A DNA stretch of 56,777 bases from positions 1 to 56,777 of the forward strand of contig JBBFMI010000001.1 of assembly GCA_037478635.1 (NCBI GenBank), given 5' to 3'. Below are positions 1 through 56,777 of this stretch, one piece after another. Source of the stretch: Candidatus Geothermincolales bacterium (GTDB lineage: Bacteria; Actinomycetota; Geothermincolia; Geothermincolales; RBG-13-55-18). Numbering within the stretch: position 1 is the first letter of the stretch; the number at the start of each line of letters is the position of its first letter. The translations under genes were made by a program, and so were the position numbers. The notes under the pieces are model-generated. The model did not search any database, had not been told where the DNA came from, and saw only the letters and a list, made by a program, of their open reading frames with translations.

Positions 1-324
1 GTCGCCCTGGACGAGCTGTGGGAGGTGGGAGGCGACAAGGGCGACAAGGTTAGCCTGGTGGACACCCTGGAGGACACCAGGGTCAAGGACCCCTCCAAGA
101 CTTACGAGTTCGAGGAGATGAAGGAGATCCTGGCCGATGCCATCAACCGGTTGCCGGAGAGGGAGAAGATAGTCATAACCCTGTATTATTACGAGGGATT
201 GACCTTGAGGGAGATCGGGGAGGTCCTCGGGGTGACGGAGTCGAGGGTGTGCCAGATGCACACCAAGGCTATACTGCGTCTTAAGACCCGCCTGGCAAGC
301 CTCAAGGGAACGTTCGAGTTGTAA
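1..324 (+). CDS. fliA: RNA polymerase sigma factor, FliA/WhiG (sigma-28) family; 5' end outside the window (regions 3-4 only)
   Basis: Frame 1 is open from nt 1 ([13 protein letters not shown]...), so the listed ORF 25..324 is only the tail. Region 4.2 [32 protein letters not shown] is FliA/WhiG-like. It lies directly upstream of rpsB-tsf-pyrH, as whiG does in Streptomyces-type genomes. Confidence 0.8.
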
Positions 325-364
325 GACTGAAGGACCCATCGTTCCCGTGCCGCGTCTCGTTTCC

Positions 365-393
365 TTGTAGCCCTTTTCAGCCTGTGGTATATT
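365..393 (+). promoter_or_regulatory. Candidate sigma-70-type promoter of rpsB-tsf
   Basis: TTGTAG (365-370), 17-nt spacer, TGg + TATATT extended -10 (385-393); about 140 nt upstream of the rpsB ATG. Confidence 0.5.
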
Positions 394-533
394 GGTTGGT
401 CGATATTTCACCCGGGAGGGCGAGATATCGGAGGATGTGGTAGAGAACGCGCGCCCGTGGACTTTCCTCCGGGGTGCCCGTGGAGGTCGGAGGGAGGGAT
501 GAAGCGGGCGGAGGAAAAACCGGAGGTGATTCG

Positions 534-1331
534 ATGACCGTCGTATCCATGAAGCACCTGCTGGAGGCGGGGGTCCATTTCGGGCACCAGACCCGGCGAT
601 GGAACCCCAAGATGAAGAAGTATATCTACACCGAGAGGAACGGGATCTACATCATAGACCTCCAGCAGACCCTGAAACTCATCGAGGTGGCCTACAACTT
701 CATCCGCGACCTGGTCCGCGACGGGGGGACCATACTTTTCATCGGCACCAAGAAACAGGCGCAAGAAGCCATCCGGGAGAACGCTCGGCGTTGCGGCATG
801 CCCTACGTCGTCAACCGGTGGCTGGGAGGCACTTTGACCAACTGGGTCACCATCAGGTCGCGGATACAGAAGCTCCGGGAGCTCGAGGAAATGGAGGCCT
901 CCGGGGAAATAGACAGGATGCCCAAGAAGGAGGCGACCAGGGTCAGGCACAAGCTGGCCAAGCTCCGCCGTAATTTGGAGGGCCTCAGGGACATGGACAG
1001 GTTGCCCGACGCCGTGTTCATCATCGACCCTCGCAAGGAACATATCGCCCTCATGGAAGCCAGGAAGCTGGAGATCCCGGTGGTGGCGGTGGTGGACACC
1101 AACTGTGATCCTGACCTGGTGGACTACGTAATACCCGGGAACGACGACGCCATCAGGGCGGCGAACCTGATAAGCAAGATAATCTCCAACGCGGTACTGG
1201 AAGGAAAACATCTCCGCGAGATGATGCAGGCCTCCTTGAAGGACGAGGCCGATGAGGGGGTTACGGAAGAAGAGGAAATCGGATCGGAAGAGGAGAGCGG
1301 GACCGAGGAGGAGAGTCCCGTGGAGGCATAG
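534..1331 (+). CDS. rpsB: 30S ribosomal protein S2 (with acidic C-terminal tail)
   Basis: [23 protein letters not shown]2 signature. ATG at 534 is preceded by GGAGG (522-526); the ORF-track start at 474 is probably too far upstream. Confidence 0.95.
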
Positions 1332-1414
1332 GCTCGGGCTCGGCGGATAGAAGGTAGGGGGAGGCCTGCTGGACACCGGTTTTCTGCAGAGCGAAAAGAC
1401 GGAAGGAGGAATCG

Positions 1415-2026
1415 ATGAGGATAGACGCTGCCCAGGTAAAAGCGCTCAGGGAGGCCACTGGAGCAGGAGTGATGGACTGCAAAAAGGCCCTGGAAGAAGC
1501 TGGGGGTGACCAGGAGAAAGCCCTGCGCATCCTGCGCGAGAAGGGACTGGCGGGGGCCAAGAAGAAAGCGGGAAGGACGGCTACCGAAGGGGTGATCGAC
1601 GCATATATCCACATGAACAACCGGGTGGGCGTGTTGATAGAGGTGAACTGCGAGACCGATTTTGTTGCCCGGAACGAGATGTTCAGGAACCTGGTACACG
1701 ACCTGGCCATGCACATAGCAGCCTCCAGCCCGCTCTACGTCTCACCGGAGGACGTACCTCCAGAGGTGCTCGAGCAGGAGAAGGAGATACAACGCCAGAG
1801 AGCCTTGAACGAGGGCAAGCCAGAGAAAGTCATAGACAAGATAGTGGAGGGAAGGCTGAACAAGTTCTACGAGGAAGTGTGCCTCCTGAAGCAGCCTTTC
1901 GTGAGGGACCAGGAGCGCACGGTGGAAGAGGTCATACAACAGGCGATCGCCACGCTGGGAGAGAACATCGTGGTGAGGAGGTTCGTCAGGTATCAGCTCG
2001 GGGAGACCCAGGCGGAAGGGCAATAG
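1415..2026 (+). CDS. tsf: Translation elongation factor Ts (short form)
   Basis: N-terminal UBA-like [37 protein letters not shown]; immediately follows rpsB. Confidence 0.93.
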
Positions 2027-2056
2027 ATGGGTCGAAGCGGCGATCGAAGGGTCATC

Positions 2057-2083
2057 GGGCGCCTTTGTGGGCGCCCTTTTGTT
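2057..2083 (+). terminator. Rho-independent terminator after tsf
   Basis: GGGCGCC (2057-2063) / GGCGCCC (2070-2076) 7-bp GC stem, 6-nt loop, then TTTTGTT. Confidence 0.75.
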
Positions 2084-2204
2084 ATATTGGAAAGGGAAAA
2101 GGTGGCCTTCGGGGTGTTGGGCAGAAAAGGCCGAGAGGAAGGCGAACGCTTGGGTCTTGCGGGGTTAGGATCGGACATCGGTCGTGGATTGGGAGGTTGG
2201 CCCA

Positions 2205-2990
2205 GTGGGAGAAGAACAGGATCAGAGGGAGAGAAAGGCTAAGCCTCTTTACCGCAGGGTGTTGATAAAGTTGAGCGGCGAAGCCTTCATGGGGAAGAAG
2301 GAGTACGGGATCGATCCGGACACGGTCAACGCCATCGCCGACGAGCTGGCCGAAGTGCATTCCCTGGGAGTGCAGCTTGCCATCGTCGTGGGGGGAGGTA
2401 ACATCTTCCGGGGAATGGCAGCCAGCGCCAGGGGCATGGAGAGGGCGACCGCCGATTACATGGGAATGCTGGCGACCGTGATGAACAGCCTGGCCCTGCA
2501 AGACGCCCTGGAGAAGCGGGGGGTGGTGACCCGGGTACAGTCGGCCATAGAGATGCAGGCGGTGGCAGAACCGTATATAAGGCGCAGGGCCATAAGGCAC
2601 CTGGAGAAGGGCCGCGTGGTGATATTCGCCGCGGGCACCGGAAACCCGTATTTCACCACGGATACCACGGCGGCCTTGCGGGCATTGGAGATCAACGCGG
2701 AGGCCATCCTCAAGGCCACGATGGTGGATGGGGTGTACGATTCGGATCCCATGACCAACCCCGAGGCGGTGATGTATTCGTCGCTGAACTACATCGAAGT
2801 GTTGCAGCAGGGATTGAAGGTGATGGACGCCACCGCCGTTTCCCTCTGCATGGATAACTCCCTTCCCATCATCGTTTTCAACATGACGGTTCCTGGCAAT
2901 ATAAAGAAGGTGCTTTTCGGAGAGAAGATCGGCACCATAGTCGCCTCCGAGGCCAAGTGTCGTGGCGGCGGAGGTTCAGCTGACCGCTAA
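2205..2990 (+). CDS. pyrH: UMP kinase
   Basis: [11 protein letters not shown] and [10 protein letters not shown] motifs. I prefer GTG at 2205 (GGGAGG at 2191-2196); the ORF track starts at GTG 2184, so the start is uncertain. Confidence 0.9.
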
Positions 2991-3127
2991 GACCCGGAAG
3001 GGCATTGACCTGTTTTTGAAGAGGAAGGGAATTATTTGTTATCATCGAAAATTCCTGAAGCATGCACAGGGAGTGGAAGATCGCGGGAAAAGATATGCCG
3101 GGTCCATCTTAGGACGGGGAGGTAACC

Positions 3128-3685
3128 ATGATAGACGAGGTACTTGAAGACGCTGAGCGCAGGATGAAGAAGACCATAGAACACGTGAAGGAAGAATTCG
3201 CTTCAGTGCGTACCGGTAGGGCAAGTGCCTCTCTGGTCAACAAGATAATGGTGAATTACTATGGCCAACCGACGCCCCTCATGCAACTTGCCTCCATCGG
3301 GGTCCCGGAGCCCAACCTTTTGGTCATATCTCCCTACGACAAGAGCATACTGGGCGAGATCGAAAAGGCCATTCAGCAGTCCGACCTGGGGTTGAACCCC
3401 GTGAACGACGGCAACGTCATAAGGCTTCCCGTCCCGAAGCTCACCGAGGAGAGAAGAAGGGAACTGGTAAAACTGGTGAGGGCGAAAGCCGAGGAAGGCA
3501 GGGTCGCCATCAGGAACATCAGGCGGGATGCGATCGAGGACCTGCGAGCCTTCGAGAAGGAGGGAGAGATAACCAAGGACGACCTTCATCGCGGACAGGA
3601 GGAGATCCAGAAACTCACCGACCGTTACATAGCGGAGACCGACGAGATGCTGAAGAACAAGGAAAAGGAGCTGATGGAGGTCTGA
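3128..3685 (+). CDS. frr: Ribosome recycling factor
   Basis: 185 aa; typical RRF sequence ([10 protein letters not shown]..., [16 protein letters not shown]); pyrH-frr synteny. Confidence 0.95.
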
Positions 3686-3687
3686 AC

Positions 3688-4608
3688 GTGGCACCGGAAG
3701 CGGAGGGAACAGGAGGGGCGCCAGGGAGTCCCGGGTTCGAAGAGCCGGATAGCGTATGGAAGAGATTGGGACGGCGCTTTTCTGACCTTCTCGTTAGGGT
3801 CGTGAGCGCCGTGATCCTCGTCCTGATCGTCCTCCTGCTTCTCTGGTGGGGAGAACTCCCTTTCACCCTCGGCATCGCCATCATCTCCGTGTTCGGCATC
3901 AACGAGATATTCCGAGCCTTTTACGCGAGAGGTTTTAGGCCGGTGGCGATACCGTCGTTGGTGGCCGGAGGATCGTTGCCGATCGTTGCCTATTATTTCC
4001 AAGATAGGGATGATGGTTTCGCCTGGATTACCTTGGTCTTCGCGGTCTACCTTCCCATCCTTTTCCTGTGGGGTCTTTTGCGCAAGGACCACCGCCAGGT
4101 GGCCGAGGATCTGGGTCTATCCATGTTGGGCGTCACGATGGTGGGTTTCTGCCTCTCCCATTTCGTCCTCATGCTGGGACTGGACGCAGAGAAGTCCTGG
4201 AGTGCGCCCTTTTGCGTTATAGCCCTGGTTTGGGTTTTCGACGCGGTGGCCTATCTTACGGGGACAGCCTTCGGAAAGAGGAAGATAGTTCCATCGATAA
4301 GTCCTGGCAAGACCTGGGAAGGCACCCTCTGCGCGACTCTCGTAACCTTTGTAGCCGCCTATCTCTTATACGCATTTTTGGATAGGGACTGGCTGGGACT
4401 GGGAACTGCCATGGCCCTGGCCGCCATTACCTGCGTTTTGGCTTTCCTGGGGGACCTTTCGGAATCGCTGCTCAAGCGCGAGCTTGGCATAAAGGACATG
4501 GGGTCCCTCATCCCGGGTCACGGCGGGGTGATGGACAGGTTCGACAGCATGCTGATGACGGCGGCGGTTTCCTACTATTTCCTCCGCTTCCTGGTGTTCA
4601 AGATCTGA
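3688..4608 (+). CDS. cdsA: Phosphatidate cytidylyltransferase (CDP-diacylglycerol synthase)
   Basis: Multi-TM protein with C-terminal signature SESLLKRELGIKDMGSLIPGHGGVMDRFDS; GTG start 3 nt after the frr stop. Confidence 0.9.
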   Translation: MAPEAEGTGGAPGSPGFEEPDSVWKRLGRRFSDLLVRVVSAVILVLIVLLLLWWGELPFTLGIAIISVFGINEIFRAFYARGFRPVAIPSLVAGGSLPIVAYYFQDRDDGFAWITLVFAVYLPILFLWGLLRKDHRQVAEDLGLSMLGVTMVGFCLSHFVLMLGLDAEKSWSAPFCVIALVWVFDAVAYLTGTAFGKRKIVPSISPGKTWEGTLCATLVTFVAAYLLYAFLDRDWLGLGTAMALAAITCVLAFLGDLSESLLKRELGIKDMGSLIPGHGGVMDRFDSMLMTAAVSYYFLRFLVFKI

Positions 4609-4929
4609 CGGGCAACGCGCTTTTCCGACCACCGCCCTTAAACGATGTTCCCCGGCGGATCTTACCATGACCCGCAAAGGCCCACGTCGCCACGCTGAAG
4701 GCCGGCACGCCTCCTTTTCTCGCGGGGCCGGAAGAAATGCACGGGGGTTAACTCCTTCTGAAGATGCGCAGGTTGTCAGGAGCTTTGACCGGATAGGTGG
4801 TTGCAAAGCAATGAGCGTTTGGCTTGGACGGGACGTATGGACGCACCCCGAGATTCGATCAGGTGCCCGCAGCGTGCCTTGAACCTATATTTCGAGGTTG
4901 TCGGCTCTCCGCGACTTTATAATGTTTCT

Positions 4930-6129
4930 ATGACCGGGGACGTGGATCTGAAAGGAAGGATCTCCAGAGGAAGGATCGGGCTGGTTATCCTGGGCTCCAC
5001 CGGTTCCATCGGCAGGCAAGCCCTCGAGGTGGTCCGACTCCACCAAGACCGATTGCGGGTGGTGGCCTTGGTGGCCCGCGCCAACGTGGGACTGCTGGTG
5101 GAGCAGGCGCGGGAGTTCCGCCCCCTCATGGTGGGCCTGTTGGAGGAGGGCCCCGCGACGGAACTGAAAAGGGAACTGGACGGAACGGGCATCGAGGTAA
5201 GGGCGGGGCCCGATTGCCTGGTTGAGGCGGCAGCACACCCACTGGCCGATACAGTGCTCAACGCGGTGGTGAGCTCGGCCGGTCTGCCCGCCACCCTGGC
5301 CGCGCTGGGGGCGGGAAAGAGGTTGGCCTTGGCCAACAAGGAGAGCCTGGTAGCAGGAGGTGAACTGGTTCTCAAGGCTTTAGACTGCGGCGGGGAGCTC
5401 ATCCCGGTGGACTCGGAACACAGCGCCGTGTTCCATTGTCTCACCGGAGAGGACCCCGGTTCGGTGAAAAGGTTGATCCTGACCGCGTCGGGCGGGCCAT
5501 TCCGAGGACGGAGGAGGGAGGAGCTGGAGAGGGTTACCCCGGAAGAGGCGCTCCGGCATCCTACCTGGAAGATGGGGTCGAGGATCACCGTCGACTCAGC
5601 CACCCTGATGAACAAGGGACTGGAGGTGATCGAGGCCCATTACCTCTTCGGGATCCCCTACGAGCACATCGACGTGGTGGTACATCCCCAGAGCATCGTC
5701 CATTCCATGGTGGAGTTTCGGGATGGTAGTTTCGCCGCTCAGCTGAGCGTGCCCGACATGAGGATTCCCATAGCCCTGGCCCTGTCCTATCCCGAGAGGT
5801 GGGAAACCCCGGCACGACGCACCACCTTGGACGACCTGAGGGAACTCACCTTTGAGGAGGTGGACCGCGAGACCTTCCGATGCCTCGAGCTGGCTTACCG
5901 GGCGGGGATGATTGGAGGAACCGCCACCGCGGTTCTCAATGCCGCCGACGAGGTGGCGGTGGAGATGTTTTTGCGAGGAGAGATCGGGTTTTTGGATATT
6001 GAAAGGATGGTGGGAGCGGTCCTCGACGACCATCAGCCCGGAAAGGTGGAAACCTTGGATGACGTGATGGCGGCCGAGGAATGGGCGAGGGCAAAGGCCA
6101 TGGAATGGTGGGAGGAGACCCGTAGATGA
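4930..6129 (+). CDS. dxr: 1-deoxy-D-xylulose-5-phosphate reductoisomerase
   Basis: LGSTGSIGRQALEV NADPH motif, LANKESLV, DSEHSA. ATG at 4930 gives a normal-length DXR; the ORF-track start at 4801 adds a non-homologous extension. Confidence 0.93.
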   Translation: MTGDVDLKGRISRGRIGLVILGSTGSIGRQALEVVRLHQDRLRVVALVARANVGLLVEQAREFRPLMVGLLEEGPATELKRELDGTGIEVRAGPDCLVEAAAHPLADTVLNAVVSSAGLPATLAALGAGKRLALANKESLVAGGELVLKALDCGGELIPVDSEHSAVFHCLTGEDPGSVKRLILTASGGPFRGRRREELERVTPEEALRHPTWKMGSRITVDSATLMNKGLEVIEAHYLFGIPYEHIDVVVHPQSIVHSMVEFRDGSFAAQLSVPDMRIPIALALSYPERWETPARRTTLDDLRELTFEEVDRETFRCLELAYRAGMIGGTATAVLNAADEVAVEMFLRGEIGFLDIERMVGAVLDDHQPGKVETLDDVMAAEEWARAKAMEWWEETRR

Positions 6130-7232
6130 GCTTCATCTTGTACCTGCTGGCGGTGCTCGCCTCGGTTGTGGTGCTGGTGATGGTGCACGAGCTGGGCCAT
6201 TACCTTGCAGCTCGTGCGGTGGGGGTCAAGGCTACCGAGTTCTTCGTGGGATTCGGGCCTCGGATCTGGAGTTTCCGCCGGGGAGATACGGAATACGGTT
6301 TGAAGTGGATACTGGTGGGAGGATACGTGAAGATCCTGGGGATGAATCCCGACGAGGAGGTGAGCCCCGAGGACTGGCCTCGGTCTTACCGGGGAGTTCC
6401 CCACTGGAAGAGGTTGTGCATCATCCTCGCCGGCTCTTTGTTCCACGTGATCTTGGCCCTCGTGCTTTCTTTTTCCGCCATCTATTTCGTGGGGGTGCCC
6501 AATCCCGACCGTCCCACCACCGTCATCGCCGAGGTGGGGAGGTATATGGAGGACGGGGTCGAGGAGACCCCCGCCTGGAAGGCCGGGTTGAAGGAGGGCG
6601 ACCGGATCCTGGCCATTGACGGCGAAGAGGTCGCGGATTGGTGGGGGGTGCGGGAGTACATCCGGCAGAATCCCGGCAAGGAGATCACCCTGACGGTGAA
6701 AAGGGGAAAGGAGACCCTCGACATAACGGTGGTCCTGGCGACCAGGGAAGACGGTGGAGGGTACCTCGGCGTGAGCCCCCTGGAGGACAGGGACCGATAC
6801 GGGATAGGTGGCGCGCTGGTCCAGACCGGCAAGTGGTTCCTGCAGGCATCTTATGGCGTTTTTTACGGGATATACCGGATGTTTAGCTGGAGCACCTTCA
6901 AGCAACTGCTGGGGATATCGGAACCCACGCCGGAAAGACCGGTGACCGTGGTGGGGGCTTCACGGCTGGCGGGAAAGGTCGCGAGTTACGGCGCCTTTTA
7001 TTTCCTCAACTTCCTGTCGTTCATCCTCCTTTTCCTGGCCTACGTGAACCTGCTTCCCCTCCCGCCCCTGGACGGCGGCCACCTCCTGGTCGTGCTGGTG
7101 GAGAAGGTGACTGGCCGTGATGTGGACCTCAGGAAGCTCTACCCGGTGGCGGTGGTGGTGATCGCGTTTTTCGTGACCATGTTCGTCCTGACTTTGAGGT
7201 TGGACATCCTGAACCCCATCCAGCTCCCGTGA
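6126..7232 (+). CDS. rseP: Site-2 (M50) zinc metalloprotease RseP/Rip1-like with PDZ domain
   Basis: HELGHYLAAR (HExxH), PDZ-like GLKEGDRILAIDGEEV, NLLPLPPLDGGHL; ATGA overlap with the dxr stop. Confidence 0.9.
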   Translation: MSFILYLLAVLASVVVLVMVHELGHYLAARAVGVKATEFFVGFGPRIWSFRRGDTEYGLKWILVGGYVKILGMNPDEEVSPEDWPRSYRGVPHWKRLCIILAGSLFHVILALVLSFSAIYFVGVPNPDRPTTVIAEVGRYMEDGVEETPAWKAGLKEGDRILAIDGEEVADWWGVREYIRQNPGKEITLTVKRGKETLDITVVLATREDGGGYLGVSPLEDRDRYGIGGALVQTGKWFLQASYGVFYGIYRMFSWSTFKQLLGISEPTPERPVTVVGASRLAGKVASYGAFYFLNFLSFILLFLAYVNLLPLPPLDGGHLLVVLVEKVTGRDVDLRKLYPVAVVVIAFFVTMFVLTLRLDILNPIQLP

Positions 7233-7238
7233 GGAGGC

Positions 7239-8315
7239 GTGGCGTTGGAGAGGAGAAGAAGCAGGAAGATCATGCTGGGATGGATACCGGTGGGGGGCGA
7301 TGCCCCCATCACGGTTCAATCCATGACCAACACGCCCACGGAGGATGTAAGTGCCACCCTCCGCCAGATAGAGAGGATGCACGCTGCCGGCTGCGACATC
7401 GTCCGGGTGGCCCTTCCCGACCTGGATAGCTGTGAGGCACTGAGAAAGATCGTGAAGGCGTCGCCCGTGCCGGTGGTGGCCGACGTTCACTTCGATCACC
7501 GGATTGCCCTGGAGGCGCTGAAGGCGGGGGCCCACGGCCTGCGCATAAACCCGGGCAATATCGGCGATGATAGGAAGGTGAGGGAGGTAGCCAGGGCGGC
7601 GAGAGAGGCGGGGGTTCCGGTCAGGGTGGGGGCCAACGCCGGCTCACTGCCCCGTGACCTCCTGGAAAGATATGGGAGTCCAACCCCGGAGGCTTTGGTC
7701 GAGAGCGCTTTGCGGGAAGTGGCCATGCTGGAAAGGGAGGGGTTTGACCTCATCAAGATATCCGTGAAGGCCAGTACCGTGACGGCCACCATAGAGGCCA
7801 ATCGTATAATAGCGGATAAAGTGGATTATCCCCTGCATCTGGGTATCAGCGAGGCGGGTCCCGTCTGGTCGGGCACCATCAAGTCGGCGGTGGGCATCGG
7901 GGCCCTGCTGGCCCAGGGCATCGGCGATACCATCCGCGTGTCCCTGGCGGGTGACCCAGTGGAGGAGGTGAGGGTGGGACGCGCCATCCTCCGGAGCCTG
8001 GGACTTTCCGAGGTGGGCCCGGATATCGTCGCCTGCCCCACTTGTGCCCGGGCCCGCATCGATGTGGCCGCCCTGGCGGAGGAACTGGAGAGGAGGTTGA
8101 AGGATAGCCGCGTGTCGTTGCGCATCGCAGTGATGGGTTGCTCGGTCAATGGGCCGGGAGAGGCCCGGGAGGCAGACATAGGGATAGCGGGGGGGAAGAC
8201 CAGGGGTCTTTTGTTCCGCGGTGGAGAACCGGTGGGCTGGTTTCCCAAGGAAGAACTATTGGAAGTGCTGTTGAGGGAGGTGGAGAGGGTCTCCCGCGAG
8301 GGTTCCTCGGGGTGA
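7239..8315 (+). CDS. ispG: 4-hydroxy-3-methylbut-2-enyl diphosphate synthase
   Basis: GGDAPITVQSMTNT, C-terminal CPTCAR...GCSVNGPGEA Fe-S motifs. Start could be GTG 7239 or TTG 7245. Confidence 0.93.
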   Translation: MALERRRSRKIMLGWIPVGGDAPITVQSMTNTPTEDVSATLRQIERMHAAGCDIVRVALPDLDSCEALRKIVKASPVPVVADVHFDHRIALEALKAGAHGLRINPGNIGDDRKVREVARAAREAGVPVRVGANAGSLPRDLLERYGSPTPEALVESALREVAMLEREGFDLIKISVKASTVTATIEANRIIADKVDYPLHLGISEAGPVWSGTIKSAVGIGALLAQGIGDTIRVSLAGDPVEEVRVGRAILRSLGLSEVGPDIVACPTCARARIDVAALAEELERRLKDSRVSLRIAVMGCSVNGPGEAREADIGIAGGKTRGLLFRGGEPVGWFPKEELLEVLLREVERVSREGSSG

Positions 8316-8463
8316 TGCGTTCGAGGATGCGATGAACCTTGCCGCCTGGGACATGAACCGTGAAATCGCGAAAATGCCCGAGCGGGAGGTTTTCACGAGG
8401 ATTATCGCTAACCTTTGAGGAAGCCACTACTCGAGGGCCTATGAAGATGAAACGGAGGAGGAG

Positions 8464-10161
8464 ATGAGGCAGAGCAGGCTATTCGCTCCCACGCTGAAGG
8501 AGTCGCCGGCGGACGCCGAGATCGCCAGCCACAGGCTGTTGGTGCGAGGCGGCTTTTTACGGCGGGTGGCCTCCGGCATATACGACTTCCTTCCCCTGGG
8601 CGTCCGGGTGGTCAGGAAGATCGAGAGGATAATCCGGGAGGAGATGAACCGGGAGGGGGCGCAGGAGGTCATCCTCCCCATCCTTCAGCCCCGGGAGCTC
8701 TGGGAGGAAAGCGGGCGCTGGTCGCGTTACGGCGAGGAGATGATGCGACTTAGGGACCGGGCGGGGAGGGATTTCGGCCTCGGGCCGACCCACGAGGAGG
8801 TCATCACCGCCCTGGTGCGAGACAACATCAGTTCCTACCGGGATCTGCCCCTCAATCTCTACCAGATAGGCGCCAAGTTCAGGGACGAGGTGCGCCCGCG
8901 CTTCGGCCTTCTCCGCGCCAGGGAGTTCATAATGAAGGACGCTTACAGCTTCGACCGGGATGAGGAGGGCATGCGGGAGAGCTACAGGTCCATGTACCGG
9001 GCCTATTCCCGCATCTTCGATCGCTGTGGGCTGAGGTGGATGGCGGTGGAGGCCGATACCGGGCTCATCGGGGGCGACGTCAGCCACGAGTTCATGGTCC
9101 TGGCGGCGGTAGGGGAAGACAGGATCGTTCACTGCGAGAACTGTGGATATGCCGCCAACATAAACCTGGCGGAATTTAAAAGGGAGACAGTGTCCGGACC
9201 CGAGCGACCACTAGAGAAAGTGAGTACCCCGGGACAGAGGACGGTGGAGGAAGTCAGCGGGTTTTTAGGGGTAAAGCCCCACCAGCTCATAAAATGCCTG
9301 ATGTACCTGGTGGAGGGAAAACCGGTTGCCGTGCTGGTGCCCGGGGACAGGGAGGCGGGAGAGGTAAAGCTGGAAAGGGCGTTCGGCACGTCGGAGTTCC
9401 GGTTGTTCAACCAGGCCGATTGGGATAATTTTCCACAGTACATCCAGGGTTTCGTCGGGCCGGTGGGGCTCGACGGGGCCGAGATCCTGGCGGACCTTTC
9501 CCTCGAGGGCGCTCGAGGGATGGTCTGCGGTTCGAACCAGGAGGACCATCACCTGGTGGGGGTAGAGGTCGGCAGGGATTTCCAACCGTCTCGTTTCCTC
9601 GACGTCGCCCTGGCCAGGGATGGCGACCCTTGCCCGAGGTGTGGAAAAGGGCTCAAGGTGGCAGCAGGCATCGAGGTGGGCCAGATATTCCAACTGGGCC
9701 TCAAGTACTCTCATTCCATGAAGTGCACTTACACCGATGAGAGGGGAGAGGAAAGGCCGGTTTACATGGGTTGCTACGGCATAGGGGTGACCCGCTTGAT
9801 GGCCGCCATAGTGGAGCAGCATCACGACGACAGGGGCATCATGTGGCCGTTGGAGGTGGCCCCCGCCCACGTACACATCTTGCCCCTCAATTACGAGAGG
9901 GAAGAGCGTAGGCGGGGAGCAGAGGAGATCTACCGAAGGCTCGTGGACGAGGGTTTCGAGGTGCTCCTGGACGACAGGGAGGAAAGCGCGGGGGTGAAGT
10001 TCGCCGACGCCGATCTTTTCGGCATCCCGTTCCGGTTGGTGCTGGGCCGGACCTACGAAGAATCCGGGAAAATCGAGATCCAGGCCAGGGCCACGGGGGA
10101 GAAGGTCATGGTGGACCAGGGGGAGGCAGTGGCCTGGGTGCGCGAGGCGGTATCCCGGTGA
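8464..10161 (+). CDS. proS: Proline--tRNA ligase (bacterial type with editing insertion)
   Basis: MRQSRLFAPTLKESPADAEIASHRLLVRGGF..., class II motifs; GGAGGAGG RBS before the ATG. Confidence 0.95.
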   Translation: MRQSRLFAPTLKESPADAEIASHRLLVRGGFLRRVASGIYDFLPLGVRVVRKIERIIREEMNREGAQEVILPILQPRELWEESGRWSRYGEEMMRLRDRAGRDFGLGPTHEEVITALVRDNISSYRDLPLNLYQIGAKFRDEVRPRFGLLRAREFIMKDAYSFDRDEEGMRESYRSMYRAYSRIFDRCGLRWMAVEADTGLIGGDVSHEFMVLAAVGEDRIVHCENCGYAANINLAEFKRETVSGPERPLEKVSTPGQRTVEEVSGFLGVKPHQLIKCLMYLVEGKPVAVLVPGDREAGEVKLERAFGTSEFRLFNQADWDNFPQYIQGFVGPVGLDGAEILADLSLEGARGMVCGSNQEDHHLVGVEVGRDFQPSRFLDVALARDGDPCPRCGKGLKVAAGIEVGQIFQLGLKYSHSMKCTYTDERGEERPVYMGCYGIGVTRLMAAIVEQHHDDRGIMWPLEVAPAHVHILPLNYEREERRRGAEEIYRRLVDEGFEVLLDDREESAGVKFADADLFGIPFRLVLGRTYEESGKIEIQARATGEKVMVDQGEAVAWVREAVSR

Positions 10162-10314
10162 ACCTCGTGGCGATGGGGCTGGCCGCTGGCGATGCAGTAT
10201 ATGGTAGAGGGGAGATTCTCCGGGAGCCAAGGGCATGAGAGAAGGTGATTCTCCGGCAGGCAACTCAAGGATTGATCCAGGTGACCATGAGTGCCGGGAA
10301 AGGAGGATAGGGCG

Positions 10315-10974
10315 TTGAGGGAGCGGGAGGAGCTCTGGAACGTAGACCGGGGTTTGCGGCGTTTCGCCGCCGCGGCATTCCATCCCCTGGGATGGGGGCT
10401 TGCCCAGCTGATGAGCCCCAATTCCATAACCCTTCTCTCCGCGGCCCTTTCAGCGGCAACAGGTTATTTCTTCGCCGTTGGACGGTTTTTCCTGGGAGCC
10501 TGGCTCATGCTGGCCGCCGGACTCCTGGACATATGGGACGGTCAAGTGGCCAAGCTTACTGGGAGGGTCTCGCTCCTGGGGGCATTTCTCGATTCCACCG
10601 TGGACCGGGTCAGCGACATGTTCTATTCCTTCGGGGCTCTGTACTTCTTCGTCGCCGATGGCGTCCACGACGTGGCGTTGATGATTGCCGGTTATATATT
10701 CCTGTCCACCATGATCAGTTACGTCAAGGCGAGGGCGGAAGGCCTGGGACTTGCCTGCTCCGGTGGGTTGCTGGCACGTCCGCTGCGGATGCTCCTGTTC
10801 GGCTTTCCGCTGTATATATTCGGGGTGGTGGGAAATCTCTGGGTCTTCCGCGGAGCGCTCATACTCTGTCTCGTGCTCGGGATGGAAACTTTTGTAAGAA
10901 GGCTTCTCATGGTGGTGAGGGACGCGAGCAGAAAGGACTTGTCCCCATCAGAGCCGCTGGAGATCGGCGGGTGA
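10315..10974 (+). CDS. CDP-alcohol phosphatidyltransferase, PgsA1-like (candidate phosphatidylinositol-phosphate synthase)
   Basis: DIWDGQVAKLTGRVSLLGAFLDSTVDRVSD fits the D-G-x2-A-R/K-x8-G-x3-D-x3-D motif. Followed by an HtrB-like acyltransferase, as in the mycobacterial pgsA1 operon. TTG 10315 has an AAGGAGG RBS; the ORF track starts at GTG 10291. Confidence 0.8.
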   Translation: MREREELWNVDRGLRRFAAAAFHPLGWGLAQLMSPNSITLLSAALSAATGYFFAVGRFFLGAWLMLAAGLLDIWDGQVAKLTGRVSLLGAFLDSTVDRVSDMFYSFGALYFFVADGVHDVALMIAGYIFLSTMISYVKARAEGLGLACSGGLLARPLRMLLFGFPLYIFGVVGNLWVFRGALILCLVLGMETFVRRLLMVVRDASRKDLSPSEPLEIGG

Positions 10975-11040
10975 TCCCATGACGACTGATTTATAGCGAG
11001 GTTGGGGTTCGACGACCTGCAAGGACTTTGGGGGAGGGAG

Positions 11041-11958
11041 ATGGAAGAAAAAGGAAGTCTCCGGGGCACCCTTTCCGGTTACCTCAATTACTTCGGCCTC
11101 AGGTTATTCTGTTTTCTCGCCGGCGTCATCGATCCGGAAAAAGCCCATAGGATAGCGTCAAGGTTAGGGGATGTCGCCTATTTCCTGTCGAGGAAAAAGA
11201 GGGCCGTGGTGAAGGAGAACCTACGGAGGGTGTGCCCCGGGGCGGGCGAGCGAGAACTGGATTCGATGACCAGGAAGAGCTTCCAGAACTATGCCCGCTA
11301 CTGGCTGGATTTCCTCCGGTGCTGGCACCTCACGTTCGAGGAGATATATCGGATGGTCGTTCCCCACGGAGTGGAATGGATAGACCGTTGCCTGGAGAAG
11401 GGCAAGGGGGTGATATTTGCCCTGCCCCATTTTGGGAGCTGGGATATGCTCGGTGGCTGGGTCGGCCTCCAGTACCCGAGCATGTGGGCGGTGGCCGAAC
11501 AGCTCAAGCCACGAGCGCTCTTCGAGTTCCATACCGAGCTCAGGAGGAGGATGGGGATCAAGATCATCCCCCTGGGGGAAAACACCGCCGAAAGGGTCAT
11601 AAAGGCTTGCATGGACAACGGCATAGTATGCCTGCTTTCCGACCGGGTGGTGGCCGGGAGTGGCGTGGAGGTGGAGTTCTTCGGGGAGAGAGTCCTCTTC
11701 CCGGTTGGCCCGGCACTGCTGGCGGTCAAGCTCGGCACCCCCATACTTCCCTGCCTCACCATCCGGGAGGGCGGGATGTACCACGGCTACGTGGGGCCAC
11801 CCTTGGAGGTGGAGGTCACCGGCGATACCCGGCGGGACGTCCAGGTGAACATGCAGAAGCTGGCGAGGGTCTTCGAGGATTTCATCAGGCGCGACCCCAC
11901 CCAGTGGCACATTTTCCAGCCCATCTTCGCTAAAACGAAGCGAGATGGTGGTCGATAG
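11041..11958 (+). CDS. Lysophospholipid/lipid A-type (HtrB/LpxL family) acyltransferase, PatA-like
   Basis: HFGSWD (HX4D acyltransferase motif) with family-typical length. ATG 11041 follows GGGAGGGAG. Position after the PI synthase gene matches the mycobacterial PIM acyltransferase. Confidence 0.75.
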   Translation: MEEKGSLRGTLSGYLNYFGLRLFCFLAGVIDPEKAHRIASRLGDVAYFLSRKKRAVVKENLRRVCPGAGERELDSMTRKSFQNYARYWLDFLRCWHLTFEEIYRMVVPHGVEWIDRCLEKGKGVIFALPHFGSWDMLGGWVGLQYPSMWAVAEQLKPRALFEFHTELRRRMGIKIIPLGENTAERVIKACMDNGIVCLLSDRVVAGSGVEVEFFGERVLFPVGPALLAVKLGTPILPCLTIREGGMYHGYVGPPLEVEVTGDTRRDVQVNMQKLARVFEDFIRRDPTQWHIFQPIFAKTKRDGGR

Positions 11959-12086
11959 TTGGGGCGAAGACGTTCATCCGAGCCTGGTGTCGACCGATAA
12001 GTGGGGACCGAAAGGGAATAAGGCGGGATTCCGTCGTGTGGAGTACGGGTTGGGTGGTTTTTCATAGGCCATCGGATAGACGGGGG

Positions 12087-13058
12087 GTGGCCGAGCTGGA
12101 GAAGTTCAGCAAACTCTGGAGGATCATCAAGCTCTTCACCTTGATCGAGGGCAACCCGGGCGTTAAGGCGAAGGACCTGGCAGAACGCTGCGAGGTCTCG
12201 ATTCGTACCATATACCGGGATATCCAGCTGATGAAGCTGGCCGGTATCCCCCTTTATTACGACGACGGTTACCGAATCGCGGAGGGCTTTTTCCTGCCCC
12301 CGCTGCAACTCGACCTCATGGAGACCCTTTCTCTCCTCATGGGCGCGGAACTTCTTGCCCGCCAGAAGGGAACCCCTTTCCAGAGGGGCATCGAGAGCGC
12401 GGTCCAGAAGATATACGCCTCCTTGCCCGCGGGATTGAGAGAGGAGGCCCGCCGGGAATCAGCGAGGTTCAGCCCCGCGTGGCAACCGGCGGTGGATTAC
12501 CAGCGACGCCTGTCCATCCTGGAGGTACTGGAAGAGGCCATCGAGGAAAAGAGGTCAGTGCGCATCGATTACCGGGCCATGTCCACCGGCGAGTGTACCG
12601 AGCGGCTGGTGGATCCCTACGGCTTCCTTTTCCGGAGCAACGGTTGGTATCTCGTGGCCCATTGCCATCTCAGGGGAGAGATAAAGATATTCAAGGTGGA
12701 CCGCATCCTCGATGCCGTCATCACGGGGGACAGGTTCGAGGTCCCGGAGGACTTCAACATCAGGGAGTACATGGGCGAGGCCTGGCAGTTGATGAGGGGA
12801 GAACGGGTGTACCAGGTGGCAATACAGTTCCCTCCCCACGTGGCCCCCTTTGTAACCGAGTGCATATGGCATTTCTCCCAGACCTGTGAGCCTCGGGAAG
12901 ACGGCAGCGTCATCCTGAGGTTCCGGGTAAGCGGGTTGGAGGAGCTGGCCAACTGGCTGTTGGGGTTTGGCGGTGACGCCCGGGTCCAGGAGCCACGGGA
13001 ACTGGAGGATCTCCTGGTGGAGAAGGCATCCCGGGTTCTCCAGGTATATAGAAGGTGA
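12087..13058 (+). CDS. HTH + WYL-domain transcriptional regulator (PafBC/BrxR-type architecture)
   Basis: N-terminal wHTH LWRIIKLFTLIEGNPGVKAKDLAERCEVSIRTIYRDIQLM; WYL core VRIDYRAMSTGECTERLVDPYGFLFRSNGWYLVAHCHLRGEIKIFKVDRI. Start uncertain (GTG 12087, or 12036 in the ORF track). Confidence 0.8.
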   Translation: MAELEKFSKLWRIIKLFTLIEGNPGVKAKDLAERCEVSIRTIYRDIQLMKLAGIPLYYDDGYRIAEGFFLPPLQLDLMETLSLLMGAELLARQKGTPFQRGIESAVQKIYASLPAGLREEARRESARFSPAWQPAVDYQRRLSILEVLEEAIEEKRSVRIDYRAMSTGECTERLVDPYGFLFRSNGWYLVAHCHLRGEIKIFKVDRILDAVITGDRFEVPEDFNIREYMGEAWQLMRGERVYQVAIQFPPHVAPFVTECIWHFSQTCEPREDGSVILRFRVSGLEELANWLLGFGGDARVQEPRELEDLLVEKASRVLQVYRR

Positions 13059-13424
13059 GGAGTCCCAGTGCCTGATCGATCGATGGCGTTTTAAGAATAA
13101 ACGCTGAAATCGCCCTATTAGATTTGCGGGACTGTTCCGTTTTTCACGCAGAACCCTCATCCGTTCATCGATCTTGGTTTCCCGTTGATGGGAAATCGAG
13201 GTAACCGAGCCATCCCGTCTGGTTTTATCGGCTATCCTTTCCGCCAGCGCGCCGTGACCGTCAGCCTACGCCTCTCACGGGGGGTTGATAATGGCAGAAT
13301 ACGGGGTTAAGCATTTGCTTGATTCAGAAAAGCGCCCCGTGGTTAATCCGATGATTCCCCCCCGTCTTCGCAGCTCATATGCCAAGGGAGACGATATACG
13401 ATGCCGAAACCGGTTCAAGAGAAA

Positions 13425-13446
13425 GGCGCCGCCTCGCGGCGACGCC
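13425..13446 (-). terminator. GC-rich hairpin, probable terminator of the acyl-CoA ligase gene (possibly bidirectional)
   Basis: GGCGCCGCC / GGCGACGCC arms (one C-A mismatch) with a 4-nt loop. Followed by TTTCTCTT on the minus strand and CTTCTCTTC on the plus strand; 37 nt beyond the minus-strand stop. Confidence 0.45.
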
Positions 13447-13482
13447 CTTCTCTTCGTCAAGTTCTAGCGCGCAGCGGCGGTA

Positions 13483-15048
13483 TCAGCTACCGGAAGACGG
13501 GGAATACATGGCCCGCAGTTCCTTCTTGAGGATCTTGCCGGTGGCGGTGCGGGGCAGGGCCTCGGCGAAGACCACCTTCTTGGGGATCTTGTATTTTGCC
13601 AGCTTTCCCTGGCAGAAGTTGATCACTTCCTCCTCGGTGATCTCGACTCCCGGCTTGGGGACCACGACTGCCAGGCCCACCTCGCCCCACTTCTCGTCGG
13701 GTATTCCGATGACCCCCACGTCGGCCACCTTCTCGAAGCCCATGATCACGTCCTCCACCTCCGCCGGGTACACGTTCTCGCCACCGCTGATGTACATGTC
13801 CTTCTTCCTGTCCACCAGGTAGAGGTAGCCCTCCTCGTCGATGTAACCCATGTCCCCGGTGTGCAACCAGCCATCGGTGATGGATTCGGCGGTAGCCTGC
13901 GGAAGCCTCCAGTATTCCCGGATCACGTTGGGCCCCCTGACCCATACCTCCCCCATCTCGCCCCGGGGAAGCTCGTTGCCCTCCCCGTCGACCACCTTTA
14001 TGTCGGTGTGGAACACCGGCTTTCCACAGGAGCCTATCTTGCGGAGGGCATCCTCCCTTCGCAGGGCGGTGATGGCGGTGGCCGTCTCGGTCATGCCGTA
14101 TCCTTGGTTGAAGGTGACGCCCTTTTTGAGCCATGTCTCGATCAGGGGCCGTGGACAGGGGGCTCCACCGGCGATGAAGAAGCGCACGCTGGAATAGTCG
14201 GTGGTCTCGAACTCCGGCACCTGGGTCATGAGCAGGAACATGACCGGGATGCCGAACATGAAGGTGATCCTCTCCTTCTCGATGAGCTGCAGGGTCTCCG
14301 AGGGATTGAAGAACCGCTGTATGACCACTCTTGATCCCACGTACATGGCGGGGAAGGCCGATACCGCCAGTCCCCCGATGTGGAACAGGGGAGCGCAGGC
14401 GATGCTCGAGTCGCTGCTGTCGAAGGCGTACATGTGGATCGAGTTGATGGCGTTCCACTGGGTATTGCCGTGAAGGATGCAGGCGCCCTTGGGTTTTCCA
14501 GTGGTCCCCGACGTGTACATGAGGATGTGGATGTCGTCCAGGGTGACCGGGGCATCCGGGACCGGCTCGTCGTCGGGCATGTCCGTGATCACGTCTTCGT
14601 AAAGGGGGTCGGCGGGATTTCCGCCCTCCTTTTCCGCGATGAAATTGGCGATGCTGGGGACCTTACCGCGAAGGGCGTCCGCGGATACGGTGAACTCCGG
14701 GCTGTAGATGAGGGCGATGGGCTCCGAGTCGTTGAGGATGTACTCCAGTTCGGGGGGAGCCAGGCGGAAGTTCAGGGGCACGATAATGCCGCCCAGCTTG
14801 TTAAGGGCGAAGAGGATCTCGAGGAAGCGATGGCAGTTGGCCATGAGGACCGAAACCCGTGTCCCCTTCCTCACCCCCATCCGTTGCAGGGCGTGGGCGG
14901 CCTTGTTCACCCTTCGGTTGAACTCGCCCTTGGTGAGCTCCAGGTCGCCGCACTTTATGTACGGTTCGTCGGGATAACGGTGGGCCCACCGGGTTGGCCA
15001 TTCGCCCACGTTCAGGTTTTTCCATTCACCGGCTATCATTCGTGGCAC
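13483..15048 (-). CDS. AMP-dependent acyl-CoA synthetase/ligase (FadD-like)
   Basis: YTSGTTGKPKGA (A3 motif), GYGMTE, TGDMGYIDEEGYLYLVDRKKD, C-terminal PRTATGKILK. Confidence 0.9.
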   Translation of the reverse strand: MPRMIAGEWKNLNVGEWPTRWAHRYPDEPYIKCGDLELTKGEFNRRVNKAAHALQRMGVRKGTRVSVLMANCHRFLEILFALNKLGGIIVPLNFRLAPPELEYILNDSEPIALIYSPEFTVSADALRGKVPSIANFIAEKEGGNPADPLYEDVITDMPDDEPVPDAPVTLDDIHILMYTSGTTGKPKGACILHGNTQWNAINSIHMYAFDSSDSSIACAPLFHIGGLAVSAFPAMYVGSRVVIQRFFNPSETLQLIEKERITFMFGIPVMFLLMTQVPEFETTDYSSVRFFIAGGAPCPRPLIETWLKKGVTFNQGYGMTETATAITALRREDALRKIGSCGKPVFHTDIKVVDGEGNELPRGEMGEVWVRGPNVIREYWRLPQATAESITDGWLHTGDMGYIDEEGYLYLVDRKKDMYISGGENVYPAEVEDVIMGFEKVADVGVIGIPDEKWGEVGLAVVVPKPGVEITEEEVINFCQGKLAKYKIPKKVVFAEALPRTATGKILKKELRAMYSPSSGS

Positions 15049-15078
15049 CTCCCTCCTTCGTGGACCTGGGTTTCCCCT

Positions 15079-15099
15079 CCGGAGAAGTCAGATCTCCGG
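15079..15099. promoter_or_regulatory. Perfect 7-bp inverted repeat (CCGGAGA-n7-TCTCCGG) upstream of the acyl-CoA ligase gene; possible operator or 5'-UTR hairpin
   Basis: Read directly from the sequence; lies 31-51 nt upstream of the minus-strand start codon at 15048. Confidence 0.3.
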
Positions 15100-15461
15100 A
15101 CAATTAGCTCTCTTTTCCGAGAAAACGGGAAAGGATGGAAGCATGCCAGGAATCGGTCATCACCCCCTCGCGTTTCTGCTTTCCGTGCGAAATCTCCCCC
15201 GCGCTCGTCCTCCCCTCGTCGTTTTTGCCGACCTGTCCGAGACAGCCCAATTCAATTTATTGCCTGTTCTGGTCCCGTTTAAACCCGGCCTGCAGCGTGA
15301 ACGGGCAGAGAGGTTACTGGCATAGGATCCATCCATGTGCCTCCGCGATTCCACGTGTGGACTGATTTTGGAATCGGGTTTTCCCAGACTGCCAGATTAG
15401 CTGTCAGCCCACCCGGAGGAGGATCTTAAGTGAATAAGAGAACCGGAGGAGGTGGGTACTG

Positions 15462-16616
15462 ATGGTCGGGATGAACCGGATAAGGGGAGAGCGTCAATCT
15501 TGGGCGGCTTATCTGCTGTGGCTGACCTTCGTCGGGCATCGTTGGTATCTGGGAAAGCCTTCCATCCTTTACCTGCTGACCTGCGGCTATTTTCTGCTCG
15601 GCTGGCTTTTCGACCTTTTCCGCATACCAGGTTGGGTCAGGGAGTATAACTCCTTCGTCTACCAAAGGGAGATGGCCCGGAGGATGATGGCGAGGTCGGT
15701 CTACGCGCCGGGAAAAGTGACGGTGACCTCCGGGGAATCGGGTTCCCCGGCGGAGGGGGAAGGCGTCCCCGGAAAGGAGATCGGGTTCGCCGGCTCGGAT
15801 CTACCCTTAAGCCCTGCCGGGAGAGGGGGAATGGTGGCCAGGCTCACCGATTGGGCGAAAGAGAGTCCGGCACGCCTGGCCATCCTCGGCGCGGTGGGCC
15901 TGGTGGTCACGGTCTCCATAATAATTGCGGCCATATCCGGTGGAAGTGAAAAGGCGGACAAGGATTCCTTGACACACGGTGATGGCGTCCGCGGGTCGGG
16001 GGTCGGGCAGGAAAGCGAGTTGCCCATGGAGATACTGGAACCTCGGGGCGAGGTCGTCCAGTCGCCCACCGTTAACCTGGTGGGAAGGACCGAGCCGGGG
16101 GCAAGGGTCGAGGTAAGCAGCGGGTGGGGAGAGAAAAAGGAGGTCTTTGCCGGGGAAGACGGTATCTTCACCTGCCAGGTGGGATTGAGAGAGGGGTACA
16201 ACCTCCTGGTCATTCTGGCAGAGACAGGGGGCAAGAGCACGAAAAAGGAGAAGGCGATCCAGTACCAGGTCGACGAGGCTACTTACAAGGCCCAGTGCAA
16301 GGTGATCGACTACCGGGAACTAAAGAAGAACCCCGATGCCTTCAAGGGCGTGAGGTACGTGGCCGAGGGGAACGTGGTCCAGATCATGGAGTCCGGCGGT
16401 CAGACGGACATGAGGGTGAAGGTGGCCGGCAGCGAATGGGATGTCCTGGAAGGCATCGTGTACGTGATATACGCGGGATCGGTGCCCGCTTACGAGGACT
16501 CTCGGGTCAGGTTCTGGGGCGAGATCGAGGGATCCCATACCTACACCTCGGTGGCCGGGTGGAAAGTCACCTTGCCGCTGGTGGAGGCAAGGTACGTGGA
16601 AGTGGTGAAAAGGTGA
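15462..16616 (+). CDS. TM2-domain membrane protein with extracytoplasmic Ig-like/beta-rich C-terminal region
   Basis: TM2 signature AAYLLWLTFVGHRWYLGKPSILYLLTCGYFLLGWLFDLFRIPGWV; a second TM segment, then beta-rich domains. GGAGGAGG RBS. Confidence 0.7.
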   Translation: MVGMNRIRGERQSWAAYLLWLTFVGHRWYLGKPSILYLLTCGYFLLGWLFDLFRIPGWVREYNSFVYQREMARRMMARSVYAPGKVTVTSGESGSPAEGEGVPGKEIGFAGSDLPLSPAGRGGMVARLTDWAKESPARLAILGAVGLVVTVSIIIAAISGGSEKADKDSLTHGDGVRGSGVGQESELPMEILEPRGEVVQSPTVNLVGRTEPGARVEVSSGWGEKKEVFAGEDGIFTCQVGLREGYNLLVILAETGGKSTKKEKAIQYQVDEATYKAQCKVIDYRELKKNPDAFKGVRYVAEGNVVQIMESGGQTDMRVKVAGSEWDVLEGIVYVIYAGSVPAYEDSRVRFWGEIEGSHTYTSVAGWKVTLPLVEARYVEVVKR

Positions 16617-16761
16617 AGCGCGGCAGGATGCTCGAAGCGCGAAAGGAAGCGGCGAACCGGGATTTTTTTATACTGCGGGAGGGCGTGAGGGCGGTTTGGG
16701 CCACGGGATCTCCTGGTCTTTCAAGGGGGCAGCCCGGGGGCGCTCTGTCCTCGCTTCCCCC

Positions 16762-18267
16762 TTAGCGCGGGCGGGTGAATTTCTCCCATTTCTCCCGGAT
16801 CATCGATGCTAAGGGAAATACCGCCAGGGGCAGCAACATGGAGACGCTCCCGGCGAAGGGTATCCAGGGGGTGTTAAGCGAGAAGGGCTGGCCGGCCTTG
16901 GAACACCACCAGAGAGATAGCCCCAGGGAAAGGCCGAGGGAGCATGTAACCCCGGAGATGAGGGAGGCCCAGGCGCCGGTGGCGTCGGCCCTTTTCCAGA
17001 ACAAGCCGTAAAGATACGGGGCTATGAAGGCGCCGGTCAGGGTTCCCCAGGAGATGGACATCATGTTGACGATGAAGGACCAAGGCTTCAGGGCAATGAG
17101 AAGGGAGAGGCCCACGAAGATGGCGCACAAGATCCTCATGAGGAGGGTGCTGCCCCTCGCCCCCAACCTCCTCTCGCCCCCCATCAGGTCCACCACTACC
17201 GAGGAGCTGGAGATGAGGACCAGGGAGGATAAGGTGGACATGGAGGCGCTCAGTACCACCAGCATGATGATTATGGCGAGCCCCTGGGGCAGGTATTGAT
17301 TGACCAGGGTGGGCATGAGGTTATCCGCGCCCAGCTCTTTTACCTGCTCAGCGGTGAAGAAGACCCGGGTGAAAGCCCCGGAGAAATAGGCGCCGAAAGT
17401 GCAGATGGTCGCGAAGACGGTGGAGACCACCATGGCGCGGCGGGCGGCATCAGCGCTCCTTATGGAATAGAACTTCTGGACCATCTGGGGCAGGCCCATG
17501 GGCCCAAGGGAGGTCAGCACCACCAGGGAAAGGAGCCCTAACCAGGCGGGCGGGGAATGGGACGCCTGTTGAACGGAGACGCTACTTACCATCCGAAGGG
17601 TCTCGCCGATGGCACTCCCCGTGTGGGTGGACGCTCGAGAGACCACGAATATGACCAGGAGAAGAGAGCCGGCAACCATGATCAATCCCTGCAGGAAATC
17701 GACCATGGCTATGGCGAGGTATCCCCCAAACACGAGGTAAAAGCCGGTAAGGATGGCCATGAGGGTCAGGGCAAGGGAGTAGTCTATTCCCAGCACCTTT
17801 TCGAAGAGATAGGAAAGCCCCATGTAGACGGAGGCTGAATAGGGGAGCAGGAACAGGAAGGTTATCACCGCGGCTACCTTTAGCAGGACTTCGCTACCGT
17901 AAAGGGATCGGAACAGCTCGGGCATGGTCATCGCACCCAGGCGGGTGGTTAATTCCCGGGTGGGAGCCGCCAGCAGCAGCCAGGGAAGCAGGGTGCCCAC
18001 CAGCGCGTTCCCTACGACGATCCAGAGTCCGCCCAGGCCATAGCTCCAGCCTATCCTGCCCGCGTAACCCACGAAGAGCACGGCGGAAAAGTAAGTCGTG
18101 CCATAGGCAAGGGCGGATACCCAGGGACCGATGGAACGGTTGGCGAGGAGGAAATCGGATATGTTCCTGGTCCGCCTGGAGGAATACAGGGCTATGGCCA
18201 CCAGGGCTGCGATGTAGGCCGCCAGGGCTATGATCCTTGCCGCGTTCATGGGGACCTGCCTGTCCAA
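16762..18267 (-). CDS. Sodium:solute symporter (SSF) family transporter
   Basis: 501-aa polytopic membrane protein with SSF-like N-terminus (FLLANRSIGPWVSALAYGTTYFSAVLFVGYAG). Substrate not assignable. Start is TTG 18267 or ATG 18249. Confidence 0.8.
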   Translation of the reverse strand: MDRQVPMNAARIIALAAYIAALVAIALYSSRRTRNISDFLLANRSIGPWVSALAYGTTYFSAVLFVGYAGRIGWSYGLGGLWIVVGNALVGTLLPWLLLAAPTRELTTRLGAMTMPELFRSLYGSEVLLKVAAVITFLFLLPYSASVYMGLSYLFEKVLGIDYSLALTLMAILTGFYLVFGGYLAIAMVDFLQGLIMVAGSLLLVIFVVSRASTHTGSAIGETLRMVSSVSVQQASHSPPAWLGLLSLVVLTSLGPMGLPQMVQKFYSIRSADAARRAMVVSTVFATICTFGAYFSGAFTRVFFTAEQVKELGADNLMPTLVNQYLPQGLAIIIMLVVLSASMSTLSSLVLISSSSVVVDLMGGERRLGARGSTLLMRILCAIFVGLSLLIALKPWSFIVNMMSISWGTLTGAFIAPYLYGLFWKRADATGAWASLISGVTCSLGLSLGLSLWWCSKAGQPFSLNTPWIPFAGSVSMLLPLAVFPLASMIREKWEKFTRPR

Positions 18268-18556
18268 AAGACCGGCCTATTTTAACATGGACGAACTTTT
18301 GCGGGAACGAAAGGGCTTCCAGTTCGCGGGAGCTTCACTTGGGCGGGTCGACACCCAATCCTCCTTTCAACCCCCACCGTTCCTGGCCACCTCTCAAGCG
18401 GTCATGCTCGGTCTACGGTGGAGATGGTTTTTCAATGCGGCAGATTGACTCGTATTTCAGCCCTTTCCATGAACTGAAGACGGATTTTCCCTGAGGGGCC
18501 GATACGAAAAAAACGAGACTGAACAGGTATTGGATTGATTTGGAATCCCCTTGGAC

Positions 18557-19639
18557 TCACCGCTCCTTTATTTCCAGCTCCATCACCGGTCCGTCCAGAG
18601 ACCAACTGGCCACCGAGGACGGAAGCCCGAAGAGCACCTCGTAATACCCCTGGAGAAGTCCCACCATCAGGAGGTGGAGGGCCGGGTTTATCAGTCGCAT
18701 GAAAAGGCCGTCGGGTTTTACCTGGAATTCCTCGAGGTAGCCCAGCCCCCTTACCGCTAACAACCGCCTGAATTCGTCGAGGGTACCGATATCGCTGGGG
18801 GAGTAGATCCCGCCCTCCTTCACGAATTGACGTTGGGCTTCCACTATGGTCCTGGGGATCTCCTCCCCGAGTTCCCTCTCCATTTCGCCGAAGACGGCCT
18901 CCAGGTAAGCTGGCCCCACCATGCAGACACGCCGCCCGGTGTTTTTGTCCCTGATGGTGCCCCCTTTCGTTTCCCAGGAAAACCAGGACAGCTCGGCGGG
19001 TCCTCCACATCCTTCGCAGGTCTCCAATGCATAATCCACCTCTCGGTAGGGGAATTTCTTGGTCTGGAGTCTTTCCCTGAACTGTGGCGGGTGCTCGGAG
19101 GGGAAGACTTTGATCCATACCCTGTCTTCCGCCAACGACCTGTACACCACGTCGTTATCCCGGGAGGTCACCGATTCCACTGCCCCCGTCATGTCCCCGC
19201 ACCACAGGGGCACCGAGTAGGGATTGATGACCACCTGGGCAAGATGGTCTTCGTCGTCGTACTCCAGGCGGTAGCCCTCCAGGACCGGTTTGCCGTAGCC
19301 CATGACCACGGATATGGCGTTGTTGGCCTGGATAAGGGGCTCCACCGGGATCTCCTTCTTCCTAACGCCCTCTTTCACCTCCGGCGGGGTCAGCCGGTCG
19401 ATGTAATCCCGGGTGGCCCTCCTCTTCGTCTCTATGATGATCCTCTCTATGGGGACCGTGAGTAGATCCTCGATCTTTCTGAACAGAAGGTCCAGGTTGT
19501 CTACCTCTATCAGCACCATTCGATGGTCGGGATCGAGGCTCTGCACCGTGACGCCCCCCTTCATCCAGCGATGGTTGCTCACGAAGAGCAGGGGAGCGCC
19601 ACAGGATGGGCAGAATTCGAAGGCGTTCTCTTCGTTCAT
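18557..19639 (-). CDS. Hypothetical protein; two tandem modules, each CxxCG + V4R-like region
   Basis: Module 1: FCPSCGAP ... INPYSVPLWCGDMTGAVESV. Module 2: TCEGCGGP ... INPALHLLMVGLLQGYYEVL. GGTGGAG RBS. The V4R assignment rests on pattern resemblance only. Confidence 0.55.
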   Translation of the reverse strand: MNEENAFEFCPSCGAPLLFVSNHRWMKGGVTVQSLDPDHRMVLIEVDNLDLLFRKIEDLLTVPIERIIIETKRRATRDYIDRLTPPEVKEGVRKKEIPVEPLIQANNAISVVMGYGKPVLEGYRLEYDDEDHLAQVVINPYSVPLWCGDMTGAVESVTSRDNDVVYRSLAEDRVWIKVFPSEHPPQFRERLQTKKFPYREVDYALETCEGCGGPAELSWFSWETKGGTIRDKNTGRRVCMVGPAYLEAVFGEMERELGEEIPRTIVEAQRQFVKEGGIYSPSDIGTLDEFRRLLAVRGLGYLEEFQVKPDGLFMRLINPALHLLMVGLLQGYYEVLFGLPSSVASWSLDGPVMELEIKER

Positions 19640-19752
19640 GTCTCCACCCCTCGCGATTCGTCCTTTTTCGCACCTGATTTCCTGATTAAGCGCATTTTAA
19701 AGATTGATGGTGAAAGTTTTGCCACCTCGATTCAAGAGTAATGGTTATCGCT

Positions 19753-19781
19753 GTGAAACCCGACGGCTTTTTCATTAGAAT
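19753..19781 (+). promoter_or_regulatory. Candidate promoter giving a leaderless pimA transcript
   Basis: GTGAAA (19753-19758), 17-nt spacer, TAGAAT (19776-19781). The pimA ATG begins 7 nt after the -10 hexamer and has no Shine-Dalgarno. Confidence 0.4.
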
Positions 19782-19787
19782 ACCCGC

Positions 19788-20864
19788 ATGAAGGTACTCA
19801 TGATATCGCCGTATTCGTGGGGCGTCCCGGGAGGCGTGAACCGGCACGTGGAAGGCCTTTCCAACGCCCTCCGGAAGAGGGGACACCTGGTGTCGGTCAT
19901 GGCCCCGGATGGCGACAGGAGGGGGGAGATAATCTCGGCGGGAAGGTCGGTGCCGGTCCCCTTCAACCGTTCCGTGGCCAGGGTCGCCCTTGATCCCCGG
20001 GCCATCCGGACGGTGATCTCTATCCGCGGATCCGGGTTCGACCTGGCCCACATCCACGAACCCCTGGTCCCCTTGCCTTCATTGCTCTCCCTGGCGCTGT
20101 TGCCCGCCCCGCTGGTGGCGACCTTCCACGCCGCCCGGGAGGAGGGCAGCGTGGTCTACGCAGTGGGCAAGGGGATTTTCAGGCCTTTACTCGAACGACT
20201 CGAGGCCCGGATAGCGGTAAGCCCCGCAGCCCTCGATTTTGTGTCCAGGTATTTTCCCGGAAGCTACCGTGTTATCCCCAACGGGGTGGATACGGAGAGG
20301 TTCTCCCCGGGAGGAATCAACCTTAGAGAGAGGTTGGGCTTGAGGGACGACGATTTTGTGTTCCTCTTCGTGGGCCGGAACGAACCCCGCAAGGGACTCG
20401 GCCTGGCGGTGGAGGCATTTCGCCGGGTGAGGGAGCGCCGGGCCGAGGCGAGGCTCTTGGTGGTGGGGGCGAGGGATGTCCCGCGGGAACGAGGCGTGAT
20501 ATCGCTGGGGATGGTGGACGAGGAAAGTCTTCCCGCCGCGTACCGCACTGCCGACGTCCTGCTCGCGCCGTCCCTCGGCGGGGAGAGCTTCGGCATGGTC
20601 CTGGTGGAGGCCATGGCCTGCGGGGTTCCCGTGATCGCCTCCGATATCCCGGGATACAGGTACGTCCTGCAGGGGGGCACGGGAGGAAGGCTTACGCCGG
20701 TGGGAAGTGTCGTTGCCCTGGAAGAGGCCATGATGGAGATCCTGGAGGAACCGAGTCTTAGGGAAAGGTTGGCTGTTGAGGCCAGGAGGAGGGCCGAGGA
20801 GTTCTCCTGGGAACGGGTCGCCCTACAGGTGGAGGAAGTGTACCGGCAGGTAGTTGACACCTGA
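19788..20864 (+). CDS. pimA: GT4 glycosyltransferase, PimA-like phosphatidylinositol alpha-mannosyltransferase
   Basis: N-terminus MKVLMISPYSWGVPGGVNRHVEGLSNALRKRGHLVSVMAP closely resembles my recollection of mycobacterial PimA. GT4 motif ESFGMVLVEAMACGVPVIASD. Confidence 0.8.
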   Translation: MKVLMISPYSWGVPGGVNRHVEGLSNALRKRGHLVSVMAPDGDRRGEIISAGRSVPVPFNRSVARVALDPRAIRTVISIRGSGFDLAHIHEPLVPLPSLLSLALLPAPLVATFHAAREEGSVVYAVGKGIFRPLLERLEARIAVSPAALDFVSRYFPGSYRVIPNGVDTERFSPGGINLRERLGLRDDDFVFLFVGRNEPRKGLGLAVEAFRRVRERRAEARLLVVGARDVPRERGVISLGMVDEESLPAAYRTADVLLAPSLGGESFGMVLVEAMACGVPVIASDIPGYRYVLQGGTGGRLTPVGSVVALEEAMMEILEEPSLRERLAVEARRRAEEFSWERVALQVEEVYRQVVDT

Positions 20865-20991
20865 GCGGATCGTGCCCGGCGGTATCAAACCGAAGTGCGC
20901 TTTCGGGTAGCGGTGATGGATATGGGACGCGTCTTCCATGGATCGGGAGAACCATCGGATAGGTGGATGTGGAGGAAGGAAGGGAAACGCC

Positions 20992-21954
20992 ATGGACATT
21001 GACGGGGTCCGCGACTTCTGCCTCGAGCTGGCGGAGGAGGTAAGGGGGGTGGTACGCCCTTACCTGGGGAAACCGGAGGCCCGCCACATGGTGGGCAGGG
21101 GAAGCAGCGGCGATTCCACCTTCTCCATCGACGAGTACGCGGAGAAAGTCGTGGAAAGCCGGGTGGGAGAAGAGGCGGAGCTGGCATACTTCTCTGAAGA
21201 CCGGGGCCTGGTGAGCGAGGGAGGAGAGAAGTGGGTGTTAGTGGTGGACCCCATCGATGGGACCAGGCCCGCGGCGGCGGGCCTCGAGGCCTGCTGCGTT
21301 TCCATCGCGGTGGCCTCGCTGGAAGGCAGGGAGCCCACCTCGCTTACCTTGGGAGACGTGGCCTATGGCTTGATCAGGGAGATCAAGAACAACGCCCTCT
21401 TCGAGGCCGTAAGAGGAGAAGGGGCTGAATACCGGGTGGAGGGCAGGCGGGTGGAGATAAACCCCCTCCCTCACGAGGATATATCCACCCTTTTCTGGAC
21501 CATCGGTTTCCGGGGAAGGCCCGCGCTTCCCCTTGTCATCGCCCTGGAAGAGCTCATCGACGCCTCCAGCGTGGACGGGGGCCTTTTCGATTTGGGAAGC
21601 GCGACCTATTGCATCACCCGCCTCCTGACCGGCCAGATGGACGCCTACGTGGACATCGGGGACCGCATGCTGCGGGAGATCCCAGCTCTAGGCGAGCACT
21701 TCACCAGGATAGGTCACGGGCATGTGCTCAACAACACCTCTTATGACCTGGCCGCGGCTCACCTTGTGGCCCGGGAGGCGGGGATAGCGATATCGGACGC
21801 CTTCGGGAGGGAACTCGATCGGTACCCCCTACTGGCGTCGGGCAGGGAGGGCCAGCTTTCGTGTATAGCGGCGGTGTCCCAGGGCCTTCTGAAAAAGCTG
21901 GTGGAGATGGTGGACAGGGGCATCGAGAGGCTGAGAGGCTATTACCGGCTTTGA
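20992..21954 (+). CDS. Inositol monophosphatase / FBPase family phosphatase
   Basis: VVDPIDGTRPAAAG metal-binding motif and YDLAAAHLVAREAG (WD-x-AAG-like). ATG 20992 follows GGAGGAAGGAAGGG; the ORF track starts at 20938. Confidence 0.8.
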   Translation: MDIDGVRDFCLELAEEVRGVVRPYLGKPEARHMVGRGSSGDSTFSIDEYAEKVVESRVGEEAELAYFSEDRGLVSEGGEKWVLVVDPIDGTRPAAAGLEACCVSIAVASLEGREPTSLTLGDVAYGLIREIKNNALFEAVRGEGAEYRVEGRRVEINPLPHEDISTLFWTIGFRGRPALPLVIALEELIDASSVDGGLFDLGSATYCITRLLTGQMDAYVDIGDRMLREIPALGEHFTRIGHGHVLNNTSYDLAAAHLVAREAGIAISDAFGRELDRYPLLASGREGQLSCIAAVSQGLLKKLVEMVDRGIERLRGYYRL

Positions 21955-22002
21955 GTTTGCCTCGCTTGAGGCTGGCTTATCGAGCAGGGAGAGTGGTAGG
22001 GC

Positions 22003-22638
22003 TTGAGCCTCGTCAGTATCTTCGTCATCGCTTTCGCGGTCGGGCTGTCCGGGGCCCTCTCGCCTGGTCCCCTGCTGACGGCAACGGTGGGCGAATCTTA
22101 CAGGAGGGGGTTCATCGCCGGGCCACTGCTGGTGGCAGGCCATGCCACTCTCGAGGCACTGCTATTATTGGCGCTCCTGCTGGGACTGGGGAGGCTCTTC
22201 TCCCACACCACCTTTTTCGCCGTGACCGCTCTGGCCGGAGGCGCCTTTCTTATCTGGATGGGATGCGGTATGGCGCTGGAAGCGCGACGGATAACGTCGC
22301 AGGATCCAGATGATTCCTCCCCTCTGTTAAGGTGGGGCCCCTTCGGTACCGGGTTTCTGGTAAGCCTTTCCAATCCTTATTGGATCTTGTGGTGGGCCAC
22401 CTTCGGCTTGAGTTATCTCACCCGCTCCATGGAGAGGGGGACGGCGGGGGTGATCTCCTTCTACTTCGGCCATATATCCGCCGACGCCGCCTGGTACCTG
22501 TCGGTAGCCTTCCTTGTGGCCACCGGGAGGAGATTCCTCCCGGATCGCTTTTACCGGGCGGTGGTGGTGGGTTGTGCCCTTTTCCTGGTGATACTCGGTG
22601 GGCGCTTCCTGGCCGACGGGCTCTCCCACTTCACCTGA
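22003..22638 (+). CDS. LysE/RhtB family amino-acid exporter
   Basis: About 210 aa, 6 TM, N-terminal AVGLSGALSPGPLL family motif; TTG start. Confidence 0.7.
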   Translation: MSLVSIFVIAFAVGLSGALSPGPLLTATVGESYRRGFIAGPLLVAGHATLEALLLLALLLGLGRLFSHTTFFAVTALAGGAFLIWMGCGMALEARRITSQDPDDSSPLLRWGPFGTGFLVSLSNPYWILWWATFGLSYLTRSMERGTAGVISFYFGHISADAAWYLSVAFLVATGRRFLPDRFYRAVVVGCALFLVILGGRFLADGLSHFT

Positions 22639-23008
22639 TTTCCGGTGCCAAGAGGCCCCTGGGGATGGAGAGTCACGGTCATGCGCACCGAGGTCTTGCC
22701 GGTGGCCCCAGGGATGGCGTCAGACCCCGGGACATCAACCCTGCCGTATCTTGTGGAGCCCTCGCTGGGGATGTCGGCAATGTCTGAGACCACAAGAAAA
22801 AGGAAACCAGATTGACGAGAAAGTGGTTATATACGCTCATACGTCCATGTGGCAAATTTAAGAAAACGAGCATCCAGCCCATGTGTGGGGTCTGGGCGTC
22901 ATTGGAACAGCGAGGTGGAGCGCAGTGTCTTATCTTTATGCTATGGTTTTCACGTTGACCCGGTTTAACGGGCCGTGAGGTGGAATCTCGAGGGAAAGGA
23001 GCGGCGCC

Positions 23009-23569
23009 ATGGTTGCCCTGATAGTGGTCCTGGCGGTTCTGGGTCTGGTCATCCTCTACGTCATCTTCTATTACAACAAGCTGATCCGCTTGAGGAACCA
23101 GGTGGACAATGCCTGGCACCAGATAGACGTGCAGCTGAAGAGGAGGTATGACCTCATCCCAAACCTGGTGGAGACGGTGAGGGGATACGCTGCCCACGAG
23201 AAGGAGGTCCTGGAGCGGGTGGTACAGGCCAGGGCTATGGGCATTGGGGCGCAAACGGTCGGAGAGCAGGCCCAGGCGGAGAACGCCATCACCCAAGCGC
23301 TCAAAACCCTTTTCGCCGTGGCGGAGAACTATCCCGATCTCAAGGCTAACCAGAACTTTCTCATGCTCCAGGAAGAACTCGCGGGCACGGAGTCGAAGAT
23401 AGCCTATGCCCGGCAGTTCTACAACGACATGGTGATGACCTACGACACGGCCCGCCAGAGGTTCCCCGGGAACCTCATAGCCTCCATGTTCTCCGGGGTT
23501 TTCACGCCCAGGGAGTACTTCGAGATAGAGCTGGCCGCGGAAAGGGAGGTCCCAAAGGTCTCCTTTTAA
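23009..23569 (+). CDS. LemA family protein
   Basis: N-terminal TM then [50 protein letters not shown], typical of LemA. Confidence 0.88.
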
Positions 23570-23665
23570 CGAGAAAAAGGGAGGTGGTTCCCGGCAGCGC
23601 CGGGAGCGCTTGGTTTATGCGCAGGTGTCGACGGGCTACCTGCTGGTCCGGAGGTGTGACTGTGT

Positions 23666-24634
23666 ATGGCCATGACCACTTTTTATGAGGAGATCCGCAA
23701 GAACAAGCTGAAATCGGCGTTTCTGGTGTCGGGATTTATCGCCGTTGTCCTCTTGCTGGGGTATTTCGTGGGGCTCATATGGGGCAGGGATTACGCCATG
23801 TTCGGCCTCTTGGTGGCGACGTTGATCGCCATCGTCATGTCCCTGGTCAGTTATTATCACAGCGACAAGATCGCCCTTGCCTCGGTGGGCGCTCGCCCGG
23901 TGACCAGGGAGGAATATCCTTACTACGTCAACACGGTGGAAGGGTTGGCCCTGGCTGCAGGCATTCCCATGCCCAGGACTTACATCATAGAGACCCCCGC
24001 CATGAACGCCTTCGCCACCGGTAGGGATCCGGAACACGCTGCCATCGCCGTAACCACCGGGTTGCTGGAAAGGTGTAACCGCCTGGAGCTGGAGGGGGTG
24101 ATAGCCCACGAGATATCTCACATCAAGAACTACGATATCCGCCTCATGTCCATGGTGGTGGTGTTGGTGGGCCTGGTGGTCATCTTCTCGGAGATCATGT
24201 TGCGCTCGCTGTTTTTTGGAGGGGGAAGGAGAAGGAGCGAGGGCGAGGGCCAAGGCGAAGGCGTCGTGTATCTCGTCCTGATGCTCCTCGGATTGGCTTT
24301 CCTGATAATATCCCCCATTTTGGCACAACTCCTGCAGCTTGCCATATCCCGCAGGCGGGAATTCCTCGCGGACGCAAGTGCCGCCATGCTGACCCGCTAT
24401 CCCGAGGGCTTGGCCAGCGCCCTGGAGAAGCTGACGGTGGAAGCCAAGCCCTTCCCTCAGGCGAGCAACGCGGTGGCCCACCTGTTCATCGTCCAGCCAT
24501 TCCGGGCGAGGGTTAAGCCGGGAAAGAGATATAAGACCAGCATCTGGGATACCCATCCACCGGTGGAGGAGAGGATCCGGCGATTGAGAGCCATGGCGGG
24601 CCTGGAGGGGATGAGGGGTCCCGAGCAGGGATGA
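23666..24634 (+). CDS. M48 family zinc metalloprotease (HtpX-like)
   Basis: HEISHIKNYD (HExxH), 4 TM segments, downstream EFLADASAAMLT glutamate ligand region; paired with LemA. Confidence 0.85.
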   Translation: MAMTTFYEEIRKNKLKSAFLVSGFIAVVLLLGYFVGLIWGRDYAMFGLLVATLIAIVMSLVSYYHSDKIALASVGARPVTREEYPYYVNTVEGLALAAGIPMPRTYIIETPAMNAFATGRDPEHAAIAVTTGLLERCNRLELEGVIAHEISHIKNYDIRLMSMVVVLVGLVVIFSEIMLRSLFFGGGRRRSEGEGQGEGVVYLVLMLLGLAFLIISPILAQLLQLAISRRREFLADASAAMLTRYPEGLASALEKLTVEAKPFPQASNAVAHLFIVQPFRARVKPGKRYKTSIWDTHPPVEERIRRLRAMAGLEGMRGPEQG

Positions 24635-25116
24635 GAGCGTGGTAGGGGCAAGCGTGCCCATATGGAAGCAGCCGGCCTGGCGGCTACCCGGATCCGGACC
24701 GGGATCAAGGATTGGTGTGTGCAATACCGGGATTCCTCGCTTTACATCATTAGCTTTGGGCAAGACCGGTCTTCTCAGCGCGGTTCTGGGCTTTACATGG
24801 TACTGAGGTCGTCGAAGGACGCCCCTTCATCTCGGCGGAAGGTCGTCAGCGGCGGGCTCGCTCTGGCGACCGTACGTGCCCATACATGGAAGGCGAGATA
24901 CTGTTGCAGTTGAGATAAGACCCCTGATTGTGCGGTCTTCCTCGATTGAAGCCCGACTGTTGGTTGAGCTAAACTAAGATTAGCCCGAGAGGGCTTTATT
25001 AATTAGCGAGAAATGCCATCCGGTTGTTTGCGATGTTCCTCCTCGCTCCCGGTTCAAGGCGGGATGGTGGATCCGAATCGATAGATGGATAATCCTGTTG
25101 TCGGAGGTAGATAGAG

Positions 25117-26001
25117 ATGGAGGAGACGGGAACCCTGAGGGTGAAGGCCGGCCTGGCCGAGATGCTCAAGGGCGGGGTGATAATGGACGTCACCACGCCC
25201 GAGCAGGCGATGATAGCCGAAGAGGCAGGTGCCGTGGCCGTCATGGCGCTGGAAAGGGTCCCCGCCGATATCAGGGCGGCGGGTGGAGTGGCCCGAATGG
25301 CCGATCCGGAGATAATCGAGGCCATCATGGAAAAGGTGTCCATACCGGTCATGGCCAAGGTGAGGATCGGGCATTTCGTAGAGGCCCAGATCCTGGAGGC
25401 CATCGGAGTGGACTACATCGATGAGAGCGAGGTGCTGACTCCCGCCGACGAGAAGAACCACATAAACAAGTGGGATTTCAAGGTGCCCTTCGTGTGCGGC
25501 GCCATAAACCTGGGAGAGGCGCTCCGGCGGATAGCCGAGGGGGCGGCCATGATACGGACCAAGGGAGAGGCCGGGACCGGCAACGTGGTGGAGGCCGTCC
25601 GCCACATGCGGACCATCCAGGGCGAGATAAAGAGGCTCACCGTGATGGAAGAGGAGGAATTGATGGCTGCCGCCAAGGAGATGGGGGCTCCCTACGAACT
25701 CGTGAGATGGGTGGCCGAGCACGGGAAGCTCCCGGTGGTCAATTTCTCCGCCGGTGGTATCGCTACCCCGGCCGATGCCGCCCTGATGATGCAGCTGGGG
25801 GCGGATGGCATTTTCGTTGGGTCGGGGATCTTCAAGTCTGAGGACCCGGTGGCCCGTGCCCGCGCCATCGTCAGGGCCACCACCCATTACGACGACCCGA
25901 AGATACTGGCGGAGGTATCCCGGGGACTGGGCAAGGCGATGGTCGGCCGGGATATCGCCGAGATAGGAAGGGAGAACCTGATACAGTTCAGGGGTTGGTG
26001 A
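25117..26001 (+). CDS. pdxS: Pyridoxal 5'-phosphate synthase, lyase subunit
   Basis: [37 protein letters not shown] and [15 protein letters not shown]; near-canonical PdxS. Confidence 0.96.
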
Positions 26002-26081
26002 CACGGGGTCCTTCCCGCTACCGGGAAGGACGAACTCGGTCTGTGCCAGGAGCGATTTGGCCATTTAAGCGGGTGGAGATC

Positions 26082-26753
26082 ATGCTGCAGAGCAAGAAAC
26101 CGACGGTGGGAGTGCTGGCCCTGCAGGGGGCGGTGAGGGAGCATATCCGTTCCCTGGAGGACTGTGGAGCTCGGGGGGTGGCCGTGAAATATCCCTCCGA
26201 GCTTTGTTTATGCGAAGGGTTTGTGATTCCCGGGGGCGAGAGCACCACCATAGGTCGGTTGATGAGGGAATACGGCTTCATCGAGGAGATAAAACGCCTG
26301 GCCGGTGAGGGGATGCCCATATACGGCACCTGCGCCGGGCTCATACTCATGGCCCAAAGGCTCACGGAGGGGGAACAGCCTCTTTTGGGGCTGATGGACA
26401 TCACCGTTCGCAGGAACGCCTACGGACGGCAGGTGGACAGTTTCGAGACCGACCTCCGGGTCAAGGGGATACAGGACGAGGAGAGGCCTTTCCGCGCCGT
26501 TTTCATCCGGGCACCGTGGATAGAGGAGGTGGGCAAAGAGGTAGAAGTGCTGGCGGTGCACCGGGGAAAGGTGGTGGCCGCAAAGCAAGAAAATCTCCTG
26601 GTGACCGCATTCCACCCCGAGCTTACTTCGGACGGGCGTGTCCACATGCTCTTCCTGCGCATGGTCATGGAAGGAGGACCGCCATCCAGGCACAAGGACC
26701 CGGATGCGATCCGGGAAGAGATATCCTCCGTTGAGGGGGGGATTAAGAGGTAA
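26082..26753 (+). CDS. pdxT: Pyridoxal 5'-phosphate synthase, glutaminase subunit (short C-terminal extension)
   Basis: VGVLALQGAVREH, IPGGESTT, GTCAGLILM catalytic Cys. ATG 26082 follows GGTGGAG; the ORF track starts at 25995. Confidence 0.92.
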   Translation: MLQSKKPTVGVLALQGAVREHIRSLEDCGARGVAVKYPSELCLCEGFVIPGGESTTIGRLMREYGFIEEIKRLAGEGMPIYGTCAGLILMAQRLTEGEQPLLGLMDITVRRNAYGRQVDSFETDLRVKGIQDEERPFRAVFIRAPWIEEVGKEVEVLAVHRGKVVAAKQENLLVTAFHPELTSDGRVHMLFLRMVMEGGPPSRHKDPDAIREEISSVEGGIKR

Positions 26754-26795
26754 AGGGATGAGGGACGAAGAAGTCGTAGTTGACGGGAGGTAGAG

Positions 26796-27557
26796 ATGTC
26801 GGGTCATTCCAAGTGGGCGAACATAAAACACCGCAAGGCGGCCGAGGACGCCAAGAGAGGGAGGTTGTTCAGCAAGCTCTCGCGCGCCATCATCATCGCC
26901 GCGCGGGAAGGCGGCGGAAACCCCGAGACCAACCTGGCCCTCGCCCATGCCATAGAGAAGGCCAAGAGCTATTCCATGCCCAAGGAGAACATTGAGAGGG
27001 CCATCAAGAGGGGCACCGGCGAACTCTCCGGGAGCAGTTTCGAGAAGATCACGTACGAGGGATACGCGGCCAACGGGGTGGCCATAATGGTCGACGTCAT
27101 GACCGATAACCGGAACCGGGCCGCGGCGGACATCCGCCACATCTTCTCCCGGGCCGGGGGCAGGCTCGGGGATACCGGGTGCGTCAGCTGGATGTTCGAG
27201 AAAAAGGGGATAATCATCGTCAACAAGGATAGCGGTGCCGACGAGGACGTGCTGCTGGAAGCCGCACTGGAAGCCGGGGCGGAGGATATGAAGACCGAGG
27301 ATGACCACTGGGAGATAATCACCGATGCCTCTTCTTTCAAGCAGGTCCTCGATACTCTGAAGGAGCAGGGAGTGGAAGTCGCCTCGGCCGAGGTGACCAT
27401 GTTGCCCAAGGATACGGTAAAGCTGGACAAGGATTCAGCGCGCAAGGTTCTGAAACTGGTGGACGCGCTGGAGGATTACGACGACGTGCAGGAGGTCTAC
27501 GCCAATTTCGACATACCCGACGAGATCTTGCAGGAACTGGCGGAAGAGGGGATATGA
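26796..27557 (+). CDS. yebC: YebC/PmpR family DNA-binding transcriptional regulator
   Basis: MSGHSKWANIKHRKAAEDAKRG signature N-terminus; precedes ruvCAB. Confidence 0.93.
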   Translation: MSGHSKWANIKHRKAAEDAKRGRLFSKLSRAIIIAAREGGGNPETNLALAHAIEKAKSYSMPKENIERAIKRGTGELSGSSFEKITYEGYAANGVAIMVDVMTDNRNRAAADIRHIFSRAGGRLGDTGCVSWMFEKKGIIIVNKDSGADEDVLLEAALEAGAEDMKTEDDHWEIITDASSFKQVLDTLKEQGVEVASAEVTMLPKDTVKLDKDSARKVLKLVDALEDYDDVQEVYANFDIPDEILQELAEEGI

Positions 27558-27558
27558 G

Positions 27559-28065
27559 ATGATCGTGATGGGCGTGGACCCAGGTCTGTCCTCTACGGGC
27601 TACGGGGTGCTGGAAGCATGCGAGTCCCGCCTGAAGGCGTTGGGCTTCGGCCAGATAAACACCCCGCCCGGCAAACCCATGTCGGAGCGCCTGGCTATCA
27701 TCTATGGAGGGATAAAGGAGCTGATCCTTTCCTACCGGCCGGAGCTGGTGGTGGTGGAGGAGATCTTCTGGGGCTCCAACGCCAAGAGCGCCATGGCGGT
27801 GGGACATAGCAGGGGAGCCGTGCTCCTGGCCGCTGCCCACTGTGGGGTGGGAGTGGAAGAGTACACCCCGTTGCAAGTGAAATATGCCCTGGTGGGCAAC
27901 GGTAGAGCGGAGAAGAGACAGGTCCTTTACATGGTCAAAGCCCTCCTGGGGCTGGAGGAAGAGATAGGGTCCTCGCACGCGGGGGATGCCCTGGCTTTGG
28001 CCATATGTCACGTCCACCATTCGGGACCAGGGGCGGGCAGGATGGCCCGGGCCGGGCGAGCTTGA
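27559..28065 (+). CDS. ruvC: Crossover junction endodeoxyribonuclease RuvC
   Basis: IVMGVDPGLSSTGYGV, catalytic-site region VVVEEIFWG, GDALALAICH. Confidence 0.92.
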   Translation: MIVMGVDPGLSSTGYGVLEACESRLKALGFGQINTPPGKPMSERLAIIYGGIKELILSYRPELVVVEEIFWGSNAKSAMAVGHSRGAVLLAAAHCGVGVEEYTPLQVKYALVGNGRAEKRQVLYMVKALLGLEEEIGSSHAGDALALAICHVHHSGPGAGRMARAGRA

Positions 28066-28137
28066 AGCGGGGCGTCACCAGCAGTATTTGTCCCATAACG
28101 AAACGAGAACGGGGAGAGAGGTCCACGAGGAGGCACT

Positions 28138-28755
28138 TTGCTCGAGTTCTTGGAAGGACGGGTGGAGGAGAAGAGGGCGGATGGGGCCGTGATAAGGGTG
28201 GGGGGTATCGGTTTTTTCGTCCATCTCTCCTCCCAGTCCCTTAAAGCCCTGCCCTCCCGGGGAGAAATGGCCCGGGTGTTCTTACACTTGCTGTTGAGGG
28301 AAGACGGGGCCACGCTGTACGGCTTCACCACGCCGCTGGAAAGGGAGATGTTCCAGCATCTCCTTTCGGTCAACGGGGTGGGGCCCCGGGTTGCCATGGG
28401 CATTCTATCCGCCTACAGGCCGGAGCAGCTTCTCAGGATCGTCGCATCGGGTGACGTGGAGTCCTTGACCGCGGTCTCCGGCGTGGGGAAGAAGTATGCC
28501 CAGAGGATCGTCCTGGAGCTGAAGGACAGGATGGCTGGCATGGTATCGGGAGCGGAGATGCCCCGTGGCGGGGAGGGTACGGATCTTCTGCGGGAGGTCG
28601 CCGAGGCCCTGCGTCAGCTCGGATATACACCCGGGGAGGTTGCCGAGGCGCTGAACAAAGTTCCCGTTGCATCGGAAGAGGAGGGGACGATCACCGTGGA
28701 GGAGGTCCTGAAATCGGCCCTGCGCGTTTTGGGCAAAGGGTCCAACCGAGGGTAG
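28138..28755 (+). CDS. ruvA: Holliday junction branch migration complex subunit RuvA
   Basis: TTG start; MLEFLEGRV..., HhH region LLSVNGVGPRVAMGIL and LTAVSGVGKKYAQRIVLELK. Confidence 0.92.
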   Translation: MLEFLEGRVEEKRADGAVIRVGGIGFFVHLSSQSLKALPSRGEMARVFLHLLLREDGATLYGFTTPLEREMFQHLLSVNGVGPRVAMGILSAYRPEQLLRIVASGDVESLTAVSGVGKKYAQRIVLELKDRMAGMVSGAEMPRGGEGTDLLREVAEALRQLGYTPGEVAEALNKVPVASEEEGTITVEEVLKSALRVLGKGSNRG

Positions 28756-28843
28756 AACGAGGTGGAGGGAAAGTATCCAAGGTAGTCACGGCGGGGCGTG
28801 TAGAGGGGTCGATAGCGAAGGGAGCGGATGATCGGCAAGGACC

Positions 28844-29872
28844 ATGGGAAAGGATAGGAGTGACGAAAGGCTGCTGGACCCGGTGGTGAGGGAAGAGGAA
28901 AGGGAATACGACCTCACCCTGCGTCCCCGTTTCATAAGGGAGTTCATAGGACAGGACAGGATCCGGGAGCATCTCGAGATCTTCATCCGGGCCGCCCGGG
29001 AACGGGGTGAACCATTAGACCACGTACTTCTGTCCGGTCCACCGGGCCTGGGCAAGACCACCCTGGCCAGCATCATCGCCAACGAGCTCGGGGTTTCGCT
29101 GAGGCAGACATCGGGCCCCGCCCTGGAGAGAGCGGGAGACCTGGCCTCCATCCTCACCAACCTCGAGCCCGGGGACGTCCTGTTCATCGACGAGATCCAC
29201 CGGCTGAACCGGGCGGTCGAGGAGGTCCTCTACCCCGCCATGGAGGATTACCAGTTGGACATCGTCATAGGCAAGGGGCCGGCAGCCCGCTCCATCCGCC
29301 TTGACCTCCCTCCCTTTACCTTGGTAGGAGCGACCACGAGGAGCGGTCTTCTCACCTCGCCCCTGCGGGACCGCTTCGGGGTTCACTGCCGCCTGGATTA
29401 CTACCGCCCAGATGAGTTGAAGGCCATAGTGATGAGGTCGGCCCGGATCCTGGGAGTGGATATGGAGGAGGAAGGCGCAGAGGAACTGGCTCGCCGCTCC
29501 CGGGGGACCCCCCGCATCGCCAATCGGTTGCTGCGGAGGGTCAGGGATTTCGCCCAGGTGAAAGCGGAGGGAAGGATAACCCGGGAGGTGGCCTGCGAGG
29601 CCCTGGCCCTGTTCGAGGTAGACGAGATGGGGCTTGACAAGGTGGACAAGCTGATCCTCACCACCATCATAGAGAAGTTCGGAGGAGGCCCGGTGGGCGT
29701 GAACACCCTGGCGGTTTCGGTGGGCGAGGAGATCGATACCCTGGAGGAGGTTTACGAACCCTATCTCCTTCAGATCGGTTTCCTCCAGCGGACCCCCAGG
29801 GGAAGGGTGGCCACCGAGAGAGCTTACTGCCACCTGGGATACGGTTTGAAAAAAGAGGGCACGTTGTTCTGA
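28844..29872 (+). CDS. ruvB: Holliday junction branch migration DNA helicase RuvB
   Basis: [13 protein letters not shown], Walker [12 protein letters not shown], Walker [26 protein letters not shown]. Confidence 0.96.
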
Positions 29873-29900
29873 ACCGTACCTTTTCCACCGTGCGGCAAGA

Positions 29901-30470
29901 ATGAAAAGGGAATTACTCGTTGATGCTTGTTGCGGTCCATGCGCTATGGCCGCATTGCGATGCCTGGAAAAGGACCCCAGGGGGATGTTCTTTGTCTTCT
30001 ATAACCCGAACATCCATCCGTACACGGAATATGCCCGGAGGCGGGAAGCCTTCCTGCGGGTCATGGAGTTGGAGGGAGCTGAGTTCGAGATAATGGATTA
30101 CCGGCCAGAAGAATGGATCAGGGCGGTGGCGTTCCGGGAGGAAAGCCGCTGCGAGATGTGCTACCGCCTGAGGCTGAGGCTGGCGGCGGATAAGGCCTCG
30201 GAAAAGGGATTTGGGTCGTTCACCACCACTCTCTTCTCCAGTCCCTATCAGGATCACGAGATCATCGGAAAGATAGGAGAGACCCTGGCGAAAGAGAAAG
30301 GCCTCCACTTCCTCCGGTGGGATGGAAGGGACATATATAGGAAGGTGCTCCAGGAAGCCAGGGATAAAGGAATCTACACGCAGCCGTATTGCGGCTGCAT
30401 CCTCAGCGAGAGGGAGAGGTATGATCCCATGTCGCGAAGGAAGGGAAGCGGGTCAAAGCTTCATGGATGA
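29901..30470 (+). CDS. queH: Epoxyqueuosine reductase QueH (DUF208)
   Basis: DACCGPC, FYNPNIHPYTEYARR, TTTLFSSPYQDHEII, YTQPYCGCILSE. This conserved cysteine pattern is what I recall for DUF208/QueH. Confidence 0.82.
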   Translation: MKRELLVDACCGPCAMAALRCLEKDPRGMFFVFYNPNIHPYTEYARRREAFLRVMELEGAEFEIMDYRPEEWIRAVAFREESRCEMCYRLRLRLAADKASEKGFGSFTTTLFSSPYQDHEIIGKIGETLAKEKGLHFLRWDGRDIYRKVLQEARDKGIYTQPYCGCILSERERYDPMSRRKGSGSKLHG

Positions 30471-30515
30471 GATAAGACCCAACCGTCGCGGAAAGTGGGC
30501 CTGCGGGAATCCGTC

Positions 30516-31580
30516 ATGAAAAAGGAACTCTTCCGCTATGACCTCCCCCCGGAGCTCATCGCCCAGGAACCCCTGGAGGACAGGACGGCGAGCAGGCTCC
30601 TGGTGGTAGATTGCGAGGGCAAGAAGTGGGAACACAGGCGGTTTACCGACCTGGTGGAGTATCTGAGGTCGGGCGATGTCCTTGTTTTCAACCGGAGCCG
30701 GGTCAGGAAGGCCAGGCTCAGGGGTCACAAGCGGGAAAGCGGCGGAAGGGTAGAGGTCCTCCTCCTGGGGGAAAAGGGCGAGGGCGTGTGGGAAGCCCTG
30801 GCGCGACCTGCCCGCCGTCTTCCCGAGGGGACCGTCCTCCTCCTGGGTAAAAGCGGTTTGGAGGCGGAAGTGGTCTCCCGCCTGGGAGAGGGGAGGATCT
30901 TGGTCTCGTTTAAGGGAATGAAAACACACGAGGTAGAGAAGTTCCTGGAAGAGGAGGGGGAGGTGCCCCTTCCGCCCTATATCCGGAGGGAATTGAGGGA
31001 TCAGGATAGGTATCAAACGGTATACGCCAGGGAAACCGGTTCGGCTGCAGCTCCCACCGCCGGCCTTCATTTCGACCAGGCCATCCTCGAGCGCCTGGGA
31101 TCGATGGGGGTGAGGACCGTCTTCCTCAGGTTGGACATAGGCATCGACACTTTCCGTCCCATCGCCGAGGAGGAGGTGGAAAGACATCGGATACACCGGG
31201 AATGGGTTTCGGTGGAAGAGGGAGTGTGCCGGGAAGTGAACGAGGCGCGCCGTAGGGGGAACAGGGTTATCGCGGTGGGGACCACCAGCGTCAGGGCCCT
31301 GGAGACGGCCGCGAAGTTTTCCGAGGGCGAGCTCAGGCCCTATTCGGGTTACACGGACCTCTACATTTACCCGCCCTACAGGTTCCGGGCGGTGGACGGG
31401 ATCATCACTAATTTCCACCTGCCGGAATCAAGCCTCCTGGTGATGATATGTGCCTTCGCCGGCAGGAAGCTGGTACTTTCCGCCTACGAGGAGGCGGTCA
31501 GGGAGAAGTACAGGTTCCTGAGCTTTGGCGATTCTTCGTTCTTTATCTATCCGAATGGCTGGAGGATGCCCAGGGATTGA
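30516..31580 (+). CDS. queA: S-adenosylmethionine:tRNA ribosyltransferase-isomerase
   Basis: FRYDLPPELIAQEPLEDR, AAPTAGLHF, VGTTSVRALE. ATG at 30516; the ORF track starts at 30495. Confidence 0.93.
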   Translation: MKKELFRYDLPPELIAQEPLEDRTASRLLVVDCEGKKWEHRRFTDLVEYLRSGDVLVFNRSRVRKARLRGHKRESGGRVEVLLLGEKGEGVWEALARPARRLPEGTVLLLGKSGLEAEVVSRLGEGRILVSFKGMKTHEVEKFLEEEGEVPLPPYIRRELRDQDRYQTVYARETGSAAAPTAGLHFDQAILERLGSMGVRTVFLRLDIGIDTFRPIAEEEVERHRIHREWVSVEEGVCREVNEARRRGNRVIAVGTTSVRALETAAKFSEGELRPYSGYTDLYIYPPYRFRAVDGIITNFHLPESSLLVMICAFAGRKLVLSAYEEAVREKYRFLSFGDSSFFIYPNGWRMPRD

Positions 31581-31692
31581 ATGGCGACAGGTAATCCCAG
31601 GTCCTGATCGGGTGACCGCGAGCGCATGCGGTAGCCCGGAGGCTTAGCGATAAAAAGGTCACCTCGCGTGCACTTCCCTTTTTCGCTTCCCT

Positions 31693-31698
31693 TATAAT
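31693..31698 (+). promoter_or_regulatory. Perfect TATAAT -10 hexamer upstream of tgt (no convincing -35)
   Basis: TATAAT at 31693-31698, 94 nt upstream of the tgt ATG, inside a 211-nt queA-tgt gap. Confidence 0.3.
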
Positions 31699-31791
31699 GC
31701 TCTTGGTCTCCGGGAGTATCGGACTCGGACGGGGCGGATAGGCGTTGTAAGAAGTTCAAGGAACGCTGCACTCGATCGTTGTCTCGGGAAG

Positions 31792-32940
31792 ATGGAGTTC
31801 ACGATATTGAGTAGGGACATGGGTTCCAGGGCCCGCCTGGGGCTTATCAAGACGTCCCGGGGAGAGGTCAGGACGCCCGCCTTCCTTCCCGTGGGAACCA
31901 GGGGTACGGTGAAGGCCATGGCTCCCTGGGAGCTGGAAGAACTCGGGTACGAGATGGTCCTTTCCAATCTCTACCATCTTTACCTAAGGCCGGGAATAGA
32001 GACCATTAAGGAGGCCGGTGGACTTCACCGGTTTGTTGGCTGGGATAGGCCGATTCTCACCGACAGCGGCGGTTTCCAGGTCTTCTCCCTATCGAGGATC
32101 CTCGAGGTGGAAGATGAGGGGGTGAGATTCCGCTCGGTTTACGACGGTAGCGAGGTGTTCATGACCCCTGAAGAAGCGTTGAGGGCCCAGGAGGCGCTTG
32201 GCTCCGACATAGCGGTGGTCCTGGATTACTGCGTGGGATATCCCGCGCCGGTGGAAGAAGCGGAGAAGGGCGTGGAGCTCACCCGGAGGTGGGCCCTGCG
32301 GTCTCTGGCTGCGCGTTCCTCCTCGAATGAACAGGCCGTGTTCGGCGTGGTGCAGGGCGGCACTTACCCGGAATTGCGCCGCAGGAGCGCCGAAGAGCTG
32401 GCCCAGATGGATTTCGACGGTTACGGGATAGGAGGGCTCTCGGTGGGTGAGCCGAGAGAACTGATGGTGGAATGCGTGAAGATCCAGACCTCGATCCTCC
32501 CGGAGGATAAACCCCGCCACCTCTTGGGCGTGGGGGACCCCCTGGGAGTGGTTATGGCGGTATCGCTGGGGGTGGATCTCTTCGATTGCGTGCTCCCCAC
32601 CCGCATGGCCAGGACAGGGGTGGCCCTGACCCGTGACGGTCGATTAAACCTCAGGAATTCCAGGTTCGCCAGGGATCACGGTCCCCTGGAGGAGGATTGC
32701 CCTTGCCCCGCCTGCCGACGGTTCAGTCGTGCCTACTTGCGTCACCTCCACAAAGTGGGCGAAATGCTTGCTCATCGGCTTCTCACCTGGCACAACCTGC
32801 AGTTCATGCAGCGACTCATGCTGGATTGCAGGGAAGCGATCGCTGCTGGTAGAATGAACGAGTTAATCGGGCGCTGGAAGGAGTGGGAAGAAAGGGAGCG
32901 GTCAAAAAGGGTTGACATTGCGGGAGAAAGGGACGGGTAA
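31792..32940 (+). CDS. tgt: Queuine tRNA-ribosyltransferase
   Basis: ILTDSGGFQVFS, LLGVGDP, zinc site CPCPACRRFSRAYLRHL. Confidence 0.95.
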   Translation: MEFTILSRDMGSRARLGLIKTSRGEVRTPAFLPVGTRGTVKAMAPWELEELGYEMVLSNLYHLYLRPGIETIKEAGGLHRFVGWDRPILTDSGGFQVFSLSRILEVEDEGVRFRSVYDGSEVFMTPEEALRAQEALGSDIAVVLDYCVGYPAPVEEAEKGVELTRRWALRSLAARSSSNEQAVFGVVQGGTYPELRRRSAEELAQMDFDGYGIGGLSVGEPRELMVECVKIQTSILPEDKPRHLLGVGDPLGVVMAVSLGVDLFDCVLPTRMARTGVALTRDGRLNLRNSRFARDHGPLEEDCPCPACRRFSRAYLRHLHKVGEMLAHRLLTWHNLQFMQRLMLDCREAIAAGRMNELIGRWKEWEERERSKRVDIAGERDG

Positions 32941-32943
32941 AAG

Positions 32944-33249
32944 ATGTCCGAAAACGTTATGTCCATCGTTCTCATCCTGGTACTCCTTGCCATCTTTTAT
33001 TTCCTCCTCATAAGGCCGCAACAGAAGAGGATGCGGCAGCAGATGGAGCTGATCCGCAACCTGAAGGTCGGCGACGAGGTGATGACATCAGCGGGCATCT
33101 TCGGTACCGTGCATCAACTGGAAGAGGACACCGTCCTCCTGGAGGTGGCGGAGGACGTGGTGATAAGGGTGGCCAAGAACTCCATCGTGAGGAACTTCAC
33201 CTCCGAGGGCTCGCAGCAAAGCCAGGAGGATGAAGGGGAAAAGGATTGA
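32944..33249 (+). CDS. yajC: Preprotein translocase subunit YajC
   Basis: LILVLLAIFYFLLIRPQQKRMRQ, then GDEVMTSAGIFGTV. Confidence 0.9.
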   Translation: MSENVMSIVLILVLLAIFYFLLIRPQQKRMRQQMELIRNLKVGDEVMTSAGIFGTVHQLEEDTVLLEVAEDVVIRVAKNSIVRNFTSEGSQQSQEDEGEKD

Positions 33250-33393
33250 ACGGGTAGACTGAGAACCTTCCGGGACGGGCCACCGGGAATTAATAAGGTA
33301 AAGTGCCGCCGCTTCCCGCCGATTGATTCCCGATAGCATCCTTTAACCGATCTCGCTTGGGAAGCGCTTGATTTCAGGTGTAGCGAGAGTTCC

Positions 33394-34800
33394 GTGATGG
33401 GGGTGGAACTAGTGAAGAGCAGAAGGCCCTATTTATGGTTGACGGCGCTGATAGTGATCCTCCTTGCCATATACATCCCCGTGGCGGTCGGACGCTGGAC
33501 GCCGCGCCTGGGATTGGATCTCCAGGGGGGGATAAGCGTAACCCTTAAAGCACTGGGAAACGTCGGCGCCGATCAGATCGAGAAGGCGGCCGACATCATC
33601 CGCCGCAGGGTTAACGCCCTGGGCCTGACCGAGCCAGTGGTGGCCCCTCAGGGCAACAACCGCATACTGGTCCAGATACCAGGAGAGCAGGACCCGGACC
33701 GGGTACTCTCCATCATCGGGAGTACCGCCCAGCTGCAGTTCCGGGAGGTGCTCGAGATAATATCGCCCACCGACGAAAAGTACGAGTCCACGCCCCTCAC
33801 CGAGATTGATCCTACCGACCTGGAAAAATACCAGGCCCTCAAGGACCAGGAGATCGTGCTCCCTTATAAGGGAAAGGGCGACGAAGAGATAAAGCTGCGC
33901 CTGGCTAAAACGGAGCTCACCGGCGACATAATAAAAGACGCCCAGGCGGCGGTGGATGACCGGCATGGAGGTTACAAGATCCTGTTCGAGCTCACGCCCG
34001 AGGCTTCCAAGCAATTCGCGGACCTCACCACCCGCTTGGTGGGCAAGCACCTGGCCATCGTGATGGACTACAACGTGGAATCCTTCCCCACCGTCAACGA
34101 GGCCATTACCGATGGCAGGGGGGAGATAACCGGCGATTTCACCCGCGAGGAAGCCCGGGATCTGGCTATGGTGCTCCGCATGGGCGCGTTGCCCGTGGAG
34201 TTCGAACCCAACCCGCTGGTGGAAAACGTGAGCGCGTCACTGGGAAGGGATTCCCTGCGCCAGGGACTTATAGCGGGCCTGGTGGGCCTGGCACTGGTTC
34301 TGATCTTCATGCTGGCGGTCTACCGGCTCTTAGGGATCGTAACGGCAATGGCCCTTTTGCTCTTCGGCCTGTTCATGTACGGGGTGATAGTGCTGCTCGG
34401 CCACTTCATCGATTGGTCGCTCACCCTGGCCGCCATCGCCGGCGTGGTGGTATCCGTGGGGATATCGGCGGATTCCAGCGTGGTCTTCTTCGAGAGGCTC
34501 AAAGAGGAAGTCAGGGAGGGCAAGAAGGTACGCTCGTCGGTGGACCGGGCTTATCGTTCCGCCTTTCGCACCATCATCGCCGCCGACGCCGCGACCTTCA
34601 TAGCCGCCCTGATCCTTTGGCTTCTGGCCATGGGACCGGTGAAGGGTTTCGCCTTCACGCTCGGGCTCTCCACCGTGTTCGACGTGTTCATATCCTACGC
34701 CTTTACCCGCAACGCGGTAAGCCTTCTTTCCCGGTTGGAGGCTTACAACAGGCCGCGGAACGTGGGCGTGGGGAGAGAGTACCTGGGGAGTGAGGCGTGA
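33394..34800 (+). CDS. secD: Protein translocase subunit SecD
   Basis: LGLDLQGGISVTL, large periplasmic domain, C-terminal RND-like TM bundle; 1-nt TGATG overlap with secF. Confidence 0.93.
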   Translation: MMGVELVKSRRPYLWLTALIVILLAIYIPVAVGRWTPRLGLDLQGGISVTLKALGNVGADQIEKAADIIRRRVNALGLTEPVVAPQGNNRILVQIPGEQDPDRVLSIIGSTAQLQFREVLEIISPTDEKYESTPLTEIDPTDLEKYQALKDQEIVLPYKGKGDEEIKLRLAKTELTGDIIKDAQAAVDDRHGGYKILFELTPEASKQFADLTTRLVGKHLAIVMDYNVESFPTVNEAITDGRGEITGDFTREEARDLAMVLRMGALPVEFEPNPLVENVSASLGRDSLRQGLIAGLVGLALVLIFMLAVYRLLGIVTAMALLLFGLFMYGVIVLLGHFIDWSLTLAAIAGVVVSVGISADSSVVFFERLKEEVREGKKVRSSVDRAYRSAFRTIIAADAATFIAALILWLLAMGPVKGFAFTLGLSTVFDVFISYAFTRNAVSLLSRLEAYNRPRNVGVGREYLGSEA

Positions 34801-35999
34801 TGTATATAAAGGGCAAGGAATACAAGTTCAGGATAGTAGGGGACTCCCCTTTAAGGCCACCTAACCTCTATTGGTTCGGCTTTTCAGCCTTCCTCATCGT
34901 GGTGAGCGTGGTGGCCCTTTTGACCCTGGGCATAAACTGGGGGATCGAGTTCAAGGGGGGATATCTCCTCAAGGCTCGCCTGGGGATGCCCGCGGACGTG
35001 GGAGAGGTGAGGTCGATACTGGCGGGATTCCAGGAGCCAGGCCTGGAGAAGAGCATTATCCAGACCTCAGACGAAGGGCTCGTTCTGAGCCTGCGCATGC
35101 CCTATATCGAGAACGCAAACCGGAGAAAGGAGGTAATCGACGGCATAAAGGGGGAACTCGAAAAGAGTTACGGACTCGCCGAGCTCCTCCAGGAAGAACA
35201 GGTGGGATCCGAATGGGGCGTGGAAGTCAGCCGGAAGGCGATAATCGCGCTGTTGGTCTTCCTGCTGGTGATCCTGGTCTATATTACTTTCCGGCTGGAG
35301 TTCAAGATGGCCGTGGCCGCCATTCTGGCCTTGATCCATGACACCTTGATAACCGTCGGCATATATTCCCTGTCGAGGAGGATGGTAAGTCCGGCCACGG
35401 TGATCGCTTTCCTCACCATCCTCGGTTATTCCCTCTACGATACCATCGTGGTGTTCGACAGGGTGGAGGAAAACACCAATCTTTATGCCAAATCGCGGAT
35501 GGCCTTCAGCGATATAGTGAACGAGAGCGTGAACCAGACCCTCATGCGTTCCATCGGCACCTCTGTCACCACCCTGCTGCCGATCGTTACCATATTGATC
35601 TTCGGAGGAGAGACGCTGAAGGATTTTGCCTTCGCCCTTTTCCTGGGGGTCCTTCTCGGGGGGTACTCGTCCATTTTCATAGCTTCGCCGGTTCTTGCCA
35701 TGTGGAAGGAGAGGGAACCCCGTTACGCTGCCCTTAGGGAAAGGGCACAACCATCCGTAAGGGCGAAAGACCTGATATTGAAGCCTGATTCGAGGAAACC
35801 TGCCACGGTCGAAGGCCTCAAGGGGACCGAGGAACCTATTCCACCATCGGAGGAGGCGAGACCGACTCCCGCTGGCGCGTCGGGGGGAGCGAGAGCGAGG
35901 ACTGGCGCGAAGAACTCGAGCGGGCCCGCAGCCGGGAAAAAGAAGGCGACCACCAAGGGGCCAGGTGGAGGAAAGAAGAAGCGCAAAAAGAAGAAGTAA
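34800..35999 (+). CDS. secF: Protein translocase subunit SecF with about 80-aa basic low-complexity C-terminal tail
   Basis: GIEFKGGYLL and a SecF TM bundle. Tail ends ...AGKKKATTKGPGGGKKKRKKKK. ATG 34800 (the ORF track lists GTG 34797). Confidence 0.92.
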   Translation: MYIKGKEYKFRIVGDSPLRPPNLYWFGFSAFLIVVSVVALLTLGINWGIEFKGGYLLKARLGMPADVGEVRSILAGFQEPGLEKSIIQTSDEGLVLSLRMPYIENANRRKEVIDGIKGELEKSYGLAELLQEEQVGSEWGVEVSRKAIIALLVFLLVILVYITFRLEFKMAVAAILALIHDTLITVGIYSLSRRMVSPATVIAFLTILGYSLYDTIVVFDRVEENTNLYAKSRMAFSDIVNESVNQTLMRSIGTSVTTLLPIVTILIFGGETLKDFAFALFLGVLLGGYSSIFIASPVLAMWKEREPRYAALRERAQPSVRAKDLILKPDSRKPATVEGLKGTEEPIPPSEEARPTPAGASGGARARTGAKNSSGPAAGKKKATTKGPGGGKKKRKKKK

Positions 36000-36069
36000 G
36001 AAAAGAAGAAGTAAGCCATCGCCAAGGGAATCTGTTATAGGCTTGAAGCGGTTTGTGAAAAGCGGGGGC

Positions 36070-36100
36070 GCTCCGGACGATTCCGGAGCCCTTTTCTTTC
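36070..36100 (+). terminator. Rho-independent terminator after secF
   Basis: GCTCCGGA / TCCGGAGC 8-bp stem, CGAT loop, followed by CCTTTTCTTTC. Confidence 0.7.
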
Positions 36101-36425
36101 TACATGTTGAGGAAGCAGAGACCCGTCAGTCGGGACTAGGAGAACCCACGGTTGTAAAAGCGTCGGCCACCGTCACACTAGGGATACCAGGTTGGCCCGA
36201 TGTACCAAATGATCAAGAGACATTTTCATGACGCGGGTCAGTTGGAAGGAGACGCATCTCGTGGGCGGGATGGAGCTCGGGCGACTTGCGCGAGAGGTCC
36301 CCGTCGTGAGGTTGTGAGAAAACTGTCCACGTTCCCACGGGCTCGTTAAAACGGGGGCCAGGATGTCATAAAATCAAATCAGGAAACCGGTGGTTCTTAA
36401 CTGACCTTACCTGGAGGAAAAGCAT

Positions 36426-38609
36426 TTGGTGAACCAGACCTTCGAGGGACTGCTGGAGAAGGTCACCGCTTATCAGGGAAGAGGCGATCTGGCCTTGCTC
36501 AAGAAGGCCTATGAATTCGCCTGTGCCCATCACGCCGACCAATACCGCAAGAGCGGCGAGGAGTTCATCCTCCACCCCCTGGGAGTAGCCCACATCCTCG
36601 CCGACATGCAGATGGACGAAGTAACCCTGGCATCAGCGCTCCTCCACGACGTGGTGGAGGACACGGACATCACGCTGGACGAACTGAGGAGCGAGTTCGG
36701 AGACGAGATCGCCGATATAGTCGACGGGGTCACGAAATTAGACCGAATGTCCTTCTCCAGCCGGGAGGAGGCCCAGGCGGAGAACTTCCGCAAGATGTTC
36801 GTGGCCATGGCCAGGGACATGAGGGTGATCATCATAAAACTCGCGGACCGCCTGGACAACATGAGGACCATAGGTTATCTCCCGGAACAGAAACAACGGG
36901 AGAAAGCCCAGGAGACCCTCGAGATATACGCTCCTTTAGCCCACCGGCTTGGCATATCCCAGCTCAAGTGGCAACTGGAAGACATCGCCTTTGCCACTCT
37001 CTATCCCCTCCACTTCAACGAGCTGGTCCACATGATGGATCAGCGCCGCCCGGAGAGGGAGGCCTACATAGACAGTGTCAGGAAGATTCTGGAAGAAGAA
37101 CTCGATAAGGCCGGGATAGAGGGACGGGTGGAGGGAAGGGTAAAGCACTACTACAGCATTTTCATGAAGATGAAGGAGGCGGGGAAGCAGTTCGACGAGA
37201 TATACGACATCTTCGCGGTACGAGTGCTGGTGAAGAACAAGGAGGACTGTTACAAGACCCTGGGGTTGGTGCACACCCTGTGGCATCCCCTGCCGGGAAG
37301 GATCAAGGACTATATCTCCAGGCCAAAGTTCGGCATTTATCAGAGCCTGCACACCACGGTGATAGGGCCTGAGGGTCGTCCCCTGGAGATCCAGATCAGG
37401 ACCTACGAGATGCACCAGGTGGCGGAATACGGGGTGGCCGCCCACTGGCGATACAAGGAATACCAGAAGAGCAGGGGAAAGCCGAAGGACCAGGCGGCGT
37501 GGATGAAAAGGGTCCTGGAATGGCAGAGGGACCTTTCGGATCCCGGGGAGTTCATGGATGGCTTGAGGATCGACCTCTTCCAGGACGAGGTCTTCGTGTT
37601 CACCCCCAAGGGCGATATAGTGGACCTACCGAGGGGATCCACGCCTATAGACTTCGCTTACGCCATCCATACCGACGTAGGTCACCGATGCGTGGGCGCA
37701 AAGGTGAACGGCAAGCTGGTCCCCCTCCATTACGAACTGCGGAACGGCGACATCGTCTACATAATCACGTCCAACACCTCCCCGGGACCTTCCAAGGATT
37801 GGCTGCAGATGGTTAAGACCCCCAGGGCAAGGGCGAAGATAAGGCAATGGTTCTCCCGGGAGAGGAAGGAGGAAGACGCCCAGCTCGGGAAGGACATCCT
37901 TTTGAAAGCCATGCGTAAAGCCGGTCTTCCGGTGAAAAAGATCCAAGCCTCGGGCCTCTTGGAGACAGTGGCCCAGGAGGACTTCGCATTCGTCTCCCTG
38001 GAAGACCTGTACGCGAGCATCGGGGCGGGCAAGACCTCGCAGCACAACGTCATCACGCGGCTGACGGCAAGGCTCTCCCCCGAGGACAAGCCCAAGGAGC
38101 CGGAGAGGAAGACCAGGCGACGGAGGAAACCGCCCTCTTACACTCGGGGCGTGAAGGTGGATGGGGTGGAGAATGTCCTGGTGAGGATCGCCCACTGCTG
38201 CAACCCGGTTCCTTACGATCGGATAATGGGATTCGTCACCCGGGGAAGGGGTATATCCGTGCATCGGGCGGATTGCCCCAATGCCATTCACATGCTGAAA
38301 CAGGGATACCGGCGGATCGAGGTATCCTGGGACACCAGCCAGCCCACCAGTTACCAGGTGGAGATATGCGTGGAGGCCCTGGATCGACCCAAGCTGCTCC
38401 GCGATATAACCACCGTTATGGGCGAGTACCACGTCAACATCCTTTCGGCGACCCTCAACATCACCAAGGACAACGTGGCCGTGAGCAGGTTCATTTTCGA
38501 GCTGGGAGACATATCCTGCCTGGAGGACATGTTGAGGAACATCCGACGCCTCGACTCGGTCTTCAACGCCTACCGGGTGCTTCCCAGCACCGCTGTCCCA
38601 GAGGCCTGA
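36426..38609 (+). CDS. relA: Bifunctional (p)ppGpp synthetase/hydrolase Rel (HD-synthetase-TGS-ACT)
   Basis: HD domain HPLGVAHILADM...LHDVVEDT, RelA/SpoT synthetase region (DIFAVRVLV, YKTLGLVHTLW), TGS (VFVFTPKGDIVDLPRGSTPIDFAY), C-terminal ACT; TTG/GTG start. Confidence 0.95.
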   Translation: MVNQTFEGLLEKVTAYQGRGDLALLKKAYEFACAHHADQYRKSGEEFILHPLGVAHILADMQMDEVTLASALLHDVVEDTDITLDELRSEFGDEIADIVDGVTKLDRMSFSSREEAQAENFRKMFVAMARDMRVIIIKLADRLDNMRTIGYLPEQKQREKAQETLEIYAPLAHRLGISQLKWQLEDIAFATLYPLHFNELVHMMDQRRPEREAYIDSVRKILEEELDKAGIEGRVEGRVKHYYSIFMKMKEAGKQFDEIYDIFAVRVLVKNKEDCYKTLGLVHTLWHPLPGRIKDYISRPKFGIYQSLHTTVIGPEGRPLEIQIRTYEMHQVAEYGVAAHWRYKEYQKSRGKPKDQAAWMKRVLEWQRDLSDPGEFMDGLRIDLFQDEVFVFTPKGDIVDLPRGSTPIDFAYAIHTDVGHRCVGAKVNGKLVPLHYELRNGDIVYIITSNTSPGPSKDWLQMVKTPRARAKIRQWFSRERKEEDAQLGKDILLKAMRKAGLPVKKIQASGLLETVAQEDFAFVSLEDLYASIGAGKTSQHNVITRLTARLSPEDKPKEPERKTRRRRKPPSYTRGVKVDGVENVLVRIAHCCNPVPYDRIMGFVTRGRGISVHRADCPNAIHMLKQGYRRIEVSWDTSQPTSYQVEICVEALDRPKLLRDITTVMGEYHVNILSATLNITKDNVAVSRFIFELGDISCLEDMLRNIRRLDSVFNAYRVLPSTAVPEA

Positions 38610-38748
38610 GGGTAGCCCTGCGATATCGGCGATGCGAAGAGAGTTTTCCTGAAAGGGCATCGTCGCGCTCCGGGTCAGCTGGCAAAGCGAGGACAAGTGC
38701 TCTTAGGGCACGATCTGCGGATGGAGAAACGGAGGAGGGATTCCCGGC

Positions 38749-39189
38749 ATGAAGGCCTTAATCCAGAGGGTGGCGAGGTGCGCGGTTAGGGTTGGTGGAA
38801 GGGAGGTGTCCTCCATCGGCCGGGGCGTGTTGGTGCTCCTGGGGATCTCGGTGGAGGACGGGGAGGAAGATGCGAGATACCTGGCCGATAAGGTGGTGAA
38901 CCTGAGGATATTCGAGGATGACCGGGGCAAGATGAACCTTTCCTTGAAGGATATCGGCGGCGAGGTCATGGTGGTATCTCAGTTCACGTTATACGGGGAC
39001 GCTCGAAAGGGCAGAAGGCCCAGCTACACCCGGGCTGCCCCACCCGAAAAGGCGGATCCCCTCTATCGATATTTCTGCGAGCAGGTGGAGTCGCTTGGCT
39101 TTCCGGTCCGAAGAGGTGTATTCGGTGCCCACATGGAAGTCGAACTGGTAAACGACGGTCCCGTCACCCTGCTCCTGGAAAGCCGGTGA
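38749..39189 (+). CDS. dtd: D-aminoacyl-tRNA deacylase
   Basis: MKALIQRV..., VSQFTLYGDARKGRRPS, GAHMEVELVNDGPVT. Confidence 0.93.
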   Translation: MKALIQRVARCAVRVGGREVSSIGRGVLVLLGISVEDGEEDARYLADKVVNLRIFEDDRGKMNLSLKDIGGEVMVVSQFTLYGDARKGRRPSYTRAAPPEKADPLYRYFCEQVESLGFPVRRGVFGAHMEVELVNDGPVTLLLESR

Positions 39190-39376
39190 TGATGTCCTCG
39201 CCGCCATATCCAACGGCGAGGTGAAGTTGAGCGGGCGAGGAGAAGTCCTCGCTCTTGTAAAGGGCCGGCAAGCGGTCCAAAGAATGCCTCTGGGTCGGGT
39301 TTCCTGGCTCCAGGTGATGGGGGAATGTATAATTTCATGGACGCCTACGGGATCTACGTTTCTGGAGGTAGCGTGG

Positions 39377-40009
39377 ATGCTGCTGGAAACCCTGGTTCTT
39401 GGCATGTTGGCCACGAACTGCTACGTGGTGGCCGAAGGCGAGAAGGGACGGGCCGCGGTCATCGACCCTGCCGGAGAGATCCGGAGGATAGTGTCCGTTC
39501 TTCACCGTCATGAACTGGAATGTGTTGCCATCCTGTGTACTCACGGACACGTCGACCATGTCGCGGGGGCAGGACCCCTGAGCGACGCCACCGAGGCCCC
39601 GGTGTTCATCCATTCGCTCGACGCCGATTCCCTGGCCAGCCCCCGCACAAGACTGCTCGGGATGGCAGGGGGGATGATATCGACTCGGCCGCGCAGCGTG
39701 ATCACGCTGGAAGACGGCGATGAGATCGAAGTGGGAACCCTCAGGTTCAAGGTCCTGCATACTCCGGGACACACGCGGGGCGGGGTAAGCTTCTACCTTC
39801 CCGGGGCCCTTTTCTGCGGCGACCTCATCTTCCAGGGATCGATCGGGAGGACCGATCTCAAGGGTGGTTCGCTGCAGACCCTGCTTAAATCGGTGAGAGA
39901 AAAGGTCTGGCCTCTTCCGGATGACACGGTGATATATCCCGGGCATGGCCCGGTGACAACCCTGGGGGCGGAAAAGAAGTCCAACCCGTTTTTGTTGGGT
40001 CTCGAATGA
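39377..40009 (+). CDS. MBL-fold metallo-hydrolase (glyoxalase II-like)
   Basis: CTHGHVDHVAG (HxHxDH), HTPGHTRGG, YPGHGP. ATG 39377 follows GGAGGT; the ORF track starts at 39221. Confidence 0.85.
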   Translation: MLLETLVLGMLATNCYVVAEGEKGRAAVIDPAGEIRRIVSVLHRHELECVAILCTHGHVDHVAGAGPLSDATEAPVFIHSLDADSLASPRTRLLGMAGGMISTRPRSVITLEDGDEIEVGTLRFKVLHTPGHTRGGVSFYLPGALFCGDLIFQGSIGRTDLKGGSLQTLLKSVREKVWPLPDDTVIYPGHGPVTTLGAEKKSNPFLLGLE

Positions 40010-40200
40010 AGATAGGGCTTATGGAGCAGGGATGACGCCGCAGCTGGCGTACCGGGACTCGCTTAAGGCATATGTACGGAATGCAAGTTAGAATTTTTCG
40101 AAAACCCCGGGACCTCATGGTCGTGGATTCTGCGGATCATGGTGGTTTTCAACCGATACGCAGGGCAGTGTAAGTCAGGGAATGATGGTGGCGAGGAAAG

Positions 40201-41466
40201 ATGGCCAGGTATAGAGCGCCCCGGGGGATGGAGGATATCCTTCCTCCCAAGAGCGAGGCCATGAGGCGGTTGGAAGATATAGCCAGGAAGCTTCTGGCGG
40301 TATACGGCTACGAGGAGATAATACTCCCCGTGCTGGAGCAGTCGGAGCTTTATCTGAGAAGCATCGGGGAGGAGACCGACATAGTCCAGAAGGAGATGTT
40401 CCTCCTGGAAGACAAGGGCGGAAGGACGCTCGCGTTAAGGCCCGAGGCGACTGCCGGGGTGGCCCGCGCATTCGTGGAACACGGCCTTGACCGCAGGGGA
40501 CTACCGCTCAAGCTCTTCTACGTAGGGCCCATGTTCAGGCACGAGAGGCCGCAGGCGGGAAGATACCGCCAGTTCCATCAGTTGGGCGTGGAGCTCATAG
40601 GGTCCCCGGGTCCGGAGGCCGATGCCGAGGCCATATCCTTGGCCCTGCACATATTGAGCGAGGCCGGTATCACGGTCGAGCTCAGGATCAACACGGTAGG
40701 AGACCCTTCGTGCAGGCCGCTCTACGTGAAAGAACTGGTGCGGTTCCTGAGGGCCAACGCCGATGGTCTTTGCGATGATTGCCGGCGGAGGATGGAGCGT
40801 AATCCCCTGCGGGTGTTGGATTGTAAAGAGGAGGGTTGCCGGGAGGTACTGGGCAAGGTCCCCGCGATCTACGAGTTTCTTTGCGAGGACTGCAGGGCTC
40901 ACTGGGAAGAACTGATGGAGATCCTCGACCGTATAGGTGTTCGGGCAGTGAGGGATCCACTGCTGGTCAGGGGCCTGGATTATTATACCCGCACGGTTTA
41001 CGAACTGATCTCGCCGGCCCTGGGGGCCAAGAACGCCGTGGCGGCGGGAGGCAGGTATGATGACCTCATCCAGGAGGTGGGTGGAAGGAAAACCCCGGCG
41101 GTGGGTTTCTCTCTCGGGATGGAGAGGGCCTTGCTCCTTATGCGAGGGGAGGAGAAGGGGAGGGATGGCGTGTACGTGGTTTCCCAGGCTGATTCGGCGA
41201 GGAGGGAGGCCTTCGCCCTGGGCATGGAGCTCAGAAGGAAAGGGATCAGGGCGGAAGTGGACGTGATGGGAAGGAGTTTCAGGGCCCAGTTGAGGGAAGC
41301 GGATCGAAGGCTTTGCCGGTATGTGGCGATCCTGGGAGAAGACGAGATGTCGGGAGGTTACCTCACCCTCAAGGACCTGGAAAGCGGCGACCAGCGAAAG
41401 GTATCTCGGGAAGAACTCCTGTCATGGAAGGTGGGCGAGGGCTGGGGTGACCCTGGAAAACAGTAA
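40201..41466 (+). CDS. hisS: Histidine--tRNA ligase
   Basis: APRGMEDILP, LRPEATAGVARA, FRHERPQAGRYRQFHQ, GGRYD. Confidence 0.95.
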   Translation: MARYRAPRGMEDILPPKSEAMRRLEDIARKLLAVYGYEEIILPVLEQSELYLRSIGEETDIVQKEMFLLEDKGGRTLALRPEATAGVARAFVEHGLDRRGLPLKLFYVGPMFRHERPQAGRYRQFHQLGVELIGSPGPEADAEAISLALHILSEAGITVELRINTVGDPSCRPLYVKELVRFLRANADGLCDDCRRRMERNPLRVLDCKEEGCREVLGKVPAIYEFLCEDCRAHWEELMEILDRIGVRAVRDPLLVRGLDYYTRTVYELISPALGAKNAVAAGGRYDDLIQEVGGRKTPAVGFSLGMERALLLMRGEEKGRDGVYVVSQADSARREAFALGMELRRKGIRAEVDVMGRSFRAQLREADRRLCRYVAILGEDEMSGGYLTLKDLESGDQRKVSREELLSWKVGEGWGDPGKQ

Positions 41467-41620
41467 GGTCTCGGTTTTTCCCGGGGAACGAGAGTGCCTG
41501 GGTCGGTATCATGTGGGATAAGGCAGGGGACAACCACGGATGAGCATGCCTTTCGCCAGAAGAACGTTCTGGGGAGAGCAGGACGTCTTGTCGATGGACA
41601 CGAGCTAAAAGGGAGAGGAG

Positions 41621-43390
41621 ATGACGGGAAAAGGTTGGGAGAAGAGGACCCATTACTGCGGGAAGCTGAGCAGGCGTGACGTGGGCACCCGGGTGGTGCT
41701 CAATGGCTGGGTCCAGCGGAGGAGGGACCACGGAGGGGTGGTCTTCATAGACCTTCGGGATATAAGTGGGCTGGTGCAGGTGGTCTTCAATCCCGAGGTG
41801 AGCCCGGATGCTCATGCGCTGGCCGGTGACCTGAGATCGGAGTACGTGATCAGTTGCGCGGGGGAGGTGAGGTTGCGGCCCGAGGAATCGGTTAATCCTA
41901 AACTTCCCACCGGCGAGGTAGAGGTGATGGCGGATGAGGTCACGGTTATCTCCACTTCCCTCACGCCTCCCTTCGAGATCTCGGACGGTCTGAAGGTGGA
42001 CGAAAACCTGCGCCTCAAGTACCGGTACCTGGACATGAGAAGGCCGGAGTTAAGGGAAGCGCTGCTTTTGCGGGCCAGGGTCACCTCGGAAATCAGGAAA
42101 TACTTGGAAGAAAGGGGTTTCATCGAGATCGAGACACCGATGCTCACCAAGAGCACGCCCGAGGGGGCCAGGGATTTCGTGGTCCCCTCCCGCTTGCAGC
42201 CGGGACGTTTTTACGCCCTCCCCCAATCTCCACAACTGTTCAAGCAGATCCTGATGGTGGCCGGGTTTGACAGGTATTACCAGATCGCCAGGTGTTTCCG
42301 GGACGAGGACCTCAGGGCGGACCGGCAGCCAGAGTTCACCCAGGTGGACATGGAGATGTCTTTCGTGGAGGCCTCTGACGTGATGGAGGTTACCGAGGGT
42401 TTGATACTCCACCTCTGCCGAGAGGTTTTCGAAGAGGTCCCTCCCCATCCGTTCCCCAGGCTCACCTACAGGGAGAGCATGGAGATCTACGGCACCGACA
42501 CGCCCGACCTCAGGATCGGGATGACCATCGCCGACTTCAGCGAGGTCTTCTCCGCCACCGAGTTCAAGGTCTTCAGAAAGGCGATGGAAGAAGGCGGGCG
42601 GATAAGGGGTTTCAAGGTTGAAGGCTTGAGGAAGCCTTCTCGAAGAGAGCTCGACCTCATGGTGGAGGAGGCCGTCAAGCTGGGCGCGGGGGGCCTTGTA
42701 TGGGCGGTGAAGGAAGGAGAGGCCCTGAAGTCGCCCGCGGCCAAGTTCTTCTCCCAGGAAGAGATAGCGGGGTTGACGGAGAAAGTCGGCCTGGAGGAGG
42801 GAGAAGTCCTTTTGCTGGCGGCGGGAGAGGATGCGCTCACCTCGGTCGTCCTCGACGGGCTTCGCCGCTTTTGCGCCGATAGGTACGGATCGAGGAAAGA
42901 AGGTCTCCATTTCGTTTGGGTCACCGATTTTCCCTTGCTGGAGTGGGACGAGGAAGAGAAGCGTTACAAGTCCAACCACCATCCCTTCACCAGTCCCTCC
43001 CCGGAATGGGTCGACCTGCTGGAGGAAAAACCCCTCGAGGTGACCTCTCAGTCCTATGACATAGTCCTGAACGGGGTGGAGATAGGAGGTGGAAGCATCC
43101 GTATCCACGACCCGGGACTTCAAGGGAGGATTTTCGCCCTCCTGGGTATATCCCAGGACGAGGCCGAGGAAAAGTTCGGATTCCTGCTCGAGGCGTTGAA
43201 GTACGGCGCCCCTCCCCATGGCGGCATAGCGCTGGGCCTGGACCGCCTGGTGATGTTGCTCGCGGGCAGGGAGAGCATCCGCGAGGTGATCGCCTTCCCC
43301 AAGACCCAATCCGGACACGATCCTCTCACGGGCGCTCCCGATCACCTTTACCCGGAGCAACTCAGGGAATTGCGTCTAAGGACCGTATGA
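41621..43390 (+). CDS. aspS: Aspartate--tRNA ligase (bacterial type with GAD insertion)
   Basis: [68 protein letters not shown]. Confidence 0.95.
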
Positions 43391-43905
43391 TCACTCCTTG
43401 ATCGGGGCGGGGGTGAACGGGGCTTTCCGCCCGTGATACGTCTGGTAGATGGGATTAGGGAGGGGCACTGATATCCCGGTCTGCAAGGTCAACGGTCGGT
43501 TTGGTCCATTTGTACGAGTCCTTTTCGGACGAATGGTCCTACAGGAATATGGCCATGACGTCGATAATCTATAATAGAAAAAGATCGAGAATTGATCGGG
43601 AATCGGTTGGCTGGCTCTGCCTTGTGCGAGGGCCGTCGAAGGTGTCCTTGAGCCAACACCACTTTTAAGGGAGCCGATTTCCGCGGATCGAAGTAACGCC
43701 CGGGAGGGGACTACGGAGGATCCAGCGGTAGGCGCCCACCTGCAGAGGACGCAGGTTCATGGATACGGCGGCAACGGCAAGGCGGGGCCTCGTTTTAAAT
43801 TCACTTATCTATTGACCTTTTTCTCTCCGACGTTCCCCAGATATCATCCGGTCTTGACCCTGGTTTATCCTTTAAAGGAGACGAGTGCGCTGATCGTTCG
43901 GGAAG

Positions 43906-45264
43906 GTGAAGATGGCGGACCTCTTCGATTACGCTCTCGGCGAATCCATGGAAAGGGAAGCACCTCTTGCCCTCCGGATGCGACCCCGTACCCTGGACGA
44001 GTTCGTGGGACAAGAGGAGGTGGTGGGCCAGGGGAGCTTCCTGAGAAGGTCCATAGAGGCGGACGATCTCAGGTCCGCCATATTCTGGGGGCCCCCCGGC
44101 TCGGGAAAGACCACCCTGGCGATGATCATCGCGGAGATGACCAGGTCCCATTTCGTCCAGGTCAAGGCGGTCAGCAGTGGAGTCCAGGAGCTAAGGAGGA
44201 TCATCGACGAGGCAATTGAAAGACGGGTTACCGAGGGAAGGGGGACGATCCTCTTCATCGACGAGATCCATCGTTTCAACAAGGCCCAGCAGGATGTGCT
44301 CCTGCCCCACGTGGAGGACGGCACGGTGACCCTGATAGGCGCCACCACCGAGAACCCGTATTTCGAGGTGAACTCTTCTCTGGTGTCCCGTTCGACCGTT
44401 TTCAAGTTGAGACCCCTCCGGGAGGAAGAGATAAAGACGATCTTGCTCAGGGCGCTGGAGAACGAGGAAAGGGGACTGGGGAGCATGCGGCTGAGGGTGG
44501 AGCCCGAGGCATTGGAGCACATGGCCAGGGTAGCGGGCGGGGATGCCCGGGTAGCCCTCAACGTGCTGGAGGCGGCGGCCCTGCTGGCGAGGGAAAGGGG
44601 AGGGATCATCGACCTTGGAACGGCCGAGAGGGCCGCCATGAGAAGGGCGCTCCTATACGACCGGGATGGCGACCTCCATTACGACGTGATATCGGCATTC
44701 ATAAAATCCCTGCGAGGTTCCGATCCCCACGCCGCCGTCTACTGGCTTTCCCGGATGCTGGAGGCTGGCGAGGATCCGCGTTTTATCGCCCGGAGGATGG
44801 TGATATTCGCCTCCGAGGACGTCGGGCTCGCGGATAGCAGGGCGCTCCAGGTCGCGGTCGCGGCAGCCCAGGCGGTGGAGTTCGTGGGGCTTCCAGAGGC
44901 GGCCCTCAACTTGGCCCACGCGGCACTCTACCTGTCCCTGGCGCCCAAGAGCAACTCGGTGCTTCGCGCTTTGGGAGAGGCCAGGAAGGCAGTGGAAGAG
45001 GGGGATCATGGAGGGGTCCCCGCCCATCTGCGGGATTCTCATCACCCGGCCCTCAAGAAGCATGGACACGGGGTGGGATACCTATATCCGCACGATTATC
45101 CAGGCGGATACGTCGAGCAGCGTTACCTGCCGGAAGGCCTGGAAGGAAGGGAGTTTTACCTTCCCGGCGGGGAAGGCGAGGAGCCGGGTATGGCGCAGAG
45201 ATGGAGGGAAAGGTTGATCAAGGGTTCGCGGCATGAGGAGCCAAAAAGGCGGAGCGGCGAGTGA
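43906..45264 (+). CDS. rarA: Replication-associated recombination protein A (RarA/MgsA AAA+ ATPase)
   Basis: [52 protein letters not shown]. Start is GTG 43906 or ATG 43912. Confidence 0.92.
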   Translation: MKMADLFDYALGESMEREAPLALRMRPRTLDEFVGQEEVVGQGSFLRRSIEADDLRSAIFWGPPGSGKTTLAMIIAEMTRSHFVQVKAVSSGVQELRRIIDEAIERRVTEGRGTILFIDEIHRFNKAQQDVLLPHVEDGTVTLIGATTENPYFEVNSSLVSRSTVFKLRPLREEEIKTILLRALENEERGLGSMRLRVEPEALEHMARVAGGDARVALNVLEAAALLARERGGIIDLGTAERAAMRRALLYDRDGDLHYDVISAFIKSLRGSDPHAAVYWLSRMLEAGEDPRFIARRMVIFASEDVGLADSRALQVAVAAAQAVEFVGLPEAALNLAHAALYLSLAPKSNSVLRALGEARKAVEEGDHGGVPAHLRDSHHPALKKHGHGVGYLYPHDYPGGYVEQRYLPEGLEGREFYLPGGEGEEPGMAQRWRERLIKGSRHEEPKRRSGE

Positions 45265-45388
45265 TCTGGCCGGCGTCGTCACCAAGTTGACACCCCATTT
45301 TGGCCGGTGCTATCCTCGAAAACGTTGGCCAGGGGAGGAAAACCGCCGGTAACGGCGGTTTTGGATTAAGGAAAGGAGAAATGTCGAA

Positions 45389-45778
45389 TTGTACAGCGAC
45401 ATAGTGGTGGAACATTTCCAGAACCCCCGCAACGTGGGGGAGATCGAGGACGCCGATGGGGTCGCGAGGGTAGGGAACCCCACCTGTGGCGACATGATGG
45501 AGGTTTACATAAAGGTCCGTGACGGCGTTCTCGTGGACGTGAAGTACAAGACCTTCGGATGCGGTGCCGCCGTGGCCTCCGGCAGCATGGGGACGGAGAT
45601 GGTGAAGGGAAAGACCATCGAGGAAGCGCTGAGACTCACCAGCGAGGAAGTGGCGGAAGCCCTGGGAGGACTTCCCCCTGCCAAGATGCACTGCTCCAAC
45701 CTGGCCGCGGATGGCATCAGGGCGGCGATCCAGGATTACCTTAGGCGGCAGGAGGGAAAGGGATCGGAGGGAGCCTGA
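45389..45778 (+). CDS. iscU: Iron-sulfur cluster assembly scaffold, IscU/NifU N-terminal type
   Basis: YSDIVVEHFQNPRNVG, GNPTCGDMM, FGCGAA, MHCSNLA (three ligand cysteines); TTG start. Confidence 0.88.
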   Translation: MYSDIVVEHFQNPRNVGEIEDADGVARVGNPTCGDMMEVYIKVRDGVLVDVKYKTFGCGAAVASGSMGTEMVKGKTIEEALRLTSEEVAEALGGLPPAKMHCSNLAADGIRAAIQDYLRRQEGKGSEGA

Positions 45779-46135
45779 ATGGGAGGCGTGGCAGCCCTGG
45801 TCTGCGCTATCTCTTTCGGAATATTGATGCTCGCCATCTCGCTGGTGACTTTAAAGATGGCCCGCACTCTGGGCATCACCAACGGTATCCTCAACGACCT
45901 CCGGCGTGAGCTCATACCCCTGGTACGTAAGCTCCAGGTCACCATGGACAGGGTTAACGGCGAGATGGAACACGTGGACCGGGTGCTGGACTCGGTGGAA
46001 AGCCTTGCCAGGCAGGCAAATTCTCTCACCAAGGTTGCCCAGCGGGTGGTCACCTCTCCCGTGGTTAAGTTGCTCACCCTGGGCTTGGGCGCCTGGAGGC
46101 CGGAGGAGCGAAAAGAAAGCGGCGAGGCCGGTTGA
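45779..46135 (+). CDS. DUF948-family membrane-anchored coiled-coil protein
   Basis: N-terminal TM plus helical region; resembles the DUF948 genes found next to alaS in Gram-positive genomes. Start abuts the iscU stop. Confidence 0.6.
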   Translation: MGGVAALVCAISFGILMLAISLVTLKMARTLGITNGILNDLRRELIPLVRKLQVTMDRVNGEMEHVDRVLDSVESLARQANSLTKVAQRVVTSPVVKLLTLGLGAWRPEERKESGEAG

Positions 46136-46189
46136 TGAAGCCACGTCCGGCTCGGGAAGAGCTAACTCTGCGACCCAAGGGAGGCGGGT

Positions 46190-48829
46190 TTGAAAAGCGG
46201 CGAGATAAGGGAGAGTTTCCTCCGTTACTTCGAGGAAAGGGGTCACCGGAGGGTTAAAAGCTCCTCCTTGGTTCCCGATGACCCCACGTTGCTCTTGACC
46301 AATGCCGGGATGGTCCAGTTCAAACCCTATTTCCTCGGGACCGCAAAGCCCGAGTTCACCCGGGCCACTTCTTGCCAGAAATGCGTGAGGACGACCGACA
46401 TCGAGAAGGTGGGAAGGACCGCAAGGCACCTCACGTTCTTCGAGATGCTGGGCAACTTCAGCTTCGGCGATTATTACAAGGCCGAGGCGATACCCTGGGC
46501 CTGGGATTTCCTCACCCAGGTCATAGGCATCGACCCATCCCGCCTGTATTGCTCCGTTTTCAGGGAGGACGACGAGGCATACGAGGTATGGCGGGATGTG
46601 GTAGGGGTGCCCGAGGATAGGATCGTGCGGTTGGGCGAGGAGGACAATTTCTGGGATATGGGGACGACCGGCCCATGCGGTCCATGCTCCGAGATCATCT
46701 ACGACCAGGGAGAGGAGTTCGGCTGCGGCCGCCCGGACTGCCGGGTCGGTTGCGACTGCGACCGGTACCTCGAGCTGTGGAATCTCGTCTTCATGCAATA
46801 TAACCGGGATGAGAGGGGAGAGCTGCACCCCCTGCCGTCCAAGAACATAGACACCGGGTTGGGCCTCGAGCGGTTGGCCTCGGTGCTGCAGGGCGCGAGG
46901 ACGAACTTCGAAACCGATACGATCTATCCCATCATCCAGAGGTTGGTCGATATATCAGGCGTTCCCTATGGAAGGGACGAGAAGGCGGACGTTTCCCTGA
47001 AGTTGGTGGCCGACCATTCCCGGGCCTTCACCTTCTTGGTGGGCGATGGGGTCCTTCCCTCCAACGAGGACCGTGGCTACGTGCTGCGGAGGTTGATAAG
47101 AAGGGCAGTAAGGCATGCCAGGCTTCTGGGGATCGAGCGTCCCTTCCTCCGGGAAATGGTGGACGCGGTGGTGGAGACCCTGGGAGATGTGTATCCCGAA
47201 CTCAAGGAGAACCGGTCCTTCATCCACGCCATCGTGGGGAAGGAGGAGGAGAGGTTCTCCCAGACCCTCCGGGCCGGCCTGGCCTACTTCGAGGAGGCCG
47301 TGAACAAGACTATAGGAGAGGGAAGTAACGTTCTCCCCGGGGACGACGCCTTCCACCTCCACGATACCCTGGGTTTTCCCCTCGAGTTGACCGTGGAAAT
47401 GGCGTCCGAGAGGGGGCTGGAGGTGGACGTGGAAGGATTCGAGAGGCTCATGGAAGAGCAGAGGGAGCGAGCGAGGGCAGCCCGGGAAGACAAGGGTTAC
47501 GAGGAAGCATGGGCCGAGGTCTATACCGAGATACTGGAGAATTACGGGCCCTCCGACTTCACCGGTTATCAAACCACCTCGGACCGGGGCAAAGTGGCCG
47601 CCATCGTGAAGGATGGAAGGATCGTCCCCCGGGCCGCTACGGGAGATGTGGTGGAAGTGTTTCTGGACCGCACTCCCTTTTACGCCGAGAAAGGGGGCCA
47701 GGTAGGGGACCGGGGTGTCATGAGGTTCCCAGGTGGTAATGCCGTGGTAGAAGAGACCCGCTACGCGGCGGAAGACCTGATAGCCCACCGGGTCCGCATC
47801 CTTGAAGGGATGCTGGAGGTGGGTCACGAGGTAGAGGCGGAGGTGGATGTCGAGAGGAGATGGGCTATCCGCCGGAACCACACGGCCACCCACCTTCTCC
47901 ACTGGGCCTTGGGCCAGGTCCTCGGTGAGCACGCCAAGCAGGCGGGTTCCTTGGTGGATGAACGCCGGCTTCGATTCGATTTCACCCACTTCCAAGCCCT
48001 CACCCCGGAGGAAAAGGACAGGATCGAGGAACTCGTGAACGAGAAGATCCTGGAAAACCAGCCGGTGAGGGCTTACATCACCACCTTCGATTACGCCCGG
48101 GAGATAGGGGCGGTGGCCTTGTTCGGGGAGAAATATGGAGATTTCGTGCGGGTCGTGGAAGTCGGCGAAATAAGCCGGGAACTGTGTGGCGGTACCCACG
48201 TGAACAGGACCGGGGATATAGGACACTTCGTCCTCTTGAGCGAGTCGGGCATCGGGTCCAACCTGAGGAGGATTGAGGCCCTCACCGGCATGGAGGCGTT
48301 GAGGTATCGCCGAGAGCTGGAGAGGACCTTGAGCCAGGCCACCCGGATGCTCAAGACCGATCCCGCCCGGTTGCCGGAGAGGATCGAACGCTTGCTGGAA
48401 AGGGTAAAAGAGCTGGAAAGCGAGTTGAGGAAGAGGGAAAGTCGAGCGGTGGCCGAGATGGCTCGCCAGGATGCCGCCTGGAGGGAGGAAAAACTGGATG
48501 ACGGGAGAAAGGTCGCCGTCACCAGGCTGGATGGCCTGGAACCCAGGGAGTTGAGGGAGATGGCGGAACGCGCCCTGGCGGCCCGAGAGGCATGCGTGGT
48601 GGGGATCGCCTCCGTGAAAGGAGATAAAGCCAATCTGGTGGTGGCGGTGAGAAAGGAACTTTGTGGAACCGTGAACGCGGTGGAGCTCGTCAGGAGGGCC
48701 GCGGAAGCTTTAGGTGGCGGAGGCGGCGGGAGGCCGGACATGGCTGTGGGAGGCGGCTCCAGGCTGGAGGGGGTTGGTGAAGCCCTGGACATGGTCGCCC
48801 GGCTTTCCTTGAGCCTGCTCAAGGGCTGA
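46190..48829 (+). CDS. alaS: Alanine--tRNA ligase
   Basis: FFEMLGNFSFGDYYK, WNLVFMQY, editing domain HTATHLLH, C-terminal DHHA1-like domain; TTG start after GGGAGG. Confidence 0.96.
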   Translation: MKSGEIRESFLRYFEERGHRRVKSSSLVPDDPTLLLTNAGMVQFKPYFLGTAKPEFTRATSCQKCVRTTDIEKVGRTARHLTFFEMLGNFSFGDYYKAEAIPWAWDFLTQVIGIDPSRLYCSVFREDDEAYEVWRDVVGVPEDRIVRLGEEDNFWDMGTTGPCGPCSEIIYDQGEEFGCGRPDCRVGCDCDRYLELWNLVFMQYNRDERGELHPLPSKNIDTGLGLERLASVLQGARTNFETDTIYPIIQRLVDISGVPYGRDEKADVSLKLVADHSRAFTFLVGDGVLPSNEDRGYVLRRLIRRAVRHARLLGIERPFLREMVDAVVETLGDVYPELKENRSFIHAIVGKEEERFSQTLRAGLAYFEEAVNKTIGEGSNVLPGDDAFHLHDTLGFPLELTVEMASERGLEVDVEGFERLMEEQRERARAAREDKGYEEAWAEVYTEILENYGPSDFTGYQTTSDRGKVAAIVKDGRIVPRAATGDVVEVFLDRTPFYAEKGGQVGDRGVMRFPGGNAVVEETRYAAEDLIAHRVRILEGMLEVGHEVEAEVDVERRWAIRRNHTATHLLHWALGQVLGEHAKQAGSLVDERRLRFDFTHFQALTPEEKDRIEELVNEKILENQPVRAYITTFDYAREIGAVALFGEKYGDFVRVVEVGEISRELCGGTHVNRTGDIGHFVLLSESGIGSNLRRIEALTGMEALRYRRELERTLSQATRMLKTDPARLPERIERLLERVKELESELRKRESRAVAEMARQDAAWREEKLDDGRKVAVTRLDGLEPRELREMAERALAAREACVVGIASVKGDKANLVVAVRKELCGTVNAVELVRRAAEALGGGGGGRPDMAVGGGSRLEGVGEALDMVARLSLSLLKG

Positions 48830-48832
48830 GTC

Positions 48833-49297
48833 ATGGCCAGAGCGATGGGGCTGGACATCGGAGACCGCCATATCGGCGTGGCTGTCTCCGATCCGATGGG
48901 AATGATCGCGATTCCACGAGAGGTATTGGTCGGTTATACCCCGCCCGAACTTAAAGAATATGTCCTGCGACTCCTCCAGGAAGGGATAAGCGAGGTTGTA
49001 GTGGGATTTCCCCTCACCCTTTCAGGAAAGGAGGGGGAGCAGGCAAGGAAGACCCGGGAATTCGCCTCAGCGCTGGAGGAGATAGAGGGCCTGAAGGTCA
49101 TACTTTGGGACGAAAGGCTTTCCTCCCGGGAAGCTACCAGGCGGCTAAGGGAGGCGAATCGAAAACCGGAAGGAGACAGGATCGACGCCCAGGCGGCTGC
49201 GGTCATATTGCAGTCGTACCTCGACGCAAAGGCCGTGAGGTTAGATGTGGAAGAGTCACGAGAAAGACCGGAAGGAGAGGACTCTCACCATCTTTGA
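48833..49297 (+). CDS. ruvX: Putative pre-16S rRNA nuclease / Holliday junction resolvase-like YqgF
   Basis: MGLDIGDRHIGVAVSD, DERLSSREA, IDAQAAAVILQSYLD. Confidence 0.9.
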   Translation: MARAMGLDIGDRHIGVAVSDPMGMIAIPREVLVGYTPPELKEYVLRLLQEGISEVVVGFPLTLSGKEGEQARKTREFASALEEIEGLKVILWDERLSSREATRRLREANRKPEGDRIDAQAAAVILQSYLDAKAVRLDVEESRERPEGEDSHHL

Positions 49298-50297
49298 CCG
49301 GTTCCCGACCCCGAAGTGGAAGGTAATCACCATCGTCGCCTCCATACTGCTGGCCTCTGTCCTGGTCGCCCACCTCGTGAATCACTTTTTCTTCCCCGGC
49401 AAGAACGGCGAGAAAGTCCACGTGGTCATCGAGAAGGGAGAGGGATTGGGTGCCGTCGCTGAAAAGCTGCGCGAGGAGGGGATCATCAGGAGTTCGCTCC
49501 TGCTCCGTCTCTACGCGATGGTGAGAAGAGGCGATACGCTGGTTCTCCCTGGTCATTATCTGTTCGAAAGGGGGATGAGGTACGGGGAGGTCTTGGACCT
49601 GTTGGCGCAGGGCCCAAACTACCAGGTGAGAGTGACCGTTCCCGAGGGGCTCACCCTCCACCAGACAGCCGAGATATACTCTTCGGTCCTCGGTTTCACG
49701 GTCGAGGATTTCTTGGCGGAATGCAACTCGCGATTGCATCCCACCCCTTTCATCGGCGACAGGGATGTCACCTTGGAGGGGTTTCTCTTCCCCAAGACAT
49801 ACGATCTGCCACCGGACGCCACTCCGGGGACAGTGGTGGAGACGATGCTCAGGCAGTTCGAGAAGGAAGCCGCAGAACTGGATTGGGGCAAGGCGGAAAA
49901 ACGCGGTCTTACGCCATACGAGGTGGTAATCGTGGCCTCCATGATAGAGAAGGAGGCCATGCTCGACGATGAAAGGCCATTGGTGGCCGCGGTCATCTAT
50001 AATCGCCTCAGGTTGGGCATGCCCCTCCAGATAGACGCCACGGTGCAGTATGCCCTTCCCCGATGGAAACCTCGCCTAAGCTACCAGGATCTCCAGGTGG
50101 ATTCGCCGTATAACACCTATCGACATAAAGGGCTTCCTCCCGGTCCGATATGCAGCCCGGGCAGGAGCAGTCTCGAAGCAGCACTCGATCCCGCTTCGGT
50201 GGATTACCTTTATTATGTCGCCACCGGGGACGGCGGCCATTTCTTCACCTCCGACTACGGAGAGTTCCTCGAGGCGAAGAAGAGATATCAGCCTTGA
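49245..50297 (+). CDS. mltG: Endolytic murein transglycosylase MltG (YceG-like)
   Basis: N-terminal TM, LysM-like region, catalytic VASMIEKEA, SPYNTYRHKGLPPGPICSPG. The listed start overlaps ruvX by 53 nt, so the true start may be further downstream. Confidence 0.88.
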   Translation: MWKSHEKDRKERTLTIFDRFPTPKWKVITIVASILLASVLVAHLVNHFFFPGKNGEKVHVVIEKGEGLGAVAEKLREEGIIRSSLLLRLYAMVRRGDTLVLPGHYLFERGMRYGEVLDLLAQGPNYQVRVTVPEGLTLHQTAEIYSSVLGFTVEDFLAECNSRLHPTPFIGDRDVTLEGFLFPKTYDLPPDATPGTVVETMLRQFEKEAAELDWGKAEKRGLTPYEVVIVASMIEKEAMLDDERPLVAAVIYNRLRLGMPLQIDATVQYALPRWKPRLSYQDLQVDSPYNTYRHKGLPPGPICSPGRSSLEAALDPASVDYLYYVATGDGGHFFTSDYGEFLEAKKRYQP

Positions 50298-50444
50298 TCG
50301 AGAAAAACGGCCGGCCATAGTCGTTTTGCCTTTGGCCTTGTCAAAAGGATTTTTAAACATGACGGACTTTAATTTCCATCCGATGGAGTCGATGTTGAAG
50401 GAGTAAGGTGATCGCCCGTCAAAGTCACTAAGAGCCGGGCAGAT

Positions 50445-50450
50445 TAGAAT
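50445..50450 (+). promoter_or_regulatory. Candidate -10 element (ATTAGAAT context) ahead of the V4R/hydrogenase-like operon
   Basis: TAGAAT at 50445-50450 in the AT-richer 192-nt gap after mltG. The octamer ATTAGAAT is the same as at the putative pimA promoter. No good -35. Confidence 0.3.
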
Positions 50451-50489
50451 CGAAGAGTCCACTGGCAATGAACCCAGGAGAAAGAAGAC

Positions 50490-50978
50490 ATGGTCGGTAG
50501 CATGAACGGCGCATCAGGCAGGGGGATGTGGCTTGCGGAGACGCTGGCCGTCTTTGGGCTATCCGCTGAGATGGCGATAGGCCCGTCGACGCCCAGGGTC
50601 ATCTACTTCTCGGCCAAAGACCTAGGGGTTAGAGAGGGCAAGAGGTTCGATCACACGGATGACCTCGAACAGGCGCTACGCTGGATCCTGAGAACTGATG
50701 AAGGTCACTGGTCTGTCGTTTTCTGGAAGGATGTGGACGAGGAGGATTTCTGGGAGACGGATGGGAAATTCGCCTTCATCCGCCTGTTGATGAGAGATTG
50801 TCTCGTCAGGGACGCATGCTTGGCGACGGGTATCAGGGTTGGCGGGACCGTCTGCGAAGCCCTTCATGGCTACTGGGCAGGGCTTCTGGAGAGCATTTTC
50901 TCCCGGAGGGTGGACATCTTGACCGAGCACGCCGGTTTTGGGAGCTGCCTTTTGTGCTTGAGGACCACCTCCGGTTGA
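50490..50978 (+). CDS. Hypothetical protein with C-terminal V4R-like (4-vinyl reductase type) small-molecule-binding domain
   Basis: C-terminal VCEALHGYWAGLLESIFSRRVDILTEHAGFGSCLLCL resembles the V4R pattern C-x2-L-x-G-x2-AG ... V-x-V-x-E ... C-x-F. AGGAGAAAG RBS. Pattern resemblance only. Confidence 0.45.
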   Translation: MVGSMNGASGRGMWLAETLAVFGLSAEMAIGPSTPRVIYFSAKDLGVREGKRFDHTDDLEQALRWILRTDEGHWSVVFWKDVDEEDFWETDGKFAFIRLLMRDCLVRDACLATGIRVGGTVCEALHGYWAGLLESIFSRRVDILTEHAGFGSCLLCLRTTSG

Positions 50979-51005
50979 GTCGCCAAGAGGAAAAGGTGAA
51001 GAGTT

Positions 51006-51902
51006 ATGGATAGGTTGGCAATTATACAGCTCGGCTCCTGTGGAGGCTGCCAGCTCTCGCTACTGGATCTCGGGAAAGACTTCCTCGACATCATGGAAAT
51101 GTATTCCATTGAGCATTTTCCGATGATAAGGGAGGGAGAGGAATTCCCGGAGTCTGACCTCGTACTGGTGGAGGGCACGGTGAGACATGCCCGACACTTA
51201 GAGTCACTGAGAAAGGTTAGGGGCAGGGCGAGGACCCTAGTTGCCCTGGGGACATGCGCCGTGTTCGGGGGGGTCCAGGGCCTGGCGAACGTGAGCGGTG
51301 GTGGTAGGTGGGAGGAATCCATTTCCAGGGCTCGTGCGGGCGAGAGCGTCCCGCTATTCACCAGGAGGGTCCTACCACTCGACGCCTATGTGCCGGTGGA
51401 CGTGAGGTTACCCGGTTGTCCGGTGCCCGCCGGGCTTTTGGCATCCTTCCTCAAGGGATCGGCGGAAGGGGCGAGGCCTACCAGGGAATCTGCCACCGTG
51501 TGCGCGGAGTGCCCACTTAGAGGAGGTGGTGAGAAAGGAGGCCCGTTCCGCTTCACCGAGAGGAAAGCCGAATCGGGGATATGTTTTCTGGAGCAGGGTT
51601 TTCTCTGTATGGGGCCACTTACCCGGGACGGTTGCGGCGCCCTTTGCCCCGGATCTTCGGGATACCCCTGTCGGGGATGTCGCGGGCCTTCTGATGGGGC
51701 CTTGATCTTTCAGGAATTGGATCCCATGGTCGAGTCCATCAGGAGGCTTTCCCGCACTGCGAGCAATAAGGATGAACAGGTGGCGGGTTATTTCATGGAC
51801 AGGGCTCACGCGTTTTTCATGTTCTGCGCGGCAGAACCGACATTCCGAGACAGGAGGGTCGGGGGGACTTCTGGGATCGTGTACAGGTTGGGAGGTGAAT
51901 GA
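51006..51902 (+). CDS. [NiFe]-hydrogenase small subunit homologue, group-3 (MvhG/FrhG/HydD)-like, three predicted Fe-S clusters
   Basis: Proximal-cluster motifs GSCGGCQLS, GTCAVFGG, PGCPVP. Distal/medial region VCAECP ... ICFLEQGFLCMGPLTRDGCGALCPGSSGYPCRGCRGP. Confidence 0.8.
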   Translation: MDRLAIIQLGSCGGCQLSLLDLGKDFLDIMEMYSIEHFPMIREGEEFPESDLVLVEGTVRHARHLESLRKVRGRARTLVALGTCAVFGGVQGLANVSGGGRWEESISRARAGESVPLFTRRVLPLDAYVPVDVRLPGCPVPAGLLASFLKGSAEGARPTRESATVCAECPLRGGGEKGGPFRFTERKAESGICFLEQGFLCMGPLTRDGCGALCPGSSGYPCRGCRGPSDGALIFQELDPMVESIRRLSRTASNKDEQVAGYFMDRAHAFFMFCAAEPTFRDRRVGGTSGIVYRLGGE

Positions 51903-51963
51903 GCCCCTCGTTACACCGTGGCCGTGGTAGGCCACTGGGAGGCAGAAGAGGCGGTTGAGAGAT

Positions 51964-53271
51964 ATGGCTACATATGGTCTGGCCAGGGTTTTTGGTGAGG
52001 CCCACCTGAGGGTCGAGGTCGAGGAGGGAGGAAAACCCTCGGTTGGCTTGGCCTGCGAAGGTTACAGGGGTTACGGGATCATCGGCGCAGGATGCCACGG
52101 GGAATTCCTCCCCGACCTCTTATCCAGGCGCTGCGGGGTCGATTCCCTGTATCACAGGATGGCAGCCTGCCTGGCCATGGAAAAGGCCCTGGGAGTGGAA
52201 GTACCGGAAAGCGCCGGGAGGGTTAGGGAGTTGTTATTGGCCTGCCAGCTGTTCCGTCGGCATTCGCTGACCATGACCCTGCACGTACTTCCAGATCTCC
52301 TGTTCCCGGCCTCCGACCCAGGGGTTAGAAACCTGGTGGGACTCTTCCGGGTGGACAGGGACGTGGTGGGGAGGATGATGGCCCTTAACTCTTGGGGGGA
52401 GAGCGTCTTGAGGAATATCTCTGCCCGGGCCGTCCATCCGCTGACCCCGGTGCCGGGCGGACTCACCTTTATTCCGGGTGAGGAGGCCATCGATTGGTTG
52501 AGGAAATCGATCCCCGAGATGATGGGCCTTGCCAGGGAGACCTCGCGCTTGGTCAGGATGTTGTTAAGGCGTAATGAGGACCTGGTGGGAGAACTGGGGA
52601 TACAAGATGGTTCGCAGATGGTGGCGGAAACACCGCCGTTCGGAGGTTCGTGGGTTGGCGTGAATATAGCGGAGTTCACCGGCGAGAGGCGAAAGATCGG
52701 GGCCCTGGATTTGCTGGAGAGGGCTGAAAAGGTCAGCCTGTCCGACACCCTACTGGAGGGTTACCGCGTCTCCGGAGACGGTTACGGGATCCTTACCGGG
52801 CCCCTTTCCAGGATAAACGTGATGGGTTCTTACGGCACCGAGATGGCTGACTCGGAGCTGGAGGAGATCAAGAAGATATGGGGTTTCCCTTTCCGGGGAA
52901 TACTTCTATCCCATGCACTCCGCCTGGCAGAGATGATCATGGCTCTGGAGAAGATAACCGGGCTGATTTCCGAGGCCGATTCCTGGGGGAGGGGGGAGTC
53001 GAGGAACGAAGTCCCCAGGGGAAGTGGCGAAGGGGTCGTAGCCCTTGAGGGAGCGGAAGGCTTGCACCTTCTGAAGGTAAAAGTGGAAGAAGGCTACGTT
53101 TCCGGTACCGAATATGTCGCGCCGTTACAATGGAACCTCGTTGGTATGCTGGATATGCTGGAACGGGAAGGGCAGAAGGTGGGAGAAGACACGGGTGAGG
53201 CTCGATGGCTGAGCAGGTTAGAAGTGGCGGTGAGGGCCTATGCCCCCTGTTTCTTCTGCGCGGCTGGCTGA
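51964..53271 (+). CDS. [NiFe]-hydrogenase large-subunit homologue with degenerate active-site motifs (pseudo-hydrogenase or sensor candidate)
   Basis: Collinear with large-subunit motifs, but RIEGH is RVFGE, RxCGxCxxxH is RRCGVDSLYH, EAPRGxLxH is EVPRGSGEG, PTxWN is APLQWN, and DPCxxCxxH is APCFFCAAG followed by the stop. ATG 51964 (the ORF track lists TTG 51955). Confidence 0.72.
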   Translation: MATYGLARVFGEAHLRVEVEEGGKPSVGLACEGYRGYGIIGAGCHGEFLPDLLSRRCGVDSLYHRMAACLAMEKALGVEVPESAGRVRELLLACQLFRRHSLTMTLHVLPDLLFPASDPGVRNLVGLFRVDRDVVGRMMALNSWGESVLRNISARAVHPLTPVPGGLTFIPGEEAIDWLRKSIPEMMGLARETSRLVRMLLRRNEDLVGELGIQDGSQMVAETPPFGGSWVGVNIAEFTGERRKIGALDLLERAEKVSLSDTLLEGYRVSGDGYGILTGPLSRINVMGSYGTEMADSELEEIKKIWGFPFRGILLSHALRLAEMIMALEKITGLISEADSWGRGESRNEVPRGSGEGVVALEGAEGLHLLKVKVEEGYVSGTEYVAPLQWNLVGMLDMLEREGQKVGEDTGEARWLSRLEVAVRAYAPCFFCAAG

Positions 53272-53297
53272 AATGACGTGGAGGAGGCCTGGCAGTG

Positions 53298-53570
53298 ATG
53301 TCTGAAGCAAGGGTGGAGCTGGATCTTGCAAGATGCGTGGCTTGCCTGGAATGCTTGGAGGTCTGCCCGCGATCTTCCGGCATTGACCACCCCGTGTTCG
53401 ATAGGTCCGAGGAAGGTCTGCCCAAGGTAGCGTATCCGGGCAGTTGCATTTCCTGTCACGATTGTGCCGTGAGATGCAGGGCGATGGCCATACGGATCAA
53501 CGGGAAGTGTTTTCCCCCACCCCGAATGGTCGATCCGGTTCTTTCGAGCAGGATTCAGACCATATACTGA
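53298..53570 (+). CDS. 2x[4Fe-4S] ferredoxin-domain protein
   Basis: CVACLECLEVCP and CISCHDCAVRC (CxxCxxCxxxC twice); GGAGGAGG RBS. ATG 53298 (the ORF track lists GTG 53295). Confidence 0.85.
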   Translation: MSEARVELDLARCVACLECLEVCPRSSGIDHPVFDRSEEGLPKVAYPGSCISCHDCAVRCRAMAIRINGKCFPPPRMVDPVLSSRIQTIY

Positions 53571-53773
53571 TGACCGACGGTTTGAGCATGGATGTGAGTG
53601 ATGTCACCGGGAAGAGTCTACAGCCTCAAAACCTGGTAGCCAGGCTAAACAATTGGGCGGCTTTGACGATACAGTAATAAGCGTTGACCGTGTTATACAC
53701 GAGTAAACTTATGGTAAAAATGGCGTTTGACGAGATCGAGTAAGCATCGGGAATGGGCGGGAGGTGGTAGGTT

Positions 53774-54127
53774 TTGCCGGATCTGAGGAGAGTCCTGGAG
53801 GAACTTGTGGCCACCGGGGCGGTTAAGGCCTGCCTGGTGGTGGGCAGGGATGGTTTCATCATAGAGGCAGTGGGAAGCGATCCCTCCCAACTGGAAGCGG
53901 TGGGCGCTATCGCACCCAGTTCCCTGGGTGCGGCGGAGGTCATCGGACTCGAACTGGCCCAAGGTCCTATGAGCCAGGCCTTGTTCGAGTTCGAGAAGGG
54001 TGCCATCATGATGAGCGCAGTGGGTCCCGATGCCATCCTGGTGAGCATCCTTCCCTCGGGCGCTAACCTCGGGAAGGCCAGGTACGATATCCGGAAGTTC
54101 CTGCCTGCTATCGAGAAAGCCCTGTGA
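53774..54127 (+). CDS. Roadblock/LC7 (MglB-like) domain protein, paralogue 1
   Basis: About 117 aa; AVKACLVVGRDGFIIEAVGSD ... ALFEFEKGAIMMSAVGPDAILVSIL, a typical Robl/LC7 pattern. TTG start after GGAGGTGG. Confidence 0.8.
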   Translation: MPDLRRVLEELVATGAVKACLVVGRDGFIIEAVGSDPSQLEAVGAIAPSSLGAAEVIGLELAQGPMSQALFEFEKGAIMMSAVGPDAILVSILPSGANLGKARYDIRKFLPAIEKAL

Positions 54128-54164
54128 ACGTTGATCTTGTCGATGGTCCAGAGGTGGTGAAAGG

Positions 54165-54539
54165 GTGGCAACCGAGAGGCTGGAAAGGATCAACACGGTC
54201 CTTCGAGAGTTAAGGGCAAACCTTCCCGAGGTGGAAGCGGTGGTGTTGATAAGCAGCGATGCCATGGCCCTGGCTTCGGACATCTCTGACGATTCCGATG
54301 AGGAGATGATAAGTGCCCTGTCGAGTTCCGTGCTGAACATGGGGGAGAGGGCCGCCAGGGACCTCAGGCGAGGGGTGTTGGAGCAGGTGTTCATCAAGGG
54401 TGACCAGGGATCCCTTCTCCTCATGCATTGCGGTCCCCAAGCCCTGCTGTCGTTGATGGTCAAGCCAGAGGCCAAGCTGGGCGTGGTGCTCATGGAGGCT
54501 AAGAGAACGGTAGAGGAACTCTCCAGGCTCTTTGATTAG
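54165..54539 (+). CDS. Roadblock/LC7 (MglB-like) domain protein, paralogue 2
   Basis: LRELRANLPEVEAVVLISSDAMALAS ... QVFIKGDQGSLLLMHCGPQALLSLMV; GTG start after GAGGTGGTG. Confidence 0.8.
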   Translation: MATERLERINTVLRELRANLPEVEAVVLISSDAMALASDISDDSDEEMISALSSSVLNMGERAARDLRRGVLEQVFIKGDQGSLLLMHCGPQALLSLMVKPEAKLGVVLMEAKRTVEELSRLFD

Positions 54540-54590
54540 CCCCGACTCGGTATCCCATGGGATCTGGGAGGAAAAAAGGAGGTAAGATCC

Positions 54591-54989
54591 TTGTCGGAGT
54601 CGCGGGAAGAAAGGCTCAGGAAAGCCCTGCAGGAGCTTATATCGAAGTCAGCCGAGGTCGATGCAGCCGCTGTCGTCAGCATGGACGGATTGGTGATGGC
54701 CTCGGTCCTACCCAACACATTGGAGGAGGATAGGTTAGGGGCCATGTCCGCGGCTTTGCTCAGTCTGGGCGAGAGGACCTCCGAGGAGCTGGGTAGAGGA
54801 GAGCTGGCCCAGGTGTTCGTAGAGGGAAAGGAGGGTTACGTGTTCCTCATGGCCGCAGGACCCGATGCAGTCCTGACGGCCCTGGTCAGAAAGGGCAGCA
54901 AACTGGGATTGGTGTTATACGATGTCAAAGGGGCTGCAAAAAAGATAGCGGAGATAATCGCCTCGGAATTCAAGATTGAGTACGAATAA
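54591..54989 (+). CDS. Roadblock/LC7 (MglB-like) domain protein, paralogue 3
   Basis: LQELISKSAEVDAAAVVSMDGLVMAS ... QVFVEGKEGYVFLMAAGPDAVLTALV; TTG start after AAGGAGGT. Confidence 0.8.
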   Translation: MSESREERLRKALQELISKSAEVDAAAVVSMDGLVMASVLPNTLEEDRLGAMSAALLSLGERTSEELGRGELAQVFVEGKEGYVFLMAAGPDAVLTALVRKGSKLGLVLYDVKGAAKKIAEIIASEFKIEYE

Positions 54990-55093
54990 AACGACATATT
55001 TTATATGAGAATAAATTAGAGGGGTGGATCGACCATCGTCCGGAAGTTCCGCCGTCCTCTTTGGTTTAAAATAATAACAAGAGATGATGAGAG

Positions 55094-56777
55094 ATGGCTC
55101 TTAAGGGCAGTTTGAAGGACTTCAGCCTCCCCGATCTATTCCAGTTGCTGAACTTCAGCAAGAAAAACGGCACGCTTAACCTCGTGAGGGGGAATTCCAG
55201 GGGATATATCTGTTTCCGCAACGGGGAGGTCTTTTTCGCCACCACCAACTGGAAACGGCAATCCCTGGGCATGAAGCTCATGGCCGCGGGACTCATCACC
55301 AAGGAACAACTGGAAGAAGCGCTCGGGTTGCAGCGTACGGAGGCAAAGGGGCAGAGGCTGGGGCAGATCCTGGTGCGTCTGGGATACATAACCCAGGAGC
55401 AACTCGAGGTCTTCGTGGAGGAGCAGATACAGGATGCCGTTTTTGAGATGCTACGCTGGACCGATGGGGAATTCGATTTCCAGCCTGGGGTGGTGTTCCC
55501 GGAGGAGGATATTGGCCTCTCCATCAGCACCGAGGAGCTGATAATGGAAGGCTCCCGGCGTCTGGACGAGTGGAACCGCATCGAGAAGAAGATACCCCAC
55601 CTTGACGTGGTCTTCAGGATGAAGTCAATGCAGGGCAGGGAGGCTGCACAGATTAGCCTGACTCCAGAGGAATGGATGGTGCTCACCTACGTGGATGGCG
55701 AGAGGACGGTCCGCCAGATAGTGGAACTCACGGGGATGAGCACCCTCCAGACCTGCAAGATCCTCTACGGCCTGATCAGCTCCGGTTTGCTTGAAAACGT
55801 TACCCCTCAACCGGAGGAAATAGAAACGGAGAAGAGGTTGGAGGAGCTCGCCCAGGAGCTTGAGCGAGCGGAGCAGGAAGTGACCACCGAGGTTAAGGAA
55901 ACGGAGGTCACGGGAGAGAAGAGAGTCTATCCGGTTGAGGAAGAGATGGGCTTGACCGAGAGGGTGGAAAGCCTGCTCCGGGAGCTGGAAAGGCCGAAGG
56001 AGGAGCTCAGGGAGATCGGGGATACCGAGACCGGTCAGCATGAGGAGACCGTAAAAGAAGCGGAAGACCTTTTGAGGCAACTCGAGGAAGAACGAGAACG
56101 GGAGGTTTATCAGCAGCAGGTCACGGAAGGGTTTGCCGGGGAGATCTCAGAGGAAGAAACCCGATCTTCAACGAGAGCTGAGACGACGTTATCGGGGGAG
56201 ATCTCCCAAGAAGAAGAAGTGGTGGTGGGAGCGGAAGAAACCGAAGAGATCCTGGTGGTGGAAGAGGAGGAGGCCGGGGTCTCCGTGGAGGATGCTTCTG
56301 CCGGGGCGGGAGAGCTGGTCGAGGAGCCGGGGATATCAACCCTTGCCGGTAAGGCCGAGGAAGAACCTTCCGCGGGCATGGCGGTTGAGAGCGATAGACC
56401 AAAAGACCTCCTGAGAGAGAGCCTGGAAGAGGAGAGACGAAGGCTGGAGGAGCTGAAACGACAGACCCTAGCCGATGCACTGGAGGCATCTACAGAGATA
56501 GAGGTGGTAAAAGGCGGCGGAAGGTTGAATGTCCCCGAAGGGCTGATAGATGCTGACGAGACCGTGGAACTCAAACCGTCCCGTCACATCGGTACAGGCG
56601 AGAGAAAGCCCGTACAGGAAGGGGACTTGTTGCACGAAAGCGAGCAAGCCAGAAAGGCGAAGATGTCTTATCTGGCGAAGAAATACGGCATTGATTTTGA
56701 TGAATTGGAGCAAAGGAGAGAGGAAGAACCGAAAGATGCCATAGATACACCTCTTGAAGCAAAGGAGAAAGAGGGAG
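55094..56777 (+). CDS. PATAN/DUF4388-domain protein with helical MshEN/T2SSE_N-like insert and long acidic coiled-coil tail; 3' end outside the window
   Basis: Not in the supplied ORF track because it has no stop. I translated it codon by codon from ATG 55094 (two in-frame TGA codons just upstream) to nt 56777 and found no stop (more than 561 aa). N-terminus [30 protein letters not shown] is the DUF4388/PATAN signature. It continues ...[11 protein letters not shown] and a wHTH-like [30 protein letters not shown]. Confidence 0.8.

Follow-up and report, generated by a model that had tools for sequence, protein, structure and literature searches.

We found that an uncultured thermophilic actinobacterium carries, immediately upstream of a Roadblock-PATAN-GTPase module whose natural target is most likely the adjacent type IV pilus operon, four genes apparently derived from an Mvh-type (group 3c) [NiFe]-hydrogenase operon, with an altered active site. 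Both lie at the end of the 56,777-nt stretch analysed here (the window; Candidatus Geothermincolales bacterium, GCA_037478635.1, contig JBBFMI010000001.1, positions 1-56,777, forward strand). We refer to the V4R-fold protein (g1), small subunit, large subunit and ferredoxin as unit A, and to the three Roadblock proteins, the PATAN protein and an MglA-family GTPase encoded just past the window as unit B. The reading that we tentatively prefer is that A and B are independent neighbours, the hydrogenase-like unit being re-purposed; the inherited slot would then hold two functional units and possibly three transcripts.

Table 1 Coordinates of the genes of units A and B and of the two longest intergenic stretches.
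Feature	Position	Strand	Description
g1	50490-50978	+	V4R/Bet3-fold protein, 162 aa
Small subunit	51006-51902	+	MvhG-like [NiFe]-hydrogenase small subunit
Large subunit	51955-53271	+	MvhA-derived, 438 aa; alternative start ATG at 51964
Ferredoxin (fd)	53295-53570	+	91 aa, 2x[4Fe-4S]
Roadblock/LC7 protein 1 (rob1)	53774-54127	+	117 aa, TTG start; Pfam Robl_LC7 50 bits
Roadblock/LC7 protein 2	54165-54539	+	124 aa; Pfam Robl_LC7 56.8 bits
Roadblock/LC7 protein 3 (rob3)	54591-54989	+	132 aa; Pfam Robl_LC7 67 bits
PATAN (DUF4388) protein	55094-56777	+	Incomplete, runs past window end
mltG-g1 intergenic	50298-50489		192 nt, GC 0.47
Ferredoxin-Roadblock intergenic	53571-53773		203 nt, GC 0.49

All eight consecutive ORFs of the original prediction were confirmed on the plus strand across positions 50490-56777, with gaps from g1 to the PATAN gene of 27, 52, 23, 203, 37, 51 and 104 nt, in order. 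The three longest intergenic stretches were AT-richer (GC 0.47, 0.49 and 0.39 versus 0.59 for the window), the first of them being the AT-rich boundary that had been proposed after mltG. Domain matches likewise bore out the Fe-S small subunit, the two-cluster ferredoxin and the three Roadblock proteins.

The small subunit matched Pfam Oxidored_q6 (88 bits) and a VhuG-like model (157 bits) and its alignment to MvhG (5ODC_E, E 4e-46) matched all Cys motifs; in the clade alignment, 12 of 12 Cys of its three Fe-S cluster motifs were kept in 22 of 22 relatives. The ferredoxin, whose gene stands at the MvhB position of mvhDGAB, matched Fer4 families and bears the motifs CxxCxxCxxxCP and CxxCxxCxxxC. 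The large subunit scored 32 bits against NiFeSe_Hases and 134 bits, far under the equivalog cutoff, against a VhuA-like model, and its clade profile matched MvhA (5ODC) over the full length (E 1e-75). Its active-site motifs are non-canonical: RVFGEA replaces RxEGH, losing the relay Glu; RRCGVDSLYH replaces RxCGxCxxxH, turning the second L1 Cys, a bridging Cys, into Asp (the D variant); EGAEG replaces EAPRG, exchanging the pendant Arg for Glu; and the terminal APCFFCAAG replaces DPCxxCxxH, with Ala for the canopy Asp and no C-terminal extension. Glu, Arg and Asp were lost jointly and clade-wide, and the Arg position varies in the clade (E, L, P, G, Q); the Cys-to-Asp change is found in the Solincola branch, which takes in this window, and all four Cys are kept in the Geothermincola and sister branches. 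A hydrogenase variant with this set of changes appears to be undescribed. The missing extension, earlier offered as a sensor hallmark, is not one, since canonical relatives P0014-P0016 also lack it.

The large subunit had been called degenerate, and it is indeed non-canonical, but it is not decaying, because a whole clade shares its unusual residues: 72 columns, the new Asp among them, are invariant in 13 aligned clade sequences. The missing catalytic residues, together with a g1 that is frameshifted or extended in one locus (L011), could be taken to mean that unit A is a functionless, decaying pseudo-operon of an Mvh hydrogenase. This is extremely improbable, and effectively refuted by the conservation pattern, as the ORFs are intact in more than 20 species, every Fe-S Cys is conserved and the unit is kept across lineages with as little as 55% alaS identity.

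It is also unlikely, though less remote than decay, that unit A still functions in energy metabolism as a hydrogenase coupled to ferredoxin and is unrelated to unit B, the Asp and Glu substitutions providing an alternative proton path. The four Cys of the Geothermincola and sister branches, the intact Fe-S wire with its ferredoxin partner, the ordinary enzyme rates at which unit A evolves and the description of the lineage as a Wood-Ljungdahl anaerobe with hydrogenases, Hdr and Rnf (PMC12917137) are consistent with such an enzyme. They are set against the joint clade-wide loss of Glu, Arg and Asp and an Arg position that is not even fixed; the pendant Arg is described as “strictly conserved” in [NiFe]-hydrogenases, and Arg-to-Lys alone lowers turnover about 40-80-fold in E. 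coli enzymes, a loss of ~98% of activity (PMC10430524). The locus, moreover, has neither an MvhD nor an Hdr partner. If A and B are independent, as we prefer, unit A, with the gene order of mvhD-G-A-B, the V4R protein at the MvhD position and a small ferredoxin at that of MvhB, would be a redox module of low turnover, linked to ferredoxin and turned from H2 cycling to another use. It keeps the full Fe-S wire, and its metal pocket lacks both the proton-relay Glu and the pendant Arg with its partner Asp. The V4R subunit may bind a small ligand or partner, and the unit would have its own promoter and output.

The V4R-like label for g1 held for the fold and not for the family: no V4R match was found in Pfam or NCBIfam, but the AlphaFold2 model (pLDDT 72) had as top Foldseek matches the PoxR, MopR and DmpR sensor domains, TRAPP Bet3 and MJ1460 (best E 1.5e-5, TM ~0.6), and the motif layout parallels V4R, which suggests a V4R protein at fold level only. 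A homologue at 76% identity carries the JGI name “predicted hydrocarbon binding protein”; four Cys (C104, C110, C122, C153) and H126 are invariant, and relatives typically leave 0-28 nt between g1 and the small-subunit gene. In a canonical relative that was checked (P0014), the V4R and ferredoxin partners are both absent, so the V4R protein is not simply inherited hydrogenase baggage. Elsewhere, 24 of 37 PATAN-GTPase loci (Chloroflexota-type contigs with enough flank) encode a V4R protein within 0.9 kb downstream of the GTPase, indicating that a V4R-GTPase link exists independently of this locus; neither the sequence nor the profile of g1 was significantly similar to that GTPase-linked family (hhalign probability 4.5%).

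In unit B, the predicted PATAN protein with an MshEN-like motif was confirmed by matches to DUF4388/PATAN (131 bits; domain at 55103-55576) and, over residues 58-111, to NF053729, a c-di-GMP motif related to MshE (53.6 bits, cutoff 38). Within the domain, an alpha-clip insertion bears the MshEN-type c-di-GMP motif in tandem (55265-55426); beyond the domain the protein continues with a low-complexity region rich in Glu, and its full length in relatives is 1028-1470 aa. Across the class, Roadblock proteins 1 and 3 share 81-96% and 89-96% identity with the window proteins, and the third is the paralogue kept beside PATAN in outgroups L029, L099 and L117. An MglA-like GTPase had been expected downstream; the window ends before it, and relatives supply it, PATAN being followed in L002, L026, L027 and L117 by a 177-180-aa GTPase (G1 GPFSAGKTT; G3 TPGQ with the MglA-type Thr) and then by aroE, pilB, pilT and pilC. 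The pilus operon, which runs aroE-pilB-pilT-...-pilC-pilM-pilO after unit B in relatives, likewise lay beyond the window end and outside the view of that prediction.

In 48 of 48 metagenome loci whose flanks were long enough, PATAN immediately preceded the GTPase, and small- or large-subunit hydrogenase matches were found in none of 80 metagenome GTPase loci. Two further loci without hydrogenase genes, Robl-PATAN-GTPase-x-pilB-pilT-pilC-pilin-PilD in a Coriobacteriia MAG and mltG-aroE-Robl-PATAN-GTPase-pilB-pilT-pilC on a high-GC actinobacterial contig, also place the triad before pilB; its occurrence directly upstream of pilB without hydrogenase in other Actinomycetota favours independent units. 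PATAN-MglA/MglB gene neighbourhoods are already known (PMC4316618), and a PATAN domain binds PilB1 and PilC and suffices to switch pilus-driven phototaxis (10.1101/2021.06.11.447907). Most likely, then, a small-GTPase switch steers type IV pili here. Unit B would set both polarity and activity of the downstream pilus genes, the GTPase cycling between nucleotide states on Roadblock proteins that may act, by analogy with MglB and MglC, as GAP-/GEF-type platforms, while the PATAN domain would engage the PilB/PilC motor like its cyanobacterial counterparts and its MshEN-type insertion could supply a c-di-GMP input.

A further possibility, which we consider a serious contender, refines the original prediction: as a sensor of redox state or H2, unit A would pass its state to the GTPase of unit B and hence to the pili. 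The V4R subunit would dock on the Fe-S/Ni-Fe module and, depending on its redox or ligand state, join the three Roadblock proteins in a TRAPP/Ragulator-like platform that sets the nucleotide state of the MglA-like GTPase; GTPase and c-di-GMP would then govern PATAN binding to PilB/PilC, giving energy- or H2-taxis through twitching. The V4R/Bet3 fold of g1, the recurrent V4R operon partners of PATAN-GTPase pairs in other bacteria, the absence of V4R and ferredoxin partners in P0014, the loss of proton-relay residues with retention of all Fe-S ligands, as expected of a sensor, and the lack of any other output domain in unit A argue for it and against independence. It is countered by the dissimilarity of g1 from the GTPase-linked V4R family, and by the expectation that an H2 sensor should keep its H2-cleaving site, which here lacks pendant Arg, relay Glu and one bridging Cys.

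Gene neighbourhood cuts both ways. Among relatives, drawn from class Ca. Geothermincolia and from a sister lineage that branches more deeply, units A and B were adjacent, co-oriented and in the same order in every genome whose contig reaches far enough, continuing with the MglA-like GTPase, aroE and pilB-pilT-pilC, as had been anticipated for hydrogenase-like genes beside Roadblock and PATAN genes. Unit A was never found apart from unit B across three divergent sub-lineages (the Asp type, the Geothermincola type with four Cys, and the sister clade P0155/P0164, whose large subunit is 28-29% identical), which speaks for the sensor and against independence. However, this adjacency proves little, because the block lies in a core housekeeping backbone (alaS, ruvX, mltG, aroE) with an unchanged alaS-ruvX-mltG-...-aroE-pilB order across 20 species-level genomes and some others; it effectively reflects one ancestral arrangement (n=1), and other lineages have B without A. 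The Robl-PATAN-GTPase triad of outgroup L099 has aroE on one side and pilB on the other; A + B here instead lie between mltG and aroE, a different slot that fits acquisition of A + B as one block and so favours coupling over independence. Mean pairwise identity was 0.90 for rob1, 0.93 for rob3, 0.88 for the PATAN N-terminal region and 0.86 for the GTPase, as against 0.58 for g1, 0.55 for the small subunit, 0.51 for the large subunit and 0.43 for fd; unit A resembles mltG (0.59) and aroE in rate, and the unlike conservation of the two units supports their independence. A test for correlated evolutionary rates gave nothing stable, which does not help the sensor.

Intergenic elements bear on whether the units are transcribed separately. 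The fd-rob1 gap is 174-580 nt in 18 of 18 class loci, against typically 0-82 nt inside each unit, and in 11 of 18 relatives rob1 is preceded, at 127-146 nt, by TTGGAG/TTGGCA-N17-TATAAT; the scanner matched a sigma-70-type promoter in this gap at 11 of 12 in L002 and L017. A different element, CATGTTTAAT(A/G)GGAAATGGCCGAAATATCAC, is conserved before g1, at a distance of 62-180 nt, in 14 of 22 related loci. This long gap and the conserved strong rob1 promoter, distinct from the element before g1, favour independent units over a sensor. Neither strict motif was found in the window itself, which weakens the case for independence; CATGACGGACTTTAAT at 50358, between mltG and g1, resembles the g1-type element, and L007, its nearest longer relative, shares the 16-mer TGACGATACAGTAATA (53664-53679) with the window. 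No hairpin with a T run resembling a terminator was detected in the window, nor did an intrinsic terminator turn up past the ferredoxin gene, so transcription could read through; the fd-Roadblock gap shortens to about 77-100 nt in the sister clade (77 nt in L116), and both points are in keeping with coupling. The original prediction of one coupled system thus stands for its parts list, non-canonical large subunit, neighbourhood and GTPase, gains from the V4R partners seen elsewhere, and is weakened by adjacency that equals backbone synteny, a promoter in the gap and unit B triads without hydrogenase; a signal may plausibly pass from A to B.

Among known systems, Mvh (group 3c, MvhAGD(B) of Methanothermococcus thermolithotrophicus, 5ODC) is homologous to unit A over the full length of both subunits, with three small-subunit Fe-S motifs in each, a parallel order (x-G-A-ferredoxin and mvhD-G-A-B) and, here, no signal peptide or membrane subunit. 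It differs in keeping the relay Glu, pendant Arg, DPC Asp and second L1 Cys, in having MvhD for the V4R-fold protein and a polyferredoxin for the 91-aa two-cluster ferredoxin, and in its Hdr genes, absent nearby here. Group 2b HoxBC/HupUV, with the HoxJ/HupT kinase, likewise pairs a soluble large and small subunit with signalling genes and lacks the C-terminal extension, as do the canonical relatives here, but unit A is 3c-like, has no histidine kinase or response regulator beside it and has lost the intact Ni-Fe site that regulatory hydrogenases keep. MglA/MglB(/MglC) of Myxococcus, Thermus and Bdellovibrio share Roadblock proteins, a GTPase with the TPGQ Thr and a pilus-gene link; here there are three Roadblock paralogues, no RomR/RomX, an MglB equivalog score of 29.5 against a cutoff of 200, and a PATAN-paired GTPase of COG2229/ATP_bind_1 type whose G4 NKxD is GATR/AATR in the class. 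Cyanobacterial PatA-type PixG/PixE/LsiR (Makarova et al. 2006) combine PATAN and an alpha-clip insertion akin to the PilB N-terminal (MshEN/GspE_N) domain with ties to the pilus motor and MglA/MglB-type genes, whereas the PATAN protein here has no receiver domain, a GTPase partner instead of a chemosensory system, and at least 1000 aa, including an acidic central part of low complexity and a conserved, uncharacterised C-terminus. V4R/Bet3-like, Roadblock and small GTPase folds in one block recall eukaryotic/Asgard TRAPP/Ragulator (Bet3/V4R plus longin/Roadblock), an analogy of composition only, the V4R gene here being operonic with hydrogenase-like genes. Streptomyces conservons (CvnA-D) and mycobacterial Mfp combine Roadblock with a COG2229-type GTPase in Actinomycetota as well, but the module described here has PATAN in place of the CvnA histidine kinase and DUF742 (CvnC).

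The eight consecutive plus-strand reading frames of the original prediction proved correct, and Pfam and NCBIfam searches bore out the domains of all but the first, g1, which matched no family. We divide the block into unit A, a hydrogenase-like set of g1, small subunit, large subunit and ferredoxin (fd), and unit B, consisting of three Roadblock genes (rob1-rob3), a PATAN gene and an MglA-like GTPase gene beyond the end of the window. The gaps from g1 through PATAN were, in order, 27, 52, 23, 203, 37, 51 and 104 nt, and the spacers were AT-richer than the sequence overall, with a GC content of 0.47 (mltG-g1), 0.49 (fd-rob1) and 0.39 (rob3-PATAN) vs 0.59. Core housekeeping genes occupied the rest of the window (rpsB through proS, ruvB, queA, tgt, secDF, relA, hisS, aspS, 6S RNA, rarA). 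The 6S (SsrS) RNA gene at 43611-43792 (+), between aspS and rarA (68.5 bits, E = 2e-11), is ordinary and was also found in relatives L022 and L023. A WYL/WCX/HTH (PafC-like) regulator gene at 12036-13058 (+) and its neighbour at 13483-15048, an oppositely oriented gene of acyl-CoA-synthetase type, are unrelated to units A and B.

Genes of unit A and unit B in the window
Gene	Position	Strand	Length (aa)	Domain or family match
g1	50490-50978	+	162	
Small subunit	51006-51902	+	298	Oxidored_q6 (Pfam/NCBIfam)
Large subunit	51955-53271	+	438	NiFeSe_Hases, weak match
Ferredoxin (fd)	53295-53570	+	91	Fer4
rob1	53774-54127	+		Robl_LC7
rob2	54165-54539	+		Robl_LC7
rob3	54591-54989	+		Robl_LC7
PATAN gene	55094 to beyond window end	+		DUF4388/PATAN + MshE-related c-di-GMP motif

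Scanning one genome per species, we found the unit A clade in 20 MAGs, all Actinomycetota, several of them named Ca. Solincola or Ca. Geothermincola, both of class Ca. Geothermincolia. The order alaS-ruvX-mltG-g1-small-large-fd-rob1-rob2-rob3-PATAN was kept in every locus as far as the contig reached. On longer contigs PATAN was followed by a 177-181-aa GTPase, aroE, pilB and pilT, and in one locus (L027) the order ran on to pilC, pilM and pilO. An MglA-like GTPase had been proposed as something to look for downstream, and in relatives it does follow PATAN; the window ends before it. A sister clade, whose alaS and large subunit are 55% and 29% identical to those of the window, occupied the same slot (hisS-aspS-DUF948-alaS-ruvX-mltG-g1-like-small-large-fd, continuing with Robl-Robl-PATAN-GTPase-aroE-pilB-pilT-pilC). 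Hydrogenase-like genes therefore adjoin Roadblock/PATAN genes in other genomes, namely in the class loci whose contigs reach far enough and in the sister clade. This adjacency is old and universal, yet it is effectively one ancestral event, because the genes of this backbone keep their order whatever their function. We rejected a mobile island, since the backbone is core, there is no integrase and the slot is identical in all genomes. Two sister-family loci (L116 1-3071; L117 8678-12668) showed the V4R-small-large-fd-Roadblock layout with only two Roadblock genes; the fd gene of L117, uncalled in the source annotation, is an ORF at ~11400-11650.

Both hydrogenase-like subunits pointed to Mvh-type ancestry. 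The clade profile of the large subunit matched MvhA (5ODC_F) over its full length (positions 1-437, E = 1.2e-75), and the small subunit matched MvhG (E = 4e-46) with every Fe-S Cys motif aligned; the motifs for the proximal, medial and distal clusters were invariant in 22 sequences. Among 5.8 billion clusters, the large subunit had about a dozen close relatives (37-97% identity), beyond which came ordinary Mvh-type enzymes at 21-26% identity. When 1.84 billion representatives were searched exhaustively with the profile, the clade amounted to some four or five of them at 440-674 bits, with canonical hydrogenases ranking below at ≤323 bits. An exact look-up of the window large subunit returned no record.

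The active-site motifs of the large subunit were altered. L1 in the window reads RRCGVDSLYH instead of the canonical RxCGxCxxxH with two Cys ligands; the second Cys, which from the D. gigas structure we take to be the bridging ligand, is replaced by Asp (RxCGxDS) in 18 of 22 loci, the window included, and kept in four Geothermincola-type loci (L017, L018, L019, L021), where all four Cys are present. L2 in the window reads APCFFCAAG and then a stop codon, instead of DPCxxCxxH: CxxC is retained, Asp has become Ala or Ser throughout the clade (A/SPCxxC) and, in the sub-clade of the window, Gly takes the place of the terminal His. The proton-relay Glu is gone across the clade (RxEGH to RxxGxA; RVFGEA in the window), as is the pendant Arg (EAPRG to EAPEG or, as in the window, EGAEG), whose position holds E, L, P or G. 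Nearly all [NiFe]-hydrogenases are taken to have both residues. The roles of the two have been described, the Arg being strictly conserved and its change to Lys alone cutting turnover ~40-80-fold (PMC10430524). Glu and Asp were also gone from the sister-clade large subunits P0155 and P0164, and P0155 lacked the Arg too. Reading through the four motifs, P0155 has RIRGRA / RICGSCGSFH / DSPQG / CPCIPCATH and P0164 has RIQGRA / RICGTCGPFH / DSPRG / IPCVPCGTH, both with four Cys kept.

As judged from sequence, the large subunit is homologous to group 3c MvhA but not catalytically canonical, and the expectation that it would not be a normal hydrogenase agrees with the changed Glu, Arg and Asp motifs throughout the clade. 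These changes make it improbable that unit A is still an active metabolic hydrogenase, even though its Fe-S motifs are invariant and, in some loci, all four Cys are in place. That it is a relic is barely credible: since unit A is intact and conserved, it is re-purposed rather than decaying. We infer that it works as a low-turnover redox module. The clade, conserved throughout a bacterial class and in a sister lineage, has lost pendant Arg and relay Glu and, in one branch, exchanged the bridging Cys for Asp, with its Fe-S wire whole. Together these changes are a natural experiment on the possible fates of a Ni-Fe pocket, be the outcome a sensor, another chemistry or a different metal site.

The V4R-like assignment of g1 stood at the level of fold and failed at that of Pfam/NCBIfam sequence matching. 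The predicted model (pLDDT 72) has a V4R/Bet3 fold, and Foldseek with this model returned PoxR, MopR and DmpR (E = 1.5e-5 to 3e-4) as well as TRAPP Bet3/TPC6 and MJ1460 (probability 1.00, TM ~0.5-0.6). Four invariant Cys and a His in the Cys-rich C-terminal half form a putative metal site, in a V4R-like motif layout. No match to V4R (PF02830) was obtained in Pfam/NCBIfam at E ≤ 0.01, nor any match in a sequence search of the PDB. In one MAG (L011 ~8439-9060, CAYPZH010000025.1) the g1 frame is disrupted or extended, its C-terminal third out of register and the ORF overlapping the small-subunit gene by 224 nt; misassembly or local pseudogene formation could account for this.

Unit B resembled MglA/MglB-type switches. 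The GTPase of relatives carries G1 GPFSAGKTT and G3 FGTPGQ, the latter with a Thr described as an MglA hallmark (PMC3000849), and the window supplies three Robl_LC7 proteins; against the MglB equivalog NF052242 the score was 29.5 vs a cutoff of 200. The G4 motif for guanine specificity, NKxD, is lost in the Geothermincolia GTPase (GATR or AATR; GARS in L017), the sister lineage has LTRSD, and homologues outside the class mostly keep ANKQD/ANKV (ANRQD or LNRAA in two). Going by this motif, the nucleotide specificity of the Geothermincolia GTPase may differ. Homologues with ≥81% identity all lay within the class, and the next, at ≤62%, were in Chloroflexota and Coriobacteriia. Despite the lost G4 motif the GTPase is 76-98% identical within the class (L002 17423-17956, with equivalents in L008-L025); the sister-lineage gene in L117 lies at 16276-16818. 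The PATAN protein matched PF14332 (131.5 bits, residues 4-161) and the MshE-related c-di-GMP motif NF053729 (53.6 bits, cutoff 38, residues 58-111), and is a PATAN with an alpha-clip insertion that matches this motif and forms a predicted c-di-GMP site. A PatA-type response regulator was rejected, as full-length PATAN relatives had no match to a C-terminal Response_reg (REC) domain; their C-terminal parts matched no Pfam domain.

Pilus genes recurred around unit B. One Coriobacteriia MAG carried a Robl gene (rob3-like, E = 1e-48), PATAN (E = 3e-70), the GTPase, a 184-aa protein and pilB-pilT-pilC-pilin-PilD, and a high-GC actinobacterial contig had mltG-aroE-Robl-PATAN-GTPase-pilB-pilT-pilC. 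The GTPase was found in 80 metagenome loci, none of which matched the small or large subunit; in all 48 with enough flank, PATAN immediately preceded the GTPase. Neighbourhoods of PATAN with MglA/MglB have been noted before (PMC4316618). Binding of a PATAN domain to PilB1 and to the N-terminal domain of PilC has been shown, and the PATAN domain is sufficient to switch pilus-based phototaxis, its alpha-clip insertion resembling the PilB N-terminus (10.1101/2021.06.11.447907). Because of these pilus-gene contexts and the PATAN-PilB/PilC literature, the preferred reading of unit B is a switch for the polarity and activity of type IV pili, a known kind of system that needs no unit A and presumably controls pili through PATAN-PilB/PilC. 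In three actinobacterial lineages a Roadblock-PATAN-GTPase triad comes directly before pilB, which points to MglA-style pilus control in Gram-positive-type bacteria.

For the relation between the units, we tentatively favour independent neighbours, with unit A re-purposed. In all 18 class loci the fd-rob1 gap was 174-580 nt, whereas gaps inside each unit were typically 0-82 nt. The near-consensus, promoter-like motif TTGGAG/TTGGCA-N17-TATAAT preceded rob1 by 127-146 nt in 11 of the 18 (scored 11/12 by the scanner in L002 and L017), and a different element preceded g1. These observations argue against unit A as a sensor feeding unit B and lean, towards independent transcription, against the original prediction, though neither the window nor L007, its closest relative, has the strict promoter motifs of the other relatives. 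A consensus promoter/terminator scan of the window found none in intergenic regions, with counts below shuffle expectation. The rob1 promoter loci include L002 12033-12188, L010 7681-7856 and L017 11647-11802, plus 8 further; the window equivalent is 53571-53773. The rob1 leader (127-146 nt) begins TATAAT(C/T)(A/G)AGCAACA and ends, just upstream of a GGAGG ribosome-binding site, in a run of pyrimidines, CTTTTCTCC, whose complement often lies before it; this could be an anti-SD/SD switch. RNAalifold of the rob1 and g1 leaders gave no covariation and only the possible anti-SD/SD pairing, and Rfam (window region, whole window, three relatives) matched neither intergenic region to a known riboswitch or leader and found only the 6S RNA elsewhere. 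The element before g1, CATGTTTAATAGGAAATGGCCGAAATATCAC, with a 30-nt form CATGTTTAAT(A/G)GGAAATGGCCGAAATATCAC, lay 62-180 nt upstream in 14 of 22 loci and may be a promoter or operator, with no structure predicted. It belongs to the Solincola branch (L010 4261, L022 8396, L023 8406 and another 11 loci), and at 50358 in the window it occurs only in split form, CATGACGGACTTTAAT.

Unit B proteins were also far more conserved than those of unit A, a further point against the sensor: mean pairwise identity was 0.86-0.93 for rob1, rob3, the PATAN N-terminal region and the GTPase, 0.43-0.58 for unit A and 0.59 for mltG. Mirror-tree analysis of A vs B (residual distance correlation) was unstable, giving 0.4-0.56 with 16 taxa and -0.59 to 0.35 with 11 taxa plus control genes.

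That unit A is a sensor feeding unit B, with information flowing from one to the other, is nonetheless quite possible. Unit A never occurred without an adjoining unit B in three divergent sub-lineages, the fd-Roadblock gap is just 77 nt in L116, and no terminator was found after fd in the window or relatives scanned. In the canonical relative checked, the small and large subunits stood alone, with neither V4R nor ferredoxin as partner. The slot of units A and B, from mltG to aroE, differs from that of the B-only triad in L099, which is flanked by aroE and pilB; this difference would fit acquisition as one block. Of 37 PATAN-GTPase loci that extend far enough downstream, 24 had a V4R homologue, bona fide by Pfam (27.7 bits), ≤0.9 kb beyond the GTPase; against this, g1 was not detectably related in sequence to that V4R protein or its family by hhalign (not significant; probability 4.5% for the family). 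A conserved Chloroflexota-type operon runs PATAN-GTPase-alpha/beta hydrolase-V4R-LbH-dehydrogenase-like-REC/GGDEF (PATAN ~270 aa, V4R ~210 aa, LbH/hexapeptide ~425 aa, dehydrogenase-like ~366 aa), as at L031 9104-15846 and in L049, L056, L074, L094, L111, L112 and others within L033-L112. We found no description of a V4R-PATAN-GTPase link in the literature, and the recurrent V4R partner offers a testable clue to where TRAPP-like GTPase platforms have their roots among prokaryotes. For the system as a whole, its components and their neighbourhood in other genomes were borne out, while the coupling of A to B is neither established nor refuted.

A more specific and rather unlikely form of coupling is an H2/redox-taxis device, in which an Mvh-derived Ni-Fe/Fe-S module that gave up catalysis steers twitching via the GTPase. 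The module would report H2 or the ferredoxin redox state through the V4R subunit; V4R and the three Roadblock proteins would form a TRAPP/Ragulator-like platform setting the state of the MglA-like GTPase; and the GTPase, with c-di-GMP, would govern PATAN binding to PilB/PilC, so that twitching would be steered to the energy source in a Wood-Ljungdahl anaerobe. To our knowledge, no bacterial sensor for H2 or energy taxis is known. Should the module feed the GTPase switch, a small-GTPase/type IV pilus system would for the first time have an input of hydrogenase type, and such taxis would have a candidate mechanism. If the device were real, prokaryotes would have in V4R, Roadblock and GTPase a counterpart to the fold set of eukaryotic TRAPP.

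Our literature searches found no description of the pairing of a hydrogenase variant with V4R, Roadblock and PATAN genes, nor, under pseudo-hydrogenase and Geothermincolia plus hydrogenase topics, of the variant of this clade; the whole would be a new kind of system only if A-B coupling were proven. A conservon (CvnABCD) was rejected: the CvnA histidine kinase and CvnC (DUF742), which there stand beside Roadblock and GTPase, are absent from all loci. A group 2b H2-sensing regulatory hydrogenase was likewise rejected, since the nearest relatives are of groups 3c/3b/3a and unit A, its site altered, lacks both the intact active site and the adjacent HoxJ/HupT kinase of those enzymes, the kinase being missing from the locus of every relative examined. 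The mvh operon has the gene order mvhD-G-A-B, to which g1-small-large-fd of unit A runs parallel.

Follow-up and report, generated by a model that had tools for sequence, protein, structure and literature searches.

The group 3c (Mvh/Vhu) [NiFe]-hydrogenases contribute MvhAG to the bifurcating HdrABC-MvhAGD complex, and MvhB-type polyferredoxins carry about 12 clusters in roughly 400 aa. Group 4 relatives, among them complex I NuoB/NuoD, Fpo, Mbx/Mbs and Ehr, have lost or reduced NiFe ligands and an intact proximal [4Fe-4S] cluster; the modules derived from this group are membrane-bound, are coupled to ion-pumping subunits and perform chemistry on a non-H2 substrate at the subunit interface. 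That a hydrogenase can serve to supply information instead of energy is well established from the regulatory hydrogenases (group 2b, HoxBC/HupUV), which signal through a histidine kinase. Regulatory hydrogenases keep the standard four-cysteine NiFe(CO)(CN)2 site (PMC8159394).

The window, the whole stretch of 56,777 nucleotides analysed here from a Candidatus Geothermincolales bacterium, encodes a small subunit (HylS) and a large-subunit homologue (HylL) that resemble MvhG and MvhA (Table 1). A sequence-only reading had described a trio of small subunit, large subunit and ferredoxin genes. Its three open reading frames were confirmed exactly within 51006-53570, all on the + strand, but the unit has a fourth gene, which encodes a V4R-fold protein and lies directly upstream of HylS. 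The four genes form one operon, with internal gaps of 27, 61 and 23 bp (V4R-HylS, HylS-HylL and HylL-ferredoxin); wider gaps, of 192 and 203 bp, separate it from its neighbours on either side. In the related loci that were measured, 5-30 bp lie between the V4R gene and HylS, and the V4R gene accompanies HylS and HylL in every locus that has those two. No description of this four-gene operon was found in the literature searched. The features described below suggest that the Hyl operon is probably, at moderate confidence, a selected, non-H2-cycling Fe-S redox or sensor module derived from an Mvh-type hydrogenase.

Table 1. Features of the Hyl operon and of the adjacent gene cluster, with positions in the window
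Feature	Position	Strand	Remarks
V4R/Bet3(TRAPPC3)/H-NOX-fold protein (predicted fold)	50490..50978	+	162 aa; 27 bp upstream of HylS
HylS, MvhG-like [NiFe]-hydrogenase small subunit	51006..51902	+	298 aa
HylL, Mvh-type large-subunit homologue	51964..53271	+	435 aa from ATG; ORF opens at TTG 51955 (438 aa)
R-V-F-G-E, counterpart of R-x-E-G-H	51985..51999	+	proton-gate Glu to Phe (MvhA alignment: RVEGH to RVFGE)
L1 motif RRCGVDSLYH, canonical RxCGxCxxxH	52126..52155	+	second (bridging) Cys to Asp60 (GAT); MvhA RICGIC
E-G-A-E-G, counterpart of E-A-P-R-G	53047..53061	+	pendant Arg to Glu365 (GAA)
L2 motif APCFFCAAG then stop	53242..53271	+	both Cys kept; DPC Asp to Ala; terminal His to Gly; no C-terminal extension (MvhA DPCLSCATH, then extension)
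2x[4Fe-4S] ferredoxin	53295..53570	+	91 aa; 23 bp 3' of HylL; GGAGG ribosome-binding site
Putative sigma-28/WhiG-like promoter motif TAAA-N15-GACGATAC	53646..53672	+	in the 203-bp gap before Robl1
Robl1-3, three Roadblock/LC7 (MglB-like) genes	53774-54127, 54165-54539, 54591-54989	+	PF03259, E=1e-13 to 1e-18
PATAN (DUF4388/PatA_N) protein	55094..56777	+	PF14332; N-terminal 561 of ~1200 aa, runs off window

By every measure the closest relative is the group 3c pair MvhAG. VhuA and VhuG are the top NCBIfam models, and the PDB entries matched best by both sequence and fold include MvhG (5odc_E) and MvhA (5odc_F). HylS passes the PF01058 cut-off (88 bits against 27, E=4e-25) and scores 157 bits with its best NCBIfam model, VhuG, short of the 450-bit threshold; NuoB models give weak partial matches. 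Its alignment to MvhG (E=4e-46) matches GSCGGC, GTCAVFGG, PGCP and the 8-Cys distal region, in agreement with the sequence-only reading, which had listed CGGC, GTCAVFGG, GCP and a Cys-rich distal region as kept. All 12 cysteines of the three [4Fe-4S] clusters align with MvhG cysteines, and these residues (C12, C15, C84, C138, C166, C169, C193, C201, C210, C214, C222 and C225) do not vary among 53 distinct orthologues. HylS appears to be cytoplasmic from its N-terminus, which has no twin-arginine motif. The locus thus shares with Mvh the order of small then large subunit, an apparently cytoplasmic small subunit and the 12-Cys three-cluster pattern.

The likeness to mvhG-A-B that had been drawn from gene order holds for the small and large subunits, whereas for mvhB it is one of position, a two-cluster ferredoxin standing in place of a polyferredoxin. 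The ferredoxin contains two complete CxxCxxCxxxC motifs and matches Fer4 families, and C13, C16, C19, C23, C50, C53, C56 and C60 are invariant in 55 orthologues. Identification as an MvhB-type polyferredoxin was rejected on its length of 91 aa, its two motifs and a VhuB score of 23 bits against a cut-off of 600. Together, HylS and the ferredoxin appear to keep all five iron-sulfur clusters, three [4Fe-4S] clusters in the former and two in the latter. Hyl also differs from Mvh in its extra V4R subunit and in the lack of a nearby MvhD or HdrABC. No FlpD/MvhD, HdrA or CCG-domain gene occurs in the window, and none in the flanking +/-10 kb examined in related loci; an HdrABC-MvhAGD bifurcating complex was rejected on these grounds. 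Similarly, no Hdr, MvhD, diaphorase, F420 or membrane partner gene is encoded near the operon.

HylL is more altered. PF00374 matches it solely over aa 55-104 (32 bits, above the cut-off of 25.8), and it falls below the curated cut-offs for VhuA (134 bits against 800), ShyA (107 against 700) and FrhA (73 against 392). An AF2 model (pLDDT 81, pTM 0.87) aligns with 7t2r_D and MvhA 5odc_F at TM 0.84-0.86, a comparison of fold without metal or pocket geometry, and on this model HylL keeps the hydrogenase large-subunit fold. Replacements were mapped residue by residue on the solved MvhA structure (5odc_F), with codons read directly. In comparison with MvhA, HylL has Asp for the second cysteine, Glu for the pendant Arg, Phe for the gate Glu, APC for DPC and no C-terminal extension; the terminal His is lost and the L1 His is kept. 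The alignment confirmed the loss of invariant residues that had been read from the letters, and the scores lie far below the VhuA and VhuG cut-offs. The claim that several such residues were lost is correct for the Arg, the Glu of the gate, the Asp of DPC and the last His, but of the four Ni/Fe cysteines only one is gone. A TGA codon directly follows G435, and HylL ends where canonical subunits are cleaved. The C-terminal extension that a specific endopeptidase removes during maturation in most hydrogenase groups, though not in sensors, is absent from every family member. The four cysteines are not all present under any reading of the DNA, as none of the alternative reading frames extends the protein or restores the fourth. 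Judged from these positions, the residues that make a NiFe(CN)2CO site catalytic have been replaced in HylL.

Two other described classes resemble Hyl in part. With complex I and Mbs-type modules it shares a large/small pair in which the proximal cluster is retained and the NiFe ligands are reduced, but Hyl appears soluble and group 3c-derived, has three clusters, retains metal-binding residues at most ligand positions and has no membrane partner. A complex I/Mbx/Ehr-type module was rejected because NuoD models do not match HylL, NuoB models match HylS weakly and partially, and no membrane subunit genes lie near the operon. With regulatory hydrogenases, Hyl shares a soluble complex, a location beside signal-transduction genes and a large subunit without C-terminal extension (PMC8159394). 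It differs from group 2b in its group 3c descent, its altered ligands and its neighbours, which are Roadblock, PATAN and small GTPase genes rather than a kinase. Identification as a group 2b regulatory hydrogenase was rejected because Cys2 is lost, the closest models are group 3c and the locus has no kinase gene.

The changes in HylL are a property of a family. Orthologues at the same position share them in >50 Actinomycetota loci from the class Geothermincolia and its relatives; they recur at 33-97% identity in 20 species-level genomes and >40 metagenome loci. The operon is conserved in hot-spring and subsurface Actinomycetota. Asp occupies the L1 bridging position in 19 of the 23 complete large subunits obtained from genome and contig look-ups. 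It is conserved in the clade of the window and the Solincola clade, whereas the Geothermincola clade and clade E have Cys there. Glu replaces the pendant Arg in all CxxD orthologues, in all but one member of the Geothermincola clade and in the locus L027, whereas most of clade E retains the Arg. The proton-gate position is variable across the family, with Glu in one orthologue only. These sequences form a graded series from four Cys with Arg, through four Cys with Glu, to the three Cys, Asp and Glu of the window; one clade has two Cys, His, Asp and Glu, both L2 cysteines having been replaced, by His and Asp. Ligand positions across the family are occupied by C, D or H only, and each change from a Cys codon to an Asp or His codon needs two nucleotide changes.

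Among the best 150 profile matches from 1.84 billion cluster representatives, most carry REGH, CxxC, EPRG and DPCxxC, and scores drop from 439 to 324 bits at the boundary of the Hyl family. The Hyl family does not fall inside an active hydrogenase subgroup; its members are monophyletic and confined to one lineage, with the canonical Mvh-type sequences as their sister group.

Purifying selection acts on all four genes (dN/dS 0.05-0.14 in comparison with a 97%-identical relative: 0.056 for the V4R-fold gene, 0.050 for HylS, 0.134 for HylL and 0.145 for the ferredoxin). These ratios bear on the suggestion that the operon is a decaying relic or a sequencing or assembly artefact, or that HylL is a structural chaperone for the small subunit without a metal site. 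HylL does diverge faster than neighbouring housekeeping genes (33-66% identity, against 57-81% for AlaS), its ligand set varies between clades, and some lineages no longer have the operon, with two or more losses within clade E (L072, L074/L075). Both relaxed constraint and a change of function could account for the faster divergence. However, every complete orthologue examined, across independent assemblies, has an intact reading frame, the substitutions recur in NCBI, JGI, ENA and Logan assemblies, D60 and E365 are invariant within their clades, and ligand positions change only to metal-binding residues two nucleotide changes away from a Cys codon. The operon is neither a sequencing error nor a pseudogene, and the relic, artefact and chaperone explanations taken together are very improbable. 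Conserved altered residues beside invariant Fe-S ligands are the pattern expected of a repurposed hydrogenase-derived module and not of a dead gene, and they support the original suggestion of a redox or sensor module over a standard H2-cycling enzyme.

A second alternative is that the complex is still an H2-activating [NiFe] enzyme or an H2 sensor with unconventional first and second coordination spheres, in which Ni-Fe is held by three Cys and Asp and Glu serves as a base replacing Arg and Glu. Three of the four cysteines and the L1 His are retained, the predicted fold is intact, and all four cysteines are present in the sister clades at this locus, in clade E mostly together with the Arg. 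The three remaining cysteines could possibly form an unusual H2-binding Ni or Fe site. On the other hand, the gate Glu and DPC Asp are gone as well, a carboxylate stands in place of the bridging thiolate, and every curated hydrogenase model scores far below its cut-off. The pendant Arg lies close to the Fe-bound cyanides, and a carboxylate at this position should disfavour the Fe(CN)2CO unit. This residue, now an acid, is described as strictly conserved in hydrogenases, where even an R-to-K change greatly decreases rates (PMC10430524). Moreover, the Hyl family does not depend on a four-thiolate site, because one clade has replaced both L2 cysteines. Retention of H2 activation or H2 sensing is thus an improbable reading of the operon's proteins.

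Maturation of such an enzyme is possible in principle, given that related clades carry genuine [NiFe]-hydrogenases and that the Hakuba assembly is reported to contain hyp genes (PMC7325909). Extensionless large subunits can also be matured, as in the regulatory hydrogenase (PMC8159394). The statement that no hyp maturation or endopeptidase gene occurs in the window was borne out by Pfam scans of most genes of 1-45.8 kb and by inspection by eye or synteny with annotated loci for the remainder, which found neither family anywhere in the window. That a stretch of 57 kb has no hyp genes is, however, not very informative.

The first gene of the operon encodes a protein that gives no match to Pfam V4R (PF02830) even at E<=10, for three orthologues, and none to the PDB by sequence or by profile. 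Its assignment comes from an AF2 model with a pLDDT of 72 and from one COG-style name, 'predicted hydrocarbon binding protein', given by JGI to a 76%-identical homologue. The top Foldseek PDB matches of this model are the V4R sensor domains of PoxR, MopR and DmpR (E=1.5e-5, TM 0.6), followed by TRAPP Bet3/TPC6, Asgard TRAPPC3, H-NOX and the MJ1460 V4R protein, with the TRAPP Bet3 family at E ~2e-4 or weaker. The likeness to V4R, TRAPPC3 (Bet3) and PoxR-MopR-DmpR domains is thus one of predicted fold. C104, C122, H126 and C153 are invariant in 47 sequences and lie where V4R/TRAPPC3 proteins bind structural Zn, a comparison suggesting that they probably form a structural Zn site (PMC10933270). 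A ligand-binding role has been suggested for Asgard TRAPP/V4R proteins (PMC10933270). The operon's protein differs from these domains in being a stand-alone protein of 162 aa without a Pfam V4R match, encoded directly upstream of a hydrogenase-type small subunit, a pairing of which no report was found in the literature searched.

Downstream of the Hyl operon lies a cluster whose genes, and not those of Hyl, resemble MglA/MglB, PATAN-MglA systems and the actinobacterial conservon (CvnA-D); Roadblock/LC7-PATAN-MglA-like neighbourhoods have been described (PMC4316618). As in MglA/MglB-PATAN modules, the array has PF03259 three times and PF14332 once in the window, and a GTPase in related loci. 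In those loci the PATAN gene is followed by an MglA/CvnD-like small GTPase gene, here beyond the window end, then by aroE and pilB/pilT. In every recovered locus (>50) the Hyl operon lies immediately upstream of this Roadblock-PATAN-GTPase-aroE-pilB/pilT array and nowhere else. Together, the Hyl and Roadblock units occupy the mltG-aroE interval, whereas in more distant relatives mltG is directly followed by aroE.

This arrangement raises the possibility that the Hyl complex is a sensor input to the adjacent GTPase switch of three Roadblock proteins, PATAN and the MglA-like GTPase. The redox state of the complex (in ancestral four-Cys/Arg forms, its occupancy by H2 or a ligand) would act through the V4R protein on the GTPase module, which would steer type IV pilus motility and so give redox-taxis or hydrogenotaxis. 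Several observations fit: the constant adjacency and shared mltG-aroE interval, the tight packing of genes from mltG to aroE in clade E (gaps of just 3-170 bp), the use of V4R as a sensor domain in PoxR, MopR and DmpR, and the lack of a catalytic partner module in the operon. In the locus L080, where the V4R gene, HylS and HylL are gone, the ferredoxin remains beside Robl2. V4R/Bet3 and Roadblock/longin folds build the GTPase regulators TRAPP, Ragulator and MglB (PMC10933270), and the clade E large subunits lack a C-terminal extension, as do H2-sensing hydrogenases (PMC8159394).

Other observations separate the two units. The Roadblock operon has its own conserved promoter motif, which we take to be sigma-28-like from the consensus for that factor, in a gap of 170-580 bp. 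Of 20 related loci, 13 have the motif at the corresponding place, and 14 of its 17 matches in 911 kb, both strands, fall at the pre-Robl1 site; none precedes the Hyl operon. It appears to mark the start of a separate Roadblock transcription unit. The tie of the Roadblock genes to Hyl is positional only. The GTPase module stands without Hyl in distant lineages (L083-L106) and was left intact by the losses in clade E, and the V4R gene goes whenever HylS and HylL go (L072, L074/L075, L080). Rates also differ sharply, as Roadblock and GTPase proteins are mostly 80-98% identical and HylL 33-66%; across the class the Roadblock proteins are 58-97% identical (Robl1 and Robl3 82-97%, Robl2 58-92%). Furthermore, these lineages share a rigid gene order all the way from rarA or aspS to pilT, so that adjacency alone carries little weight. 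The word 'hydrogenase' is absent from a survey of prokaryotic MglA/MglB/PATAN neighbourhoods (PMC4316618). Coupling to the GTPase switch is, on balance, unlikely.

In the favoured reading, the product of the Hyl operon is a cytoplasmic complex whose ancestor was an Mvh-type (group 3c) [NiFe]-hydrogenase. The HylL pocket may still bind a metal, given that its ligand positions change only to Asp or His, by two nucleotide changes each. This centre would have harder ligands and would not be NiFe, in which case the complex would no longer cycle H2. Instead, it may act as a ferredoxin-linked redox module in which electrons would leave the ferredoxin, travel along the distal, medial and proximal clusters in turn and reach a remodelled pocket at the interface of the large and small subunits. 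In this it would be comparable to the hydrogenase-derived modules of complex I and Mbs, where non-H2 substrates react at the subunit interface. The V4R protein, a probable binder of a small hydrophobic ligand, would serve as a substrate-presenting or signal-output subunit. A large subunit degenerate in a similar way, with Glu for Arg and Asn for Cys, is found in an archaeal HdrA-MvhD-MvhG-MvhA cluster, an independent parallel indicating that Mvh modules are kept after their NiFe ligands erode. Whether its role is one of redox chemistry or of sensing, as the sequences suggest, the Hyl complex would be a naturally occurring case of a soluble hydrogenase recruited to a different task.

The sequence-only reading had proposed a hydrogenase-like trio of small subunit, large subunit, and ferredoxin at 51006-53570, and three co-directional open reading frames lie at exactly those coordinates. 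The closest solved relative of HylS, the small-subunit homologue, is MvhG (5odc_E, E=4e-46), and MvhA (5odc_F) is among the best solved relatives of HylL, the large-subunit homologue, whose orthologues begin at the ATG at 51964 (435 aa). Curated model cut-offs are far from reached (157 versus 450 bits for HylS and 134 versus 800 bits for HylL). All 12 Cys residues of HylS are invariant across 53 distinct orthologue sequences, as are all 8 of the ferredoxin (Fdx) across 55, and the five-cluster electron wire is intact throughout the family. The Hyl unit is a descendant of an Mvh-type hydrogenase.

Coordinates of features in the window and in related loci (L numbers) from genome and metagenome scans
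Sequence	Position	Strand	Feature
Window	1-324		C-terminus of a sigma-70 region 4 protein
Window	11931-11958	+	Sole other window match to the sigma-28-like motif, just 5' of the WYL/HTH regulator
Window	12036-13058		WYL/HTH regulator
Window	18557-19639	-	360-aa ORF; coding-like codon bias, N-terminal zinc-ribbon-like CxxC, no Pfam family
Window	43611-43792	+	6S/SsrS RNA (RF00013, 68.5 bits versus gathering score 46.4), between aspS and rarA
Window	50490-50978		V4R, 162 aa
Window	51006-51902	+	HylS, 298 aa; PF01058 (E=4e-25); best NCBIfam model VhuG
Window	51955-53271	+	HylL, 438 aa from TTG; best model VhuA
Window	53295-53570	+	Fdx, 91 aa; two CxxCxxCxxxC motifs
Window	53646-53672	+	Sigma-28/WhiG-like promoter motif TAAA-N15-G[A/T]CGATA, ~95 bp 5' of Robl1
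Window	53774-56777		Span compared for module identity
L001	12189-17956		Span compared for module identity
L072	7988-10387		Hyl operon lost
L074	3876-5715		Hyl operon lost
L080	1901-3769		Hyl operon lost
L110	4679-9290		Archaeal HdrA-MvhD(FlpD)-MvhG-MvhA cluster
L111	1260-3905		Archaeal HdrA-MvhD(FlpD)-MvhG-MvhA cluster
L112	1747-3072		Eroded group 3-like large subunit
L113	1305-2630		Eroded group 3-like large subunit

A fourth gene, V4R, was missed by the first reading and lies 27 bp 5' of HylS; the spacing is 5-30 bp in the relatives measured, and V4R is found wherever HylS and HylL occur. Its product has no Pfam match (E<=10) and no PDB match by phmmer or profile search, and is assigned by fold search and by the JGI name of a homologue, "predicted hydrocarbon binding protein." An AF2 model of moderate confidence (pLDDT 72) gives a Foldseek-type fold match to the sensory domains of PoxR, MopR, and DmpR (E=1.5e-5, TM 0.6), followed by the TRAPP Bet3 family, Asgard TRAPPC3, H-NOX, and the MJ1460 V4R protein. 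Residues C104, C122, H126, and C153 are invariant in the recovered orthologues and resemble the Zn site of PoxR and Thor-TRAPPC3, for both of which small-ligand binding is thought likely (PMC10933270).

HylL, read from an HMMER alignment to solved MvhA and from the codons themselves, differs from canonical large subunits at the proton gate, at the pendant Arg, and at L1 and L2, the N- and C-terminal Ni/Fe cysteine motifs (see the motif table). In L2 the Asp of DPC has become Ala, the terminal His has become Gly, and the C-terminal tail is absent. Only one of the four ligand Cys residues is lost, together with the Arg, the gate Glu, the DPC Asp, and the terminal His. The whole catalytic canopy is gone along with that single ligand. 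The pendant Arg is described as strictly conserved, and an R-to-K change alone cuts rates greatly (PMC10430524). The predicted fold of HylL is that of a normal large subunit (pLDDT 81; TM 0.84-0.86 to 7t2r_D and 5odc_F). Sequencing error or frameshift does not account for the changes: Asp60 is encoded by GAT and Glu365 by GAA, reading other frames brings back neither Cys nor a C-terminal tail, and identical residues appear in independent assemblies.

Active-site motifs of the canonical large subunit and of HylL by clade
Group (loci)	Gate	L1	Arg position	L2
Canonical	R-V-E-G-H	R-I-C-G-I-C-x3-H	E-A-P-R-G	D-P-C-x-x-C-x-x-H, then ~25-aa tail
Window	R-V-F-G-E (Glu to Phe)	R-R-C-G-V-D-S-L-Y-H (second, bridging Cys to Asp60)	E-G-A-E-G (Arg to Glu365)	A-P-C-F-F-C-A-A-G, then TGA
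Clade E, metagenome contigs (L029, L058-L071, L101)	RIQGR (mostly)	CxxC	DSPRG; most members keep Arg	[N/I/S/T]PCxxCGTH, then stop
Geothermincola clade (L016-L020, L049, L051)	RI-x-GD	CxxC	ESPEG (L020 ESPGG)	APCxxC
Solincola and window clade (window, L001-L015)	Variable	CxxD	E-x-x-E-G	APCxxC (few SPC)
L027	KTPGR	CxxC	ESSEG	NPHFHD (Cys3 to His, Cys4 to Asp)

A GTDB scan of one genome per species recovered 20 loci, all in Actinomycetota MAGs, among them Ca. Solincola and Ca. Geothermincola (class Ca. Geothermincolia), and a metagenome scan with the neighboring Robl3 as query added 78. The Hyl genes occupy one place at every locus, in the order alaS-ruvX-mltG-(V4R-HylS-HylL-Fdx)-(Roadblock x2-3, PATAN, GTPase)-aroE-pilB-pilT. 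At this one locus the orthologues form a graded series, running from four Cys with Arg, through four Cys with Glu and three Cys with Asp and Glu, to two Cys with His, Asp, and Glu. The C-terminal extension and the DPC Asp are absent from every recovered HylL orthologue. Because ligand Cys positions change only to Asp or His, each two nucleotide changes away from a Cys codon, and because both residues are classical metal ligands, we infer that a metal site probably persists in HylL, changed in kind.

In neighbor-joining trees, which carry no support values, the HylL family forms a single clade, and its sister group is the canonical Mvh-like sequences. Two independent Cys-to-Asp events, as the HylL tree would have it, were considered and set aside: the AlaS tree pairs the window and Solincola clades as sisters, so one event suffices and is the likelier, with both trees lacking support values. 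Within Hyl-bearing clade E, the operon has been lost secondarily in L072, L074, and L080. In L072 and in L074/L075 the Roadblock genes directly follow mltG; in L080 V4R, HylS, and HylL are gone, and a small ferredoxin is kept beside Robl2.

HylL is a conserved family and not the product of damage. Among 5.8 billion proteins searched, 12 HylL relatives were recovered, 37-97% identical, all of which have CG-x-D, E-x-x-E-G, and APC with an early stop in common. When 1.84 billion cluster representatives were searched with a profile, four members of the family scored 439-675 bits; beyond them scores drop to 324 bits and below. Under this sharp boundary most proteins have a C-terminal tail and carry REGH, CxxC, EPRG, and DPCxxC, and a few other divergent proteins are interspersed. 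The dN/dS values, reckoned against one 97%-identical contig, are 0.056 for V4R, 0.050 for HylS, 0.134 for HylL, and 0.145 for ferredoxin. Given this range of 0.05-0.14 and the intact frames of every complete orthologue examined, a pseudogene is rejected. Taken together, the invariant Cys residues and the dN/dS values indicate that the electron wire is under absolute protection by selection, whereas the catalytic site was remade. Hyl is a four-gene operon with an intact five-cluster wire and a remodelled site, under purifying selection.

As the sequence-only reading held, no hyp or endopeptidase gene was found in the window (Pfam for most genes in 1-45.8 kb; the rest by eye and synteny). The scan shows housekeeping genes only, in the order rpsB, tsf, pyrH, frr, dxr, ispG, proS ... 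pdxST, yebC, ruvCAB, queA, tgt, secDF, relA, hisS, aspS, rarA, nifU, alaS, ruvX, mltG. Three Roadblock/LC7 genes (Robl1-3) and a PATAN protein lie 3' of the Hyl operon, followed in related loci by an MglA/CvnD-like GTPase, aroE, and pilB/pilT; MglA/MglB/PATAN neighborhoods are of a known type (PMC4316618). The ~1200-aa PATAN protein showed no extra domain linking it to redox sensing. Across the class, most identities fall at 80-98% for the GTPase, the N-terminal part of PATAN, and the Roadblock proteins, chiefly Robl1 and Robl3, which makes the module better conserved than AlaS (57-81%); the comparison spans the 3' end of the window and related loci such as L001. Robl1 is confined to clades with the Arg-to-Glu large subunit and occurs neither in clade E nor in Hyl-less lineages.

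The motif 5' of Robl1, which resembles a sigma-28/WhiG-type promoter, is conserved in 13 of the 20 related loci. Of its 17 matches in 911 kb, 14 fall at the Robl1 site. It stands at the equivalent position in L004, L007, L009, L011, L013, L014, L020, L021, and L023-L026, and places the Roadblock-PATAN-GTPase operon in a motility-type regulon. Between 50200 and 55200, a generic scan for sigma-70 promoters and for terminators gave nothing useful, with counts below shuffled expectation. The 6S RNA far 5' of the operon was the only Rfam match, and no riboswitch or sRNA was found within the Hyl operon gaps.

One minority hypothesis is that the Hyl operon is functionally coupled to this GTPase module, which it adjoins in every locus recovered, with the genes tightly packed in clade E. 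However, the region is rigidly syntenic, so adjacency by itself weighs little. The ferredoxin that L080 kept beside Robl2 after losing the other three genes is consistent with coupling, as is the combination of V4R/Bet3 and Roadblock folds in eukaryotic GTPase regulators. On the other hand, Robl1 has its own conserved sigma-28/WhiG-like motif, which is absent 5' of the Hyl operon; distant lineages have the GTPase module without Hyl; clade E lost Hyl at least two times and retained the module; and rates are unequal (Roadblock/GTPase mostly 80-98% identical, with Robl2 at 58-92%, AlaS 57-81%, and HylL 33-66%). Coupling is held as a minority hypothesis because of these arguments from promoter, losses, synteny, and rates. 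It is also possible, although we consider it improbable, that V4R-HylS-HylL-ferredoxin does the sensing for a prokaryotic G-protein circuit that steers type IV pili. The Fe-S complex would report the redox state of the cell and, in the ancestral four-Cys/Arg forms, H2; the signal would pass through the Bet3/TRAPP-like V4R to the Roadblock platform, the nucleotide state of the MglA-like GTPase, and type IV pilus polarity. If true, this would mean redox-taxis or hydrogenotaxis in anaerobic, acetogen-like Actinomycetota and, in bacteria, a pairing of V4R with Roadblock reminiscent of eukaryotic TRAPP and Ragulator; a real GTPase link would give bacterial small GTPases a sensory input of a new kind.

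In the mechanism that we consider most likely for the operon itself, the Hyl complex would no longer cycle H2 and would move electrons between ferredoxin and a new metal pocket with harder ligands, located where the large and small subunits meet. V4R would bind a small ligand, as a substrate-presenting or signal-output subunit. Complex I and Mbs, in which the large/small-subunit interface was repurposed, offer an analogy. No Hdr, MvhD, diaphorase, or membrane partner of the Hyl operon was found in the window or in the neighborhoods of related loci. To our knowledge, the well-known hydrogenase modules without H2 chemistry (complex I, Fpo, Mbx/Mbs, and Ehr) are all membrane-bound group 4 relatives. 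Those modules changed long ago and left no surviving intermediates, whereas Hyl is soluble and Mvh-type and displays its transition as a living orthologue series. Hyl would work like group 3c hydrogenases but is not a catalytically competent member, because four defining features were tested and found absent. Like H2 sensors it has no C-terminal extension (PMC8159394), but it has neither their standard site nor their kinase.

Other soluble large subunits are also degenerate. In the archaeal HdrA-MvhD(FlpD)-MvhG-MvhA cluster, the large subunit P0050 has MCGSN at L1, ESPEG for EAPRG, and an end at GPCFSH followed by a stop; judged by these motifs, it looks like an independent, parallel loss of the NiFe site in an Mvh module still attached to Hdr. 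This example supports the idea that Mvh modules can outlive their NiFe ligands. Further eroded group 3-like large subunits of metagenomic origin occur in L112 and L113 and as the profile-search matches P0073, P0078, P0154, and P0162. One example is P0040, which lacks the L1 Cys (RMSAISS), has EAPNG for EAPRG, ends in GPTL, and is encoded next to a small subunit of only 188 aa. Degeneration of soluble hydrogenase large subunits seems to be recurrent, and we found no description of such proteins.

A literature search covering Geothermincolia/Solincola hydrogenases, V4R, group 3c, and cysteine ligands found no description of the Hyl family. In a study of related clades, Merino et al. (2020) vetted catalytic subunits for characteristic cysteine motifs, and CxxD proteins may have been left uncounted because these motifs were checked (PMC7325909). 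Database labels for these genes read "F420-non-reducing hydrogenase large subunit" or "nickel-dependent hydrogenase large subunit," and this automatic annotation as ordinary hydrogenases is a caution for metagenomic surveys of H2 metabolism. The Hyl family illustrates the re-use of a hydrogenase scaffold and is a tractable system in which to ask what metal centre took the place of Ni-Fe and what the pendant Arg and bridging Cys are truly needed for.

Follow-up and report, generated by a model that had tools for sequence, protein, structure and literature searches.

The second cysteine of the N-terminal (L1) motif RxCGxCxxxH in [NiFe]-hydrogenase large subunits is the cysteine that bridges Ni and Fe (cf. 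Cys68 of D. gigas). A 2025 review states that four cysteines are used by all [NiFe]-hydrogenases (PMC12134894). Candidate hydrogenases in genome surveys are screened for these cysteine motifs (e.g., PMC7325909). Around the ligands, the arginine of the EAPRG motif is highly conserved, and this Arg and the RIEGH Glu are both assigned important roles in the mechanism (PMC5962704).

Four described systems are closest to the locus studied here. The first is the group 3c, F420-non-reducing hydrogenase MvhAG (5ODC), a cytoplasmic heterodimer in which an MvhG/VhuG-type small subunit carries three [4Fe-4S] clusters, with MvhD and HdrABC as partners. The second is the regulatory hydrogenase of group 2b, whose large subunit has no C-terminal extension. 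HoxBC of Ralstonia eutropha is a signaling, low-turnover dimer with an altered second coordination sphere (PMC5665086) that nevertheless has four cysteines and a genuine NiFe(CO)(CN)2 site and signals to the HoxJ histidine kinase; in such sensor hydrogenases the L1 His is replaced by Gln (PMC5665086). The third is the group-4/complex I lineage, which is membrane-bound, has antiporter-like subunits, and has mostly lost several or all of the cysteine ligands. In Mbx/Mbs and NuoD/NuoB, the ligands and H2 chemistry were lost while function with an iron-sulfur small subunit was retained. Ehr is likewise a functional [NiFe]-subunit homologue without Cys ligands and H2 chemistry (PMC7304191). The fourth is the V4R/Bet3-Roadblock-GTPase logic of the MglA/MglB, Cvn, and TRAPP systems. 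We know of no MglAB, Cvn, or TRAPP system that includes hydrogenase-like subunits. Relationships among V4R/TRAPPC3, Roadblock, and GTPase proteins have been described (PMC10933270).

Here, we analyze a locus from Candidatus Geothermincolia (Actinomycetota), contained in a 56.8-kb stretch of DNA (hereafter the window, meaning the whole stretch that was analyzed), in which a group-3-type large-subunit homologue carries aspartate at the position of the second L1 cysteine. The source lineage belongs to the hot-spring actinobacteria.

Gene content and predicted folds

The features discussed below are as follows, with residue numbers referring to the 438-aa open reading frame at 51955..53271.

50490..50978, + strand: predicted V4R/Bet3-fold protein, 162 aa, first gene of the operon, with four invariant Cys and one His
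51006..51902, + strand: small subunit, MvhG/VhuG-like, 298 aa, with 12 Cys for proximal, medial, and distal [4Fe-4S] clusters
51955..53271, + strand: large-subunit homologue, 438 aa, with a group-3c-like predicted fold and a putatively remodelled metal site
51985..51999, + strand: L0 motif, RVFGE, the counterpart of RIEGH, with Phe13 at the position of the proton-relay Glu; this Glu is missing in the entire syntenic family
52126..52155, + strand: L1 motif, RRCGVDSLYH, with Asp63 (GAT, 52141-52143) in place of the second (bridging) Cys
52282..52284, + strand: His110, presumed gas-channel gate position beside Ni, Leu in canonical group 3
53047..53061, + strand: L4 motif, EGAEG where canonical enzymes have EAPRG; Glu368, which does not vary within the Asp clade, occupies the catalytic Arg position
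53233..53271, + strand: L5 motif, RAYAPCFFCAAG followed by the stop codon, with both C-terminal Cys present, the DPC Asp replaced by Ala430, and the terminal His by Gly
53295..53570, + strand: small 2x[4Fe-4S] ferredoxin, 91 aa, matching Pfam Fer4 families and, weakly, an HgcB-like NCBIfam model
53774-54127, 54165-54539, and 54591-54989, + strand: three Roadblock/LC7 (MglB-like) genes (Pfam Robl_LC7, 3e-13 to 1e-18)
55094..56776, + strand: N-terminal part of a giant PATAN (DUF4388) protein (Pfam DUF4388, 2e-38), cut by the window end

The large subunit probably starts at the ATG at 51964, matching the homologue P0001; with that start the protein would have 435 aa, and every residue number would fall by 3. 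The protein is homologous to the large subunits of group-3-type [NiFe]-hydrogenases and has a predicted Mvh-type fold, and the profile match to MvhA and the model together uphold the group-3 homology that an earlier note on this DNA had assigned: MvhA was the best match in a PDB profile search (5odc_F, 258 bits) and the best structural match of a confident AF2 model (pLDDT 94.4; Foldseek TM 0.92, rmsd 2.2). Scores against family models were 134 bits for NCBIfam VhuA (cutoff 800) and 106 bits for NCBIfam ShyA, and the structural matches listed included the variants R479K (6syo) and E14Q (6gam). The protein ends at L5, with no C-terminal extension.

For the small subunit, which matched Pfam Oxidored_q6 (4e-25) and scored 157 bits against NCBIfam VhuG, below the cutoff of 450, an alignment of 22 loci showed all 12 cluster cysteines conserved. 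The first gene of the operon yielded no Pfam match in the window copy, and V4R was matched marginally in one of eight homologues (E 0.012), one homologue being named "predicted hydrocarbon binding protein" by JGI. Its AF2 model, of moderate confidence (pLDDT 72), resembled the V4R sensor domains of PoxR/MopR/DmpR (Foldseek E 1.5e-5, TM 0.6), with further matches to TRAPP Bet3/TPC6 and the V4R protein MJ1460, so that the product would be an alpha/beta two-layer member of the V4R fold with a Cys-rich, Zn-type site. This gene lies directly upstream of the small-subunit gene in every locus that covers it, its stop overlapping the small-subunit start in L031, and the ferredoxin gene follows the large-subunit gene in every sufficiently long locus. 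Purifying selection acts on each of these four genes (dN/dS 0.05-0.15), with values of 0.056 for the V4R-fold protein, 0.050 for the small subunit, and 0.134 for the large subunit, whose reading frames are intact in all loci. Across the same loci, large subunits share 33-66% identity compared with 52-81% for the housekeeping AlaRS, a much faster evolution that fits a released catalytic constraint.

The order V4R protein, small subunit, large subunit, ferredoxin, three Roadblock proteins, PATAN, and (Ras-like GTPase) is conserved in every sufficiently long locus, and the Roadblock/LC7 proteins share 58-97% identity across Geothermincolia loci. Beyond the point where the window ends, four homologous loci (L001, L025, L026, and L031) continue from PATAN to an MglA/CvnD-like small GTPase, Ras-like with a TPGQ switch II, followed by aroE and pilB/pilT, so Roadblock and Ras-like GTPase genes occur in one cluster in these loci, as in MglA/MglB-type systems. 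When metagenomes were scanned with the GTPase, at least 597 homologous stretches came up; among the best 80 loci, a very close relative (L033, 93% identity) lay on a locus too short for context, and all longer loci that were examined held PATAN+GTPase pairs with neither Roadblock nor hydrogenase-like genes. The hydrogenase-like and GTPase modules are thus separable. A promoter and terminator scan of 50200-55200 returned nothing above shuffle expectation, and operon boundaries could not be defined from it.

Compared with MvhAG, the locus shares the large-subunit fold, the three-cluster small subunit, and the cytoplasmic heterodimer architecture, but departs from group 3c in its ligand set, its second sphere, and its partners: a search of the 56.8-kb window and of the gene lists of loci L001, L003, L025, and L031 for hyp, Ni-transport, endopeptidase, mvhD, and hdr genes came up empty, and in place of MvhD and HdrABC the neighbors are the V4R-fold protein and the small ferredoxin. 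Related genomes of the same class do encode Hyp proteins together with canonical hydrogenases (PMC7325909), and cofactor insertion is therefore possible in principle.

The altered metal-site motifs

Positions 52126-52155 read AGG CGC TGC GGG GTC GAT TCC CTG TAT CAC, i.e., R58 R59 C60 G61 V62 D63 S64 L65 Y66 H67, and sequence, profile, and structure comparisons all align Asp63 with the second Cys of RxCGxCxxxH, as the earlier note had proposed. A shift of the alignment onto another cysteine was excluded, since MAFFT, HMM-to-MvhA, and 160-sequence alignments concur and none brings an alternative Cys to the ligand position; the Cys found one position before the Asp (CGCD) in P0007, L001, L009, and L022 is absent from most members of the clade. 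Homologues were sought among 1.84 billion proteins. Of the complete motifs seen in the top 150 cluster representatives, those with Asp at this column were confined to a Geothermincolia clade, and Cys was present throughout in ~130 canonical group-3 relatives. The clade is monophyletic, and Asp is invariant in its 25 distinct sequences, including one from a separate assembly with 97% amino-acid identity (L024/P0001), so that the check suggested in the earlier note, conservation of Asp in a distinct clade, came out positive; among the fetched loci, 19 encode the residue with GAT and two with GAC. The author of that note knew of no group-3-type enzyme with this substitution, and the literature searched yielded no description of an aspartate-ligand [NiFe] variant or hydrogenase-like clade, of Geothermincolia or Solincola hydrogenases, or of a hydrogenase combined with Roadblock/GTPase proteins.

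The same earlier reading, of a group-3 enzyme in which a single ligand has been exchanged, holds for the homology but understates the change, for the whole second sphere is replaced as well: the RIEGH Glu, the EAPRG Arg, the DPC Asp, the His of EAPRGxLxH, and the Thr of PTxxN. RVFGE had been correctly read as the RIEGH equivalent. EVPRGSGEG, taken at that time for EAPRGxLxH, was ruled out as the L4 motif, since three independent alignments place L364-E-G-A-E368-G-L-H-L-L on VEAPRGTLIHH and leave EVPRGSGEG ~11 residues upstream, within a GxGxG stretch; the Arg-to-Glu change indicated by these alignments is a more radical one than that first read. Three of the four cysteines, the L1 His67, the L2/L3 motifs, and the full fold are kept. 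His110 aligns to L111 of MvhA and, judging from the constant +47 offset after the second Cys, presumably corresponds to L122 of D. fructosovorans and F110 of R. eutropha HoxC; the position is His in 25/25 Asp-clade and 4/5 sister-clade sequences and Leu in 7/8 canonical relatives. By homology, a buried site would thus bring together Cys60, Asp63, Cys432, and Cys435, with Glu368 at the Arg position and His110 at the gate position. These six residues are invariant in all 25 Asp-clade sequences, in which pairwise identity falls to 35% and only 57 of 438 columns (13%) are invariant.

The order of these changes can be read from a syntenic sister clade, which keeps the second L1 Cys and shares most second-sphere changes with the Asp clade. 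Family-wide, Glu is lost, Arg is changed to Glu, Asp to Ala, His to Tyr, Thr to Leu, and Leu to His, while ~130 canonical group-3 representatives keep RIEGH/EAPRG/DPC. Most second-sphere changes therefore predate the exchange of Cys for Asp, which appears to have had a single origin within a family already without its catalytic second sphere; F37Y, S102R, L100F, and x48H are further invariant changes specific to the Asp clade. In P0030, an orthologue in the same locus, PCxxC has become PHxxD, so that one orthologous locus presents a stepwise series from a four-Cys site that has lost its catalytic shell, through Cys3-Asp, to Cys2-His-Asp in a further relative. P0030 and P0037 share the same actinobacterial synteny and hence are not independent cases; two other degenerate group-3-like proteins (P0028 and P0073) lie on contigs too short to reveal their context, and the gene context of the canonical neighbor P0023 was uninformative.

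Competing explanations for the altered site

We consider it somewhat probable that the large subunit is a functional, hydrogenase-derived and iron-sulfur-wired protein with a remodelled site that is no longer a canonical H2-cycling [NiFe] enzyme. Such a site would no longer hold the standard Ni-Fe(CN)2CO centre with fast heterolytic H2 cleavage and would more likely hold a harder, mixed S/O/N-ligated metal centre, with a single metal (Fe or Ni) or a modified bimetallic arrangement, which may still trade electrons with the ferredoxin via the iron-sulfur wire. Its likely role would be that of a low-turnover module that senses or converts a redox signal or a small molecule (a gas or a V4R-bound ligand).

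A fairly unlikely alternative is that the large subunit is a cofactor-less scaffold, or pseudoenzyme, whose only task would be to hold the small subunit in place, in the manner of NuoD with NuoB in complex I or of the Ehr/Mbs-type relatives, the redox or sensing chemistry then residing at the iron-sulfur clusters or in the V4R-fold protein. The lost catalytic residues, the fast divergence relative to housekeeping genes, the dN/dS of 0.13 compared with 0.05 for the small subunit and V4R-fold protein, and the variable ligand identity in the wider family all suit such a role, for which the loss of Cys ligands in Ehr offers a group-4 precedent (PMC7304191). Yet the six putative site residues are invariant against a background in which few columns are, the Cys-to-Asp exchange takes two nucleotide substitutions and, once fixed, was retained, and it is accompanied by the four clade-specific invariant changes, so that the site looks re-tuned rather than decaying. 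The group-4 relatives also differ in kind, being membrane-bound, whereas the present protein belongs to the soluble group-3 branch, retains three Cys, and has gained Asp, Glu, and His.

It is quite improbable that the protein is a working [NiFe]-hydrogenase in which Asp63 serves as a bridging or terminal O-donor to a Ni-Fe(CN)2CO centre built by Hyp proteins encoded elsewhere. The enzyme would then pass electrons between H2 and the small ferredoxin, and its bias or O2 tolerance might be altered. In the oxidised group-3d enzyme of Shomura et al. 2017 (5XF9), Glu32 reportedly ligates Ni, and an Asp-bridged NiFe site is therefore chemically conceivable. This reading would also account for the retained fold, three Cys, L1 His, and L2/L3 motifs, the intact iron-sulfur wire and ferredoxin partner, and the purifying selection on the gene; hyp genes occur in relatives of the same class (PMC7325909), and the canonical relatives P0014-P0016 likewise have no C-terminal extension. 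It is harder to reconcile with the replacement of the Arg, proton-relay Glu, DPC Asp, L4 His, and PTxxN Thr, which are near-universal in ~130 canonical relatives, with ligand drift among same-locus orthologues (Cys to Asp, and PCxxC to PHxxD in P0030) that is unexpected for a strict organometallic site, and with the absence of hyp genes nearby. A sequencing or assembly error in the Asp codon, or a decaying pseudogene, has a negligible chance, with nothing but the rarity of the substitution in its favor: Asp recurs across species in independent assemblies, 25 distinct sequences in all, and the 21 fetched loci that carry it spell it GAT or GAC, which makes error untenable, and intact reading frames with a dN/dS of 0.13 exclude a pseudogene.

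For the functional, remodelled protein that we favor, a sensor role is hypothetical and draws on analogy with HoxBC, which shares the altered second coordination sphere and the missing extension. The present protein differs from group 2b in that Asp63 replaces Cys, His67 is retained, no kinase gene occurs in the cluster, and it belongs to another phylogenetic group. A parallel through loss of the proton-relay Glu was dropped, as the sensors instead exchange the L1 His for Gln (PMC5665086). Speculatively, the output might feed the adjacent switch of three Roadblock proteins, PATAN, and an MglA-like GTPase, which lies beside type IV pilus genes. The full version, in which a Cys3-Asp metalloprotein with Glu, His, the three-cluster wire, the ferredoxin, and the V4R-fold protein would form the redox- or gas-sensing input to a Ras-like GTPase switch controlling type IV pilus-related behavior, we regard as doubtful. 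The neighboring genes do follow the MglA/MglB, Cvn, and TRAPP logic, with a V4R/Bet3-fold candidate opening the cluster and Roadblock/LC7, PATAN, and Ras-like GTPase neighbors, the tie between the two modules being synteny inherited within one class.

Meaning for Geothermincolia and the [NiFe] scaffold

Cysteine-motif filtering could drop sequences such as the large subunit of the Asp clade from genome surveys, and the locus cautions metabolic reconstructions of Geothermincolia against counting such genes as H2-metabolising "group 3c" hydrogenases. If the synteny with Roadblock, PATAN, and GTPase genes reflects function, redox or gas sensing would be tied to bacterial small-GTPase signaling; and if the full sensing model is true, it would represent a previously unknown class of sensor and a natural descendant of the [NiFe] site with carboxylate ligation. 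A hydrogenase-like dimer has been kept under purifying selection in an entire class of deep-branching, Wood-Ljungdahl-encoding Actinomycetota. The stepwise series of its locus parallels the transition from hydrogenase to complex I, here in a soluble group-3 branch, and offers natural material on what the [NiFe] scaffold binds and does after H2 catalysis has been given up.

The large subunit and its active-site motifs

The large-subunit open reading frame (438 aa; probable true start at ATG 51964, matching the 97%-identical homologue P0001) encodes a large subunit of the group-3 [NiFe]-hydrogenase type, though a divergent one, because it matched Pfam NiFeSe_Hases (weakly, residues 55-104 only), NCBIfam VhuA (134 bits) and ShyA (106 bits), both far under curated cutoffs, and, as top PDB match in a profile search, MvhA (5odc_F, 258 bits). 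Its AlphaFold2 (AF2) model, with a 100-sequence alignment as input, had a mean pLDDT of 94.4 and MvhA as best structural match (TM 0.92, rmsd 2.2 Å); HydABCSL, the NAD-reducing hydrogenase, and P. furiosus SHI came next.

Large subunit and partner genes, with dN/dS against the 97%-identical locus L024
50490-50978: predicted V4R-fold protein, 162 aa, upstream of the small subunit; dN/dS 0.056
51006-51902: small subunit, with the full set of 12 Cys for its three [4Fe-4S] clusters in every locus; dN/dS 0.050
51955..53271: large subunit; dN/dS 0.134
52282-52284: large-subunit His110, at the position aligned to MvhA Leu111
Directly 3' of the large-subunit gene: 2x[4Fe-4S] ferredoxin, 91 aa; dN/dS 0.145

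The codons at 52126-52155 (AGG CGC TGC GGG GTC GAT TCC CTG TAT CAC) read RRCGVDSLYH, and MAFFT alignments and an HMM alignment to MvhA both placed Asp63 at the second Cys of RICGIC, the one that bridges Ni and Fe (D. gigas Cys68), bearing out an earlier note that had recognized this replacement; no other Cys fits the register, as a shifted alignment would need. We also agree with that note that RVFGE is the RIEGH equivalent. Its candidate for the EAPRG motif, EVPRGSGEG, is ruled out, as the string falls in the preceding GxGxG stretch; the real equivalent is L-E-G-A-E368-G-L-H-L-L (53047-53061 = EGAEG), and the conserved Arg is therefore replaced by Glu (E368). The C-terminal motif, RAYAPCFFCAAG-stop, retains both Cys, with Ala for the Asp of DPC, Gly for the terminal His, and no C-terminal extension. 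The window's subclade (with L003, L004, and P0002-P0004) has C-A-[AS]-G at its end where C-G-V-H is expected, and with it no C-terminal His (window 53233-53271). Residue 41 (52075-52077) is Gly in the window alone, being Glu or Asp in P0001 and most relatives (RGFE); in canonical enzymes both of these positions presumably coordinate the Mg/Fe ion close to the C-terminus. Lying at +47 from the second Cys, a spacing that is constant, His110 would occupy the gas-channel gate position beside Ni, which we take to be Leu122 in D. fructosovorans and Phe110 in HoxC, and it is invariant in the Asp-bearing clade and present in 4/5 of its Cys-keeping sister. Arg102 is invariant in the Asp clade, canonical enzymes having Ser or Asn there. 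His110 or Arg102 might serve as an additional ligand or as a charge partner.

Conservation of Asp63 and the order of ligand changes

A word-indexed search returned 12 homologues (37-97% identity), 12/12 with CG-x-D-S, and a scan of GTDB species genomes yielded 20 loci, every one from an Actinomycetota MAG, with Candidatus Solincola and Candidatus Geothermincola (class Candidatus Geothermincolia) among them; in the fetched loci the Asp codon was GAT in 19 and GAC in 2. HMMER, run exhaustively against 1.84 billion representatives, revealed a score cliff between the syntenic family (full-length members at 674, 658, and 482 bits, fragment P0022 at 440 bits) and canonical group-3 enzymes (≤323 bits). 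Among complete motifs read in the best 150 representatives, Asp at the second-Cys column occurred in this clade only, and ~130 of ~130 canonical representatives showed RIEGH / RxCGxC / EAPRG / DPCxxCxxH. The earlier note had asked whether Asp marks a distinct clade: it is invariant in 25 sequences, which are monophyletic in a neighbour-joining tree and, at pairwise identities down to 35%, share 57 of 438 columns, including C60, D63, H110, E368, C432, and C435. Such clade-wide conservation and low dN/dS (0.050-0.145) therefore exclude sequencing error or a pseudogene, and the chance that Asp is an artefact is negligible.

Several large-subunit forms occupy this one syntenic locus. Both L1 (RxCGxCxxxH) Cys are kept in loci L015-L017 and L019 (Candidatus Geothermincola primus) and in protein P0021. 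In these forms ES-P-E-G already puts Glu in place of Arg (L019 has Gly), APC/SPC lacks the Asp, and the RIEGH motif has no Glu. P0030 (L029, 8001-9323) keeps CGMC and has PHFHD where PCxxC is expected (Cys to His, Cys to Asp), the family's second ligand replacement and independent of the first; its locus belongs to a more distant actinobacterial lineage with the same synteny. P0028 and P0037 keep four Cys, with RI[RQ]GR and [CI]PC motifs. Outward from the Asp clade, the tree places the Cys-keeping Geothermincola sister, P0030, P0028/P0037, and canonical 3c-like enzymes; the catalytic shell was therefore lost ahead of a single Cys-to-Asp event (two nucleotide changes, TGY to GAY). Across the whole family Leu is changed to His110, His to Tyr373 (the window has Leu), and Thr to Leu391, and F37Y, x48H, L100F, and S102R are confined to the Asp clade and invariant there. 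Degenerate ligand motifs also occur in other group-3-like large subunits of the public collection (P0040, P0050, P0063, P0073, P0153, P0161, and P0162); P0073, for instance, has CGGS and PCIPD, and P0153 has SASS and NPDxxE.

Gene neighbourhood and partner proteins

Wherever long enough, loci read NifU - DUF948 - alaS - ruvX - mltG - V4R - small subunit - large subunit - ferredoxin - Roadblock x3 - giant PATAN - MglA/CvnD-like GTPase - aroE - pilB - pilT, the two most distant (L029 and L031) being without NifU and L031 having two Roadblock genes versus three elsewhere. If alaS-ruvX-mltG-aroE is a conserved housekeeping order, as we take it to be, a lineage-specific block of nine genes lies between mltG and aroE; a scan of 50200-55200 found no promoter or terminator signals separating the genes there. 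Remaining window genes, named from Pfam families, are housekeeping (tsf, pyrH, frr, cdsA, dxr, rseP, ispG, proS, pdxST, ruvABC, queA, tgt, secDF, relA, hisS, aspS), amid which lies a WYL/WCX/HTH (PafC-like) regulator (12036-13058) unconnected with Asp63. No hyp, Ni-transport, endopeptidase, mvhD, or hdr genes were found in the 56.8-kb window. Related classes reportedly encode Hyp proteins as well as canonical hydrogenases of types 1, 3b, 3c, and 3d (PMC7325909).

Pfam gave no match for the window's 162-aa upstream protein, a homologue of which JGI annotates as 'predicted hydrocarbon binding protein', and its AF2 model (pLDDT 72) resembles PoxR/MopR/DmpR V4R sensor domains, TRAPP Bet3/TPC6, Thorarchaeota TRAPPC3, and MJ1460, pointing to a V4R fold. 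Its invariant C104, C110, C122, C153, and His126 are reminiscent of the Zn sites described in PoxR and Thor-TRAPPC3 (PMC10933270). From its stop to the small-subunit start there are 28 nt in the window, and the two overlap in L031.

Cross-species identity was 58-98% for Roadblock and GTPase, 52-81% for AlaRS, and 33-66% for the large subunit; the three Roadblock paralogues (53774-54989) and GTPase (L001, 17423-17956) reach 97-98%, far above the adjoining hydrogenase-like genes. A GTPase-query metagenome scan returned at least 597 homologous stretches. Among the 80 best matches, the longer loci examined were all PATAN (~320 aa)+GTPase pairs lacking Roadblock or hydrogenase-like genes, which makes the pair a widespread module in its own right; the only very close GTPase relative (L033, 93%) lies on a locus too short to show context. 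Such short PATAN/DUF4388 and MglA-like GTPase pairs (L048, 9035-10534, and ~45 other metagenome loci, L035-L103) have GTPases 54-58% identical to that of Geothermincolia, and giant PATAN (1190-1350 aa) preceded by Roadblock genes was seen in Geothermincolia-type loci only. Association of the pair with the V4R, subunit, ferredoxin, and three Roadblock genes is specific to these deep-branching Actinomycetota, its support so far being inherited synteny only.

Possible roles of the module

We interpret these genes as a putative functional, hydrogenase-derived redox module for which conventional H2 catalysis is unlikely, because the electron wire and ferredoxin are intact, the genes are under purifying selection, the site is invariant yet chemically re-cast (Cys3 plus Asp, Glu for Arg, His at the inferred channel gate), the proton relay is lost, orthologue ligands drift, and overall divergence is fast. 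On balance we lean towards a remodelled metal site in a low-turnover or sensory redox module. A cofactor-less scaffold, with which drifting ligands would fit better than an invariant site, is rather unlikely, and a genuine Asp-ligated NiFe hydrogenase, with three Cys kept and the proton relay gone, is more doubtful still. Within the favoured redox-module reading, sensory output to the Roadblock/PATAN/GTPase switch is a tentative and rather unlikely suggestion.

A 2025 review gives four Cys for all [NiFe]-hydrogenases (PMC12134894), and a hydrogenase survey screened its candidates for Cys motifs (PMC7325909). The earlier note knew of no group-3-type enzyme with this substitution, and the literature we searched likewise contained no description of the Asp variant. 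The note's Asp observation stands and its interpretation is supported in part, but its EAPRG assignment was wrong. The finding is a variant hydrogenase-like protein of a known kind. Soluble hydrogenase-like proteins without the four Cys may be commoner than recognized.

Follow-up and report, generated by a model that had tools for sequence, protein, structure and literature searches.

Results

Organization of the locus

The window (the whole stretch of DNA analysed here, 56,777 nucleotides) contains a four-gene unit that encodes, in order, a V4R-fold protein, an Fe–S small subunit, a hydrogenase large-subunit homologue and a 2x[4Fe–4S] ferredoxin, with three Roadblock/LC7 genes and a PATAN (PatA_N) gene downstream (Table 1). 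A scan of 50200–55200 for promoters and terminators returned no more matches than shuffling would lead one to expect, and operon boundaries are not informed by it.

Table 1. Coordinates of the genes and motifs discussed in the text
Feature	Position	Strand	Remarks
V4R-fold protein, first gene of the unit	50490..50978	+	162 aa; AF2 pLDDT 89
Small subunit, VhuG/ShyD-like	51006..51902	+	12 Cys for three [4Fe–4S] clusters
Large-subunit homologue, group-3c-derived	51955..53271	+	Fold kept, catalytic residues degenerate
RVFGEA where RxEGH is expected	51985..52002	+	Proton-gate Glu gone
L1 motif RRCGVDSLYH	52126..52155	+	Residues 58–67; second, bridging Cys replaced by Asp
EGAEG where EAPRG is expected	53047..53061	+	Canopy Arg replaced by Glu
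Degenerate L2 motif APCFFCAAG and TGA stop	53242..53271	+	Residues 430–438; extension 0
2x[4Fe–4S] ferredoxin	53295..53570	+	Starts 23 nt past the large-subunit stop
Three Roadblock/LC7 genes	53774–54127, 54165–54539, 54591–54989	+	Begin 203 bp past the ferredoxin gene
PATAN (PatA_N) protein	55094..56776	+	Runs past the window end

The ligands of the Fe–S clusters are strictly conserved, with all 12 small-subunit cysteines present in 26 of 26 orthologues and all eight ferredoxin cysteines in 25 of 25. In the first-gene protein C104, C122, C153 and H126 are invariant and H147 almost so. Its model resembles the V4R sensory domains of PoxR, DmpR and MopR (Foldseek, TM about 0.6), and weak V4R Pfam matches occur in 15 of 25 orthologues, while a Pfam search of the window's own copy gave no match.

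The unit is distributed through a single class of Actinomycetota, a hot-spring lineage that comprises Ca. Solincola, Ca. Geothermincola and related taxa. Within this class it is inherited vertically, and in its carriers it always sits between mltG and the Roadblock/PATAN/GTPase genes, the gap from the ferredoxin gene to the first Roadblock gene being 200–580 bp. In relatives a small Ras-like GTPase gene, aroE and a gene for a PilB-like ATPase come after the PATAN gene. No histidine kinase or response regulator gene adjoins the window locus, no mvhD or hdr gene adjoins the unit, and the conserved unit holds no membrane subunit gene. A signalling role is conceivable from the V4R fold of the first gene and the Roadblock/PATAN/GTPase neighbours. 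As evidence of coupling, however, this adjacency is weakened by synteny of the whole region (alaS-ruvX-mltG and aroE included) in all carriers. The PATAN/GTPase module is also present, free of the hydrogenase-like genes, in other classes of Actinomycetota and in genome G263, which belongs to the same taxonomic order as the window, and the Roadblock and PATAN proteins are 81–96% identical among genomes of the family and order where the large subunit is 33–66% identical. The module adjoins type IV pilus genes. Literature searches for a described equivalent (Geothermincolia hydrogenase; Roadblock, V4R and hydrogenase; hydrogenase-like proteins and Hyp) found none.

A hydrogenase fold with a degenerate active site

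The large-subunit homologue is 438 aa long from TTG at 51955, or 435 aa from ATG at 51964, as in P0001. It matches Pfam PF00374 at 32 bits (cut-off 25.8). Its best NCBIfam match, VhuA, reaches 133.7 bits where the equivalog cut-off is 800, and the protein falls far under every other equivalog cut-off too. The AF2 model (pLDDT 89.5) superposes on MvhA (5odc_F) with a Foldseek TM of 0.92 and an rmsd of 2.2 Å. Relatives are annotated at source as ‘F420-non-reducing’ or ‘nickel-dependent hydrogenase large subunit’.

The proton-gate Glu (RxEGH) and the canopy Arg (PRG) have catalytic roles in hydrogenases such as E. coli Hyd-1 and those of Desulfovibrio. Both are missing from the window protein, as is the canopy Asp. 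Its NiFe site is left with three of four cysteines, and the Asp and His of L2 are gone; the four ligands normally stand in L1 RxCGxCxxxH and L2 DPCxxCxxH, which in MvhA read ICGxCxxxH and AYDPCxxCATH (PMC6085437). The second L1 position is Asp in every family-level (f1) orthologue and Cys in f2, f4 and f6. Across about 30 orthologues C60, P431 and C432 never vary and C435 hardly does; within f1, D63 is fixed and E365 and E368 are conserved. Between families the pocket drifts (C or D at 63; R, E or G at 368; a variable terminal residue), but since three or four of the NiFe-site cysteines are retained in nearly all orthologues, some metal centre in the former NiFe pocket is likely.

The C-terminus is native

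The open reading frame closes with ...RAYAPCFFCAAG-TGA, and its last codons (GCC CCC TGT TTC TTC TGC GCG GCT GGC TGA) read A-P-C-F-F-C-A-A-G-stop. The original prediction held that the protein ends exactly where mature hydrogenases are cleaved, and it is borne out: the last residue, G438, aligns with the His that ends mature MvhA (a phmmer alignment pairs residue 437 of the query with residue 447 of the chain in PDB 5odc_F, whose precursor has 473 residues and whose model, in Foldseek, has 447). Its description of the motif is equally accurate for the window protein, in which the L2 Cys pair is retained, the Asp of DPC has become Ala, the terminal His/Arg has become Gly and no tail follows (AYAPCFFCAAG, against the canonical AYDPCxxCATH of group 3c). 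The two substitutions differ in reach. The change of Asp to Ala is found in the orthologues at family (f1) and order (f2) level, with I, S, L or N at that position in more distant members of the class, whereas the change of His to Gly is limited to a small subclade (the window and P0001–P0004), the other orthologues terminating in H (most), R or Q.

No complete syntenic orthologue, at about 30 loci or genomes, bears an extension, and the stop column is identical in all of them except L043, which ends four residues earlier and lacks the last Cys; the L013 orthologue is incomplete, as the contig ends inside the gene. TGA, TAA and TAG all occur as stops. That every complete orthologue should be tail-less under three different stop codons is far more than chance would give, and the identical GCGGCTGGCTGA end recurs, with a synonymous difference in the Pro codon, in L033, an independent assembly from Logan. 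The stop at 53269–53271 is the native, conserved end of this hydrogenase-derived protein, and a sequencing or assembly error creating a premature stop is excluded by these same observations.

Two ways of concealing an extension can also be set aside. Recoding of the TGA (selenocysteine or read-through) is incompatible with TAA or TAG in the same column of orthologues, and hypothetical read-through in the window would add only NDVEEAWQ before another stop. A frameshift-hidden extension is precluded because the other frames close within a few codons; the 23 nt downstream of the stop hold the ribosome-binding site of the ferredoxin gene (GGAGGAGG), followed by its start, and no extension remnant.

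On the tree, the large subunit falls in a 24-row clade (support 99) that is wholly tail-less and whose sisters, P0023–25, bear tails of 22–25 aa. Comparison with a 97%-identical relative gives a dN/dS of 0.13 for the large and 0.05 for the small subunit.

Maturation genes

The genome of the window has a single HycI-family endopeptidase, on contig C82. An endopeptidase gene is present, but it lies in a separate group-1 hydrogenase operon, whose large subunit has an extension of 15 aa. Class-wide, the number of endopeptidase genes (0, 1 or 2) follows that of the extension-bearing large subunits and not the tail-less gene. In genome G263, which carries two large subunits with an extension, each has one of two endopeptidases next to it on its contig; the canonical 3c large subunit there ends in a 24-aa tail and is accompanied by a HycI of its own.

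Of 22 genomes of the class, 16 encode HypD, HypF (scoring above cut-off), HycI and a group-1 large subunit together. In the other six (95–99% complete, one in only 10 contigs) no HypD, HypF, HycI or other hydrogenase was found and the orthologue is kept; all genomes are MAGs, and the four absences in each are not independent, because the hyp, endopeptidase and group-1 genes are clustered and one unbinned contig would remove them all. More widely, HypD was not found in about 10 of 30 carriers, and in 8 of 20 species genomes bearing the orthologue. The dN/dS of the large subunit is 0.16–0.18 between Hyp-less genomes against 0.12–0.24 between Hyp-bearing ones, and by this measure purifying selection on the gene is unchanged where Hyp is missing. 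This argues that the protein is probably independent of Hyp altogether and not merely of the endopeptidase, and the carriers that lack HypD, HypF, HycI and any other hydrogenase make a NiFe(CN)2CO cofactor of the kind found in regulatory hydrogenases unlikely. The original prediction of endopeptidase-independent maturation stands insofar as there is nothing to cleave and HycI belongs elsewhere, but appears understated given the Hyp-less carriers. HypC, HypD and HypF are present in the window's own genome, and Hyp-dependent loading may occur in that organism.

Discussion

Loss of the extension and a proposed sensory role

As groups with naturally extension-less large subunits, reviews list only 2b, 2d, 4c, 4e and 4g (2b and 2d: PMC7294309; PMC12134894). 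In the current comparison the extension was also absent from 19 of 125 canonical group-3 representatives, both 3c-like (P0014–16 and P0066, for example) and 3b-like (P0018, P0112, P0130, P0134 and P0137), and its presence or absence changed state at least 15 times on the tree. These tail-less metagenome enzymes resemble the window protein in their end point, which in them is exactly CxxCxx[HQ] after about 416–437 aa; unlike it, they keep RxEGH, four cysteines, PRG and DPC and look catalytically competent. Tail loss is not specific to sensors, because it recurs in canonical-looking 3b and 3c enzymes.

The suggestion that a missing extension points to a sensor-like role is therefore not sustained. 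When the C-termini are aligned with HoxC and MvhA, the absent tail does match HoxC, but it is the only feature in common. HoxC of C. necator retains RVEGDL, RVCGICSVSQ, both CxxC pairs, EAARG and DPCMVCTVH, a set that the group-3c-like window protein does not match, and hoxJ comes after hoxC in pHG1. HoxBC and HupUV (group 2b) resemble the window unit in having a native end at the CxxCxxH position, no extension and no need of an endopeptidase; HoxC differs in its full ligand and catalytic motifs, its Hyp-requiring NiFe(CN)2CO cofactor (PMC7294309), its membership of group 2 and its signalling through the HoxJ kinase, which is encoded alongside.

Alternative explanations

It might still be supposed that the unit is an H2-sensing regulatory hydrogenase into which Hyp inserts NiFe(CN)2CO without proteolysis, as in HoxC and HupV, and which relays to a signalling partner. 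The tail-less end shared with groups 2b and 2d, the HypC, HypD and HypF of the window's genome, the V4R sensory fold of the first gene and the Roadblock/PATAN/GTPase genes downstream would all suit such a sensor. It is nonetheless quite improbable: beside the intact HoxC motifs the window protein is short of a Glu, a Cys, an Arg, an Asp and a His, its tree position, profile and fold are group-3c-like and not those of group 2b, no histidine kinase or response regulator adjoins it, HypD-less carriers (six of them also minus HypF and HycI) keep the gene under undiminished constraint, and tail loss is frequent among catalytic-looking group-3 enzymes. An atypical yet active hydrogenase whose NiFe site has an Asp ligand, one that serves energy metabolism without need of a protease (for instance paired, in the manner of Mvh, with heterodisulfide reductase), would be in keeping with the intact Fe–S chain and ferredoxin, with the source annotation of relatives as ‘F420-non-reducing hydrogenase large subunit’ and with the ‘hydrogenases, heterodisulfide reductase, Rnf’ reported for Ca. 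Solincola genomes (PMC12917137). We regard this as very unlikely, given the loss of the proton-gate Glu and the canopy Arg and Asp, the four cysteines that reviews describe as universal in [NiFe] large subunits (PMC12134894), the retention of the gene in Hyp-less genomes, the want of an adjoining mvhD or hdr, and scores far under all equivalog cut-offs.

The large subunit could instead be a mere scaffold for the Fe–S small subunit (compare NuoD and NuoB), with a metal-free pocket and cysteines that are structural or vestigial. The tighter constraint on the small subunit, the drift of the pocket between families (63, 368 and the terminal residue) and the loss of the last Cys in L043 fit such a scaffold. 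The conservation of C60, C432, P431 and, almost, C435 across orthologues and of D63, E365 and E368 within f1 suggests a liganded site, however, and we consider a scaffold unlikely. Finally, an artefact or a decaying pseudogene, whether through an erroneous premature stop or a recent nonsense mutation, has a negligible probability. No evidence favouring it was found, and the same end in an independent assembly and about 30 species, the large-subunit dN/dS of 0.12–0.24 and the ferredoxin ribosome-binding site directly after the stop all oppose it.

A probable re-purposed Fe–S redox module

The protein is probably part of a group-3c-derived Fe–S redox module that is neither a true hydrogen enzyme nor a hydrogen sensor. 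Our full explanation, a native-ended, re-purposed and Hyp-independent module encoded by the four-gene unit, is one that we hold with reasonable confidence. Its lineage appears to have split from extension-bearing group-3c (Mvh/Vhu-like) enzymes, and the C-terminal extension, the proton-gate Glu and the Asp of DPC would have been lost together at its base. The canopy Arg and the second Cys (to Asp) would have followed, and then the terminal His in the window's subclade. Persistence in genomes that lack HypD, HypF, the endopeptidase and any other hydrogenase suggests that the NiFe(CN)2CO cofactor is dispensable, and without a nickel-insertion checkpoint the extension and its protease would be unnecessary. 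Electrons may pass from the ferredoxin through the three [4Fe–4S] clusters to the remodelled pocket of the heterodimer, where Cys60, Asp63, Cys432 and Cys435, with Glu365 and Glu368 near, could form a simpler metal centre or accommodate a ligand. As a whole, the unit would be a redox enzyme or a redox sensor, possibly signalling via the V4R protein. A more elaborate version is tentative and, on balance, doubtful: a soluble ‘pseudo-hydrogenase’ in which NiFe(CN)2CO has been swapped for a Hyp-independent site (Cys3-Asp in the window's family, Cys4 or Cys3 in sister families) would act as a sensor, linked to ferredoxin, of redox state or of a small molecule and, with its V4R partner, feed the Roadblock/PATAN/MglA-like GTPase module. 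Cellular redox state would in this version be tied, in a manner novel among bacteria, to a small-GTPase switch of polarity or motility.

Relation to known systems

Descendants of hydrogenases that do without Hyp are known from membrane-bound group 4 (complex I and Mbx/Mbs). NuoD/Nqo4, MbxL/MbsL, Ehr and the scaffold proteins HoxV/HupK share with the window protein a large-subunit fold, degenerate NiFe ligands, Hyp-free function and a NuoB-like or small-subunit Fe–S partner. They differ in their group-4 ancestry (group 1 for HoxV) and in working within membrane complexes or maturation pathways, whereas the best matches of the window protein are in group 3 and its module is predicted to be soluble, with no membrane subunit, three or four cysteines kept and all three small-subunit clusters intact.

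The closest system in fold, best profile match and sister group of the window lineage is group 3c MvhA/VhuA with MvhG (PDB 5ODC). The likeness extends to the gene order (small subunit, large subunit, ferredoxin or polyferredoxin), the three [4Fe–4S] clusters of the small subunit and the RAY-xPCxxC context. MvhA, however, has a protease-removed extension of ~25 aa, four cysteines, RxEGH, PRG and DPCxxCATH, and works with MvhD and HdrABC. The window unit has no extension, an Asp in place of one Cys and none of the Glu, Arg, Asp and His; a V4R first gene takes the place of MvhD, and dependence on Hyp is apparently lacking.

If the protein is indeed Hyp-independent and non-catalytic, cytoplasmic H2 metabolism credited to a species on this gene would be wrong, above all where no other hydrogenase is present, and the unit would provide a soluble group-3 example of a Hyp-independent hydrogenase descendant. 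The orthologues offer at one locus an evolutionary series of successive states (four Cys with Arg, four Cys with Glu, Cys3-Asp, and loss of the terminal His) that suits studies of how a NiFe pocket is re-purposed. The frequent natural loss of the tail in group 3 is also relevant to the debate over what the extension does in maturation.

A native stop at the cleavage position

The window protein is a divergent homologue of [NiFe]-hydrogenase large subunits, scoring 32 bits with Pfam NiFeSe_Hases (cut-off 25.8); its top NCBIfam model, VhuA, gives 133.7 bits where the cut-off is 800. The AF2 model of the protein (pLDDT 89.5, pTM 0.92, final ten-residue block 88) superposes on MvhA with a TM of 0.92 (Foldseek). 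When the protein is aligned by phmmer with 5odc_F, the MvhA chain of the Hdr-Mvh complex, query residue 437 falls opposite chain residue 447 (the precursor has 473 residues), so that G438 sits where the mature enzyme has its final histidine, and both this alignment and the sequence itself bear out the C-terminus as originally described.

Positions of the large-subunit homologue and of the genes that accompany it
Feature	Position	Strand	Remark
First gene of the unit, 162-aa protein with predicted V4R fold	50490-50978		
Small subunit	51006-51902		
Large-subunit homologue, ORF	51955-53271	+	438 codons, closed by APCFFCAAG-stop; start in the close relative P0001 is the ATG three codons downstream of 51955 (51964)
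C-terminal motif and stop	53242-53271		GCC CCC TGT TTC TTC TGC GCG GCT GGC TGA, A-P-C-F-F-C-A-A-G-stop
2x[4Fe-4S] ferredoxin	53295-53570		

The tail-less end is genuine and ancient, a trait of a small family that has drawn little notice. The window protein shares its end column with all 13 of the closest database proteins, and among orthologues from 20 species-level genomes, class-level relatives and metagenome contigs every complete one but that at locus L043 ends at the column CxxCxx[H/R/Q/G], with TGA, TAA and TAG all in use (the L013 orthologue is incomplete, the contig ending first). A 97%-identical gene from an independent assembly (L033) has the same end with a synonymous change within the motif, and the stop is separated from the next gene by only 23 nt, in which that gene's GGAGGAGG ribosome-binding site lies. 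Neither an assembly error nor recoding nor a nonsense mutation of recent date can therefore account for the stop; the premature stop by sequencing or assembly error that the original prediction had weighed against itself would go with homologues bearing a normal extension, and the orthologues, L033 included, are tail-less. The class-level orthologue at L043 (G250:C3) ends ...RALNSCMV-stop, four residues early, having lost the last cysteine and retained the N-terminal motif RSCASC, and is one stage further in the decay of the active site at this locus.

Loss of the tail and of active-site residues

Tails were removed before a tree of 150 group-3-like sequences was computed. The orthologues group in it as a 24-row clade (support 99) without a single tailed member, and the closest branches outside this clade (P0023-25, Asgard VhuA-like) carry tails of 22-25 aa, so that the extension was lost on the stem of the orthologue lineage. 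The remaining active-site changes are staggered between families, and the two residue losses noted in the original prediction thus differ in age: the loss of the DPC aspartate is old, that of the terminal histidine recent.

Active-site residues by family; the window's subclade comprises the window protein and P0001-P0004
Family	RxEGH site	L1 cysteines	PRG site	DPC site	Terminal residue
f4 (class level)	RIQGRA	four retained	Arg sometimes retained (ESPRG)	[I/S/L/N]PC	H
f2 (order level, Geothermincola type)	Glu lost	four retained	ESPEG	APC/SPC	H
f1 (family level, including the window)	Glu lost	second is Asp	EAPEG	mostly APC	H, R or Q
Window's subclade	RVFGEA	second is Asp	EGAEG	APC	G

A possible sensor or signalling role

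The missing extension had been read as consistent with a sensor-like role, but its absence does not mark a sensor. Of 125 representatives with PRG and DPC retained, 19 have no residue beyond the CxxCxxH position, the tree requires at least 15 changes between tailed and tail-less states, and the tail-less canonical proteins scanned were 3b-like and 3c-like. HoxC, the sensor of C. necator pHG1, likewise lacks a tail (DPCMVCTVH-stop) and has a kinase gene directly after it, but its motifs are intact (RVEGDL, RVCGICSVSQ, EAARG) where those of the window protein are not, and the missing tail is the sole trait in common. The reviews cited here list only groups 2b, 2d, 4c, 4e and 4g as naturally extension-less, with group 3 not among them (PMC7294309, PMC12134894). 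Tail-less group-3 representatives from metagenomes that retain the full RxEGH/CxxC/PRG/DPCxxCxxH motifs and end at the cleavage position include P0014-16, P0018, P0066, P0067, P0075, P0112, P0130, P0134, P0135, P0137, P0146, P0151, P0164 and P0167.

The homologue belongs to a conserved unit with the 162-aa protein, the small subunit and the ferredoxin, flanked in all carriers by alaS-ruvX-mltG on one side and on the other by two or three Roadblock/LC7 genes, after which come a PATAN protein, a small Ras-like GTPase, aroE and a PilB-like ATPase. The carriers are Actinomycetota MAGs named Ca. Solincola, Ca. Geothermincola and relatives; strong matches are limited to the window's class among 301 sampled genomes of the phylum, and only a handful of such clusters emerged when 1.84 billion representative proteins were searched with a profile, the score then falling from 482 to 323 bits. 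The 12 small-subunit cysteines for three clusters are invariant in 26/26 orthologues, as are the eight of the ferredoxin in 25/25. The first-gene protein is predicted to adopt a V4R fold (AF2 pLDDT 89; PoxR/DmpR/MopR sensory domains by Foldseek at TM ~0.6; weak Pfam V4R matches in 15 of 25 orthologues). Across those 25 orthologues C104, C122, C153 and H126 are invariant and H147 nearly so, a set similar to the zinc site in the V4R domains of phenol sensors, and by this analogy a metal site is likely.

The unit might be a signalling device. The V4R-fold protein and the Roadblock/PATAN/GTPase neighbours favor it; however, the synteny takes in housekeeping genes, so that this adjacency is not independent evidence, PATAN/GTPase modules without hydrogenase-like genes are found in other classes, and a gap of 200-580 bp lies upstream of the first Roadblock gene. 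A 1.2-kb gap replaces the entire V4R-to-Roadblock block in genome G263, and the hydrogenase-like and Roadblock/PATAN gene sets have very different evolutionary rates. Within the one syntenic block (window 50490-56776 versus loci L003 and L014-L032) the rates differ strikingly: at family and order level identity is 81-96% for Roadblock 1, Roadblock 3 and the PATAN N-terminus and 58-91% for Roadblock 2, and these genome pairs share 52-81% identity in AlaS, only 33-66% in the large subunit and 32-57% in the ferredoxin. G263 represents one family of the window's own taxonomic order; its locus (L056, G263:C156, 306-1527) still has PATAN, GTPase and aroE but has none of the four genes of the unit and no Roadblock genes, and the ~1.2 kb from mltG to PATAN shows no convincing ORF.

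Maturation and a possible redox function

A cognate endopeptidase was expected to be absent. The window's genome does contain one HycI-family gene, on contig C82, but it lies within a group-1 operon, adjoined by hypF, whose own large subunit is tailed (DPCLACAIH + 15 residues); hypC and hypD are on contig C63. The 16 of 22 class genomes that have HypD are precisely those with HypF (above cut-off), HycI and a group-1 large subunit, and none of the four was found in the other six (G118, G146, G237, G159, G046 and G132; completeness 95-99%, G132 in only 10 contigs), where the orthologue is retained, with the caveat that these genes are clustered and one unbinned contig would take all away together. 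HypD was not found in 8/20 species genomes, or in about 10 of about 30 carriers overall; its absences are clumped on the phylogeny (6/8 members of one subclade) and extend to near-complete assemblies. In G263 two large subunits carry an extension and there are two endopeptidases, of which one adjoins the genome's canonical 3c gene.

Orthologues in HypD-less genomes retain their motifs, and dN/dS is 0.16-0.18 in Hyp-less genomes versus 0.12-0.24 in Hyp-bearing pairs (0.13 for the window gene), which argues that the protein functions independently of both the endopeptidase and the Hyp machinery. The original observation is confirmed and its interpretation only in part: the predicted independence from the endopeptidase stands and extends to Hyp, and a sensor role does not follow. 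The extension keeps the apo-protein open until nickel has been inserted, a state that the protease senses (PMC12134894), and in a protein receiving no NiFe(CN)2CO both would be useless. We conclude that the missing tail most likely reflects a complete lack of NiFe maturation and not maturation of the sensor type, and that the window protein is most likely part of a hydrogenase-derived Fe-S redox module. The ferredoxin and the three small-subunit clusters could form a wire into the former NiFe pocket (Cys60, Asp63, Cys432 and Cys435, with Glu365 and Glu368 close by), which might hold a cluster, a ligand or a simple metal site with Fe, Ni or Zn.

In the group-1 operon on C82 (L002, 3289-6285) a 166-aa membrane protein and two ORFs separate the large subunit from the endopeptidase; by eye these ORFs look RnfC-like (3790-5124) and RnfD/NqrB-like (5131-6285), which would make an unusual set of electron-transfer partners for a group-1 enzyme. 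Weak N-terminal PF00374 matches lie in frames of ~370-400 aa (G211:C13:18516-18719, G185:C2:14944-15144 and G132:C5:576699-576899); the G132 one is in a genome without hyp genes, and two of the three, near hyp or group-1 clusters, may represent HoxV/HupK-like scaffold proteins.
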